From a virus, in IMG/VR virus record IMGVR_UViG_3300021061_000011, positions 1 through 43,464 of that record: a stretch of DNA of 43,464 nucleotides; one strand, 5' to 3'. The notes under the pieces were generated by a model. It saw only the letters and a program-made list of their open reading frames with translations. It was not told where the DNA came from and ran no database searches. Positions within the stretch are counted from its first letter, which is position 1; each line of letters begins with the position of its first letter. Both the position numbers and the translations under genes were made by a program. Shown here piece by piece: positions 1 to 43,464 of the stretch.

Positions 1-127
1 CATTCCGAGGAGGCACGCGAGGAGAAAGGCGTTGAGCTTCATTCGGTGAAATCCCACACGTAGCAGACCCCGCGGATCGAGTTGCTATTCGGCCGTCCAG
101 GGACGCAGGCGTACAACCGCTCCGCCA
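1..127. repeat. Terminal direct repeat, copy 1 (circular-assembly overlap)
   Basis: Bases 1-127 (cattccgaggagg...gctccgcca) are identical to 43338-43464. Confidence 0.95.
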
Positions 128-1751
128 CGGCGTCGTACGTCATCCCGATGCCGTGCGAGGCTTCGCCGCTCGACATCGGCGCCGGCATGTCGTTCATCAG
201 CCGTTGCACCGTGATCGTTCCGGTCGCCGGGGTGCTCAGGGAGCTATTGACCTGATACGTGAACGTCGTGCTGTTCACGTTGGTCATAAAGAACCCGCCG
301 TTATAGCCACTCGGCGTGGCGCCGGTGATATACGCGCTCTGGCTGCCGACCCCATGGGGCGTCGCCGTCGTCACCGTCGCCGTGGTCCCGGAGCGGGTAA
401 TACTGGTGACATTGACCACCGAGGCGGGGCCGAGCGGATAGGCGCTGTAGTTCAGATCCGGCGGGCTGTTCGCCGATCCGTACTGGACGTCGAAGTAGGA
501 ATCCGACTCCACACTCCAGACGTTCGAGGCTTCGGCGACCGCCTCGGGGTCCATGATGTACCAGCGATGGAAGCCCTGCTGATACCCCACCGTTGAGGCG
601 ACGTACTGGAGGTAGCCCGCGGCGACGTTCGTCATGCAGACGATGCCGTGCTTCGTCGCGGTGTAGGGCCACGCGCACGAGCCGACGATGTCCCATGTCC
701 AATACGCGGCCGGCCAGCTATCGAGTTGCTGATTCAGCGCAGGGGTCGTCGTTCCGCGAAGAAACCGATACGGCGGCGCCTGCGCGAAGGTCGCGAGGAA
801 CGCGTCGTAATACATCAACGGCGTGTTCGCCAGCGCACTGCCCTGCGGATTCGTGGCGATGTTGGGCGGCGCGACCGCGATCACGGTCGGCCCCATCGAG
901 TTAGAACCCGTGCCGCCGGCCGAGAAGTTGCCGCCGAAGCCCACCCCCAGGGTTTTGCCCGGCGTATAGGTGTTCGCGTAGTAGTCCGGTATCCGCAGCG
1001 CCCCGGACTGCACGGCCTTGACCCCGATGTTGCTGAACCGCCACGAGCCAATCGCGGTCCCTGTGCCTGCCGCCCAGTTCAGGGTGCTTTGCACCATCGA
1101 CGGGTTGTTCGGGCAGCACGCGTTATAGCTCTCCATGTAGAACTGGTAGAGCTTGTCGGCGTCCTCATCCCAAAAGATGCCCATCGCCGTCCCGCCGAAG
1201 GTGTTCCCGTTCTGATCGACGCGCTTACTGGACGCGAAATCGGGGAAGGTCTTCGCCACGGTGGCCGTGTTGTAGGTCCCGGAGACGACCAGCGCCGGAA
1301 TGTTGAACGCCACCATGCAGTAATTGGCGGCTTGGGTGAGCAGGTATGGCGTCCCGCTCTCGTACATGATGGTGATGCCCTGCGCGTTCGCCGTCGCGGC
1401 GCTGCTACAGGTGGACAGCGTCTCGGGCATCTTGAACGCGCCCACGTAGAAGGGGCTGCTGTAGTTCAGATCGCTTTCGGTCAACACGGTCCGCGCGGGC
1501 GGCGGGATCGGATCGATGATCTTTTCGAGACGGATACCCGTCCCGATGACGCGGACCTGTCCTGACAGCGCGAGCGGAAGCGCGAGGAGGGCGATGAGGG
1601 CGAGGAGGGCTAGTCGAGACCCTTGGAGATGTCCTCGCCGGATTTGTAGATCAGGCCGGCGAGCACTCCCAGAGCCACGATGACCACGCCCAGAAAGAAG
1701 GCCACGTAAATCATGCGCCGATGCTAGCACAACCGACATTAGTTGGAGCAT
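39..1751 (-). CDS. Large secreted hypothetical protein, fibre/receptor-binding-like; true start unresolved
   Basis: Maximal ORF shown. G/C-rich third positions appear in this frame only from about 1610 downward. Signal-like SRLALLALIALLALPLALSG/QVRV. C-terminal module TATVTTATPHG..YNGGFF..TTFTY. Stop TGA 39-41 overlaps the next ATG (ATGA). Confidence 0.75.
   Translation of the reverse strand: MLQLMSVVLASAHDLRGLLSGRGHRGSGSARRPDLQIRRGHLQGSRLALLALIALLALPLALSGQVRVIGTGIRLEKIIDPIPPPARTVLTESDLNYSSPFYVGAFKMPETLSTCSSAATANAQGITIMYESGTPYLLTQAANYCMVAFNIPALVVSGTYNTATVAKTFPDFASSKRVDQNGNTFGGTAMGIFWDEDADKLYQFYMESYNACCPNNPSMVQSTLNWAAGTGTAIGSWRFSNIGVKAVQSGALRIPDYYANTYTPGKTLGVGFGGNFSAGGTGSNSMGPTVIAVAPPNIATNPQGSALANTPLMYYDAFLATFAQAPPYRFLRGTTTPALNQQLDSWPAAYWTWDIVGSCAWPYTATKHGIVCMTNVAAGYLQYVASTVGYQQGFHRWYIMDPEAVAEASNVWSVESDSYFDVQYGSANSPPDLNYSAYPLGPASVVNVTSITRSGTTATVTTATPHGVGSQSAYITGATPSGYNGGFFMTNVNSTTFTYQVNSSLSTPATGTITVQRLMNDMPAPMSSGEASHGIGMTYDAVAERLYACVPGRPNSNSIRGVCYVWDFTE
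1610..1714 (-). CDS. 34-aa single-pass membrane mini-protein
   Basis: ATG 1714, TAG 1610-1612. Translation MIYVAFFLGVVIVALGVLAGLIYKSGEDISKGLD. About 28 of 34 third positions are G/C, whereas the overlapping long-ORF frame is G/C-poor at third positions here. Confidence 0.55.
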   Translation of the reverse strand: MIYVAFFLGVVIVALGVLAGLIYKSGEDISKGLD

Positions 1752-3559
1752 TCGGTGCTCGAGGACGAGGCATACAGTTGCCCCGTCGCGGTATCCACGC
1801 AGACCACTTTTTTGGATCCCGCCGCGCCGGTGGTTTCGAGGGACGTAAACGCGACACGGCCGGGCGTCTCAAAGATCAGCGTCGGCGTCCCGCCCTCGTC
1901 TCCGGTCAGCTCTACGATCGCCTCTGCCTCGTTGGCCCCGTCGGTATGCACAATGAACCGCACGGCGGCGGGTCCCGTGGCGCTGTCCCCCGTGGTGATC
2001 ACGCTGATCGCCGCGCCAGCGTTCGCCGTGTTGGAGGTGTTGATAATTTCAATCTCCGTGTCTCCACCCGCCTGCGCAGCGGTCACCGTCAACAATGCGA
2101 ACTCGGCCGTCATCGTGCCTTCGACGGTCAGATTGCCGGTCAGCGTCAGGCTGTTGAACGTCGGCGAGTCGGTCGTATCTAATGGCTGCGGCAGAATCGC
2201 GGATGTATCCACGTCGAGCACGTCCGCGGCGATCGTCAGCGGCGACGCCACCGTCAGAAACTTCACCGCCGTATCCGCATCCGCCCAATACAGGATGCGA
2301 TTCGCATTCGGATCGACCAGATTGGCGCCCGTGCCACCGTTCGCCAACGGCACCTGTCCACTGAGGCGCGTCCCGGCCGGCAGCGACCCCGTGGTGCCGC
2401 CATCAATCGGCAACCCCGTCGCGTTCGTCAACGTCCCCGAGGACGGCGTCCCAAGGGCCGGCGTCACGAACGTGGGCGAGGTCGCGAACACCAACGCGCC
2501 CGTCCCCGTTTCCCCCGTGACGGCCGACGCGAGATTCGCGCTCGAGGGCGTCGCCAGCCAGGTCGCGACCCCAGAGCCCAGGCCCGCGAGATTGGCCGCC
2601 GGAAAGCCCGTGGTGTTCGTCAGCGTGCCCGCCGACGGCACGCCCAGATCCGGCGTGACCAGCGTGGGCGACGTCGCAAAGACGAGTGCCCCCGAGCCGG
2701 TTTCCCCCGTGACCGCTGCGGCCAGATTGGCGGCGCTTGGCGTCCCCAGAAACGTCGCGACGTTGGCTCCCAACCCGGAGACGCCGGTACTGATTGGGAG
2801 CCCGGTGGCGTTCGTCAGCGTCGCGGCGGACGGCGTCCCGAGATTCGGCGTCGTGAGGCTCGGCGAGGTGCCGAATACCAGCGCACCCGATCCGGTTTCG
2901 TCGCTGATGTTCGCGGCAATGCCGGCGGAATCGGTGAGTGAGGTGACCACGCCCGTGGTCGTCGCCACCCGCATGATGCCGCTCGATAGCGACGCGAGCG
3001 CCTGTTCTGCGCTCAGATCACTATTCGCGGTCTGCGTGATGTAGGTCGCATCCGACGGCGCTCCGGTCGAGCATCCGGTACAGACCCCGGTGATCGTCAG
3101 CCCGTCAAACGTCGGCGAGTCCGACGTATTCAGGTTCTGGTTGAACGGATTGCCCCCACCCCCGCCGCCGGACCCGCGCAGGCCCGCGAGCTGGTTGGAC
3201 AGCACCACCGCCACATTGGCCGTCCCGCTGACGTAGCTCGTAAACGTGACCCGGACGCGCTGATACGTGGTGATCGTCCCGGTCCATGCCCCGTTCGTCG
3301 TCGTCGTGCTGACCGGCGTGGTGCTGGCACTCGGATTCAGGTTCAACGAGACGTAGCTATTCCCGATGAGCGCCTGAAACGTGATCGTCCCCACCCACGT
3401 CCCGGACACCTGAATCCCGATGCCGGCCGCATTCGCCGTCGCGACCTCGAGACAGCCGGCGCCCGGACAGGTGGTCGAACTGATCGACCCGCCCGTGACC
3501 TGCGCGGACGCGAGCGCCGGAAGCAGCGCGAGCGCAAGGGCGAGGAGCAGCCTACGCAT
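1739..3559 (-). CDS. Tail-fibre-like repeat protein with N-terminal signal peptide
   Basis: MRRLLLALALALLPALASA/QV. Gly run. Two S/TDSPTF(D/N)xLT(I/L)TG motifs. Three ETGSGALVF.TSP.L.TP.LG.PS..TLTN.TG units. An alternative GTG start lies at 3580. Confidence 0.85.
   Translation of the reverse strand: MRRLLLALALALLPALASAQVTGGSISSTTCPGAGCLEVATANAAGIGIQVSGTWVGTITFQALIGNSYVSLNLNPSASTTPVSTTTTNGAWTGTITTYQRVRVTFTSYVSGTANVAVVLSNQLAGLRGSGGGGGGNPFNQNLNTSDSPTFDGLTITGVCTGCSTGAPSDATYITQTANSDLSAEQALASLSSGIMRVATTTGVVTSLTDSAGIAANISDETGSGALVFGTSPSLTTPNLGTPSAATLTNATGLPISTGVSGLGANVATFLGTPSAANLAAAVTGETGSGALVFATSPTLVTPDLGVPSAGTLTNTTGFPAANLAGLGSGVATWLATPSSANLASAVTGETGTGALVFATSPTFVTPALGTPSSGTLTNATGLPIDGGTTGSLPAGTRLSGQVPLANGGTGANLVDPNANRILYWADADTAVKFLTVASPLTIAADVLDVDTSAILPQPLDTTDSPTFNSLTLTGNLTVEGTMTAEFALLTVTAAQAGGDTEIEIINTSNTANAGAAISVITTGDSATGPAAVRFIVHTDGANEAEAIVELTGDEGGTPTLIFETPGRVAFTSLETTGAAGSKKVVCVDTATGQLYASSSSTECSN
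2396..2902 (-). repeat. In-frame tandem repeat (about 64-65 codons, 2.6 copies) inside the fibre-like gene
   Basis: Protein residues 227-395 repeat. On the plus strand the string gtttcccccgtgac recurs at about 2509 and 2700. Confidence 0.8.
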
Positions 3560-3746
3560 CGGACGTCTTCGGCCGGCCACCCTTCTTCTTGGGCGCGTCG
3601 GTCTCCTCGGTGGCTTGTTCGGCCTTCAGCCGCGTGTACGGGGTGTCGTACGTGTAGCCCAGTTTCGCCAGACGCTCGGCGTCGGCCGCATCCGTGGCGA
3701 CCTGTCCTTTCCCGTCTTCGAGGTACACCCAGGTCGGGAACTCCAT
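3552..3746 (-). CDS. 64-aa hypothetical protein with basic C-terminus
   Basis: MEFPTWVYLEDGKGQ...KKKGGRPKTSDA. The ATG at 3746 shares one base with the upstream TGA (TGATG). It is the only protein-like part of the 324-codon ORF 3552..4526. Confidence 0.7.
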   Translation of the reverse strand: MEFPTWVYLEDGKGQVATDAADAERLAKLGYTYDTPYTRLKAEQATEETDAPKKKGGRPKTSDA

Positions 3747-4717
3747 CAGGCACTCCATTTCTTCGAGAACAGCCCCACTGTGACGAGCGCGAGCCCCACC
3801 GAGGCCAGATACAGTTGATGCGCGGGGAGAATCGATCCGGGTGTCGGGACCAGGAGCCGCACCGAGAGCGCAATCAGCACCCACAGCACGCCGCGCCGCA
3901 GCTCCCCCACCCACGCCAGCGCGAGAAAGGCGAGAATCGGCAGCGCGGCCCACGACACATTGCGGAGCGGAGCCATGGAGAGCCAGAGCCCCGGCACGGC
4001 CCAGGACACCAGATGCTGCGCGAACGCCGACGCCTGCGCCGTCGCCCAGTCCCACGGCGTGACGTCCGCGGTGCGCCACAGCCCCAGAAGCATCGGGATC
4101 GTGCCGAGACTCAGCCCTACCGCGACCGCCACGATCGCCCACGACACACCCGCCAGCGCGATCAGACCGAACGCCACGATGCCAGCTTCTTTGCTGACAC
4201 ACGCGAGCCCGACGCCCGCGCCGGCCAGCAGCCAGCGCCGATCGTGTGCCCCGAGCACGGCGAGCAACGCGCCCGTCGTCATCAGGACATCCGGCCGCCC
4301 TTGCAGATACGCCACAGCGGGGATCGCCATCGGATGCAGGCCGAAGACGCCCATCGTCAACGGCGCGGAGAGCCGCCAGCGAGCCGCGACGAGCCCGACC
4401 AGCCACGTATTCAGCAGATGGAGCCCGATCGAAATCGCGTGCGCGAGACCGGGCCGGTCCATCCCGTGTGTCAGCCAGAGCAGATCCGACAGGTATCGGT
4501 TCGGTCGCCACGTCCAGACCGGCCACGTCGCGCCGACCTTGTGCGCGTCTTCATAGACAAACCCGTCGGCCGACAGGTACGCGATCACGATGAGGACGAG
4601 GACGCCGACGCGGACGCCTGTATCACGGACTCGATCCGTTGCGCCCGCGCCTCGAACGAGCCGGGCCAGGGCCGTTTCACCGGAATCACCGCCAGCGACC
4701 GCGACGCCTGCTGCCAC
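3746..4717 (-). CDS. Polytopic membrane protein resembling the N-terminal GT-C (PMT_2/TMTC-type) glycosyltransferase core
   Basis: A TM helix is followed by DGFVYED. Motifs AHxxSIGLHLLNTWL and FGLHPMAIPAVAYLQGRPDVL. At least 8 hydrophobic spans. Start is ambiguous: GTG 4717 overlaps the upstream gene by 133 nt, or GTG 4588 sits in a GTGA overlap. Confidence 0.7.
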   Translation of the reverse strand: MAAGVAVAGGDSGETALARLVRGAGATDRVRDTGVRVGVLVLIVIAYLSADGFVYEDAHKVGATWPVWTWRPNRYLSDLLWLTHGMDRPGLAHAISIGLHLLNTWLVGLVAARWRLSAPLTMGVFGLHPMAIPAVAYLQGRPDVLMTTGALLAVLGAHDRRWLLAGAGVGLACVSKEAGIVAFGLIALAGVSWAIVAVAVGLSLGTIPMLLGLWRTADVTPWDWATAQASAFAQHLVSWAVPGLWLSMAPLRNVSWAALPILAFLALAWVGELRRGVLWVLIALSVRLLVPTPGSILPAHQLYLASVGLALVTVGLFSKKWSA

Positions 4718-5016
4718 TGCCCCTCCATGCTTTGTGTGACCGCGATGTTGAGTCCCGCGACGATGTGGACGTATGCGGGATACCGTGAGTGCGGCGCTTC
4801 CCGACGCGCTCGCAGGAACGCGACGAGCGCACCGGGCCGGTCCTCAGCTTTCAACCGCGCGTTCCCGAGGTTGATCCAGCTCTCCGCCGAGACCGGATCG
4901 ATGGCGACCGCTCGTGCCCACACGACCCCATCTGAGGTCCACGCAGGCACGAGTAACAGGGTGCGTGCCGCCAGTCCGAGGACCAGCAGCACGCCCCCGA
5001 GTCGTCTTACGAGCAC
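4585..5016 (-). CDS. Membrane-anchored TPR-motif protein
   Basis: GTG 5016 gives MLVRRLGGVLLVLGLAARTLLLV (TM helix). TPR-like AVAIDPVSAESWINLGNARLKAEDRPGALVAFLRA follows. Third positions stay G/C-rich to the stop at 4585. Confidence 0.65.
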   Translation of the reverse strand: MLVRRLGGVLLVLGLAARTLLLVPAWTSDGVVWARAVAIDPVSAESWINLGNARLKAEDRPGALVAFLRARREAPHSRYPAYVHIVAGLNIAVTQSMEGQWQQASRSLAVIPVKRPWPGSFEARAQRIESVIQASASASSSSS

Positions 5017-5525
5017 GTCCCCGTGCCGAGGCAGTACGGCGTCAGCGAGTTGAACGTAATCGGCTGGATGTTCGTCGCCTTCCAGACCGACGCGCGGCAC
5101 AGCCACACGTTGCCGTTAGAGACGTTCACCCACGGGACCACGATCTGGGTCGCCGTGGTGCAGGAGCCATACGGCGGATCGGCCTGCTGGAACGCATTCG
5201 AGGGACCCGACAACACCGTCGCCCCCGAGGCGTGCGACATCGCGCGCGTGCCATCGACGCCCCGACGCACCGTCAGGGTGGTGCCGCTGATGGACAGGAC
5301 CGTCATCGCCTCGAGATCGACGAAGAGTTCCTGGCCAACCGCGATGGCCTGCGAGACGGACGTAAACGCTGCCACGGACGCGACCGAAATCGTCGTCTGC
5401 GTGGTGTTCACCGCCGCCGACAGCGTGGTGTTGTTGAGATAGACCGGCGTCGCCGTCTGCGCGACGAGCGACCCGGAAAGCGCCACCGCCAGGGACAGGG
5501 CAATGAGGAATGTCTTCATGGTCAT
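5007..5525 (-). CDS. Secreted hypothetical protein directly after the coat gene
   Basis: MTMKTFLIALSLAVALSGSLVA/QT signal peptide. AGGAGG lies upstream; the second ATG at 5519 has the better spacing. Motif TLTVRRGVDGTRAMSHASGA. Confidence 0.8.
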   Translation of the reverse strand: MTMKTFLIALSLAVALSGSLVAQTATPVYLNNTTLSAAVNTTQTTISVASVAAFTSVSQAIAVGQELFVDLEAMTVLSISGTTLTVRRGVDGTRAMSHASGATVLSGPSNAFQQADPPYGSCTTATQIVVPWVNVSNGNVWLCRASVWKATNIQPITFNSLTPYCLGTGTCS

Positions 5526-5531
5526 GTCCTC

Positions 5532-6767
5532 CTACGCCGCCGCCACACGGCACGCGAGTTCAGGCCGCAGGATGTGCCAGCCGTACAGCACGTCCAGCCG
5601 GTTCATCAGCTTGTCCGTCACCGGATCCCAGTCGCGGGTGTAGCGGATCGAGATCCCGAGCTGGTCGTCGCTCTTGCGCGAGCCCTGATCCACGCCGTTG
5701 GGCATGTAGAGGTCCGCCGACACGAGCGTGATGAAGTCGGGGTGATACGCGATGTTGACCGGGTAGCTGACGCCGCTGATGGTCCCGAACGACGCCGCCG
5801 CGACGCCGTAGACCGTGATCGCCGCGTTGTCGGCCGGCAGGTTGCTAACGTTCTGGAACGCACCCGAGGTGATCATCGCGGGCTCGAACGTGATGGTCAT
5901 CGCCCCGCCCGCGCTCGTCGCCGTCGCCGTGACGCGGAAGTCCATCAGCGTCGAGGTCTGCATGTACGCCTGTGGGTTGATGGAGTAGACGCCCGCGAAC
6001 TGAATCACGTCGCCTTCGTTGAGGGTGTTCGAGGAGCCCGACCAGCCGTCCGTGATGATCGAGCCGGACGCGCCCTGCCCGGCGCCGTTCACCAGCGGCG
6101 TCGCCCCGGTGAGGGTGCCGACCGTCTGCCGGTAGATGTTCTGGTCCTTGCCGAACTTCAGATTCGCCGCGGTGCCCATCGCGCCCTTGCGGTTCTGGCG
6201 CGACACGTCCGTCTGCGGATTGAAGATGTTGTAGAGGCCGTTGACCAGATTCGCCTGCGTCTGCGGGTCCACCGCGACGTTGCGCTCGCCATCATCCCGC
6301 GCCGCCGCGTTGTCCAGCTTCACGCCCGCGTTGAGGAACGTGCCGAGCGTGGTGATGGACGTGCCGGGCGTCCCGACCGACTGGGAGACCCGAGCCGCGA
6401 CCTCGAGCCCGTCCTGGTCGATCTTGTTCGCGATGCGCGCCACCGCCGGCTTGAGGATGCGATCCGAGAACTCATCGATCTTCAGCGTGAGGTCTTCGGT
6501 CGTCATCTCCATGTGGACCTTGAAGTACCGATCCAGCGCCACGGTGGTGTACGTTTCCGTGATCGCCTCGGGACTCCAGCCCTGTCCGTAGGAACCGAGA
6601 TACCGCGCCGGCTTACGGACGCGGAGGGTGTCGCCGATCTTCGCGCCTGCCTTGGCGAAGTAGCTGTCGTACTTACGTCGAACTGTCTTCGTGAAACCCA
6701 ACTGGTTCTCGAGCACGTCGAGGGCTTCCAGCGTGATTTCGTCGGTGTTGAGAAACTGGTTGGACAT
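5532..6767 (-). CDS. Major capsid protein, P22 coat (gp5)-type
   Basis: 411 aa. LGFTKTVRRKYDSYF..GDTLRVRKP resembles the P22 coat family N-terminus. It sits directly after the scaffold gene. Confidence 0.85.
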   Translation of the reverse strand: MSNQFLNTDEITLEALDVLENQLGFTKTVRRKYDSYFAKAGAKIGDTLRVRKPARYLGSYGQGWSPEAITETYTTVALDRYFKVHMEMTTEDLTLKIDEFSDRILKPAVARIANKIDQDGLEVAARVSQSVGTPGTSITTLGTFLNAGVKLDNAAARDDGERNVAVDPQTQANLVNGLYNIFNPQTDVSRQNRKGAMGTAANLKFGKDQNIYRQTVGTLTGATPLVNGAGQGASGSIITDGWSGSSNTLNEGDVIQFAGVYSINPQAYMQTSTLMDFRVTATATSAGGAMTITFEPAMITSGAFQNVSNLPADNAAITVYGVAAASFGTISGVSYPVNIAYHPDFITLVSADLYMPNGVDQGSRKSDDQLGISIRYTRDWDPVTDKLMNRLDVLYGWHILRPELACRVAAA

Positions 6768-6792
6768 GCCAACCGCCGTTCTGCGTCAGCGC

Positions 6793-7761
6793 CTAGCCCG
6801 CCTTCGCACGCTTCCGTGCGCGCCACTCCGCGAGGCTCATATCTCGCGGGTCTTTCGGCAGCGGGTCTGGCGTCGCGGCACCCGTCAAAGGCTTGATAGG
6901 CGCCGGGGCTTTGGACACAGGACGCACGACAGGCTCCGGGACCACCGGAGGGCTGGTGAGCGTTTCGAGGTATTCGCGTACCAACGGCATGTCGGCCGCG
7001 CCGTAGTGCTGCGTCCGCTGGGCCAGTTCTTTCGCTTTCTCGGGGTTCTTCCCCAGCCAGAAGGCGATGCGCGGCCCGTGCTCTGACGCAAAGACGGCGT
7101 GGAACATGACATCGGAGGCGACCACCTCCCGCGTCACATCCCGAAAGTCCGGGTGAGTCTTCGCAAACTCCATCGCGCGCCCGCGATACGCCTCTTGGTC
7201 CTTTTTGTAGGACTCGACAAAGGCCGCGTGTTCGCGCTCCTGGTCTCTCGACTCCAGGACTTTCTTCGTCTCCTGCTTCGCGGTCCACGCCGCGTGCGCG
7301 GCAATGAACGCGGGCCAGTTGTCGGGAAAGTCCTGCTCCGTGGGTTCGGGATCGTCCGTCCGAGACACAGCCTGCCGAGCCCCGGCCGCGGGCAGCGAAT
7401 CCGTACGCGGTGTGGCGGGCGATCGCTCTCCCCGCTCCGCGAGTGTCCGTTCCAAGGATTTGACGCGTTCAACCAGCTTCTGAATCCGTCGCGAACTGCG
7501 GCGACGCATATCCAGGGTTTCGCCCGTCTCCGGGTCCTGCCAGCGTTCTTGCTTCTTTGGCTGGTCGGCTGGGACCGGCTCGATCTCGATCGCGGGCTCC
7601 GGCTCTTCGACTTCAACAGGCGCCGCCGCGGCTTCCGCTACGGGCTCTGTCTTCGTCTCGGCGGGCACAATGTGCGGGGTGCCTTCTTTCTTGGCGTCCC
7701 GCCACTTCTCCAGCTCGGACCGGGTATCTACCGCTTCGATGATCGTGGTCGATTCACTCAT
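6793..7761 (-). CDS. Scaffolding protein (assigned by position and composition)
   Basis: 322 aa, highly charged, Glu/Ala/Pro/Lys-rich and helical. It lies between the portal-side genes and the coat gene. Confidence 0.65.
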   Translation of the reverse strand: MSESTTIIEAVDTRSELEKWRDAKKEGTPHIVPAETKTEPVAEAAAAPVEVEEPEPAIEIEPVPADQPKKQERWQDPETGETLDMRRRSSRRIQKLVERVKSLERTLAERGERSPATPRTDSLPAAGARQAVSRTDDPEPTEQDFPDNWPAFIAAHAAWTAKQETKKVLESRDQEREHAAFVESYKKDQEAYRGRAMEFAKTHPDFRDVTREVVASDVMFHAVFASEHGPRIAFWLGKNPEKAKELAQRTQHYGAADMPLVREYLETLTSPPVVPEPVVRPVSKAPAPIKPLTGAATPDPLPKDPRDMSLAEWRARKRAKAG

Positions 7762-7813
7762 CTGTCCTCGGCATCGCTCTCACGCGGCGACGTGACGAAA
7801 GGTCGAGAAACGC

Positions 7814-7856
7814 AAAAAGGCCGGTCGCCCTCTCCGCAGAGAGAACGACCGGCCTT
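7814..7856 (-). terminator. Intrinsic terminator for leftward transcripts
   Basis: Minus strand reads AAGGCCGGTCG-loop-CGACCGGCCTT followed by TTTGCG, giving a 5-T run with the stem end. The stem is 9-11 bp and GC-rich. Confidence 0.65.
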
Positions 7857-7938
7857 GAATGTCAGCGCCCGGAGGCGCCTCCTCAGTCAGCCGTGAGCAC
7901 CCGCGCCCGAACCGCGCGAGTGTAAAACGCCTGTCAAG

Positions 7939-8082
7939 CTACACGAATCGGATCCCGCTGTCAACAGCCCCGAGTCGGCGGATCCATTCCCAGCGGATCA
8001 CGAGGTCGCGGAGACAGCACACACACAGCCCGTGGCGTTGTTCCACGAGAAACAACGGATGGCCGCAGTGCCGACACGTCAC
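7939..8082 (-). CDS. 47-aa zinc-ribbon-like mini-protein
   Basis: GTG 8082 overlaps the upstream TGA (GTGA). Translation MTCRHCGHPLFLVEQRHGLCVCCLRD... Below the ORF-track length cutoff. Confidence 0.4.
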   Translation of the reverse strand: MTCRHCGHPLFLVEQRHGLCVCCLRDLVIRWEWIRRLGAVDSGIRFV

Positions 8083-8270
8083 CGAATCCGCCACTGCGAC
8101 TCCCGAGGGACCGCGATCACCTTCAAGCGCCCATCGAGGAAGAAGAACGACAGCTCCCCCGTGAACGCCGCGGCATGAATGCCGGTGAGCGCCTTTTCGA
8201 CCGGGATGGGCTCCTCGGACGGTCTCGGCTTCTCCTGGGCCAGCGCGGACAGAAAGGCTGGCAGGCTCAT
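8079..8270 (-). CDS. 63-aa hypothetical protein
   Basis: MSLPAFLSALAQEKPRPSEEPIPVEK... The ATG at 8270 overlaps the upstream TGA (ATGA). Confidence 0.6.
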   Translation of the reverse strand: MSLPAFLSALAQEKPRPSEEPIPVEKALTGIHAAAFTGELSFFFLDGRLKVIAVPRESQWRIR

Positions 8271-8437
8271 CGCTCGGGCACCGTGGTCAGGAGGTGTTTC
8301 GTCTCCTGACAGATGATGCAGACCCACAGCCGGCGGCTGTCGTCCCACTCGTAATCGTGTTGATGCGGATAGGGTCGTCCCTGCTCATCCCGCACCACGC
8401 CGGGGCCGCCGATTTTCGGTCTCGGGCCGTTCAGCAC
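8267..8437 (-). CDS. 56-aa hypothetical protein (one CxxC)
   Basis: GTG 8437. Translation MLNGPRPKIGGPGVVRDEQGRPYPHQHDYEWDDSRRLWVCIICQETKH... An 11-codon Lys-rich mini-ORF (8431-8466) with a strong SD precedes it. Confidence 0.45.
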   Translation of the reverse strand: MLNGPRPKIGGPGVVRDEQGRPYPHQHDYEWDDSRRLWVCIICQETKHLLTTVPER

Positions 8438-8470
8438 TTCTTGCCGCCTTTGCCTTTTTTCTTCATCGGT

Positions 8471-8665
8471 TCACCCTCCTCTCACAATCTCGCGCCAGCC
8501 GTCCGGATCTGGATGGTCTTTCCGGGTGAGCCAACCTCGAACACGATGCCATATGCGGTTCACGTCGTCGGCTAATTCAACGGCAGCGTTGTGCATCGCT
8601 ATCGCGACCTTCAGCACGTCCGACCGATACGCCTCTCGTGTCCGCTGTAAGCGAGCGTCAGGCAT
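8471..8665 (-). CDS. 64-aa hypothetical protein
   Basis: Protein-like sequence MPDARLQRTREAYRSDVLKVAIAMHNAAVELADD... The region is lower in GC by eye. Confidence 0.65.
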   Translation of the reverse strand: MPDARLQRTREAYRSDVLKVAIAMHNAAVELADDVNRIWHRVRGWLTRKDHPDPDGWREIVRGG

Positions 8666-8667
8666 CG

Positions 8668-8913
8668 TCAGTACTCGTACGGGAGGGCTTGTGCATACGC
8701 CTTTGCTACTAGACGCTCAATCACTTCATAGCGACTGCCTCTCGCTAAGTCAGCGTGAGACACTTCAAGGCTGAGCACAACGCCGGTCGCGCACGACTGG
8801 TCTTTCACCAGAAGGTCACCAGCATCGCCGTAGAAACTGATCGCGCTGACGACGCCTCTCAACTGATCCATCACTTCAAACGCCGCCGTTCGGAAAAGAT
8901 CGATCTGTGTCAC
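8668..8913 (-). CDS. 81-aa hypothetical protein
   Basis: MTQIDLFRTAAFEVMDQLRG... 4-nt overlap with the upstream gene. The region is lower in GC by eye. Confidence 0.65.
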   Translation of the reverse strand: MTQIDLFRTAAFEVMDQLRGVVSAISFYGDAGDLLVKDQSCATGVVLSLEVSHADLARGSRYEVIERLVAKAYAQALPYEY

Positions 8914-9173
8914 GCCCCCGCCTCCGGTGGCGGCTGCTCACCCCTCAACGACGAAATCTCCAACTCGGTGGCGTCCTCGCAGACGCGAAACTCGACGCCG
9001 TCTACACCGAGGACCGGCCGTGCGGACACGGGCGGCGTGAACATCGCGAGACGGCCCAGCGCCGCCACAGCCTCACGCATCCACTCCGGTGGCGTGGTCA
9101 CAAGATATGGCCCCTTGAGACCTGTCGCCCTGGCGCGCGTGACCAGATCGAACACTTCCGCCATTGGATTCAT
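8910..9173 (-). CDS. 87-aa hypothetical protein
   Basis: MNPMAEVFDLVTRARATGLKGPYLVTTPPEW... 4-nt overlap with the portal gene stop. Confidence 0.65.
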   Translation of the reverse strand: MNPMAEVFDLVTRARATGLKGPYLVTTPPEWMREAVAALGRLAMFTPPVSARPVLGVDGVEFRVCEDATELEISSLRGEQPPPEAGA

Positions 9174-11425
9174 GCGTTTGTCTCCGGAGGCTGCAAGTCC
9201 GCCTCGTGCTCCCGCGCCTGCGCGTCCAGCCCCGCCTGCTGGTCCGTCGCCACGCTCCCGATCGCCCCCTGCTGCATCTGCGCTTCCAGGGTCTGCTCGT
9301 GGCTCATCTGCGACATCTCGCGGTCATGGTCCTGCTGCGCGTTCAGCATCGTCTGCTCGTGCTCGCGCTGCTGGAGCTGGTCGAGTTCCCCCTGCAACCG
9401 CGACAGGTTCTCGCTCGCCATCTTGGCGTCGATGGTCGCTTGCGTCTTGTAGATCTCCAGCCGGATCTTGGCCTGCTCGATCGCTTCGCGTGACGCCGTC
9501 TCGATGCGCTTGATCTCGATCTGCGTCTCCGCTTTGACGGTCTCGTTCTGGATCTGCTCCACCCGCTTGTCCAGTTCCTTCGTCGTCAGATCGAGCATCT
9601 GGCCCATCTGATTCAACTGCTGAGTGAGCTTCTGGATCTGCTGCTGCGGGTCCTGCTTTCCGTCCTGCGGCTGCAGCGGCGGGGGCAGCATCTTCTCGAG
9701 CCGCGCCGCAATCTGCCGGGAACCGGCGTCGTCCATGTGCTTCACGACCAGATCCGCGAAGAACGGCGCCTGGTCCTTCAACACTTCCATCAGCCGGAAC
9801 CCGTTCTCGACGAACTCCTGGCGACGCGTCGAGGTCGAGCCGCCCACGCTCACCGTCACGTCGTAGTGCCCCACGGACAGGTCGTAGAACTTCGCCTCGG
9901 CGTCGTCCTTCGCGGCTTGCACGGGCATCCCGTCCGGCCCCAGCCTGAACTTCTGCCCCAGCATCACCATTTCCGGTGTGTCGTCATCGCCCACGATCCG
10001 CAGGATGCGCCCCGGCCGGTCGTAGAACTTCGGGATCACGTCGATCAGGAGTTCCCCGAGGTAGCGGAGCGTGATGTTCGTGAAGTTGTCGAGATAGTGG
10101 CTGTTCCCGACCGTGGTTTCCTCGAACCGTGCCCGAATCGCGCGGCCGCTCTGGTCCGTGTTCTTCCGGCTCGGATCGGTCGGGTCGTACCAACTCGTCG
10201 TGCTCCGGAGATCCTGTTTAGCCAGGTTGATCGCCACGACCGTGGCTTCGATCGCTGGGTCGTGGACCATGATCTGCGGCGGGGGCAACAAGTGCCCCTC
10301 CTTCACTACCGACTTGTACGGCAGGTAGGACATGTTCCGGGTGGTGCGCTGCTCCCAGAACGCTTTGTAGGGCTCGATCTGCTCCGCGTCGGCGATGTAG
10401 TCCGGGGCCTTGCTGAGCGCGATCTTCTCGGTCAGGCTCGTGCGCTCGTAGTTGTAGGCCCGCTGCCCATCACGCGCCGCCCGATAGACGCCGCGAAACA
10501 GCCGCTTCCCCTGGTAGTAGTACTCTTCGCCGATCACTGGCGCCCACGGGATGCGTTTCCCCGGCCAATCCTGATGCTCAAGGGTTTCGATGCCGTTGAT
10601 CGTGTCGCAGCAAATCGTCCGATCCACCATCCGCCGCACGTCTGGCTTGACGACCTTTCGCCCTTCTGGCGCGTCTTTGAGACCGTACAAGTTGCCATCG
10701 TCGTACAGGTCTGCGCTATACGCCTGTTCCTTGACGTACCAATACTGGGCAACCCGGACGCCTTTCTCGGGGAACCACTGCGGAAACTCGGTCCCGAGCG
10801 TTTGCCAATCATCCAAGCTGGCGAGGACAGAGTCCGGCCAGCGCAGTTTGTATTCCGAGTGCGGCAAGTCCTCGATGTAGAACAGGAACCGCGCGTCCTG
10901 GAACGTCGTCGCGCGGGACGCCGGGTCTGGAAACACCGCCAGCGGGTTCAACACGCGGTCGATCACGAGGATCTGGTCCTCGCTCTGGTCGTCCAGATAC
11001 TCAGACCGCAGGTGCAGCCAGCCAAGCCCGATCGACGCCGCCATCTCAAAGCCCCAGTCGTAGGCGAGCTGGGCGTGGCAGACGTCCTGAATCTGCCGAA
11101 TCACGCCCTCGAACAGCGCCGCCGTCTCCTGGTCCGCGGTATCGCGGGGAATCGCCTTGATCGACGGACTCGAGCTGCGCTGCTGGTTGCAAATCTGCCG
11201 CAAGGCCGGGCCGACCTGGTCGAACGTCAGCACGGGCCGCGATTCGCGCCGCCGCTGCGCCTCCACCGCCGGATCCCACTGCTGGAGGGCTTTGAACGCG
11301 AGGTCAGTCGTCCATTCTTTCCGCTGGGTATCGTCCCCTGAGGCCGAGAGAAACCGTTCCCGCGCCAGCACCATGTGCGGATCGTCCGGGTCGTACTTTG
11401 CTTTGGTCTTCCGTCGTGAGGCCAT
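9170..11425 (-). CDS. Portal protein with long C-terminal coiled-coil (P22-barrel-like)
   Basis: 751 aa, directly after terL. The last ~170 aa are a Gln/Glu-rich heptad-type helix (QQQIQKLTQQLNQMGQML...). Confidence 0.85.
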   Translation of the reverse strand: MASRRKTKAKYDPDDPHMVLARERFLSASGDDTQRKEWTTDLAFKALQQWDPAVEAQRRRESRPVLTFDQVGPALRQICNQQRSSSPSIKAIPRDTADQETAALFEGVIRQIQDVCHAQLAYDWGFEMAASIGLGWLHLRSEYLDDQSEDQILVIDRVLNPLAVFPDPASRATTFQDARFLFYIEDLPHSEYKLRWPDSVLASLDDWQTLGTEFPQWFPEKGVRVAQYWYVKEQAYSADLYDDGNLYGLKDAPEGRKVVKPDVRRMVDRTICCDTINGIETLEHQDWPGKRIPWAPVIGEEYYYQGKRLFRGVYRAARDGQRAYNYERTSLTEKIALSKAPDYIADAEQIEPYKAFWEQRTTRNMSYLPYKSVVKEGHLLPPPQIMVHDPAIEATVVAINLAKQDLRSTTSWYDPTDPSRKNTDQSGRAIRARFEETTVGNSHYLDNFTNITLRYLGELLIDVIPKFYDRPGRILRIVGDDDTPEMVMLGQKFRLGPDGMPVQAAKDDAEAKFYDLSVGHYDVTVSVGGSTSTRRQEFVENGFRLMEVLKDQAPFFADLVVKHMDDAGSRQIAARLEKMLPPPLQPQDGKQDPQQQIQKLTQQLNQMGQMLDLTTKELDKRVEQIQNETVKAETQIEIKRIETASREAIEQAKIRLEIYKTQATIDAKMASENLSRLQGELDQLQQREHEQTMLNAQQDHDREMSQMSHEQTLEAQMQQGAIGSVATDQQAGLDAQAREHEADLQPPETNA

Positions 11426-12933
11426 CAGCTACTCATCCACCCGAGATCGCCCGTGGGAGCCGCAGGCGGGGTGACAGGTTTCATGCCGACACCCACCGGG
11501 GCGGCAAAGGTCAACGCGAGCGCGTCGCCGTCATCCGGCGAGTCCAGCCCGCGCTTCTTCATCTGCTCTTTCGATTCCAGCTTCACGCGCTGCCGCACAT
11601 CCGGGACAACGGACGGACCGCCGAGATCGATCTCCAGCTCGGGATGGCTGTCGATCGCGCCCGTGGCCAGCCATTCGCGCATCTGGCCCCACATGTAGTC
11701 GCGGTAGTAGGCGAACTTGCGATCGGGCGAGTCCGCGCCAAAGTTCACTTCCTGGACGTTGGTGTAGCCCATCGCGCGGAGCCGGGCGCCAATCGGGCCG
11801 GCGATGCCTGCCGAGTCCAGGAACAACATCGCGACTTTCTTCCCGCTGTAGCTCGTCGTGAGCACATCCGCGAGCCGCGCTGTGAGGATGGCGGGATCTC
11901 GCGTCAGCTCGCCCTTGATGCGAATGGAGGGAATCGAGCGCGCATCCGCGCCACGCCGGAACCGGATCACGTTGTCGTCCGACCCGCCCCACGCGAGGTC
12001 GCAACCCGCCACCAATGGCTCATCTGGCAGCACCAGGACTTGCCGGGTTTGCGCCTCCTGGATCCGTCGATGGTCGATGAACTGGGCATCTGACGCGTTC
12101 GGCGGGAGGCCGAGGACGCGAACGCGGACAAAGTCGGAGTCTTCCCCGTACTCGCTGATCCACTCCTCGATGAGCGCCTTGTTCGTCAGCTTGGACGACC
12201 GCGCATCGACCACGATGGGATCCCAGGTCCGACGCCCCGAGCCGAAGCAAATCTGATGAAACCGGCCCGTGCTTCGGGTGCAGTTCCCGAACACGAAGAT
12301 CATCGGCTCGCCGTCGGTCAACCCGCCTTCCGCGACTTCGTAGATGATGTCGGGCACCGCCGAGCCCTCATCGATCACGTAGAAGCTGGTCGAGGTATTC
12401 GCGTGCTGGCCGGCAAACGCTTCCGAGTTCTCTTCCTTCGAGCTTTGCGGGGCGCAGAACCAGCCTTCCCGGTCGCCCTTGCGATAGAGGCGGGCCGTGT
12501 TGGACTCGAACCAGTGCCCGACGAGGCACAGCTTCGTCCACGACATCACGGCGGCCCACGTCTTCGTATCGAGCTGCGTCTGGGTATTCGCCGTGACCGT
12601 GCCGCGGCAGCGCGGGCGCGTACACATGATCCAGTCCACGAGCCACGCCTGGAGGGTGGACTTGCCGATGCCGTGACCGCTGGAGACCGCAATGCGAATC
12701 GGGGCGACGGCATCCTTGCCGTTGAACTTCCGGGCTCTGACGGCCTTGCCAATGCGCGTCAGGGCGTCCACCTGCCACGTATCCGGCCCGCTCATGTGCT
12801 CCAAGGCGGTGCCGGGTTCGCCCCAGGGATACATCACGCGGACAAAGCGCAGGGGATCGGCGTAGCAATTGGCCACTTCCTCCGCGAGCGCGAGATCGGT
12901 CTCAGGCGAGACCTGGATCTCAGCCGTGGGCAC
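11425..12933 (-). CDS. terL: Terminase large subunit
   Basis: Walker A SSGHGIGKST, Walker B SFYVIDEGS, and nuclease-type acidic motifs DLAWGGSDDN and SPDDGDAL. Confidence 0.92.
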   Translation of the reverse strand: MPTAEIQVSPETDLALAEEVANCYADPLRFVRVMYPWGEPGTALEHMSGPDTWQVDALTRIGKAVRARKFNGKDAVAPIRIAVSSGHGIGKSTLQAWLVDWIMCTRPRCRGTVTANTQTQLDTKTWAAVMSWTKLCLVGHWFESNTARLYRKGDREGWFCAPQSSKEENSEAFAGQHANTSTSFYVIDEGSAVPDIIYEVAEGGLTDGEPMIFVFGNCTRSTGRFHQICFGSGRRTWDPIVVDARSSKLTNKALIEEWISEYGEDSDFVRVRVLGLPPNASDAQFIDHRRIQEAQTRQVLVLPDEPLVAGCDLAWGGSDDNVIRFRRGADARSIPSIRIKGELTRDPAILTARLADVLTTSYSGKKVAMLFLDSAGIAGPIGARLRAMGYTNVQEVNFGADSPDRKFAYYRDYMWGQMREWLATGAIDSHPELEIDLGGPSVVPDVRQRVKLESKEQMKKRGLDSPDDGDALALTFAAPVGVGMKPVTPPAAPTGDLGWMSS

Positions 12934-13333
12934 GCTCGCGTCCCTTCTGGAGCAAATCGAGGAGCCGCTGATCGATCTGGTGATTCAGGTTCACGTCGAG
13001 CGGTTGATCCTTGGGCTTGTCGAGCAGCCGATTCAGGATGTCTGTCTGCGCTTGGGCGTTCGGGAGCCGCGTGAAGATGCGGATGGCCTCGCCCATCGAG
13101 CACCGCGCCCGCAATTCATCGGGGTCGTCGATCACCTTGAAGCGTCCCGCCTCATCGCGATACACGAACTGGCTCACGCCGCACGCGGTCTCGTACTGCA
13201 CGTCCGAGAGGGTGTCGAACCGCTCCTGCATTCGCGCGGTATAGCGATCCCGCAGCGCCTGCTTTTCCAACGTGGGCTTGTAGATGGCCCCTGGTTTGGG
13301 GCCTGAGTTGGGACGCTTACCACCGCGCGGCAT
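12920..13333 (-). CDS. Putative terminase small subunit
   Basis: 137 aa immediately upstream of and overlapping terL. Basic N-terminus MPRGGKRPNSGPKPG. Assigned mainly by position. Confidence 0.55.
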   Translation of the reverse strand: MPRGGKRPNSGPKPGAIYKPTLEKQALRDRYTARMQERFDTLSDVQYETACGVSQFVYRDEAGRFKVIDDPDELRARCSMGEAIRIFTRLPNAQAQTDILNRLLDKPKDQPLDVNLNHQIDQRLLDLLQKGRERAHG

Positions 13334-13354
13334 CGTGTAAAAAGTTCAAAGTGT

Positions 13355-13444
13355 TCACAACACGCCCATCCACACGAGCATCCCGAGAGCGAACACCGTC
13401 ACCCACAGCAGGTCGAGCAGGACTACAGACGCCCGTGGAACCAT
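13355..13444 (-). CDS. 29-aa membrane mini-protein
   Basis: MVPRASVVLLDLLWVTVFALGMLVWMGVL. It is the only protein-like part of ORF 13355..13804. Confidence 0.35.
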   Translation of the reverse strand: MVPRASVVLLDLLWVTVFALGMLVWMGVL

Positions 13445-13548
13445 CGATCTTTCTCCGACATCTGACCGAGCACCGAGACGCTGAGCAGCCCGCCGACGCC
13501 CAGCACCAGCAGCAGACTCACGAGCAGGGCCGCGACGAGATAGACCAC
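13423..13548 (-). CDS. 41-aa membrane mini-protein
   Basis: GTG 13548 directly after the upstream TAA, preceded by GAGGGG. Translation VVYLVAALLVSLLLVLGVGGLLSVSVLGQ... Confidence 0.4.
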   Translation of the reverse strand: MVYLVAALLVSLLLVLGVGGLLSVSVLGQMSEKDRWFHGRL

Positions 13549-13719
13549 TTACGACCCCTCCGCCACGTCTGGGACCGCCTCGTGATCGGGCGGGAGGTAA
13601 TAGCCGTGCCATCGGCAGCGCGGGCAGTAGCCATCCGCGCCCACAGGAGTCCGTGTCTGCGCGAGCACACAGGCGAGGCAGTAGCCGGCGATCACGGGGG
13701 GCGTGGCGGACGGCGTCAT
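13549..13719 (-). CDS. 56-aa zinc-ribbon protein
   Basis: MTPSATPPVIAGYCLACV...GYCPRCRWHGYY (two CxxC). ATGA overlap with the upstream gene. Confidence 0.55.
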   Translation of the reverse strand: MTPSATPPVIAGYCLACVLAQTRTPVGADGYCPRCRWHGYYLPPDHEAVPDVAEGS

Positions 13720-13952
13720 CGGGCGACACACGGCTCGTGCAGCAGATCGTGGCTGCCGTGAGGATTCGGCACGTACACGGGCTCGGGGATGTACACCGGC
13801 GCATACGGAGGCTCGAGGACGTAGCCCTCGGGGAGCTGATACGGCGTGAAGCGGCCGGGGGTCTGGGCCACAGGCGCGGAGGGCCAGGTCGCCACCAGCA
13901 GGAGCGCCAGCAGACCGCCGTAGAGCGTGAGGGCGAGTCGAAGCCGTGTCAC
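13716..13952 (-). CDS. 78-aa secreted Pro/Tyr-rich protein
   Basis: MTRLRLALTLYGGLLALLLVATWPSAPVA/QT signal peptide. GTGA overlap with the upstream gene. Confidence 0.65.
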   Translation of the reverse strand: MTRLRLALTLYGGLLALLLVATWPSAPVAQTPGRFTPYQLPEGYVLEPPYAPVYIPEPVYVPNPHGSHDLLHEPCVAR

Positions 13953-14140
13953 AGGGCCATCCGGGGAGCTTCGCGCTTGGCCGTAGCCATGAACTCATCG
14001 CGGGTGACGGGCTTCGTCCACCAACTGTCCGCTGGCGGGGTTTTCTTGAGCACCGAGAAGACGGAGCTGGTGAGAACGCCTTGCTGGCGGAGGCGGCGGT
14101 CCTGTTCGGCGAGGCGTTGATCACGGGTGGCGACACGCAT
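13949..14140 (-). CDS. 63-aa hypothetical protein
   Basis: MRVATRDQRLAEQDRRLRQQGVLTSSVFSVLKK... The ATG shares one base with the upstream TGA. Confidence 0.55.
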   Translation of the reverse strand: MRVATRDQRLAEQDRRLRQQGVLTSSVFSVLKKTPPADSWWTKPVTRDEFMATAKREAPRMAL

Positions 14141-14241
14141 CAGAAGTCCGCGCCGCCGACACCCAGGGCGGCATAGCACGCGAGCACGAGGGACCCGAAC
14201 CAGAGCGCGAGGGCGGCACACAGTTTCAACGCGTGCCACAT
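14140..14241 (-). CDS. 33-aa membrane mini-protein
   Basis: MWHALKLCAALALWFGSLVLACYAALGVGGADF. Third positions are G/C-rich. Confidence 0.4.
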   Translation of the reverse strand: MWHALKLCAALALWFGSLVLACYAALGVGGADF

Positions 14242-14615
14242 CGCGTCACCTCACACCACTGCTGGCGGTTGTGGACCGTGACAACGGCCATGGCGGCGAG
14301 CGAGCCCCCGAGGACGCCGAGGGATTCCCAGCGATGGCCACGGGACCACAAGGCGCGAGACAGGCCAATCGTCGCCGTGGTGCTGGCGAGCTTCACGGCC
14401 GACCATGCCGCGGGATGCTGGAGCAGGCCGCTGGCAATGGGATTGGCTTCGCGGACGAGCCCGGAGCGTGTCGCCTTTAGGGTGAAGGCGGTGTCGTAGC
14501 CTTGCAGGGCGACGAGCGAGACTTCGAGGAGCGTGCGGGTATCGCGCGTCTGAGCCTGTGCAGGCGTGACGCCGAGAACCAGGAGGAGGGGGATCAGCAG
14601 CGCGAGTCGCCGCAC
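14226..14615 (-). CDS. 129-aa secreted/membrane protein
   Basis: MRRLALLIPLLLVLGVTPAQA/QT signal peptide, followed by further hydrophobic segments. Confidence 0.7.
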   Translation of the reverse strand: MRRLALLIPLLLVLGVTPAQAQTRDTRTLLEVSLVALQGYDTAFTLKATRSGLVREANPIASGLLQHPAAWSAVKLASTTATIGLSRALWSRGHRWESLGVLGGSLAAMAVVTVHNRQQWCEVTRCGTR

Positions 14616-14648
14616 GCGGAGAATGATCCGATGAGATTGAACCTGAGG

Positions 14649-14873
14649 CTAGCGCGTGGCGGACTGTGGCGGACTCTCGTGTGGATTTTTCGGTGGGGAA
14701 TCTTTCACGCGCAGGACGCGGCGCACACGAAAGACATCGACCAAGCCTTCATCGATCCACTCGAAGACGGTGGAACGGGCGACGTGGTATTTGTGGCCGT
14801 ACTCGCGGACGGTCAGGTACGCGCGGGCTTCCGCGATCACGCGTTCGGCCTCGCCGAGAAGATCTCCCCTCAT
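14649..14873 (-). CDS. Excisionase-family (HTH_17-like) DNA-binding protein
   Basis: YLTVREYGHKYHVARSTVFEWIDEGLV matches the Xis/AlpA-type helix-turn-helix pattern. Confidence 0.6.
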   Translation of the reverse strand: MRGDLLGEAERVIAEARAYLTVREYGHKYHVARSTVFEWIDEGLVDVFRVRRVLRVKDSPPKNPHESPPQSATR

Positions 14874-15181
14874 CGCCGCTCGACCTGCACCACTAAGGTA
14901 GCTGGAAGCGTCCCGTTGAACGATACGGAATTGAATGGGTCATGGAGAATCGAATAGCTCACCATCGGCACGTACCCCACCACAGAACCGTCGGCGTTGC
15001 GAACCTCTCCTGGCCTATCTTGCGTGGCCCCCACCAACACATACGCACCATTTTGCCCGAGCGGAACGTACTGATTGCCTTCGACCAGCTCGAACTCGAC
15101 GCGCTCGTAACGATCAGGCACAAACCAGTAGTACAGCACGCACAGGGCGGCCAACAGTACGCTAGTTATCAACGTCTTCAT
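14870..15181 (-). CDS. 103-aa N-terminally anchored hypothetical protein
   Basis: MKTLITSVLLAALCVLYYWFV hydrophobic N-terminus. 4-nt overlap downstream. Confidence 0.7.
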   Translation of the reverse strand: MKTLITSVLLAALCVLYYWFVPDRYERVEFELVEGNQYVPLGQNGAYVLVGATQDRPGEVRNADGSVVGYVPMVSYSILHDPFNSVSFNGTLPATLVVQVERR

Positions 15182-15199
15182 GTCGGGTCATCCTTTCGA

Positions 15200-15802
15200 T
15201 CATGAGCCCTCCTCGGGGCGAGCGGGGGCGGCCAGGATCTCGTTCAAGTCCTCGATGATGTCGGCACGCACGCTCGATCGCTCCTTCCCATAGGTGTCGT
15301 TGTCCTCCTCGGCTGTGATGTCTTCCAATGTCGTCACGTACTTCCGCAGGGCTTCTCGGAGGCGGAAGACCTCGGCCCGCGCGCATTTCAGGCAGACACC
15401 ACACGGCCCATCGCCATCTGCACAGCAATGGACGCCGCGCAGCACGTTCACTTCCGCGCGTGCCACCTGAAGCTGCTGCCGGGCCTCCTCAAGGGCCAGC
15501 CCGGTGTAGGTCTTGAAGAACGCGCATCGGGGCGCCGCGCAGCACTCCGGTTCACCACACGCTCCGCAATTGGGGCAGTAGTACTTGTGGTCATCGAGCT
15601 GCTGCCGGGCCTCGGCGAGGGCCTGGGTGAGGGCGGCCATTTGCGCGATGGCTTCCTCGATCCGTCTGGCCGCACCGAAATACCAATTCCCGGCGTTCTC
15701 ATCGATTTCCGTGGTGGCACACCGGCCTTCATGTCGCAGCTCCGCGGCATCTTTCTGCAGCTCACTAGACAGATGCGCGATCCGGGCGTCCTCGGACGTC
15801 AT
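15200..15802 (-). CDS. 200-aa Cys-rich hypothetical protein
   Basis: YYCPNCGACGEPECCAAPRC and HCCADGDGPCGVCLKC clusters sit between coiled-coil-like segments. Confidence 0.7.
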   Translation of the reverse strand: MTSEDARIAHLSSELQKDAAELRHEGRCATTEIDENAGNWYFGAARRIEEAIAQMAALTQALAEARQQLDDHKYYCPNCGACGEPECCAAPRCAFFKTYTGLALEEARQQLQVARAEVNVLRGVHCCADGDGPCGVCLKCARAEVFRLREALRKYVTTLEDITAEEDNDTYGKERSSVRADIIEDLNEILAAPARPEEGS

Positions 15803-16143
15803 GAGGAGACCTCCGATGTCATGTCAAGTACTTTCTTAAACTCGCGACATCGCACCGCACGGCACTCCTCTTTGGAGCCGTTATGCCCACTCCACGGGCG
15901 TTTACGGTCGTGCGAGTCTCGGTAACAGTGGTGTCCTTCCCAGACGCTGAGCACTACGAGGCGAAGCTGGGCCTGCTCCGCCGCGATCTGCCGGAGGAGG
16001 GCTTCCACTTCGTCGTCGTAGATCAGATGGCCCGCCTCCTCCTGGAGTATCGTCACGCCATCCTGGCCATCAGGCAGCGCCATATACCGTGTCAGCTGGG
16101 CCATCCACCCAGGGACCGGATCGGGCGTCGTCGTCTCACTCAT
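15799..16143 (-). CDS. 114-aa hypothetical protein
   Basis: Protein-like composition. 4-nt overlap downstream. Confidence 0.65.
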   Translation of the reverse strand: MSETTTPDPVPGWMAQLTRYMALPDGQDGVTILQEEAGHLIYDDEVEALLRQIAAEQAQLRLVVLSVWEGHHCYRDSHDRKRPWSGHNGSKEECRAVRCREFKKVLDMTSEVSS

Positions 16144-16202
16144 CGATCACCTCGTTGCGGGACCCGCAGAGACCCGGTCTCGTCGCCGCAGTCCATCAGA
16201 CT

Positions 16203-16556
16203 TCACCGCGACGTTGCGACCGCGTCGAGATCCAGCAGCTTTGGGCGCCAGGAGTTCGGCGCTTCCCAGTTCTGCTGATAGAGGCACGCTTGATGCGCGT
16301 GGCGTGCGCCGTCACACTGGTGGAAATAGGCGGCGTCCTGCATCCGGTCCCAGCCCGCCGCCTCCTTCGCGAACCGTTTGGGATCTTGGTAGTTCCGCGC
16401 TTCTGGACGCGTCCGCGGCTGCACGAAGTACGGGGCCTCGGCAGAGATTCCGTCGATCTTCGTCTCGGCCGCCGCGACGAGCTCGGCCCACGTGGCGTGC
16501 TGCCATTCGCCGACAACAGCCCTCGGAACGCGCACGTACTGAACAACTGCACTCAT
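16203..16556 (-). CDS. 117-aa hypothetical protein
   Basis: MSAVVQYVRVPRAVVGEWQHATWAELVAAAE... 4-nt overlap with the upstream gene. Confidence 0.6.
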   Translation of the reverse strand: MSAVVQYVRVPRAVVGEWQHATWAELVAAAETKIDGISAEAPYFVQPRTRPEARNYQDPKRFAKEAAGWDRMQDAAYFHQCDGARHAHQACLYQQNWEAPNSWRPKLLDLDAVATSR

Positions 16557-16822
16557 TTCGTCACCTCTCTGATTGCCTCATCGATGGTTCGGACGACGGG
16601 CCACGGGATGTCCGCCTGATTCGCCGTGCGCTGGCCCTTGCCGGTCTTGATCTCCAACGGCAAATAGCGCCCGCGAAACCGCGTCAGCACGTCGGGGTTC
16701 CCGGTGCCGCCGATGTGCCAGCATTCGACCCCGATCTGGCGCAGCGCCGCGACGATCGGCCCCTCGGCCGTATCGCGCTTGCCGCCGCCCGCTCGACGCC
16801 GATAGCTCATTGGTCGGTCCAC
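16553..16822 (-). CDS. VRR-NUC-type (PD-(D/E)xK) nuclease
   Basis: GNPDVL...YLPLEIKTGKGQRTANQ gives the D...E-x-K signature. The start is possibly ATG 16810. Confidence 0.6.
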   Translation of the reverse strand: MDRPMSYRRRAGGGKRDTAEGPIVAALRQIGVECWHIGGTGNPDVLTRFRGRYLPLEIKTGKGQRTANQADIPWPVVRTIDEAIREVTK

Positions 16823-16841
16823 GCCTCTCGGGTGTGGCGGC

Positions 16842-17033
16842 TCATTGGGTGCGTCCTCGTCGCCCTGGGGCCTGACGGGTGGGTTCGATGCGTTCGTAGG
16901 CTACTGAGCGCCACTCGCCGCCCAAGTGACGCTTCCGGAGCGCCTGAATACGCTTGGCATCGTCGGCATCGTGACAAATGGTCATCGGCCACCACTGATG
17001 ACTCTTCTTGAGCTCCACCACCCAGATCCGCAT
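16842..17033 (-). CDS. 63-aa hypothetical protein
   Basis: MRIWVVELKKSHQWWPMTICHDADDAKRIQALRKRH... Confidence 0.6.
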   Translation of the reverse strand: MRIWVVELKKSHQWWPMTICHDADDAKRIQALRKRHLGGEWRSVAYERIEPTRQAPGRRGRTQ

Positions 17034-17060
17034 CGCCTGTCCCCTTTCGTGCCTCCCGGC

Positions 17061-17261
17061 CTACTTTTGGACCGGCCCGATCTCTGACCCGTCGCGGAGC
17101 GGACGCGTTCCGTGCCACTCGCCCCACCGACCGCGCGCCGCCTTGACCGCACTCGCGCGACGCTCTTCCGGCGTCAAGGCGTCACGACGCCGCTTCCCGC
17201 CGATCTGCCCGCCGCGCCGCCCCATCTCACGCATGCACGCCCGCATCTCTTCGTCAGTCAT
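17061..17261 (-). CDS. 66-aa basic hypothetical protein
   Basis: GAAGGAAG SD 6 nt upstream. Translation MTDEEMRACMREMGRRGGQIGGKRRRDALTPEERR... Confidence 0.65.
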   Translation of the reverse strand: MTDEEMRACMREMGRRGGQIGGKRRRDALTPEERRASAVKAARGRWGEWHGTRPLRDGSEIGPVQK

Positions 17262-17558
17262 GTTAGACTTCCTTCAGCACACCCGCCCGGCCTCTGCCCC
17301 ACAAGGGCACGCTCACTGTGGCGGGTATTTTTGTGCCCGTGCCGCTCTCATCCCACCCTCCGATAGACCGACCGTGTCGTACCCGAGCGGTAGCTCCCCG
17401 ATGTGCTCGGGGTCCCCCGCTTCACTCCTTGAAGCGATCCCGGCCTCCACCATGAAGGCCATCGAGGAAGCTACCGCTCATCTCCACGAACGTCCCAGAC
17501 CACCTGATACTCCGCCTCCCGCTGGCGATCGATCGTCAGCGTGCGCGTCATGGGTGGT

Positions 17559-17666
17559 TCACTCCACTTCGTCGAGCACGGCGGCAATCTGACCGACCTT
17601 CGCCGCCTCTGGCAGTCGCATCCGGATAATCGCGCGAATCTCGGCAATCGCTTCTTGTGCTGTCAT
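17559..17666 (-). CDS. 35-aa hypothetical mini-protein
   Basis: MTAQEAIAEIRAIIRMRLPEAAKVGQIAAVLDEVE. A degenerate CGAGGGGAGACACCG motif precedes it. Confidence 0.4.
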   Translation of the reverse strand: MTAQEAIAEIRAIIRMRLPEAAKVGQIAAVLDEVE

Positions 17667-17696
17667 ACGCGGTGTCTCCCCTCGCCTCCCCTGCAC

Positions 17697-17978
17697 TTAG
17701 CCTTCTGTGGCTTTCCTGATGGCCGCCCGAAGGCGATCCGTCGCGCCGGGTGACAATTTGCCCTGGAACCGATCCACACAATCCGCCGCGAGTTCGCAGG
17801 CATGCAGGAGATCCGGCGCCGCCGCGATTAGGCGCGCATTCGCTTCCATAAGCGGCCACCCGCCCGCACGAAACGCATCACGCGTGGAGGCGTTCGCCAC
17901 CCTCAGCCCACTCGCCGCCACCACGAATCCCGGATAATCGGCGTGATTGTCTGTCCACGGTCCCGGCGTGTGCTTCAT
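17697..17978 (-). CDS. HTPGPW / ANARLIAAAPDLL-motif phage protein, paralog 1
   Basis: MKHTPGPW...EANARLIAAAPDLLHACE. It shares both motifs with 21621..21947. Confidence 0.8.
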   Translation of the reverse strand: MKHTPGPWTDNHADYPGFVVAASGLRVANASTRDAFRAGGWPLMEANARLIAAAPDLLHACELAADCVDRFQGKLSPGATDRLRAAIRKATEG

Positions 17979-18031
17979 CTTGTGTTCCTTCCTTCACTCC
18001 TGCCCCCTCGGGCGCTCAGCGGAGGGCGCGA

Positions 18032-18373
18032 TCAGCCGGCACGCCTCGTGGCGTCCATTTGGGTCCGTTGATGGCACCGCCACTTGCCATCCGTGCATTC
18101 CGGGGTGTGCGGACAGGTCCACTGAAAGTCGCGCCGCCGTTCACTCACCCGCCGCTCGTCGAGCCACCGCTCACCGTTCAACCAGGACGCGGGATACGGG
18201 ATGTATTGCCCGTCGTCCCGTAACCAGCTCTCCTGCGTCACCTGCCACGCGAGCGCGGCCAGGATCTGTTCCACCAGCGCGGGCGACGGCTGCAGCTTCT
18301 GCCACGCGAGTTCCGCTTTCTTGCGGGCGACGCGCTTGGGGTAGGCGTTCCAGAAGCGGGCAAAGTCGCTCAT
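18032..18373 (-). CDS. 113-aa conserved-looking phage protein (FWxxYPKR motif)
   Basis: MSDFARFWNAYPKRVARKKAELAWQKL... The ORF's N-terminal extension to 18406 is not protein-like. Confidence 0.65.
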   Translation of the reverse strand: MSDFARFWNAYPKRVARKKAELAWQKLQPSPALVEQILAALAWQVTQESWLRDDGQYIPYPASWLNGERWLDERRVSERRRDFQWTCPHTPECTDGKWRCHQRTQMDATRRAG

Positions 18374-18378
18374 CGGGG

Positions 18379-18594
18379 CTACTCCCGCCGCGGTGCGCGG
18401 TACCACAGTCCGGGTTTCGGTTTCCGCGCTTCGATAGACTCACGCACGCGGGCTTGCACACGCTCCAGCGTGGGCCGCACCTGCTCTTGCAGTTCGCCGA
18501 TCGGCTTGAGCAGTTCCGCATCCGTCAAGATGACTTCCACCATGATCGACGGCTGCCAGCTGGCATCCTCTTGGTAGACAAGAAAGAGCTTCAT
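18379..18594 (-). CDS. 71-aa hypothetical protein
   Basis: MKLFLVYQEDASWQPSIMVEVILTDAELLKPIGELQEQ... Confidence 0.65.
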   Translation of the reverse strand: MKLFLVYQEDASWQPSIMVEVILTDAELLKPIGELQEQVRPTLERVQARVRESIEARKPKPGLWYRAPRRE

Positions 18595-19241
18595 GAACGG
18601 CGCTCCGCGACAATCTGCGAGGCCGCCTGCCAGATGCGGAGGCGGAACGTGTCGATAACGACTTCCGCAGACGAGTCATCTTCCAATAAATGCTGCGCCA
18701 TACCACCCGGTTCCGATAGGTCGTCGAAGAGATCGTGCGCCGCCTGATAGATGCGGCACCCAGGGCACGAGCACTCAGGCTCATACGGACCGTGTAGAGG
18801 GCCGCCCATAAGTTCCCGCGTCCAGCGTGGAGTGAGCGGATCGGGATCGGGCAACCGCTCGACCTCGGATAACGGGACCGGTTTCATCACGCGGGTGAAG
18901 ACCTGAGCCGCCTTCTCGTGGGCCTCGGGAATCGGCACGTGAGGAATCCCGATCAGCGCGCGGGCTTCTCCCAGTAACCGATCGCCCTCTGGATTGGCTT
19001 GGAACTCGTCGAGATAGTCGACGAGTCTCCCAATCATGGTTCTGAGCTGCGCCGCTTCATCGACCATGCTGACGATCGCCGCATCGAGTTCTGCCGCACA
19101 CCGTCGCGCAATCGACGCCATCGCATGGTCATTCCAGCGCACCATGCAGTCCTGCGCGACAGACCGCCATTGTGGTGGCAGCTCACGCAAACGCTCAAGA
19201 CTACGTGACGGGTGTCTGGCCTCTTCTTGGTTAACACTCAT
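18591..19241 (-). CDS. 216-aa hypothetical protein
   Basis: Starts MSVNQEEARHPSRS at an ATGA overlap. The upstream extension to 19403 is not protein-like. Confidence 0.65.
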   Translation of the reverse strand: MSVNQEEARHPSRSLERLRELPPQWRSVAQDCMVRWNDHAMASIARRCAAELDAAIVSMVDEAAQLRTMIGRLVDYLDEFQANPEGDRLLGEARALIGIPHVPIPEAHEKAAQVFTRVMKPVPLSEVERLPDPDPLTPRWTRELMGGPLHGPYEPECSCPGCRIYQAAHDLFDDLSEPGGMAQHLLEDDSSAEVVIDTFRLRIWQAASQIVAERRS

Positions 19242-19567
19242 GCTCGACTCGCTTTCCGGCGCTTCGCCGCACTGTTCAACGACCGCACGGCCCAGTAATC
19301 GACGTGGGCACGGAATGAGCAATACGGGCACCACTGATAGTTGCCATCGCGGGTCCATCGCAGTGGGCGATTCCCTTTCGGCACGCGCGCCCAGCACCGA
19401 CACGCCTTATCGCTGCAGACGAAATATGCCCGTCGTCGGCACTTTGGACACGTCATGCTCAACTCGCTTTCAAACTGAGTGTCCCGAGTCTCCCCGTTCG
19501 GGACCGACGGGCCGAGCACGCCGCGGTCAGGCTGGTCAGGCCGTACGCGACGAGCGGAGTTCGTCAT
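19238..19567 (-). CDS. Zinc-ribbon protein; first gene after the large non-coding region
   Basis: MTCPKCRRRAYFVCSDKACRCW...WCPYCSF. The start is either ATG 19567 or ATG 19456. Confidence 0.65.
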   Translation of the reverse strand: MTNSARRVRPDQPDRGVLGPSVPNGETRDTQFESELSMTCPKCRRRAYFVCSDKACRCWARVPKGNRPLRWTRDGNYQWCPYCSFRAHVDYWAVRSLNSAAKRRKASRA

Positions 19568-20082
19568 TTTTGAAATTCAGATACACGTTGCCCCTGTCCC
19601 CTCGCTCCCTCACTCTCTCCCTCTGGGGCAAGTAGATCAGGGCTCTTTCTCAAACACCCCGAACCCTACTTGCCTGAAGCCGAGCGCTAGAAAACCGCGC
19701 GCTCGTCTTGCCCCGTCGGTCGGTCGTTTCGGTCGGTCGGAAACCGTTAGCCGTCTTCTCAGCCGCACTTTACGCAGGAGACCGCCTGCGCCCCACCACC
19801 CGCGTCACCACCGGGTCCCGTGTCTGAGAATCCGGGTGCGCTCGTTCAACCGGCTATCCCGGCCTTCAAGCGCACAACGGAGCCGCTGAGAATCGCGTGC
19901 GGCTAGCGCGAACGTTTGCCGTCTGTCAAGTTGTCGGGAGTGATACGATTCACGTAGGCTCTTCGCCTGTGTGGGCAACCGCGCCTAGCTGTGTCAGTTC
20001 CTCTACCCGAGCCTGCCGCACTGGGAGTGCGGGCCATTCGGACGCGGCAAACGTCCGAGTGGTGCCCACACTCTACCACACC
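19568..20082. promoter_or_regulatory. 515-bp non-coding region with hairpins and short direct repeats
   Basis: No protein-like ORF in either strand. Hairpins at 20016-20032 and 20039-20057. GGTCGGTCG twice (19714-19740). CTGAGAATC twice (19824, 19886). Minus-strand TTGACA at 19924-19929. Confidence 0.6.
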
Positions 20083-20463
20083 TCATCCGCGTTTCTCCTC
20101 TGAAATCTCGCGTTTGTAGAGCGCCCACAACGTCCGATACGAAAACTGCTGGTGTCCCCACGACTGCTTCACCGTGCCCGCCGGAATGATCGGCATCGGC
20201 TCGCCCTTCTCCCGTGCCCGCTTCAAGATTCCGCCTCTGATGCTGTTGATGCTCGAGAGTCCACATCCGAGGTACTTCGCCGCCTGATGGTCCGTGAGCT
20301 TCCCGTGCTGCCTCAACAGGGCGATGTAGCTCGCCGTCTTCTGCTGCCGATCCACTCGCGCCGCTCGCGCCCCACTGAGGCTCGCCTGCCGGGACTCGGG
20401 CGTCTTCCCGTTCACAAACGTGTCGGGCTCCCCGAGGGGATCAAAGAGCGGCAGAGACGCCAT
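20083..20463 (-). CDS. 126-aa HTH DNA-binding protein
   Basis: LTDHQAAKYLGCGLSSINSIRGGILKRAREKG is helix-turn-helix-like. Confidence 0.65.
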   Translation of the reverse strand: MASLPLFDPLGEPDTFVNGKTPESRQASLSGARAARVDRQQKTASYIALLRQHGKLTDHQAAKYLGCGLSSINSIRGGILKRAREKGEPMPIIPAGTVKQSWGHQQFSYRTLWALYKREISEEKRG

Positions 20464-20468
20464 CGGGT

Positions 20469-20666
20469 CTACCGCTCCTCCCTGATCAGCGACCGACGCT
20501 CCCCTCGGGTATACGCAATGAAGGCTGCACTCAAGGCCGGGATCTGCGTGAACCGATCCGGCTTCCCTTCGATCTTCAGCACATGCCCGCGTCGGAGACC
20601 TGGCGTATCTGGAATCGCGTGGAGTTCCAGAATCGCGATCCGACGGGCGTGCTCGCGGGGCGTCAC
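20469..20666 (-). CDS. 65-aa hypothetical protein
   Basis: GTG start in a GTGA overlap. Translation MTPREHARRIAILELHAIPDTPGLRRGHVLKIEG... Confidence 0.6.
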   Translation of the reverse strand: MTPREHARRIAILELHAIPDTPGLRRGHVLKIEGKPDRFTQIPALSAAFIAYTRGERRSLIREER

Positions 20667-20842
20667 TTGGTCACCTCCGCTCGCCGGATGGCGATCGACG
20701 GAATCAGCGCGTCTTCAATCCGCTTCGCGCAGTCATCGCAGACTTGCAGCTTGTAGTTCCGCAGCGTGCCCACATCGAAGGACGCCTGACTGACGCGCCA
20801 TGAGTCACGCTCGCGCTGGCACACCTGACACCGTGTCGCCAT
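20663..20842 (-). CDS. 59-aa zinc-ribbon protein
   Basis: MATRCQVCQRERD...LQVCDDCAKRIE (two CxxC). The ATG directly follows the upstream TAA. One codion short of the ORF-track cutoff. Confidence 0.55.
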   Translation of the reverse strand: MATRCQVCQRERDSWRVSQASFDVGTLRNYKLQVCDDCAKRIEDALIPSIAIRRAEVTK

Positions 20843-21631
20843 TTACCGCGCCTCCTCTCCAGAGGACGCCGAGACCGGGGGATCAACCTTGAAGCCTTGA
20901 CGCTGCAGCGCCTCGATCACGTCGCTCGCGCTCATCGCGAGTTCACCGATAAACCCCGACATCGGATCCTCTATGCGCACGGCCTCGACACCAGTCAGGT
21001 CAATCGTGATTTCCAAGGGAGCCTGCGCGGGGCGCGCGGGCGCCGATCCCAGCGCGGCACGCTCTAGGGCATCGATCATCAGCGTCAGACACTTGGCGTC
21101 GTTGGCTGTGACGGACAATGTCTCCTGCAACGCCCACGCTTCCGCTTCAAGCCGGCACGACGCCGATCGAATGGGCAGACACCATCCGTCCTCGTTGCCG
21201 TGCCCGCAGCAAGAGCCACACGCGTAGCTAGGCTCGCCGTCGGGGACCTCATAGAGACCGAAGCACGCGGCAGGCTTTCCGCACATCGCGCACGTCGGCG
21301 GCTCCCTCCGCTCAGGGAGGGGCGCTGGGGTCCCCTCATTCCACACGTCTTTCCACGAGCCACACATCAGCTTGTGACTGCCGTCATGACCTCGCCACCG
21401 ACCACAGCGTCCTCGCCCGTCGGGATGTTCTGCATCACACCTTCGGCGCGGCGGCTTTTCCTCCTCGGAGGCGCCCGCACGGAGGGCCGCTTGGATACGC
21501 GCGATCTCTCTGTGGATGCGCGCGATCTCGTCGTGCTCAGCCTTCCGCGTCGCGTAACATCCCCATCCGTTGACCGCGAAACGGCACACCGTCAATGCCT
21601 CTTGGGCCAGTTCGGACGGGCTACCGGACAT
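20843..21631 (-). CDS. 262-aa Cys-rich hypothetical protein
   Basis: TCAMCGKPAACFG...YACGSCCGHGNEDGWC cluster. Protein-like throughout. Confidence 0.7.
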   Translation of the reverse strand: MSGSPSELAQEALTVCRFAVNGWGCYATRKAEHDEIARIHREIARIQAALRAGASEEEKPPRRRCDAEHPDGRGRCGRWRGHDGSHKLMCGSWKDVWNEGTPAPLPERREPPTCAMCGKPAACFGLYEVPDGEPSYACGSCCGHGNEDGWCLPIRSASCRLEAEAWALQETLSVTANDAKCLTLMIDALERAALGSAPARPAQAPLEITIDLTGVEAVRIEDPMSGFIGELAMSASDVIEALQRQGFKVDPPVSASSGEEAR

Positions 21632-21947
21632 CGGATCCCTCGGCTTTCTGCAGGGCTGTCAACGCAGCATTGAAGTAGCCGTCGTACTTGGGATTCGTGA
21701 GGTCGCGCTTACCGATCTCAATGATCCCGCGTAGGGCTTCGAGCAGATCCGGTGCCGCCGCGATCAATCTCGCGTTCGCGCGCATCTCCTCTGGAGACAT
21801 CTCAATGCCTCGGATGCGAACAATCGGAGCCGCGATACCGGCAATTCCTGCGTCGTCGGTGACCAGCGCGCTAAACGGATCCGCGCGGTCCCAGAACTTC
21901 CACGGTCCCGGTGTGTGCTTGGTCGTCTCGCCGTCTCTCCTCGTCAT
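21621..21947 (-). CDS. HTPGPW / ANARLIAAAPDLL-motif phage protein, paralog 2
   Basis: TKHTPGPWKFW...RANARLIAAAPDLLEALR. Confidence 0.8.
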   Translation of the reverse strand: MTRRDGETTKHTPGPWKFWDRADPFSALVTDDAGIAGIAAPIVRIRGIEMSPEEMRANARLIAAAPDLLEALRGIIEIGKRDLTNPKYDGYFNAALTALQKAEGSDVR

Positions 21948-22005
21948 CGGGCTCCCTCTCTCTCCTCGTGTCCAGGGGACTGATCACGGCATCCCGTGAG
22001 TCCCC

Positions 22006-22025
22006 CTCTCCGGTGTCCCCTCGAC
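22006..22025 (-). repeat. Gene-junction motif, copy A (minus strand GTCGAGGGGACACCGGAGAG)
   Basis: Plus strand reads ctctccggtgtcccctcgac. It abuts the TAG at 22026-22028. Confidence 0.8.
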
Positions 22026-22226
22026 CTATTCCCCGACCGCTGTCGGTGCGAACGCGCGTCGCATCCTGGACAGCCAGTCCTCACACCACTGCACCGCCAG
22101 CGCGCTGGCCTGATTCGTCGCCGGAGTGTCGCCCTGACGAATCGCCGCAAAGAAGGCTTCCGCCGGACGACTCGAGTTCGGCTGCAACGCCTCGCCCCAA
22201 CTCGGTATACGCACAGCCGCGCGCAT
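22026..22226 (-). CDS. C-terminal continuation, in the +1 frame, of the pentapeptide-repeat protein
   Basis: EALQPNSSRPAEAFFAAIRQGDTPATNQASALAVQWCEDWLSRM has G/C-rich third positions and is protein-like. The frame of 22081..22536 loses both properties over the same bases. Confidence 0.45.
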   Translation of the reverse strand: MRAAVRIPSWGEALQPNSSRPAEAFFAAIRQGDTPATNQASALAVQWCEDWLSRMRRAFAPTAVGE

Positions 22227-22536
22227 TCGCGATCGTGCCCACCAAGCACGCACACGGCCCTCCGTAACACGAGCCATCCACTTCGCCCGCCTTCAGCTTG
22301 GCGATCAATGTTGGCACTTCGGCGGGGGCTCCCGAGAGCACCGCCCATACGTCATCGCGGACTGGCGTGAGGTCCGCGCCACCGAGGTTCGCGCCATAGA
22401 GGTTCGCGTCACGGAGGTCCGCGCCACGGAGGTTCGCGCTCGCCTTGATGGCCTCACGCACCGCGTCCTGCATCGTCTCGGCCTCGCCGCTCCAGATCAC
22501 GGCGCCATTCCATCGATTGAGAATCTGTCGTGTCAT
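22081..22536 (-). CDS. Pentapeptide-repeat protein (N-terminal frame)
   Basis: MTRQILNRW...ANLRGADLRDANLYGANLGGADL, then GSCYGGPCACLVGTIANARGC. ATG 22536 lies 4 nt after motif copy B. Confidence 0.7.
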   Translation of the reverse strand: MTRQILNRWNGAVIWSGEAETMQDAVREAIKASANLRGADLRDANLYGANLGGADLTPVRDDVWAVLSGAPAEVPTLIAKLKAGEVDGSCYGGPCACLVGTIANARGCAYTELGRGVAAELESSGGSLLCGDSSGRHSGDESGQRAGGAVV

Positions 22537-22540
22537 GTCC

Positions 22541-22558
22541 CTCTCCGGTGTCCCCTCG
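22541..22558 (-). repeat. Gene-junction motif, copy B
   Basis: Plus strand reads ctctccggtgtcccctcg. It lies between TAA 22560 and ATG 22536. Confidence 0.8.
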
Positions 22559-22559
22559 G

Positions 22560-23336
22560 TTAACTGGCCACAGGCACCAAGTCCAGCCACTGACACCCCG
22601 GCGCCTGCATGTCGATCAGAATCTGCACCACCCACTCCGCATAGTCGGCGAGCACGCGGTCACGCGTGCGAGCGTCGGCGGCGGAGGCGTCGGCGGCGGC
22701 GTCGGCGACGTCGGCGGCGGCGTAGGCGGCGGCGGCGTCGGCGACGTCGGCGGCGGAGGCGGAGGCGGAGGCGGCGGCGGCGAAGTAGGCGGCGTCGGCG
22801 GCGGCGGAGGCGGCGTAGGCGGCGTCGTAGGCGGCGTCGTAGGCGGCGGCGGCGGCGCTGGACCGAGCGGCGTAGGCACGCGCTACCGTCCGCGCGTGCT
22901 CGCACGCCTCGCGCGTGCCGTCCTGCTCGCACCGCACCGCCGCCGCTTCCAGCGCCTTCGCGTGCTTCGGATTCCGCCCAGCGGCAGCCCTGAGTCCCAC
23001 CGGCACCGCACGACGAATCGTCATGTCCACGACGCGACGGACAAACTCGGCCTCGTCGAGCACGCCACGGCTCCCGAGCATCGCGATCCCAATACGCGCC
23101 ATCCCACGCGCCCGCGCTGTCGGCGACGACCAAACGGCGTCATTCAGGCGAATCTGCAAGTCCCGCCCCGCCGCAATCTCACACTGCGGATCGTCCCCGT
23201 GCGGCAGACCCAGGACGTAACACTTCAGCGCTTCGAGACACATTTCTCCAGGCTCCGGCTCGCCCAGTCCACACACCAACCCGCGCCCCAACAACTCGAC
23301 CACCGTCTCCGCGTGCTCTCGGCGAATCTCCATCAC
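22560..23336 (-). CDS. 258-aa protein with Ala/Asp/Tyr low-complexity tract
   Basis: The N-terminal half is protein-like (GEMCLEALKCYVLGLPHGDDPQC). The tract AAYDAAYDAAYAASAAADAAYFAAAASASASAADVADAAAAYAAADVADAAADASAAD follows. The likely start is ATG 23333. Confidence 0.75.
   Translation of the reverse strand: MMEIRREHAETVVELLGRGLVCGLGEPEPGEMCLEALKCYVLGLPHGDDPQCEIAAGRDLQIRLNDAVWSSPTARARGMARIGIAMLGSRGVLDEAEFVRRVVDMTIRRAVPVGLRAAAGRNPKHAKALEAAAVRCEQDGTREACEHARTVARAYAARSSAAAAAYDAAYDAAYAASAAADAAYFAAAASASASAADVADAAAAYAAADVADAAADASAADARTRDRVLADYAEWVVQILIDMQAPGCQWLDLVPVAS
22682..22858 (-). repeat. Imperfect GCN triplet-repeat tract
   Basis: About 175 nt of ggc/gtc/gta/gag triplet units on the plus strand. 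It includes an exact 26-nt duplication ggcggcgtcggcgacgtcggcggcgg. Confidence 0.85.
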
Positions 23337-23342
23337 CCCCTC

Positions 23343-23362
23343 CTCTCCGGTGTCCCCTCGAC
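23343..23362 (-). repeat. Gene-junction motif, copy C
   Basis: Plus strand reads ctctccggtgtcccctcgac. It lies between TGA 23373 and the start at 23333/23336. Confidence 0.8.
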
Positions 23363-23372
23363 ACCCCGCCCG

Positions 23373-23489
23373 TCAGAGTTCCTGTTCGACTTCGTGCATG
23401 ACTGGGCTCACGATGGTGTCCCCCAGGTTCACGCGCACATGCTCCGCGGCGTGATGAAAGGGCGTGATTTCTCGACGACGAAGCGTCAC
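23373..23489 (-). CDS. 38-aa hypothetical mini-protein
   Basis: GTG in a GTGA overlap. Translation VTLRRREITPFHHAAEHVRVNLGDTIVSPVMHEVEQEL. Confidence 0.35.
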   Translation of the reverse strand: MTLRRREITPFHHAAEHVRVNLGDTIVSPVMHEVEQEL

Positions 23490-23692
23490 GCGATCCCGCT
23501 TTCTGCACGGCGCCGCCGGAACTCCGCGCACGCGTGTCGCTCGTCACGGATCACCTTTAGGAGCGCGTCCATCTCCTGTCGCGGCCATCGGACGCCCACG
23601 ATCCGCTTCAGATCGTTCAAACGGCACGCGAGGTTCTCGAGATGCGCCAGCCGCCGTTCTTGAGTGACGAGCGGGTCGGCCTGGCCTCTCAT
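23486..23692 (-). CDS. 68-aa hypothetical protein
   Basis: MRGQADPLVTQERRLAHLENLACRLNDLKRIVG... The SD is supplied by the 23-bp junction repeat. Confidence 0.65.
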   Translation of the reverse strand: MRGQADPLVTQERRLAHLENLACRLNDLKRIVGVRWPRQEMDALLKVIRDERHACAEFRRRRAESGIA

Positions 23693-23964
23693 GGCGCCTG
23701 CGCCTCCGTGCTCGTGATCACTTCAGGCAGCGCGTCCAAGTCGATCACGTCTAATCCGTGGAACGGGTTGTCCCACGCGCCGTAGCGTGACCACCACGAC
23801 GGACGGGGCAGCGCCTTCAATAACCGCAGCCCGAACACCCGCGCATCGCGCCTGTTCTCAGCCTCGACTTCCACATAGTCCCGGTCGGTGTAGGTCGGGC
23901 CTTGCCCGTCCACGATCACGTCCACCCAGTCGTATTCAGGGCTGAGCACACCAAACCGCTTCAT
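23689..23964 (-). CDS. 91-aa hypothetical protein
   Basis: MKRFGVLSPEYDWVDVIVDGQGPTYTDRDYVEVEAE...PEVITSTEAQAP. Confidence 0.65.
   Translation of the reverse strand: MKRFGVLSPEYDWVDVIVDGQGPTYTDRDYVEVEAENRRDARVFGLRLLKALPRPSWWSRYGAWDNPFHGLDVIDLDALPEVITSTEAQAP
23702..23724 (-). repeat. 23-bp gene-junction repeat, copy 1
   Basis: Plus strand reads gcctccgtgctcgtgatcacttc. It encodes EVITSTEA and contains GGAGG and the palindrome GTGATCAC. Confidence 0.85.
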
Positions 23965-24203
23965 GACCGTGCCTCCGTGCTCGTGATCACTTCCGTCAAC
24001 TGTCGCAACCAGCGCACGCCACCAGGTCCCCACTCGTGATACAGCGGCTCGTAGGCCACGTGCGTTTTCGTCGCGCTCTCCAACCCACCCGCGAGCAACC
24101 CGCAGTCGTACCGGTCATGCTCCACGGCGTAGACCCGGCCATCAGAGCCATCCGCAAAGTAGGCCCGCTTCCCAGAACGAAACCGGCTGAAGGTGATCGG
24201 CAT
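23961..24203 (-). CDS. 80-aa hypothetical protein
   Basis: MPITFSRFRSGKRAYFADGSDGRVYAVEHDRYDCG...TEVITSTEARS. Confidence 0.65.
   Translation of the reverse strand: MPITFSRFRSGKRAYFADGSDGRVYAVEHDRYDCGLLAGGLESATKTHVAYEPLYHEWGPGGVRWLRQLTEVITSTEARS
23971..23993 (-). repeat. 23-bp gene-junction repeat, copy 2
   Basis: Identical 23-mer at the 3' end of the next gene upstream. Confidence 0.85.
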
Positions 24204-24538
24204 CAGCGGGCCAGTCGCATTTCTTCCGACAGGCTGCGGAGCATGTATTTCAGCGAGCCGATCATTTGTTCGACGAGCTCCTTGGTGTCTCGCGCTTCAC
24301 GCTTGGCGGCGAACTCAGGCGTCAACTCCGCGCGAATCTTGGCGCGGTTGGCTTTGCCTTCCGTGTCAAGGCACTGCATCAACACTTCGGCGTAGGCGGC
24401 ATCCGCGCGTCGGATCTCTGTGTTGCAATTACCGACAAGCGCCGTCAGCTTCGTCAGCAGCACACGCGCGCGGTCCGGCAACAGGTCGGTGTCGCGGACT
24501 TCCAGTTGAATCTCAGCGACCATCTCGCGAATCGTCAT
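24203..24538 (-). CDS. 111-aa helical hypothetical protein
   Basis: MTIREMVAEIQLEVRDTDLLPDRARVLLTKL... 1-nt overlap downstream. Confidence 0.7.
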   Translation of the reverse strand: MTIREMVAEIQLEVRDTDLLPDRARVLLTKLTALVGNCNTEIRRADAAYAEVLMQCLDTEGKANRAKIRAELTPEFAAKREARDTKELVEQMIGSLKYMLRSLSEEMRLAR

Positions 24539-24540
24539 GG

Positions 24541-25287
24541 CTACTCGCGGGCCGCAATCTGCCGATCGTTGAAGAACCGCACGCCCGGCACATCCTGTGC
24601 GCCCACCGTGGCCCGCGCGAACGCGTTGATCGCCGTCATGTTCGGTATGAGGAAGTTGGTCGGCGCCTTTCCTGACGCGACCGCCACAGCCAACGCCTTG
24701 ACATCGATGTCGGGATGCGCCTTCCAGAGGTCCCGATACACCACCCCCTGCACTTTGGGTGTCATCGGCTTCACGCTGACTACTGGCGCCACGATGGGTT
24801 GCTCCAGAATCGCGTGCGCTTCCGTCAACATCTCGGCATCAGATGCCTTGATGGCCTCGCGTTCGAGTTCGGCCGCCGCCGCAAGTGTCAGCGCCTCTGC
24901 GCGGGCCTGTGCTTCGGCCTGGAGCCGTCGCTCCTCGGCCAGCCGCGCCTCTTCCTGCGCCCGTTCCCACGCCAGCAGCGTGCGCTTGATGGTGGCTTCG
25001 GCGTCCACGAGGGGCGCCTCCAGGCGGTCACGCTCGTCTACGAGCGCTTTGCGCGCCGCCTCTGCCTTGCGCTTGGTCTCCATCGCGGCTTCGATGTGCG
25101 GCTCGAACCACCGCTGAATGTCGCCGCGCACACCCTTGATGGACCGCAGGAGATAGCTGGCATTTCGGCAGCTCTCTGCGTCCGTGATCGTGAAGCTCCG
25201 CGCACGGGACGCCCACGATTGGGCATCCCGTGTCAGCGAGGTTTTGTCCGGCGGGGCGATGCTGGTGTCGCTCATGGATGTCACCAC
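24541..25287 (-). CDS. 248-aa hypothetical protein with central coiled coil
   Basis: Charged helical core (RKALVDERDRLEAPLVDAEATIKRTLLAWERAQEEARLAEERRLQAEAQ). Its function is not recognised. Confidence 0.7.
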   Translation of the reverse strand: MVTSMSDTSIAPPDKTSLTRDAQSWASRARSFTITDAESCRNASYLLRSIKGVRGDIQRWFEPHIEAAMETKRKAEAARKALVDERDRLEAPLVDAEATIKRTLLAWERAQEEARLAEERRLQAEAQARAEALTLAAAAELEREAIKASDAEMLTEAHAILEQPIVAPVVSVKPMTPKVQGVVYRDLWKAHPDIDVKALAVAVASGKAPTNFLIPNMTAINAFARATVGAQDVPGVRFFNDRQIAARE

Positions 25288-25691
25288 GTCATGTCGTCAG
25301 CCGGCACGAACTCGCCATCGTCCGAGCCTGGTTCTCGCGCCGGAGCTGGACGCGGCGCCGGACGTGTCGTCTGCGTCTGCTGTGGCACGACCGCCTCCTC
25401 AATCCGAATCCCGAGGACGCGCTTGCCCTGGTAATCCACCATTGCCGTGTAGATCTGCACGCGCCGCCCGATCCAATCGTCGGACTCCGCACTGCCCAGG
25501 ATGTCGATGAGGGCGTTGACGTTGGTCTTGTTGAGCACCAGACCCTTGTCGTTGCCCCGGAAATACATGACCGGCTTGGTGTCCGTCCCTGTCTTCTCCA
25601 TCTGCACGTTGTCGATGACGACGGCCTTGCGGAACTTCGGTCCAAGTTCTTCCGCCTTCAGCCGCTTGCCCATTGCGCTACGCATGTCCAT
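25281..25691 (-). CDS. 136-aa hypothetical protein with acidic C-terminal tail (possible ssDNA-binding role)
   Basis: KPVMYFRGNDKGLVLNKTNVNALIDILG..., a Pro-rich linker, then DDGEFVPADDMTW. The functional guess is weak. Confidence 0.65.
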   Translation of the reverse strand: MDMRSAMGKRLKAEELGPKFRKAVVIDNVQMEKTGTDTKPVMYFRGNDKGLVLNKTNVNALIDILGSAESDDWIGRRVQIYTAMVDYQGKRVLGIRIEEAVVPQQTQTTRPAPRPAPAREPGSDDGEFVPADDMTW

Positions 25692-25760
25692 CGCTGCTCT
25701 CCTTGTTCGTGTCGTGTTTGAGGGGACCTGTCTCTCCCCCTCCCTGTGTGTGTGCCCCGG

Positions 25761-25976
25761 TTACTGCTTGCGGCGCACACCGATCCACGGGTACGCCATC
25801 TCGACCTTCTCGACATCGGGATCGCGCACTAAGCGGTTGAATGTGTGCGGGTCTTCGGATGCCTCGAACGTCGAGAAACGCCCAGCCTTCAACACGGCTT
25901 CCTTTACCGCTTCGTACGTTCGCGCCTTCCCCTTGATGTCGTCGGCCGTGCTGAATCGATCAATCCAGAACTTCAT
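25761..25976 (-). CDS. 71-aa hypothetical protein
   Basis: MKFWIDRFSTADDIKGKARTYEAVKEAVLKAGRF... Confidence 0.65.
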   Translation of the reverse strand: MKFWIDRFSTADDIKGKARTYEAVKEAVLKAGRFSTFEASEDPHTFNRLVRDPDVEKVEMAYPWIGVRRKQ

Positions 25977-25980
25977 GGAT

Positions 25981-26295
25981 CTAGGTCTCCTGGTCCAACT
26001 GGTTCATCCGCTGCCCCGCCCACGTATTCACCGCGAGCACCTCCGCTTTGATCTCCGCCATCTCCGCCATCAACGCAGCGATCCGTCCGCGATCCCGCAG
26101 CTCGAACGCCAGCCGCAAGCGGTCATGGGCTTCGCGCACCAATCCGCGCAACCGCCACAGCGTGTAGTGGTCCTCGTCACTCGGCGTATCCGCGATCCGC
26201 TGCGCCCGCGCGATCACGACATTTCCGACGTGACGCTGACGGGCGACGGCGGCGAGTTCGGCATCGAGCAATTCGGCTTCAAGCGGCCGTTCCAT
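25981..26295 (-). CDS. 104-aa hypothetical protein
   Basis: Starts MERPLEAELLDAELAAVARQ at a 1-nt stop/start overlap. Confidence 0.6.
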   Translation of the reverse strand: MERPLEAELLDAELAAVARQRHVGNVVIARAQRIADTPSDEDHYTLWRLRGLVREAHDRLRLAFELRDRGRIAALMAEMAEIKAEVLAVNTWAGQRMNQLDQET

Positions 26296-26642
26296 CACTG
26301 CACCGAGACCGAGGCCGAAGCCGATGTGCCGTTCTGCCCCATCTCGTCCTGCCAGCGGCGCCACCGGCCGACGATGGTCACTGGGTTTAGGCCGTATTCG
26401 CTCGCGAGGCGCCGCGCCACCGTGGCACCTTCACGCTTCCCAGCGGCCTGCATTTCTGCCACGATGAGACCGCGCACGTGGTCGTCCACACGGTCCACGG
26501 TGCGAATCCGCTTGGTGCGGCGCTTCGGCTTCTCGACCACTGGCGCGCGACCACGCAGAGCCGCGACAGCTCCGTCGATCCTGGCGATCTCTGCAAACAA
26601 TCCTTCCCGACGCTTCATCAGTCGCTCAATCACGTCCTGCAT
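26295..26642 (-). CDS. 115-aa HTH-like protein
   Basis: MQDVIERLMKRREGLFAEIARIDG...ATVARRLASEYGLNPVTIVGRWRRWQ. Confidence 0.6.
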   Translation of the reverse strand: MQDVIERLMKRREGLFAEIARIDGAVAALRGRAPVVEKPKRRTKRIRTVDRVDDHVRGLIVAEMQAAGKREGATVARRLASEYGLNPVTIVGRWRRWQDEMGQNGTSASASVSVQ

Positions 26643-26652
26643 GTCGTCTCCT

Positions 26653-26865
26653 TTACACATCCAACGGTTCGTCATCGGCCATCGTCAGCACGGGTCCCGA
26701 GTCATCCGCACAATCTGGACAGAGGCAGGACAGCCCTGAGGACTCCAGCGCATCCGCTTCATCAAAGGACATGCGGAAGATCGATCCGCACTCGTCGCAC
26801 TTCGCCCGGAACGCCTCCCAGGGCTGCGTGTTCATCGGGTCGTCGGTGTCGGCCGCGTAATTCAT
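26653..26865 (-). CDS. 70-aa acidic zinc-ribbon protein
   Basis: KCDECGSIF...LSCLCPDCADD. Confidence 0.65.
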   Translation of the reverse strand: MNYAADTDDPMNTQPWEAFRAKCDECGSIFRMSFDEADALESSGLSCLCPDCADDSGPVLTMADDEPLDV

Positions 26866-26868
26866 GGC

Positions 26869-26967
26869 TCAGTAGCTCCCGAAGAGGGCGAACACGACGC
26901 CCAGGAAGCACGCGATCACCGTGGCGACCTCTGTCCAGAACGCGAGCGTCAAGTAGTCCGGTCTCAT
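26869..26967 (-). CDS. 32-aa membrane mini-protein
   Basis: GGAGGACCGC then ATG. Translation MRPDYLTLAFWTEVATVIACFLGVVFALFGSY. ATGA overlap with the upstream gene. Confidence 0.45.
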   Translation of the reverse strand: MRPDYLTLAFWTEVATVIACFLGVVFALFGSY

Positions 26968-27362
26968 GCGGTCCTCCGATACGCCACGTACTGCGCCAAC
27001 CGCTGCACCAAGGCGAAGAGCTGCTGAATCGCCAGCGCCGCGTCATCGTCCGCGCTCCGCAACTGCCCGCACGCCGCCTGCACCGCCTCCGCGAACACCG
27101 CGCGGGCATCGGGCTTGGCGTGCTTCTCAAACCGCCGGAAATCGCAGGCTTTGAGTTCGGCCCGCACTTGGGAGGGATCCGCCTCGCCCAACTCGAACGC
27201 GAGGGCCTTGACCGAGCCGTAGTGCCGCACCAAGGCGTCGAACACCACCGACCCGGTTCCGAGATGTTCCGATTCAGTTCCGACCCGCAGTGCGGGCGCT
27301 CCGAAGGTCTCCGGTAGTCGGAGTGGATCGGAAGGCCGCGCGTTTGCTGAAGTAGCGCCCAT
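26964..27362 (-). CDS. 132-aa hypothetical early protein
   Basis: MGATSANARPSDPLRLPETFGAPALRVGTESEHLG... Confidence 0.6.
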   Translation of the reverse strand: MGATSANARPSDPLRLPETFGAPALRVGTESEHLGTGSVVFDALVRHYGSVKALAFELGEADPSQVRAELKACDFRRFEKHAKPDARAVFAEAVQAACGQLRSADDDAALAIQQLFALVQRLAQYVAYRRTA

Positions 27363-27366
27363 GAGA

Positions 27367-27660
27367 TCAACGCCCCGCCACACGCCGCAGGTTGCGCAGC
27401 GAGTTCGCGTGCATCGGTCGTCGCACGCGACGCCGTCGCTCTTTCCGGATTCGGTCGATGTCCGCTTTGGCGATGCTGTGCCCGAAGCCCCGCACGATGC
27501 CGTGCCGCTGGCACCACTTCCGGAGCGCCCCGAGCGACTTACACGGGATGTAGGTCAACGCCTGTCGTGGACTGAGCCAGGGGCCGACGTGCTCACCGCC
27601 CTGGCTCACGCCACCGCCCTGCTCGATTGGTGCGTCCGCGAGCTGAAGCGAGCGCGCCAT
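27367..27660 (-). CDS. 97-aa HTH DNA-binding protein, second gene of the leftward early operon
   Basis: LSPRQALTYIPCKSLGALRKWCQRHGI followed by a basic tail. Confidence 0.6.
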   Translation of the reverse strand: MARSLQLADAPIEQGGGVSQGGEHVGPWLSPRQALTYIPCKSLGALRKWCQRHGIVRGFGHSIAKADIDRIRKERRRRVRRPMHANSLRNLRRVAGR

Positions 27661-27662
27661 GA

Positions 27663-27860
27663 CTAGCTCGCCTCCGCGAACAATTCGGCCTCGGACTTCC
27701 CGAGGACGCGTGCGAGCCGCCGCCGCACGACGTTGGAGGCCGAGAGTTCGCCGTGAACGATCTTGCTCAGGCGCGCTTCCTTGATCCGCGCGAGCGCCGC
27801 AATCCGTTTCTGCTTCTTCCCGCTCTGCACAATCGCGGTCTTCAACGCGATGTTCATCAT
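27663..27860 (-). CDS. Cro-like XRE-family HTH regulator
   Basis: 65 aa. QKRIAALARIKEARLSKIVHGE. It is divergent from the repressor gene. No SD precedes the ATG. Confidence 0.7.
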   Translation of the reverse strand: MMNIALKTAIVQSGKKQKRIAALARIKEARLSKIVHGELSASNVVRRRLARVLGKSEAELFAEAS

Positions 27861-27980
27861 GGGCAGAGTGTCACCTTATTGGGCGACACATGTCAAGAAA
27901 TTTCTACGTGTATTTGGTGCTTTGTCGCATTATTTGGATAAGTGCCAATGTTTACAGTGACTTGCGGCGTGTCGGTGTTT
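27861..27980. promoter_or_regulatory. Divergent immunity-switch region (promoters and operators)
   Basis: AT-richer than its flanks. Minus-strand TTGACA (27891-27896) plus an 18-nt spacer plus GACACT ending 6 nt before the cro-like ATG. Inverted GTGTC/GACAC (27868-27889). T(T)ATT(T)GG repeated three times. Confidence 0.55.
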
Positions 27981-28574
27981 ATGCTGACGCCCGTGGATGA
28001 CTTCGGACGACGGCTGCGGCTGTTCCGCGTGCAACAGAACGCACGCCAAGTGCAATTGAGCGGTGTGGCCGACCGAGACAGCGAGGCGCGGCGCGCGTTC
28101 GGTCAGTACATGTCCAAACTGGAGACGGGCGCCGCCAGCAACCCCTCACTCGGTGTGCTGACGCGCATCGCACGCGGGTTCGGACTCACGCTCTCGCAGT
28201 TTTTTGCTGGCTTGGAGTCAGTGGATCTCCTACGCCAGACTGATACAGCGCACCGAAATCCAGTAGGGGAGATCACCAACGAAAGAATTTCGGCTGAGAC
28301 GTCTCGAATGACCTCATCTGACAACCTGATCGGTGATAAAGATCCTCGTGAGTCCCACCATTCACGAGAGGCGAGGCATGGCGTTATTGCAGTTCGGCGG
28401 AGCACGCGTGTGGCCTCGCTCACGAACGAGGAAGTCGACGCGCTCCTTGACGCTCTACACGCCGAAGAATCTCGGCGCCGACGAGTTCGCTCAGCTCAAC
28501 GACCTGCTCCGAAGACTCGATCAACTCAAGCTCCGCTATCCGCGAAGAGCAAAAAGGGCGCTGGTGGTCGGTGA
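27942..28574 (+). CDS. CI-like XRE-family repressor
   Basis: The probable start is ATG 27981 (MLTPVDDFGRRLRLFRVQQNARQVQLS...LGVLTRIARGFGLTLSQFF). The C-terminal ~40 codons of this frame are not protein-like. Confidence 0.7.
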   Translation: MPMFTVTCGVSVFMLTPVDDFGRRLRLFRVQQNARQVQLSGVADRDSEARRAFGQYMSKLETGAASNPSLGVLTRIARGFGLTLSQFFAGLESVDLLRQTDTAHRNPVGEITNERISAETSRMTSSDNLIGDKDPRESHHSREARHGVIAVRRSTRVASLTNEEVDALLDALHAEESRRRRVRSAQRPAPKTRSTQAPLSAKSKKGAGGR

Positions 28575-29707
28575 CTACGTCCTCCGACGGCTCGGCGCGT
28601 AGACGCATGGGCGTGTTCTCTCGGCCAGACTCGCCCTATTGGTGGCTCTGGATCGAGGGCACCAAACAGCGCGAGAAGACGCGGTTTCTGATCGGCCAGA
28701 CGACGGCGGAGAAGAAAGCCAGCCTCGCCGAGGCAGAGGCGCTGTATCACCAACGGATGCTCGACGTAGGCCGCGAAGCACACGGCTTGGTGCCGGCTCG
28801 CAGGCCGACGATCCTGTTCAGTGCCTATGCGCAGTGGTACGAGACCCACGTCGCCGAGCACCATCGCGGCAAGCGTCGGGAGAAACAGATCATCTGGACC
28901 CTGATCGCGGCGTTCGGCAATCGGGACCTCGCGACGATCACCAAGGATGCTGTCTTGACCTGGCGGTCAGAGCGCGCACGCGCGACCAGTCCGAGCACCA
29001 GCAACCGCGAACTCGCGGTGCTGAAACGAATGCTCACGTTGGCCGTGCCGAAGTACCTCGAGGCGTCACCACTGGCCAAGCTGCCGATGCTGCGCGCCCC
29101 ACGACGGGACGGCGCCGTGCTCTCGCGCGAACAGGAGACGGCGCTCCTGAAAGAGCTGCAACCAGCCGATCAGGCGCTCGTGATCTGCGCGCTCGATACG
29201 CTGATGCGGTTGTCCGATGTGGTGAACCTCCGGCGGGAGCAGGACCGCGGCACCTACCTGCTCGTCACGGACCCGAAGGTCAAACCCTACAAGGTCCCGA
29301 TCTCCTCCCGGCTGCGCGCCGCTTTGGACGGACTGCCGAAGGGCGACCCGTACTACTTCGCGCACCGCCGGCACAAGCGGATCGACACGACGCATTCGAT
29401 CATCCGGAACATGCTGACGCGGGCGTGCACGCGGGCGGGGATTCCAGCCCAGCGCGCGAATGGCGGGATCACGTTCCACAGCTTCCGGCATACTGGAGCG
29501 ACGCGCATGTTGGAAGCCGGCGTGCCGCTCCGGGTGATCCAGGAGATTGGCGGCTGGCGGACCTTGCAGCAGCTCGAACGCTACGCCCACGTCACCGATA
29601 CGGCCAAGGTAGCCGCCGTCGAGGCCATCGGGCCGATGCCGCTCCCGATACACTCCCGAGCCCAGAGGAAACCGCGAAACTATTCCAGAAAACGGCGGGC
29701 TGGGTAG
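28571..29707 (+). CDS. int: Tyrosine integrase
   Basis: LDTLMRLSDV (Arg), HSFRHTGATRM (HxxR), GGWRTLQQLERYAH (Tyr). The probable start is ATG 28607 (MGVFSRPDSPYWW). Confidence 0.92.
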   Translation: MTTSSDGSARRRMGVFSRPDSPYWWLWIEGTKQREKTRFLIGQTTAEKKASLAEAEALYHQRMLDVGREAHGLVPARRPTILFSAYAQWYETHVAEHHRGKRREKQIIWTLIAAFGNRDLATITKDAVLTWRSERARATSPSTSNRELAVLKRMLTLAVPKYLEASPLAKLPMLRAPRRDGAVLSREQETALLKELQPADQALVICALDTLMRLSDVVNLRREQDRGTYLLVTDPKVKPYKVPISSRLRAALDGLPKGDPYYFAHRRHKRIDTTHSIIRNMLTRACTRAGIPAQRANGGITFHSFRHTGATRMLEAGVPLRVIQEIGGWRTLQQLERYAHVTDTAKVAAVEAIGPMPLPIHSRAQRKPRNYSRKRRAG

Positions 29708-29751
29708 CACTTTTAATGCGCGGGCCGCGGGTTCGATCCCCGCCTCGGTCA
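29708..29751 (+). other. Putative attP core: 3' half of a tRNA gene (Lys-UUU-like)
   Basis: Anticodon-loop-like cttttaa. T arm gcggg-ttcgatc-cccgc (29727-29743). Acceptor 3' strand ctcggtc plus a. No matching 5' half upstream. Confidence 0.65.
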
Positions 29752-29787
29752 TTCCCACTTTTCGTCAATTTCAGGGAGGAAATCGCG

Positions 29788-30045
29788 ATGAATCACGGTC
29801 ACGAGCGGGACAGTCATCGGAACCGTTTCGGACACTTTTTGGCCGCCGTACTCCCGAACCACTCCCGGTGGCTGGCGAGCCTGTTGGCGCTCCTCCTCGG
29901 CCTCGCGGCCCACGCCCGCGCCCAATCCGGCTGCGGGGTCACACCCGTGAAGCCCGTGCGGCCCGTCGGCTGTAAAGACCTCGTCGCGCAGTGCCAGTGC
30001 GATGACCGCGGCCGTTGCCGCTGGGTCTGGGTGTGTGTGAAATGA
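29788..30045 (+). CDS. 85-aa secreted Cys-rich mini-protein (moron-like)
   Basis: GGGAGGA SD. RWLASLLALLLGLAAHARA/QS signal peptide. The mature ~40 aa carry 7 Cys (CGVTPVKPVRPVGCKDLVAQCQCDDRGRCRWVWVC). Confidence 0.65.
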   Translation: MNHGHERDSHRNRFGHFLAAVLPNHSRWLASLLALLLGLAAHARAQSGCGVTPVKPVRPVGCKDLVAQCQCDDRGRCRWVWVCVK

Positions 30046-30233
30046 GGCGCGACCCGGACTACGACGAGCTGCGACGTCTCGCCCGCGCACGGTTGCTCAC
30101 ACCCGCCATCGTGGCCCTGTACCGGGACATCGTTGCCGCGAAAGTCTCGGCGGGACAGCCCGTCTCAGAAGAGGACGATCTCTTCCTGCGGTCGCTGGGG
30201 ATTGACCCGTCACGCTGGGCGCCGGTCCACTGA
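30042..30233 (+). CDS. 63-aa hypothetical protein
   Basis: ATGA overlap with the upstream gene. Translation MRRDPDYDELRRLARARLLTPAIVALYRDIVAAK... Confidence 0.6.
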   Translation: MRRDPDYDELRRLARARLLTPAIVALYRDIVAAKVSAGQPVSEEDDLFLRSLGIDPSRWAPVH

Positions 30234-30239
30234 GCGATT

Positions 30240-30261
30240 CCGGCGCGAGGGCAGACGCCGG
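30240..30261. terminator. Hairpin in the convergent intergenic gap
   Basis: ccggcg-cgagggcaga-cgccgg. There is no T run on either side. Confidence 0.25.
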
Positions 30262-30290
30262 GGCCAGCGGTCAGGAACCGGCGCCCATCT

Positions 30291-30869
30291 CTACGAGCCG
30301 ACGACCACCCGCTGTGCGGCTCGCACGGCTCGCTTGAACGCCTTCGACATGGACGACTCGCCGAGACCGAACGTCTGCCCGATCTCGGCCAGTAACGATC
30401 CCGTGGCGACACGCTGTAAGACCATCCGTTCCCGCTCCCGCGGCTGCGCCGCAATCGCGCGCTCAATCAATTGCCGACGCTCAAGCGGCCCATGGATGTC
30501 GCCGTGCGGATCGACCACGTCGGGGTCTCCCTCCACCGTCAACGGATACGCCACGAGGGGCAGCAAGCACTTGAACGCGTAGCCGCGCCGCGTCCGATCG
30601 CGGACATACCCGTTCGCATGAGCGCGATCGACCCAGAGGTCACGCACGCGCCAGCGCACGCGTAACGCCGCATACGGCGCGAACGGAATCGCGCGGCCCG
30701 GATCGTACCGTTGCGCGGCTTCGACCAGCCCGAGATATGCCGCCGAGAGACAGTCGTCCGGATCGAGGCGGCGTCGGCTGCGTCGTGCGACGGTCCGCGC
30801 CACGGATCGGGCGATGTCAAGGTGTCGCTCGATCAAATCGCGCTGCCACGCTTCGAGCGGCACCGCCAC
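30291..30869 (-). CDS. Sigma-70-family RNA polymerase sigma factor (regions 2 and 4 only)
   Basis: Region 2 is DDCLSAAYLGLVEAAQRYDPGRAIPFAPYAALRVRWRVRD. Region 4 is ERERMVLQRVATGSLLAEIGQTFGLGESSMSKAFKRA. Confidence 0.8.
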   Translation of the reverse strand: MAVPLEAWQRDLIERHLDIARSVARTVARRSRRRLDPDDCLSAAYLGLVEAAQRYDPGRAIPFAPYAALRVRWRVRDLWVDRAHANGYVRDRTRRGYAFKCLLPLVAYPLTVEGDPDVVDPHGDIHGPLERRQLIERAIAAQPRERERMVLQRVATGSLLAEIGQTFGLGESSMSKAFKRAVRAAQRVVVGS

Positions 30870-30870
30870 A

Positions 30871-31053
30871 TCAGCACCGCTCGGTGTGAGGAGCGCGGGG
30901 CGGCGTCGGAGCGGTAATCCAGTCGGGCGGGCGCGCGTCGCCCTGCGGCCCGCGGAACGGCGGCCGCGCCTGCACTTCTTCGGCGTGAATCGTGCGCCAG
31001 ATCACTTCGGCATCCATCATGGCGGGCTCCTGCGGCGCGTGGCTCGGTGTCAT
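30871..31053 (-). CDS. 60-aa Pro-rich hypothetical protein between endolysin and sigma factor
   Basis: ATGA overlap with the endolysin stop. Translation MTPSHAPQEPAMMDAEVIWRTIHAEEVQARPPFRG... Confidence 0.5.
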   Translation of the reverse strand: MTPSHAPQEPAMMDAEVIWRTIHAEEVQARPPFRGPQGDARPPDWITAPTPPRAPHTERC

Positions 31054-31457
31054 ACCCGGTCCGCGCTCAGCGTCAATTCCACATGCGGGCGATCGGGCGT
31101 ACGCCAATCCCCGCCCCACGTCAGCCCCTCGAGCCGCGCGAGCTGCCCGTAGCGGCTCCACGGATGGTGTTCCCCGAAGGGCTCCGGTCCGAGAAAACAG
31201 CAGTCCACGGCTCTCCCTGATTGATGGTTCGACTTCTTGTGGATGCCGTCGGCGTACGTGACGCGCCTGCCGGGGAGCGTGCGGCCCTGCGCCCAGAGTC
31301 GCGCCTGTTCGGCCGCAGTGCGAAGCCCCGAGCAGATCCGCATCGGATGGCCTTCGGCCGCCATCTGGGCCAGAATCCGATCCACCCTGGCGAGCAGATC
31401 AGGATCGAGGCCCGCTCTCAGATCCTTCACTTCGGTTTCCGCGTCACGGCCGACCAC
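31050..31457 (-). CDS. Endolysin, peptidase M15 (VanY / L-Ala-D-Glu peptidase type)
   Basis: CSGLRTAAEQARLW, SNHQSGRAVD, WGGDW..DRPHVE. The likely start is GTG 31430 (GTGA overlap). Confidence 0.85.
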   Translation of the reverse strand: MVGRDAETEVKDLRAGLDPDLLARVDRILAQMAAEGHPMRICSGLRTAAEQARLWAQGRTLPGRRVTYADGIHKKSNHQSGRAVDCCFLGPEPFGEHHPWSRYGQLARLEGLTWGGDWRTPDRPHVELTLSADRV

Positions 31458-31519
31458 GTCATGGTGACGATCGCGTAGAGCGCCGAGCCGATCCCGACCG
31501 CCAGATCCTTCGCGTTCAT
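31427..31519 (-). CDS. 30-aa membrane mini-protein in the lysis cassette
   Basis: MNAKDLAVGIGSALYAIVTMTWSAVTRKPK. ATGA overlap with the upstream gene. Confidence 0.45.
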   Translation of the reverse strand: MNAKDLAVGIGSALYAIVTMTWSAVTRKPK

Positions 31520-31782
31520 TTCTTGAACGTGGGGGTCTGCGCGATCTGCTTCACGGTCTCCAGCGAGACGCCGGCCGGGAGTTCCATCGCCGTCTGCAGC
31601 AGCTTGTCCCGCCGCTGCTTCTCGACCACGGACCACCCCACCGATACGAGCGCCAGCACCGCCGGCAGGAGCGCATTGACCAGCGTGCCCTGTTCGTCGG
31701 GGTGCAAATACCCGTGTGTCACCAGGAGCCCCGCCAGCGCGTTCAGCGCGGCCCGAATGAGGGTGCCGAGAATCGGATTCAT
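31516..31782 (-). CDS. Holin-like protein (two TM helices, charged C-terminus)
   Basis: ILGTLIRAALNALAGLLV and LVNALLPAVLALVSVGWSVV, then EKQRRDK. It lies immediately upstream of the endolysin. Confidence 0.65.
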   Translation of the reverse strand: MNPILGTLIRAALNALAGLLVTHGYLHPDEQGTLVNALLPAVLALVSVGWSVVEKQRRDKLLQTAMELPAGVSLETVKQIAQTPTFKK

Positions 31783-32411
31783 GGAAGCCTCGTGAGCGTG
31801 ATCGCAAAGTGGACGGTGCCGAGAATCGGAATCCGCATCGAGCCGACCCCGGCAAACTTCAACCCCTCGACCGACTTCCCGACCGCCTCAATCTGCTGGC
31901 CGAGCATCGTGATCCCGGTGGTCTGCTCCTGCCGTAGATCGGCGATCGCATGGAGGACCGGCGAGAGATCCGGCGGGATGGGCATCGGGGGCGGAGTGGG
32001 ATCGGGAACAGGCTGCGAACCGTCGCACGGCCCAGGCGCATAGGGAGCCGCGCCGTCCATCGCGCCGCGATCGACCCACGCATAGACGAGGCCCTCCGGA
32101 TCAGGGTCCGCACCAGAGACGCGACGCAACAAGAGGATTTGCCGCGTGTAGTAGCCGTTGCCATCGGGTCCATTCGTCGGCAAGTGAATCACCCCGCGCA
32201 CGTCGCCGATGGCCCCCTTCATCAGCGTGATTCCGTGGAACCCGTTCGCGTAGTTCGGCCGATCGCCAGGCTCCTGCTGGCTCGTCGGCATGCCCGCACG
32301 GTTGAACACGGCCGCGAAGTTCCGCGCATCCTGTCCAGGCCGCACGCCGAACAGTGTCCAGATGTACTCCTCGACGTTTTCGAGCATCCCGTTCACACAT
32401 CCCGCCGTCAT
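31779..32411 (-). CDS. 210-aa hypothetical protein
   Basis: Protein-like, with a Pro-rich linker (PVPDPTPPPMPIPPD). It sits between the two holin-like genes. Confidence 0.7.
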   Translation of the reverse strand: MTAGCVNGMLENVEEYIWTLFGVRPGQDARNFAAVFNRAGMPTSQQEPGDRPNYANGFHGITLMKGAIGDVRGVIHLPTNGPDGNGYYTRQILLLRRVSGADPDPEGLVYAWVDRGAMDGAAPYAPGPCDGSQPVPDPTPPPMPIPPDLSPVLHAIADLRQEQTTGITMLGQQIEAVGKSVEGLKFAGVGSMRIPILGTVHFAITLTRLP

Positions 32412-32427
32412 CGTGTCTCCCCTTCCG

Positions 32428-32679
32428 TCATGGCCGCCGCGTCTCGCTATCCAGCCGTCGGTGCAAGGCTTCGATCACCGTGACCAGCTTCGTCATGCTG
32501 GCGGTGTTGTCCTGAATCACCCGAGCGAGGATGTCGGCTTGCCCCTTCCACATCTCCGTGTAGATGCGGACATCCTTCCGGTAGAACACGAACATGAACG
32601 CCGCGAGCACCCCGCCGACGCCCAGGGTGGCCAGCCATTTCACAAATTCCGCATCCACCACAAGCTCCTGTCCCTGCAT
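32428..32679 (-). CDS. 83-aa single-TM holin-like/membrane protein
   Basis: WLATLGVGGVLAAFMFVFY TM helix followed by a helical C-terminus. Confidence 0.6.
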   Translation of the reverse strand: MQGQELVVDAEFVKWLATLGVGGVLAAFMFVFYRKDVRIYTEMWKGQADILARVIQDNTASMTKLVTVIEALHRRLDSETRRP

Positions 32680-32814
32680 GGCCGGTCGCCCTCTGTTCGG
32701 TTTGCCTCTCGCGACCGATTCCTTAGATCAAGCAGGATGGCCGCAGCCTTCGCACTGCGTCTGTCATGCCCAGGTCGGCGGGTTCTGTTGCCACAGGCCC
32801 GCCGGCCGCCTCGT

Positions 32815-33975
32815 CTACCCGTCGATTTCGCCCGTAATCCCCGCCTGCAACGTCTGGCCGCCGTCGTCCCCGTACCAGGTCGTCGTCCCGCCCACCGTGA
32901 TCGAGCGTTCCAGCGCCGTGAGGTAGTGGTACCCAATCCCCGGAAAGATCCGTAGGCTGGCCCGCGGACTCGCTATCTGCGCCGCCGCCCCCGACGTGCC
33001 CCGCATCCCGAGCACGCCGGTTGCCGGGGTGGTGGCGCTGTCCAGCCCGATCGACACCGCCGCACTCATCGCGTTCAGATCATTCGCGGCAAATCCCGCA
33101 CACTCTGCCGTGACGGGCACGCCGACCACCCCGATCACGACCGCCACCTGATTTGCCGTGGAGCCGTTGAACTGCCGATAGGTATCCGTGGTGTAGGTCC
33201 AGCCGTTCGTGGCCTCGATCACGCGCATCGGCCTGGGGACGCGGTTGTAGTAGTTCCACACGAAGCGGTGCGCCAGCGAGTCCTCCCCACGGCCGGCGAC
33301 GCTCGTGATCCGAATGGTGCCCAGATACCGCTTCGTCGAGTCGTCGCCCTTCACCAGTACGCCATCGTGGTTGTCCAAGGCCGTCGCCCGCGCGGTGGCA
33401 CTCGCCCACGCCACGACGGACAGCGCCACCTGATCCCCGCTCGCCCCGGCGAACACGTCGTAATTCGTATTGGCGAGGAGCGCCGTGAGGTCCTGTGAGA
33501 GTTCCGAAAAGCTATGGAGCAACCATCCCATCGTCACCGAGTCGTACAGGGCAATCGCATTCCCGCCGTACGGCGTGAAGTACAGCGTTTGCGCGGAGGT
33601 GCGATCGGTCGCGGGCACGGCGACGCCGGCTTCCAGCGTCAACCGGCCTTGCACGATGCCGTTGTCGCTCGTCGGCGTCGCGGCCAGACCCACGGCGTTG
33701 ATGTTGTCCACCGTGCGGATCAAGGCGCCGTCTTCGTCGTAGATCTTGAACTTGTAGCTGTTCCCCGGCTGGAGATAGATCCGCCCGAACCCGGAGCCGT
33801 CGAGGACGATCGGGTTGCTATTCAGGTTCGCGTCGATCAGGTCCGCTTGGGACCACGTCTCGGCCGGCGTGGTGGTACCCGCCTCGAACGTCTCGACCTG
33901 TCCGTTCTCGAGCGGGTCGCCGTTCTCGTTCAGAAACTGCTGGTAGAGCCAGGGCGCCAAAGTGCCAGTCGGCAT
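32815..33975 (-). CDS. Tail fibre / tail protein
   Basis: The N-terminus FLNENGDPLENGQVETFEAGTTTPAETWSQADL..NSNPIVLDGSG matches the common podovirus tail-fibre N-terminal pattern. Confidence 0.7.
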   Translation of the reverse strand: MPTGTLAPWLYQQFLNENGDPLENGQVETFEAGTTTPAETWSQADLIDANLNSNPIVLDGSGFGRIYLQPGNSYKFKIYDEDGALIRTVDNINAVGLAATPTSDNGIVQGRLTLEAGVAVPATDRTSAQTLYFTPYGGNAIALYDSVTMGWLLHSFSELSQDLTALLANTNYDVFAGASGDQVALSVVAWASATARATALDNHDGVLVKGDDSTKRYLGTIRITSVAGRGEDSLAHRFVWNYYNRVPRPMRVIEATNGWTYTTDTYRQFNGSTANQVAVVIGVVGVPVTAECAGFAANDLNAMSAAVSIGLDSATTPATGVLGMRGTSGAAAQIASPRASLRIFPGIGYHYLTALERSITVGGTTTWYGDDGGQTLQAGITGEIDG

Positions 33976-35154
33976 CTAGTCCCACTTTCCGGTTTCGTTG
34001 CGGCGTCGGATGCGGGTCGCCGCCTGCTCAGGCGTCAGCGATCCGGTCCGTTTGGTCAGTTCCCGCGATTGGAGGATCCGCAGTAAGATTTCTTCAGGGG
34101 GGACGCCTTGATCCATCCACTTGACCCCTTGGATTTGCTCGGCCGGTGACAGCTTCAGATCGTCCAGCGTCGCGATCTCTGCGGCTGGCGTGGTCGCGGC
34201 CGTCGTCTTCGGTCCTTTCACCCGCGCCTGAATCGCCTGCTTCGACGTCGGTGCGGGCGTCGCCGCTGGCGGAGCCGCAGCCTGCTGCGGCGGCCGCTTC
34301 CGACGCGCCTGCATCGCCGCAATCGCCGCATCTGACTTCAGGCCGAGTGCCCGATCGTGGTGGAGCGCATCCAGACGCGTCCCCATCGCATCAAAGGGCG
34401 GCTCGGGGGCCGGCGTCGGCGGCATGGCGCGCGGCGGTGCGGCAACTGGCGCGGGAGCAGCCGGCGCTGACGGGGGCGCTGTTGCAACTGGTGGAGGCGT
34501 GGCTGCGGGCGCACGGGCCGCGCGGATCGCTTCGACCGCCTTCTGCACCTCCCGAGCGCCTTTGACCGTCGTCCCGATGATCGGCATCTCGCCGAGATCC
34601 ACCGTCTTCGCCACCGCTGTGGCGGTTTTCGCGGCGTTGACACCAGACCGCTTGACCTGTTGCAACCGCGCGCCGAGCTGCGGCGCGAGCCGTCCCAGTG
34701 CCGCGCCCGTAATGACCCCCCCGATCAGTTCTCCTGCGCCTTCGGGACTCTTCGCGTACGCCGCAAACTCGCGGGGACTCGGCCGCGCCGCCTCCTGCGC
34801 CAGCCGGGTCGCGTGCTCGTCTTCGAGCGACAGATCCGCCAGACGGCGCTTCTCCATCGCCGCATTCAGGTACGTCCGTGGATCGAGGACGGTGGTCGCG
34901 CCGCGCACGAATCCCTGACGGAACCGCTGCGAGGGACTGGGGCCAGCGGTCTGCATGGCGGGATCGGCGTTATAGTCCTCGAAGGACTGTGGCTGCCCGT
35001 TGACCATCACGCCGACGGCCTGCGTCATGGGGAAGTCGTCGTACTCGCCGGGGTACTTCTGGAGCACGCGCTGCTCGAGTTCCGCGTCGGGGATGTCGTC
35101 GTAGACGCCGGGGTATTTCGCCTTGATCGTCTGGGCGAGGGTGGCCTGCGGCAT
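33976..35154 (-). CDS. 392-aa internal virion / ejection-type protein (by position)
   Basis: Duplicated KYPG(V/E)YDD(I/F)P motif. Ala/Pro-rich low-complexity centre. Confidence 0.6.
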   Translation of the reverse strand: MPQATLAQTIKAKYPGVYDDIPDAELEQRVLQKYPGEYDDFPMTQAVGVMVNGQPQSFEDYNADPAMQTAGPSPSQRFRQGFVRGATTVLDPRTYLNAAMEKRRLADLSLEDEHATRLAQEAARPSPREFAAYAKSPEGAGELIGGVITGAALGRLAPQLGARLQQVKRSGVNAAKTATAVAKTVDLGEMPIIGTTVKGAREVQKAVEAIRAARAPAATPPPVATAPPSAPAAPAPVAAPPRAMPPTPAPEPPFDAMGTRLDALHHDRALGLKSDAAIAAMQARRKRPPQQAAAPPAATPAPTSKQAIQARVKGPKTTAATTPAAEIATLDDLKLSPAEQIQGVKWMDQGVPPEEILLRILQSRELTKRTGSLTPEQAATRIRRRNETGKWD

Positions 35155-36338
35155 CAGCGAATCCCCAACGGGTCGGTTCTGGTCCCCGTCTTCGGCGCCG
35201 TGGGATCACGCTCCGTCGATTCGATGTCGCTCAGGATGCTCTTGAGGCGCGCGATTTTCCGGTCACGCAGCGACTTGGAATCGCCCGGCTTCGGAAACCC
35301 GTCCTTCACGCTCTGGACATCCATTTCGGTCAACACGCCCGTGTGGCCGAGCGCCCGCGCCACCATCGGTGTCCACATGCTGATAATCGACTGGTATTCC
35401 GCCACGTCGTCGTCGTAGTTCGCTTGCGCTGCGATCTTTTCGGCTTCGCCTCGCATCTTGGCGATCAGCCCCGACGCGGTGTTGATCTTCTCCGACAGTT
35501 CCTCGATGGCCTTCAGCGCCGGGGCGGCTTTGTCGAACTTCCGCGCGTCGGCACGCTCTGAGGCCGCGAGCGGGGCACCCACGGGTTTCCCATCCGCGCC
35601 GAGCAGCGGCGACACCCGCCCCGTCGTCCTGTCGAGCAACTGCGGCCCGGTGGCGGTCTGGACGACCGTGGGGGCCGGCGGTTGCGGCGGGGTGACCACG
35701 CGCGGATTCTGAAAGACCGGCTGTTTCGTGACCGGATCGAACACGGCCCCGCCCGCACCGACGTTCATCAGCCCTTGCGGCTTCTCGGGTTCCGCCACGG
35801 CCGCTTTCAGGCTCTTGATGATGCCGGCCAGCGACGCCGGGTTCTGCTGGATCTGCTGCTCGATCTCATCGACGCCGTCGATCTCGAGCTTGCGCGCTTC
35901 CTGAATCGCCAACATCGCCGCGCCCATCCCGCCATCGGGATCACCCAGAAACGGCTCGACCTTCGACGCGAGATACGCGAGGTAGTTCGCCTCTTCGAGC
36001 TTGGCTTGTATCCTGGCTTGCTTCGTCCGCGCGCCGAGCTGATCCGCCTCTTTGAACCACTTCTCAACCTCGAATACCCGTGGATCGCCCTGCTCGCGCA
36101 TCATCCGCAAGGTGTCCTCGCGCGTCGGCGCCTTGATCGCGGTCCGCATCGCCTCGTCGTCGCGACGCTGGCGCTCGGCCTCGGCCTGCTTCAGTGAGAA
36201 GTCCTGTCGGCGCATCGCCCAGTCTTCGGCGGCCCGCTCCTCCTGCAGGGCCAGCCGTCGCTGGTTCTCGGCGCGATCGAGCATCGCGCCCACATCGATG
36301 TAGTCGGGGAGCGGAATCGACAAAGGGATCTGTGACAT
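35154..36338 (-). CDS. 394-aa internal virion / ejection-type protein (by position)
   Basis: Long charged helical regions. 1-nt overlaps on both sides. Confidence 0.6.
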   Translation of the reverse strand: MSQIPLSIPLPDYIDVGAMLDRAENQRRLALQEERAAEDWAMRRQDFSLKQAEAERQRRDDEAMRTAIKAPTREDTLRMMREQGDPRVFEVEKWFKEADQLGARTKQARIQAKLEEANYLAYLASKVEPFLGDPDGGMGAAMLAIQEARKLEIDGVDEIEQQIQQNPASLAGIIKSLKAAVAEPEKPQGLMNVGAGGAVFDPVTKQPVFQNPRVVTPPQPPAPTVVQTATGPQLLDRTTGRVSPLLGADGKPVGAPLAASERADARKFDKAAPALKAIEELSEKINTASGLIAKMRGEAEKIAAQANYDDDVAEYQSIISMWTPMVARALGHTGVLTEMDVQSVKDGFPKPGDSKSLRDRKIARLKSILSDIESTERDPTAPKTGTRTDPLGIR

Positions 36339-37639
36339 TAGAAGGGCCCGCCCGTATAGCCAGGGATGCGTGGCTGATAGCTGCTGCCGTACCGACGACG
36401 ACTCAGGTAGTCAGAGGCGGCCCGGCTCGCGTTGCTCAGCCCCGCGCCGTATTGCGCGCCACTCGCTGCCTGACCCGCCGCTCGCGCCGCGGCGGCCCGA
36501 CTGCGGCTCTCGTTCGCCGGCGTCGGATCCGGGCTCGCCATGTAGTTCTCCCACCACCGATCCTCCGCGTCCCACCGCAACCGCTCGGCATCGAGGCCCA
36601 AGCGTGCCAGATCGAGCGCGCGGCCCAGGTCGTCGCTGTAGACGCCGTAGTTGAACCCTTCCGACGCCATCGCCCGATTGAAGTCGTCCTGATACTTCCC
36701 GTACCGCATCCCGTACTCTGACAACCGCTGATCCTGGCGATCGAGATACGCCTCGCGGTCCATCGAGTAGTCGTTCAACGCTTCCCCAAGGCGTCGGCCG
36801 TAAATCTTGTCGCCCTCTTCGCTGGCAATCGCCTGCGACTCCCGCGTCAGGGCCATCAATGTGCCCTTGCCGATCAGCGTGCCTTTTGCGGCGGCCGAGC
36901 GTTCAATCGCCTTCTGCGCGGCGGCGATGCGCTGCTGGTAGACCGGATCGGCTTCGATCTCCTGCTGTCCCGGCGGGGTGAATGAGAAATCCCGCGTCCA
37001 CGGCTCGAACTCGAACGGCGCCTCATCGAACTCGCGGAAGCTGAACGTGCGGTAGGAATCCTCGCCCTCAGCCCCACCGACCGGCCCGGTGTCGTAGGAC
37101 GCCTTGCCCCAGTTGAACCCGTTGCGCCACGGGTCCCAGTCGTACCCGGACATGCCCGGCAGCATGAACCGGCCACGAAACGCGCCCGTCCCCGAACTCC
37201 CGCGCTGGAGCTTGACGCCCCACTTCTCGAAGTGCTTCTCGAACCGCTTCCAGTCGTTCTCCCAGTCATTCGGATCGATCTGCCGAATGACATCGAGAAA
37301 CGCGTCCATCGACCAGGGTGGGATGTCGGCGGTGTCCGACCCCGGTGGCGGCCCCTCGATCGGATCCTGCGGCGGCGGCAGGTCCTCGGGCGGTGTCGGG
37401 TTCTGCGGGCGCTGCTTCTCGCGTTCCTGCTCCCGCCGCTGCCGCTCCCGCTGCTGGCGCTGCAGTTCCTGCCCTTCCTTCTTCGGGTCGCGCGCCTTGT
37501 CCGTCTTGACGATCTTGCCGGTCTTCGGATCGCGCGTGTACGCCGGAATGTCCGCCGTCGGCGGGACACTGCCCGGCGGCCGCGGGCGTGCCCGGCGCGG
37601 GTCGATCGGATTGCCGTTGTTGTCGAGATACTGTGGCAT
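36338..37639 (-). CDS. 433-aa internal virion / ejection-type protein (by position)
   Basis: Arg/Gln/Glu/Pro-rich N-terminal third, then a Trp/Gly-rich domain. Confidence 0.6.
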   Translation of the reverse strand: MPQYLDNNGNPIDPRRARPRPPGSVPPTADIPAYTRDPKTGKIVKTDKARDPKKEGQELQRQQRERQRREQEREKQRPQNPTPPEDLPPPQDPIEGPPPGSDTADIPPWSMDAFLDVIRQIDPNDWENDWKRFEKHFEKWGVKLQRGSSGTGAFRGRFMLPGMSGYDWDPWRNGFNWGKASYDTGPVGGAEGEDSYRTFSFREFDEAPFEFEPWTRDFSFTPPGQQEIEADPVYQQRIAAAQKAIERSAAAKGTLIGKGTLMALTRESQAIASEEGDKIYGRRLGEALNDYSMDREAYLDRQDQRLSEYGMRYGKYQDDFNRAMASEGFNYGVYSDDLGRALDLARLGLDAERLRWDAEDRWWENYMASPDPTPANESRSRAAAARAAGQAASGAQYGAGLSNASRAASDYLSRRRYGSSYQPRIPGYTGGPF

Positions 37640-37640
37640 C

Positions 37641-38087
37641 TCAGTTCACCGCCACCCAGCCCTGCCCATCCCACCGGCCGACGCGCTGATTCGGAAACAC
37701 CTTTGTCTCCCCGATGCGGGGACCACTCGCGCCGCGGCGCGTCCGCTGCAGGTACGAAGACGACGGGGCCGTGGTCGGGAACAACTCGTCCATCTCCCGA
37801 TCGTCAAACGTCGGAAAGGGCGTCGAGGGCCGCGCGGTCGGCGCGACGCCCAGCTTTCGCAAGCCCTGATCACCCAAGGCGTCGAAGTCGCTGTAGCGGT
37901 TCTGGAACTCCGGCGCGCGGTCGCGCATCTTGTTCATGCGGTACCGCTGCATCCGCTCTAACGCGGCGATGTTCTGCTGTTCCGCGTCCGCTTGTGTCTT
38001 GGCGGCCTTGCTCGCGGCCCGCGCGTTGATCGCGGCAGCCCCGATCGATCCCGCGGCGGCCACGGCTACCATCGCTACGGCTGGCAT
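37641..38087 (-). CDS. 148-aa virion-module protein with hydrophobic N-terminus
   Basis: MPAVAMVAVAAAGSIGAAAINA... Confidence 0.6.
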   Translation of the reverse strand: MPAVAMVAVAAAGSIGAAAINARAASKAAKTQADAEQQNIAALERMQRYRMNKMRDRAPEFQNRYSDFDALGDQGLRKLGVAPTARPSTPFPTFDDREMDELFPTTAPSSSYLQRTRRGASGPRIGETKVFPNQRVGRWDGQGWVAVN

Positions 38088-38455
38088 CGGATCCCCTCCA
38101 CCGGCATCAGACAGAGTGCGCCGGGGACCGTCGTTCCGCCGGCCGTCTCGACGAGAGCCGCAATTGCCGGATCCGCGGCCTGCGTCAACACCATCCGCGC
38201 GCCTTCATCTTTCGCGGCCCGCATCACCGTGGAGTACAGCCGACGCCCGACGGCGGCTTTCCCGCGGTGCTCGGGGTGAATCCACAACCCTTCGACATGC
38301 ACACAGGTCGTCAGCGACCAGCAACCCAGAATCTCGCCCTCGTGTTCCACGACGCACACTTTCGTGTGCTCCGGATTCAAGATGGCCCACACTTCGCCGA
38401 GTTCCGTCCCGGCCAACTTGTGCCACTCCGACGGCGGCAGCCAGCGCACGGTCAT
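38075..38455 (-). CDS. GNAT-family N-acetyltransferase
   Basis: MTVRWLPPSEW...VVEHEGEILGCWSL..VEGLWIHPEHRGKAAVGRRLYSTVMRAAKDEGARMV (motif A). ATGA overlap with the upstream gene. Confidence 0.7.
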   Translation of the reverse strand: MTVRWLPPSEWHKLAGTELGEVWAILNPEHTKVCVVEHEGEILGCWSLTTCVHVEGLWIHPEHRGKAAVGRRLYSTVMRAAKDEGARMVLTQAADPAIAALVETAGGTTVPGALCLMPVEGIRCQP

Positions 38456-38709
38456 TTGAGTACCCATCCTGTCGAGGGCGTGGGCTCCGTCTCTTTCACC
38501 CACAGCCCGCCCGTCGTATCGATGTAGAGCGTGCCCAGCGCCGCGCTGACGTTGCCGTTCGGATCGCCAGACCCGCTCGTGACAAACCGGATCCCGGCAC
38601 TCTTCACCACCGCTTCGAGCAACCGAAACCAGAGCCGCGTGAAGACCGACCCCGAGAGCACCAGCGTTTCCGCGCTCAGCATCTGCACCGGCGTGAACTT
38701 GGTGGCCAT
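38452..38709 (-). CDS. 85-aa hypothetical tail-module protein
   Basis: MATKFTPVQML...GSGDPNGNVSAALGTLYIDTTGGLWVKE. Confidence 0.6.
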   Translation of the reverse strand: MATKFTPVQMLSAETLVLSGSVFTRLWFRLLEAVVKSAGIRFVTSGSGDPNGNVSAALGTLYIDTTGGLWVKETEPTPSTGWVLK

Positions 38710-40160
38710 CAATGCACCCCCGGCAGCGCGTCGAAGTACGCATTCGCAATCCGCCACGGGATCGCGTCTGACACGCTGAACTCGTAGAGCCGGTTCCGCC
38801 CAGAGCCGAGCATCTGGAATTTCATGTGCACGCCGTACTGCCCCAACCGCCCCGCCGAGGCCGCGCGTTCATTGCTCCACGTCTTCCCGCCGTCATTCGA
38901 CCAGCGCAACATCCCTTGCGGGGTCTGCGCGGGAAAGACGGGATTGCCCAACCCGACCTCCAGATCGATTTGGAGCTTGGGAAACCGGATCGACTTCAGC
39001 TCATTCACCGCGTAGGGCGTGCGCCGCACGCGCCGAATCACCGCGCCGTCCATGCCCGTCGTATGCGCGATGTCCATGTCGTAGATCACGCCGGACTGCC
39101 GGTCCTGCACCAGGTGCTTGCCGAACGCGAAGATGTGCGACGCGACCCGATACGCCGTGAACCGCATCAACGAGGAGGACCAATCCCCGCGCTCATGCCA
39201 GGAGGCCGTGGCCGCATCCCAGACCCATGTTCTCCCCTCGGTCGGAAAGCTCAGGATGAAGAACTCGTGCCCCTGGTCCTGATACGTGACGGCCTGCGCG
39301 TCGCTCGTCGTCTCGTACCCTTGAATGGCGAACTCGACCCCGTGATCGGAAATCCGCTGCGGCGATCCGCCCGTGCCCGTGGCCCGGTAGACCACCCCGT
39401 TGCCGCGCGCCGACTGCCCGAACCAGACGGGCGTGTTGTCGCAGATGTCACACGCGAACGTCGCCCCGATCCCCGTCGAGAAGAACGCGCCCTGGATCGG
39501 CTGAAACGGCTGATCCGCGTCGCCCGTGTTCACATAGACATCCGACGTCTGCTGCCCAAAGAGCCAGATTTCGCCGTCTTTGATCAGCATCCCGCGCCAG
39601 CGGTCGCCCGACGTATTCCGCTGCGTCACATCGGACGCATTCCACGACGTCCCATCGAGCAGATCCGACCACTTCAGTGTGGAGGTCGGCACATCGAGCA
39701 CCAGAAAAAACCCGTCCACGTAGCCGCACACGGTGCCTGTCAGCGGATCGCCCGCGGAATCGTTCACCTGCGCGAACGCGTGGGAGTCCAGGTCGAAGCA
39801 GTAGACCAACCCGCCCGACGTGATCAGCACCTGGTGCCCGGCGAGCCCATTGGTCGCCAGCGTGGCCGGATTCGTGTCCTGCTGCACCGTCCCCCGCAGC
39901 ACGGTCGTCTCGTCGCTCTGGAGTTCGTAGAACCCCGTGCCCGAGACGCAGAAGGCGCGGCCGTTGACTTCGATGGCCCCTCGGCCAGACGGCTGCGCCG
40001 TGGACGCGAACGCCTCAAAGCCCGGACACGGATAGAACGCCATCGGGGTTTTGGCCCCTTCACTCTCCGACGCTTCGAGGTACCAGTTGATCAGCGCCTC
40101 GGCATCGACGTTCAGCGATTGCGACGTGTACGCCCGCCCGATGAAGTTGGGGTAAATCAT
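38709..40160 (-). CDS. Tail hub / DNA-stabilisation protein, P22 gp10-like
   Basis: 483 aa from MIYPNFIGRAYTSQSL (ATGA overlap). Length, position and end patterns resemble gp10. The N-terminal 102 codons of the ORF are not protein-like. Confidence 0.6.
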   Translation of the reverse strand: MIYPNFIGRAYTSQSLNVDAEALINWYLEASESEGAKTPMAFYPCPGFEAFASTAQPSGRGAIEVNGRAFCVSGTGFYELQSDETTVLRGTVQQDTNPATLATNGLAGHQVLITSGGLVYCFDLDSHAFAQVNDSAGDPLTGTVCGYVDGFFLVLDVPTSTLKWSDLLDGTSWNASDVTQRNTSGDRWRGMLIKDGEIWLFGQQTSDVYVNTGDADQPFQPIQGAFFSTGIGATFACDICDNTPVWFGQSARGNGVVYRATGTGGSPQRISDHGVEFAIQGYETTSDAQAVTYQDQGHEFFILSFPTEGRTWVWDAATASWHERGDWSSSLMRFTAYRVASHIFAFGKHLVQDRQSGVIYDMDIAHTTGMDGAVIRRVRRTPYAVNELKSIRFPKLQIDLEVGLGNPVFPAQTPQGMLRWSNDGGKTWSNERAASAGRLGQYGVHMKFQMLGSGRNRLYEFSVSDAIPWRIANAYFDALPGVH

Positions 40161-40924
40161 GGCGTGCCCGTTCGCCAGTTGAACGGCGAGCCCCAGTTCG
40201 GGAACGACAGCGCCCGATCCGCGTAGATGTCCATCGGTCGCACGTTCGCGACCCGGATGCGGTCCTCGGCGGCCCGCTGCTGCTGCATCAGCAGTTCGCT
40301 GACGGGCAGTCCGCAGACCGGCGCCAGTCGCACCGCCAGCGTATTCGTCAGGAAATCGAGATAGCCCGGCGGCAGCCGGATCGCATCGTTCAGGCTGTCG
40401 ATCTGCGGCATCGGCGTCGGCGTGTAGAGCCGCAGTTGGTAATTGGCGGATTGCGGGACCGGCCACGTCAGGATGTTGCCCAACCCGCCATCCAGGTTGT
40501 CCGCGTCCGTGTCAAAGGCGTAGTCGTAGTAGATCGCCGTCGGGTACGTCGAGGTCATCAGCTTCAACCGGACGTTCGCCCACTGATCCGGGTCTGCGAC
40601 CGTGATCGGGATTTCGAGCGGGTCATCCGCGTTTGTCGGATCGATCACGCTCGCGTTGTCGATCCAGAGCGGCCGATCGATGTCGAAGTCCCCGCCCTGC
40701 CCGATCGTGTAGGTCTGCTGGTCCGCGACGAGGTCGATCGTCGTGCTGACGATGTGCCAGATGAGCAACCGATCGACGCCGAACGAGTCAATCAACGCGA
40801 TCAGCTCGTGGACCGCCACCGGACCATCCGTCGCCGACAGGGGATCGCCCGCCGCGATGTACCCGAGCTTCAGGTACGCGCGGGTGACGAGGTCCCTGAC
40901 GTAGCCTTGCCAGGGGGCACTCAT
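40157..40924 (-). CDS. Head-to-tail adaptor, P22 gp4-like N-terminus
   Basis: VRDLVTRAYLKLGYIAAGDPLSATDGPVAVHELIALIDSF resembles the gp4 N-terminal pattern. It sits immediately before the hub gene. Confidence 0.55.
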   Translation of the reverse strand: MSAPWQGYVRDLVTRAYLKLGYIAAGDPLSATDGPVAVHELIALIDSFGVDRLLIWHIVSTTIDLVADQQTYTIGQGGDFDIDRPLWIDNASVIDPTNADDPLEIPITVADPDQWANVRLKLMTSTYPTAIYYDYAFDTDADNLDGGLGNILTWPVPQSANYQLRLYTPTPMPQIDSLNDAIRLPPGYLDFLTNTLAVRLAPVCGLPVSELLMQQQRAAEDRIRVANVRPMDIYADRALSFPNWGSPFNWRTGTP

Positions 40925-43071
40925 CGCAGCACCATCGCCGTGCAGACATGGCCGGGCGCATTCGCGACGAACACGAACCCGGACGTGGTCAACGTGTCGA
41001 ACCCGATCGCCGTGGCCGTGGGACAGGAGCCGATCACCATGTAGTTGGCGTCGGGTTCGTTCGCCCCGATGGTGGCCGTGATGCCGTTCTGTCCGCCGCC
41101 GAACATGTAGTCGGACTTCGGCGCCACGGTGACTTGCGTGCTGCTGATGTAGCGGTCAATCACGCGTGTCACGTTCGCGCCCACGGGATTCAGCGAAATG
41201 CCGGCCAGGGTGACGGGTTTGCCGACGTCCGACAGATAGAACCGGCCCGAGGTCGCCGTGATCGTCTCGTTCACGATGTTGACGGTCACGTTCCGCTGGA
41301 AGGTGAACGTGGTGGTCGCGCCAGCCCCGAGGGTGGTCTGCACGCGGAGGTTCTGCCCATCGACCCGCGTCCCTTCCGAGAGCATCCGCACGCGCTTCAG
41401 CAACCACGCGGTGAGGGAGGACGTGTTGTCGCCCATGTTTAAGGGCGGCATCTGCTGGGTGTAGATCGGGTAGTCCGCCGTCGTGTCCGTGCCGCTGACC
41501 GTCAGCGTCGCGAGCACGCCCGACTTGTCGCCGTAGGGTCGCAACGAACTGTCCCCGACGTTCTCATCCCAGTACTGGGTATTCGAGACGTCGTAGCGAA
41601 TCGAGGCGCCGGTCGCGATGAAGAACGGCAGCGAGGTATCGCCGAGAATCCGGGAGTCCCTGACCGTGACGAACGGGCAATTGCTACAGGAGACCTTCCC
41701 GCCGATCTTCGAGCCCAGGATCGTGAGCTGGCCGAACGCCCCGGAGACGACGACCCGATCCGCGTTGCTCGGGCTGACGACTTCAATGGACTCCAGCGTG
41801 ACGAGCCCGCCCGAGGTGGACGTGACCACACGGTTGGCCCCTTCCGAACGGATTCCGGTGATGTTGAACGCGCCGTTCTGTTCGATGGCGATGTCGGCCA
41901 CCGTGGAATTGCTGAAGCTGCCCCCCAACACGGTCCCCGTCGAGGCGAGGAAATCCAGGCAGGTGCCGTTCGCATCGCAGGAGACGTTCAGAAACGTGTG
42001 ATTCAGTGAATTCAGGTCGATTTCACTGAAGCCCGTCGTGTTGTTGTAGAAGCCCACGTCCTGATAGAGGATTTCACTCGCCGCCGCCTGGACGCCGCCG
42101 TCACCAGCTCTGATCCCGATCGAAAAGCCCGTGACCGACACATCGGTGAAGACCCCGGCCAGCGTCTGCGTCCCGCCGTAGCCCGCCGAGTTTCCGCCCT
42201 CGAGAATCCCCACCGTCGTCCCCACCGCGACGCCGTTGGTGAGGCCGAAGTGGGTGACCGTGAAGTACTTGATGCGCGAGAGCTTCAGCACCGTGGCATT
42301 CGTGGCGCCGATCCAGCGCAGCCCAGAGGTCGCCGAACTCACCCCGCGAATCGAGAGGTAGCTATCGACGCCGGCCGTCGCCGAGCCGAGCACCAAGGCG
42401 GTGCCCACGGCACAGCGCGTGGCGGGAAACACGACCTCGGCCGCCCGCCCCGACACGGCCAGGGCCGCATCGAACGCATCCTGAATTTCATCCGCATCAT
42501 CCGTGGTGCCATCACAGACTGCCCCGTATTCGGTGACATCGATCTCGAACGGGAACGACGGCCCAGAGTCCCCGCCCGAGGGCGGCGTCACCCGCTTGTC
42601 CACGATGTTGACGCCGCTGATGGTCTGGGCATTCGCGGGAACGTAGACCGCCGCCAGCAACACCACGTTGGTGGGCAGATCGACCGTGTAGGGCGTCACC
42701 GCAGGCACGCCTTCGAGCACGTCGTAATCGCCATCGGTCTCGATCACCACCAGATCGACGCGCGGCAACGAATCGGGCGCCGGGATGATCACGGAGCCGG
42801 CGCCTTCCGACACCGCCACTCCGTTGATCACGACCGCGCAGGCAGCAATCTGCAGCGTGAAGGACAACGGCGAGGACGCCGTCACGGCACAGCCCGAGGT
42901 GACGCCTTCACCGCCAATCCCCGCGACCAGCGCCGCATAGTCGCTTTCCATCGCGACGGCTTGCCGCGGATAGCTCACATCGTTGGCGTTCGGGATCGTG
43001 AACGCCCCCGAGACCGTGAAGCTCAGGGCGAGGCAGAACGCGAGGACGATTACGGCTTTGAGGGTTCGCAT
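40921..43071 (-). CDS. Pectate-lyase-fold beta-helix tailspike/depolymerase-like protein with signal peptide
   Basis: MRTLKAVIVLAFCLALSFTVSG/AF. DVTEYGAVCDGTTDDADEIQDAFDAA, followed by long Gly/Ser/Thr/Val beta-strand repeats. The ORF extends to 43125. Confidence 0.8.
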   Translation of the reverse strand: MRTLKAVIVLAFCLALSFTVSGAFTIPNANDVSYPRQAVAMESDYAALVAGIGGEGVTSGCAVTASSPLSFTLQIAACAVVINGVAVSEGAGSVIIPAPDSLPRVDLVVIETDGDYDVLEGVPAVTPYTVDLPTNVVLLAAVYVPANAQTISGVNIVDKRVTPPSGGDSGPSFPFEIDVTEYGAVCDGTTDDADEIQDAFDAALAVSGRAAEVVFPATRCAVGTALVLGSATAGVDSYLSIRGVSSATSGLRWIGATNATVLKLSRIKYFTVTHFGLTNGVAVGTTVGILEGGNSAGYGGTQTLAGVFTDVSVTGFSIGIRAGDGGVQAAASEILYQDVGFYNNTTGFSEIDLNSLNHTFLNVSCDANGTCLDFLASTGTVLGGSFSNSTVADIAIEQNGAFNITGIRSEGANRVVTSTSGGLVTLESIEVVSPSNADRVVVSGAFGQLTILGSKIGGKVSCSNCPFVTVRDSRILGDTSLPFFIATGASIRYDVSNTQYWDENVGDSSLRPYGDKSGVLATLTVSGTDTTADYPIYTQQMPPLNMGDNTSSLTAWLLKRVRMLSEGTRVDGQNLRVQTTLGAGATTTFTFQRNVTVNIVNETITATSGRFYLSDVGKPVTLAGISLNPVGANVTRVIDRYISSTQVTVAPKSDYMFGGGQNGITATIGANEPDANYMVIGSCPTATAIGFDTLTTSGFVFVANAPGHVCTAMVLR

Positions 43072-43379
43072 TGAAAGGTCGTCCGATTGACCACGCACCC
43101 GGCATCCTTCGACAACTGCTGCCACTGCGCCTCACGCGCGGCGGTGTCGAGCTTGTCCTGACAGCTCCACCAACTCGCCTGGAGCGTGAGAACCTGTTTC
43201 TGCACGGCCGCAAGCTGCTGCTGGAGGTGCAACACCTGGGCACGGAGCTTCTGTTCCACCGTGACGCTCGCGGGCTTCGGCTCGGTGAGAATCGGTTCGT
43301 CCACAATCGGCGTGGGTGCTTGTGCGAACGTCACGGCCATTCCGAGGAGGCACGCGAGGAGAAAGGCGTTGAGCTTCAT
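43050..43379 (-). CDS. 109-aa secreted/anchored coiled-coil protein; its start lies in the terminal repeat
   Basis: MKLNAFLLACLLGMAVTFA/QA, then VEQKLRAQVLHLQQQLAAVQKQVLTLQ. Three Cys after the predicted signal-peptide cleavage. The ATG overlaps the stop of the gene at 39 (ATGA) once the contig is circularised. Confidence 0.7.
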   Translation of the reverse strand: MKLNAFLLACLLGMAVTFAQAPTPIVDEPILTEPKPASVTVEQKLRAQVLHLQQQLAAVQKQVLTLQASWWSCQDKLDTAAREAQWQQLSKDAGCVVNRTTFQCEPSKP

Positions 43380-43464
43380 TCGGTGAAATCCCACACGTAG
43401 CAGACCCCGCGGATCGAGTTGCTATTCGGCCGTCCAGGGACGCAGGCGTACAACCGCTCCGCCA
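43338..43464. repeat. Terminal direct repeat, copy 2
   Basis: Identical to 1-127. A minus-strand gene start (43379, equivalent to 42) lies inside it. Confidence 0.95.

Follow-up and report, generated by a model that had tools for sequence, protein, structure and literature searches.

Synthesis and assembly of tailed-phage structural proteins are assumed to take place in the cytoplasm. Filamentous phages, which assemble at the membrane, offer a different case: their g3p binds the receptor, contains disulfide bonds and has a signal peptide that can be cleaved off. The products of lom and bor in lambda, cor in phi80 and N15, and llp in T5 are small outer-membrane proteins or lipoproteins, usually expressed from their own promoters, and GtrC-type seroconversion enzymes of the GT-C class are known from P22 and Shigella phages. 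In a survey of prophage carbohydrate-active enzymes that left out structural-type proteins, approximately 5% carried signal peptides (PMC13507307). The literature searched contained no mention of tailed-phage fibres with signal peptides.

Here we describe a block of nine genes in a temperate podovirus, four of which encode proteins with complete candidate signal peptides. Judged by their sequences, the signal-bearing proteins are built from virion-type domains. Our observations suggest a route through the host periplasm, rather than the cytoplasm, for some appendage-type proteins of phages.

The phage and its coat-adaptor block

The circular genome of 43,337 bp corresponds to the window (the whole 43,464-nt stretch of DNA that was analysed) minus a 127-bp terminal overlap, in which positions 1–127 are identical to 43338–43464; the contig junction lies inside the block. 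A tyrosine integrase gene (28571–29707) indicates that the phage is temperate. Its P22-type head module includes a portal gene (PF16510, 1.5e-124) and the major coat protein gene (5532–6767, minus strand; PF11651, P22_CoatProtein, 3.4e-35; phrog_283, 4e-69), which forms the upstream boundary of the block. The downstream boundary is a head-to-tail adaptor gene of the SU10 type (40157–40924, minus strand; phrog_12985, 1.8e-35; PF24175, SU10_adaptor), the start of which overlaps the stop of the last block gene. The first-pass annotation had placed nine genes between coat and adaptor across the circular junction, and both its coordinates and its gene order hold. All nine are on the minus strand, and their order agrees with gene calls made independently on two further assemblies, which are identical across the 5.6 kb compared.

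Genes for a holin and an endolysin are present outside the block, with the lysis genes at 31–32.7 kb. Also outside the block is a gene for a canonical, signal-less tailspike or fibre of 386 aa (32815–33975, minus strand), the N-terminal 113 aa of which share 37% identity with the N-terminal end of the tailspike annotated in Xanthomonas phage PBR31 and 43% with a 219-aa fibre of MW202520. The block is therefore not the sole receptor-binding equipment of this phage. The only pointer to the host is a prophage-like relative in a Solibacteraceae metagenome-assembled genome, which is 35–41% identical; we suspect a host among the Acidobacteriota.

Stop and start codons overlap within the block, where every junction is either overlapping or a gap of at most about 24 nt. 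No promoter-like site was found in the block, and its terminator-like sites show no excess, being at or below shuffle expectation. Its GC3 of 0.82–0.89 is like that of other late genes. Given the coupled codons, the lack of promoter-like sites or of a terminator excess, and the late-like GC3, the block proteins are most likely produced along with those of the virion. Its sequence shows no sign of the autonomous transcription unit or the deviant base composition of moron-type genes (lom, bor, cor and gtr types).

Synteny does not bear out the block as a unique insertion. In MW202520 and in the closest relative, L009, the slot between coat and adaptor is occupied by signal-less fibre genes, and in the Solibacteraceae prophage (L007) it has none. 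Two scans of metagenomes and two of viral contigs returned no matches.

Signal peptides, virion-type domains and a membrane cassette

Complete candidate signal peptides are found in four of the nine block genes, namely those for the proteins of 170 aa (MKTFLIALSLAVALSGSLVA/QT), 606 aa (MRRLLLALALALLPALASA/QV), 109 aa (MKLNAFLLACLLGMAVTFAQA/PT) and 716 aa (MRTLKAVIVLAFCLALSFTVSG/AF). In each, the start codon is followed by a positively charged n-region and a hydrophobic h-region, and the -3 and -1 residues are small. The rule-based scan used (h-region of 7–15 residues, small -3/-1 residues, total length of 15–30 residues) places the candidate cleavage sites after 20, 19, 21 and 22 residues, respectively. 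By this crude rule, four of nine block genes are positive, against one of about 40 other ORFs (Fisher p = 0.003), and the only positives among 129 retrieved proteins, mostly phage structural ones, are five direct homologues and one other. Signals also occur on a 166-aa protein of L009 and on the homologues P0010–12. Diverged homologues repeat the n-h-c form of the four signals despite little sequence identity; in P0001 and P0002, for example, the signal regions are 26% identical and the adjoining domains 68%. The four complete signals thus look real, as far as sequence can tell, and are kept in relatives. The cleavage sites lack in-frame start codons, so signal-less isoforms arising from dual starts are not expected and were ruled out.

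Cysteine makes up 1.5% of the mature block proteins, in close pairs, compared with 0.54% of other late proteins, and its count is even in 11 of 12 signal-bearing mature proteins. Cysteine richness by itself does not tell signal-bearing relatives from those without a signal.

The block opens with a putative secreted protein of 170 aa (5007–5519, minus strand), with AGGAGG located 8 nt 5′ of its ATG. Its signal precedes a common domain of the tail-fibre N-terminal type (residues 28–115 match PHROG tail-fibre and virion-protein families) and a Cys-containing C-terminal domain. The L009 homologue, which is 56% identical, also bears a signal peptide. The stop codon of this gene overlaps the GTG start of a TPR protein of about 143 aa (4585–5016, minus strand), predicted to be N-terminally anchored or secreted. 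Although missed by gene callers, this ORF is supported by a GC3 frame plot and by homologues in the same position in L009 (36% identity, ATG start) and L010. Its TPR matches are sub-threshold (TPR_2, 19 bits against a cut-off of 27; TPR_17, 18.5 against 24.4).

The third gene (3746–4717, minus strand) shares 133 nt (4585–4717) with the TPR gene in a different reading frame and encodes a predicted polytopic inner-membrane protein of 323 aa, for which the hydropathy profile gives at least six hydrophobic segments. We place its start at 4717 because the homologues have TM1 and 4717 is the sole upstream start. An alternative start at GTG 4588, indicated by GC3 and a GTGA overlap, was rejected; it removes TM1 and would leave the loop with the GFVYED motif, which follows TM1 in the predicted topology, in the cytoplasm. 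The Asp of this motif is invariant in 44 homologues, and D, H and K-E columns are invariant. No homologue was found by word-based search, whereas an exhaustive search recovered 341 homologues of about 320 aa.

Two bacterial relatives, P0229 and P0267, are fusions of the membrane and TPR parts, and their TPR matches are strong. Within the membrane family, P0247 matches PMT_2 (1e-4; 22.9 bits, below the cut-off of 26.1), one member matches GT87 (4e-3), and NF046093 is matched at 1e-3 (18 bits against a cut-off of 150). The phage protein itself has no Pfam match and reaches no curated GT-C model above threshold, the family profile gave no match to PDB sequences, and single-sequence AlphaFold2 returned a low-confidence model (pLDDT 47.6). 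For the GT-C-like label assigned on first reading, the predicted polytopic character and the GFVYED motif after TM1 agree with it, the family matches are all sub-threshold, and the sequence evidence points only weakly to a GT-C-like identity.

Together, the 170-aa, TPR and membrane genes are a conserved cassette, found whole or in part at four other loci, three of which show phage genes; at the fourth only the TPR-membrane pair is seen. L009 carries the whole cassette after its coat gene, the product of which is 65% identical to that of our phage. The TPR-membrane pair is present in L010, and in L012 an unrelated capsid gene is followed by genes for a signal-bearing protein and the membrane protein. 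The TPR-membrane pair is a new, recognisable phage gene cassette that has been without annotation.

The cassette is followed by a gene for a soluble, signal-less protein of 64 aa (3552–3746, minus strand; ORF and gene calls), which has no family match, and by the gene for the 606-aa fibre-like protein (1739–3559, minus strand). The latter protein has six Cys in close pairs and tail-fibre repeats at approximately residues 205–484, which are 53–62% identical to the repeats of signal-less fibre genes in podovirus MW202483 and other phages. A peptide of 34 aa with a single TM segment follows (1610–1714, minus strand; GC3 about 85% by hand count; weak holin-type PHROG match, 0.05).

Five textbook signals had been claimed for the block, and the fifth, LPLALSG/QV, is incomplete. 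It belongs to an all-beta protein of about 523 aa (39–1610, minus strand) that has only the h- and c-regions (..LALLALIALLALPLALSG/QVRV) and no canonical start codon: GGG stands where GTG is expected, and none of ATG, GTG and TTG occurs from the 34-aa ORF's stop to approximately position 1487. By GC3 the start-less stretch is coding, and it is homologous to the signal peptides of P0010–12, all of which are complete. An assembly error was ruled out, as three assemblies are identical, and a -1 frameshift fusing the 34-aa and 523-aa ORFs is not favoured, as no slippery heptamer is visible. The protein contains a small domain common to phage hubs, adaptors and baseplate proteins (phrog_9998, 5e-9); AlphaFold2 on a four-row alignment gave a low-confidence model (pLDDT 37.8).

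The stop of this gene (39–41) overlaps, across the contig junction, the ATG of the gene for a putative secreted protein of 109 aa (43050–43379, minus strand; ATGA overlap). The 109-aa protein appears coiled-coil-like by eye and has three Cys in its mature part. A spanin role was rejected for it, as it is without a proper lipobox and the lysis genes are elsewhere.

The last gene (40921–43071, minus strand) encodes the 716-aa protein, in which the signal precedes a virion-protein N-terminal domain and a probable beta-helix with weak pectate-lyase-like and tailspike matches. Predicted cleavage (MRTLKAVIVLAFCLALSFTVSG/AFTIPN) would leave AFTIPN at the mature N-terminus, whereas signal-less phage structural homologues start with MAFTIPN. 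P0002 is 55% identical to the 716-aa protein and has a different signal peptide. The N-domain, which is as conserved as the beta-helix, matches phrog_3398, phrog_20556 and phrog_9534, annotated in PHROGs as virion structural, baseplate or head. Genes of the 716-aa type overlap the adaptor gene start in two phages, and the N-domain is also present in phages in which no adaptor or hub of this type was detected (L015). Sequence and profile comparisons of the 716-, 523- and 606-aa proteins and the N-domain family with the PDB found nothing meaningful.

Readings of the block

The reading that we prefer, with somewhat less than even confidence, is that the block encodes a late set of Sec-exported proteins, built from receptor-binding parts and aimed at envelope glycans. 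The 170-, 606-, 109- and 716-aa proteins, and ancestrally the ~523-aa protein as well, would enter the periplasm via Sec, lose their signals to signal peptidase I and reach their folded state there, probably disulfide-bonded. The inner-membrane-anchored TPR protein and the polytopic GT-C-like protein would cooperate at the periplasmic face; cellular relatives carry both parts in one chain. Instead of being incorporated in the cytoplasm, the exported proteins would target the glycans of the host envelope, with binding by the fibre and either cutting or binding by the beta-helix and all-beta proteins; the sugar transferred by the membrane enzyme would go to a glycan or to the exported proteins themselves. 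The phage's own receptor could thereby be masked or stripped and the matrix loosened before and at lysis, with less re-adsorption and superinfection and easier release as the outcome, while the canonical tailspike would serve infection.

Several observations argue for this reading. Complete signals are enriched in the block and nearly missing from the retrieved proteins, their form is conserved without their sequence, and no start codon at the cleavage sites would bypass them. Cysteines are paired and even in number, the cassette is conserved in L009, L010 and L012, and the membrane family includes fused TPR relatives and weak PMT_2, GT87 and NF046093 matches. The coupled genes without promoter-like sites and the tailspike encoded elsewhere also fit, and the signal-bearing prophage carbohydrate-active enzymes provide a precedent (PMC13507307). 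Against the reading, no enzymatic domain in the block proteins passes a curated threshold and the GT-C assignment comes from sub-threshold matches; ordinary fibres hold the same genomic slot in relatives; and lysis frees proteins anyway, so that a signal is not needed merely for reaching the outside. The block had also been proposed as an exclusion system; none of the nine proteins matched known defence or exclusion families (PADLOC models). The 716-aa protein, with its virion-type N-domain and its predicted mature N-terminus in register with signal-less relatives, fits better as a particle component than as a free enzyme. In the main rival reading, possible though doubtful in our judgement, the signal-bearing fibre, all-beta and beta-helix proteins would be virion components matured in the periplasm, where disulfides would form and the TPR and GT-C-like pair would perhaps add O-linked sugars, and they would dock on finished heads and tails only when the holin has opened the inner membrane, with the outer membrane confining both pools. 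Tailspikes can be added to P22 heads in vitro, and TMTC-type enzymes glycosylate folded beta-rich secreted domains. The virion-type domains (N-domain family, fibre repeats, and the small domain of hubs, adaptors and baseplate proteins), the AFTIPN/MAFTIPN correspondence, the overlap of the 716-aa gene with the adaptor start in two phages, the ordinary fibres in the slot of relatives and the presence of holin and endolysin genes all count in its favour. However, we know of no precedent in tailed phages for periplasm-matured appendages, and none was found in the literature searched. A canonical signal-less tailspike already exists, the N-domain, which is also present in L015, is not tied to this tail, an in-register N-terminus is expected if a signal was simply added before an existing gene, and the closest relative, L009, keeps the cassette yet has signal-less fibres. 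A fully specified two-compartment assembly, in which Sec-routed appendages are O-glycosylated by a split, TMTC-like TPR and GT-C pair of the phage and mounted after the holin breach, we consider unlikely.

A role in lysogenic conversion, in which at least the first three genes would be a seroconversion or exclusion moron comparable to gtr genes or lom, bor and cor, expressed in the lysogen and merely sited in the late region, appears improbable. The phage is temperate, it encodes a predicted polytopic, periplasm-facing membrane enzyme, and the cassette is mobile between two capsid lineages, as this reading would have it; the lack of promoter-like sites or of a terminator excess, the tight junctions and the late-like GC3 speak against it, and the block includes neither GtrA nor GtrB and nothing that resembles known families of conversion or defence genes. 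We give still less weight to the view that nothing is exported, the hydrophobic N-termini being uncleaved cytoplasmic-side tethers or functionless and the proteins ordinary cytoplasmic fibres. The gene without a start codon implies that, in this one case at least, the signal can be dispensed with, the signals rest on a rule-based scan, and Cys-rich beta-helix proteins also occur without signals. Conversely, the n-h-c form and small -3/-1 residues are kept across signal regions that are 26% identical, about 120 other retrieved proteins, for the most part phage structural ones, essentially lack such N-termini, and the Cys counts are even. The choice first posed for this block, between an exported envelope-remodelling or exclusion system and an unusual route for making appendages, still stands. 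The conserved signals, the virion-type domains and the predicted periplasm-facing membrane pair are supported, and the evidence decides for neither side.

Relation to known systems

Comparable arrangements are also seen in several phage contigs that are uncultured and unrelated. If the proteins form a free late secretome, receptor-binding parts would have been reused as envelope or matrix tools, which bears on exclusion, release and the discovery of depolymerases. If they are mounted on virions, they would represent a new assembly route and a new virion modification, which would matter for the annotation of structural genes and would affect how virion-protein predictors treat signal peptides.

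The modular tailspikes and branched receptor-binding systems of podoviruses (P22 gp9, the PBR31 tailspike and Klebsiella KP32-type systems) have the same combination of an N-terminal structural domain with a beta-helix or repeat fibre, are encoded in the same late operon beside adaptor and hub genes, and vary among relatives in their distal parts; the present block differs in the candidate cleavable Sec-type signal before the N-terminal domain and in the separate signal-less tailspike. GtrC-type enzymes likewise come from temperate P22-like phages and are polytopic membrane proteins for which the expected substrates are envelope glycans on the periplasmic side. In contrast, our phage has no Gtr match, and its candidate enzyme is accompanied by TPR and secreted partners and is coupled into the late operon rather than located beside the attachment site. 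With PMT_2/TMTC-type GT-C proteins, including P0229 and P0267, the membrane pair shares an acidic motif after TM1, an extracytoplasmic TPR part (predicted here) and phmmer-detectable homology, but here the two parts are split into two genes, the TPR gene coming first with the 133-nt out-of-frame overlap, the membrane part is only about 320 aa long, and Pfam and NCBIfam matches stay below cut-off.

The lom, bor, cor and llp morons also encode signal-bearing proteins in or beside structural or receptor-binding genes and affect the cell surface or exclusion. They are not made of fibre domains, however, whereas the proteins described here are large, fibre-like and coupled to coat and adaptor genes. 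The signal-bearing prophage carbohydrate-active enzymes are similar in being probably secreted and glycan-directed (PMC13507307); the proteins of our block are instead virion-type scaffolds in which no CAZy-type domain was detected. Finally, g3p of filamentous phages is comparable in its signal peptide and disulfide bonds, both of which are predicted here, and the difference is that our phage is tailed and released by lysis.

Genome type and setting of the block

The first 127 nt of the window are identical to positions 43338-43464, so the contig closes into a 43,337-bp circle and represents a whole genome, either circular or circularly permuted. Its G+C content is 64.9% and the minus strand carries nearly all of its genes. 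Its products include a P22-type coat (5532-6767), a scaffold, a P22-type portal, a large terminase, an SU10-type adaptor (40157-40924), a P22 gp10-like hub (38709-40160; phrog_578, PF11134), three probable ejection proteins, an M15 endolysin, holin-like genes and a tyrosine integrase; given this gene set, the phage is a temperate podovirus. No close relative was found among cultured phages (coat identity to the best match, 44%). Among named genomes, only a Solibacteraceae (Acidobacteriota) MAG contains a relative, a prophage-like region (adaptor 35% and coat 41% identical), which gives no more than a hint of the host.

Nine minus-strand genes, as the first-pass annotation had listed, lie between the coat stop and the adaptor start, reading through the contig junction, which falls within the block. 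They encode proteins of 170 aa (5007-5519), a TPR protein (4585-5016), a 323-aa membrane protein (3746-4717) and proteins of 64 (3552-3746), 606 (1739-3559), 34 (1610-1714), 523 (39-1610), 109 (43050-43379) and 716 aa (40921-43071). These genes agree with independent gene calls in two other assemblies, neither of which differs from the window across the 5.6 kb compared. Neighbouring genes overlap (ATGA, GTGA, TGATG, or 8-22 nt) or are separated by gaps of at most ~24 nt; no promoter-like sites were found in the block, terminator-like sites do not exceed shuffle expectation, and GC3 (0.82-0.89) is like that of the flanking late genes. Because of the coupled junctions, the lack of promoter-like sites and the late-type GC3, the block appears to belong to the late operon and not to form a unit of its own.

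Elsewhere in the window, a sigma-70 family factor (Sigma70_r2 at 9e-9; 30291-30869, minus strand) adjoins the lysis and late genes, and a predicted tRNA-Phe (GAA; 14178-14267, minus strand) is long for a tRNA at 90 nt. Directly after the integrase, a small ORF (29788-30045, plus strand) with a strong GGGAGG ribosome-binding site would encode 85 aa with a hydrophobic signal-like segment and eight Cys in the last 40 residues; its GC3 is 0.80, an antisense frame scores equally, and it is possibly a secreted moron.

Signal peptides and protein make-up

Four block genes open with a full signal, comprising a start codon, one or two basic residues, 12-15 hydrophobic residues and a small -3/-1 site. 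Five textbook signals had been proposed; the fifth, in the 523-aa gene, has no start codon. One crude rule was positive for 4/9 block genes versus 1 of ~40 other ORFs (p = 0.003), and among 129 retrieved proteins, mostly phage structural, for five direct homologues and one other only. The signals are kept in form, not in sequence: in P0002, a homologue with 55% identity to the 716-aa protein, the signal region is 26% identical and the next domain 68%. Signal peptides also open the 166-aa homologue of the 170-aa protein in the related contig L009 and, for the 523-aa protein, each of its three full-length homologues. No in-frame start codon coincides with a cleavage site, and the genes thus have no built-in way to make a signal-less isoform. 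Cysteines in close pairs stand at 1.5% in the mature block proteins versus 0.54% in other late proteins. Cys counts are even in 11 of the 12 signal-bearing mature proteins, which is only suggestive, since some signal-less relatives are Cys-rich too.

In the 523-aa gene, the h- and c-regions (LALLALIALLALPLALSG/QVRV) are coding by GC3, and the post-cleavage QVRVIGTG resembles, by eye, the Q-RVSVLGN and Q-NVVVLGN that follow the signals of the homologues P0011 and P0012. No ATG, GTG or TTG occurs from the stop of the 34-aa ORF to about position 1487; GGG stands at the expected start (~1610-1625, minus strand), with GAGGA 9 nt upstream. This stretch is identical in three assemblies, and a single base change would give GTG-TCT-CGA, i.e., MSRLALLAL. 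Two explanations fit: a recent disabling of the signal, with only the 481-aa cytoplasmic product predicted by gene callers still made, or an unusual mode of initiation. In a contig from a different phage type (L006, 141-3043; Gp77-like and protease/scaffold-like genes downstream), two signal-bearing genes stand side by side; the product of one is a 716-aa homologue of the 523-aa protein in which the signal is followed by two additional Fn3-like repeats.

Predicted cleavage of the 716-aa protein exposes AFTIPN, and five signal-less homologues begin MAFTIPN, MAFKIPN, MPFTVPN and the like; they share its 140-residue N-terminal domain, annotated in PHROGs as a virion structural, baseplate or head protein family, after which they differ, continuing as beta-helices or repeat fibres. 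The repeats of the 606-aa protein are 53-62% identical to those of signal-less fibre genes in other podoviruses, the 170-aa protein has a small domain common at tail-fibre N-termini, and the 523-aa protein has one also found in hubs, adaptors and baseplate proteins. These domains, shared with signal-less phage proteins, identify these block proteins as receptor-binding-type scaffolds bearing an added N-terminal signal.

The TPR and membrane-protein cassette

Gene callers missed the TPR ORF; GC3 marks it as coding, and L009 and the short contig L010 carry homologues at the equivalent position. No annotation exists for the family of the membrane protein (341 representatives of ~320 aa), in which a GFVYED motif follows TM1 and D, H and K-E columns are invariant. 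The two genes share 133 nt (4585-4717) read in different frames, so that TM1 of the membrane protein is, in the other frame, the Ser-rich tail of the TPR protein; a Ser- or Cys-rich tail is also present in L009 (~2100-2152) and L010 (~380-419), and the ~130-nt overlap is conserved. In the window and in L010 (1282-1473), the gene after the membrane gene encodes a small soluble protein of 64 aa; the two proteins have a loose E[FY]P...G...V.D.A motif in common, and BLAST between them gave no significant similarity.

In the longer cellular relatives P0229 and P0267 the membrane domain is fused to C-terminal TPR repeats, and for this reason the phage TPR and membrane proteins most likely act together. 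One relative also has a near-threshold PMT_2 match, and a GT-C-like activity, in line with the initial label, is plausible. The order coat, secreted 170-aa protein, TPR protein, membrane protein is identical in L009 (coat 65% identical). In L012 (7157-8894), an HK97-type viral contig, a signal-bearing 199-aa protein and then a GFVYED family member directly follow the capsid and small head genes. Phage structural genes are recognisable in the window, L009 and L012, and the short L010 and L011 are phage-like by eye only; all five contexts are consistent with phages.

The coat-adaptor slot and the probable export of the block proteins

In P22, the coat is directly followed by the adaptor. The same holds in the Solibacteraceae relative, whose adaptor gene is present as two tandem paralogues between coat and hub (9200-10624). 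Two small genes separate coat and adaptor in PBR31, signal-less fibre genes occupy this slot in MW202520 and L009, and in the contig L005 a signal-bearing 711-aa gene overlaps the adaptor gene. Relatives fill this position differently, which makes it a variable fibre slot of the lineage; what is unusual about the block is its signals rather than its place. A normal signal-less tailspike (32815-33975), with an N-terminus matching the annotated PBR31 tailspike, lies at the P22 gp9-like position.

The signal-bearing block proteins are probably exported to the periplasm; that they stay inside is the least likely of the readings considered. Our favoured, still tentative, reading is a late exported set of glycan-directed tools made from receptor-binding parts, with a membrane enzyme pair, which would work on the envelope. 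The main rival, somewhat unlikely, is that these are true virion appendages matured in the periplasm, which would dock after the holin has fired. Arguments for such appendages are the virion-type N-domain of the 716-aa protein, the block's coupling to the adaptor gene and its position in a fibre slot; however, no precedent is known, and the fibres of L009 are signal-less. A lysogenic-conversion moron is improbable, though marginally less so than a lack of export.

We prefer exported tools because a canonical tailspike exists elsewhere in the phage, because the cassette points to envelope chemistry, and because the 523-aa family is always signal-bearing in two phage types. The block matched no known defence families, and we found no literature report of this signal-bearing arrangement. 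Secreted phage enzymes do have precedent (PMC13507307), which also favours exported tools.
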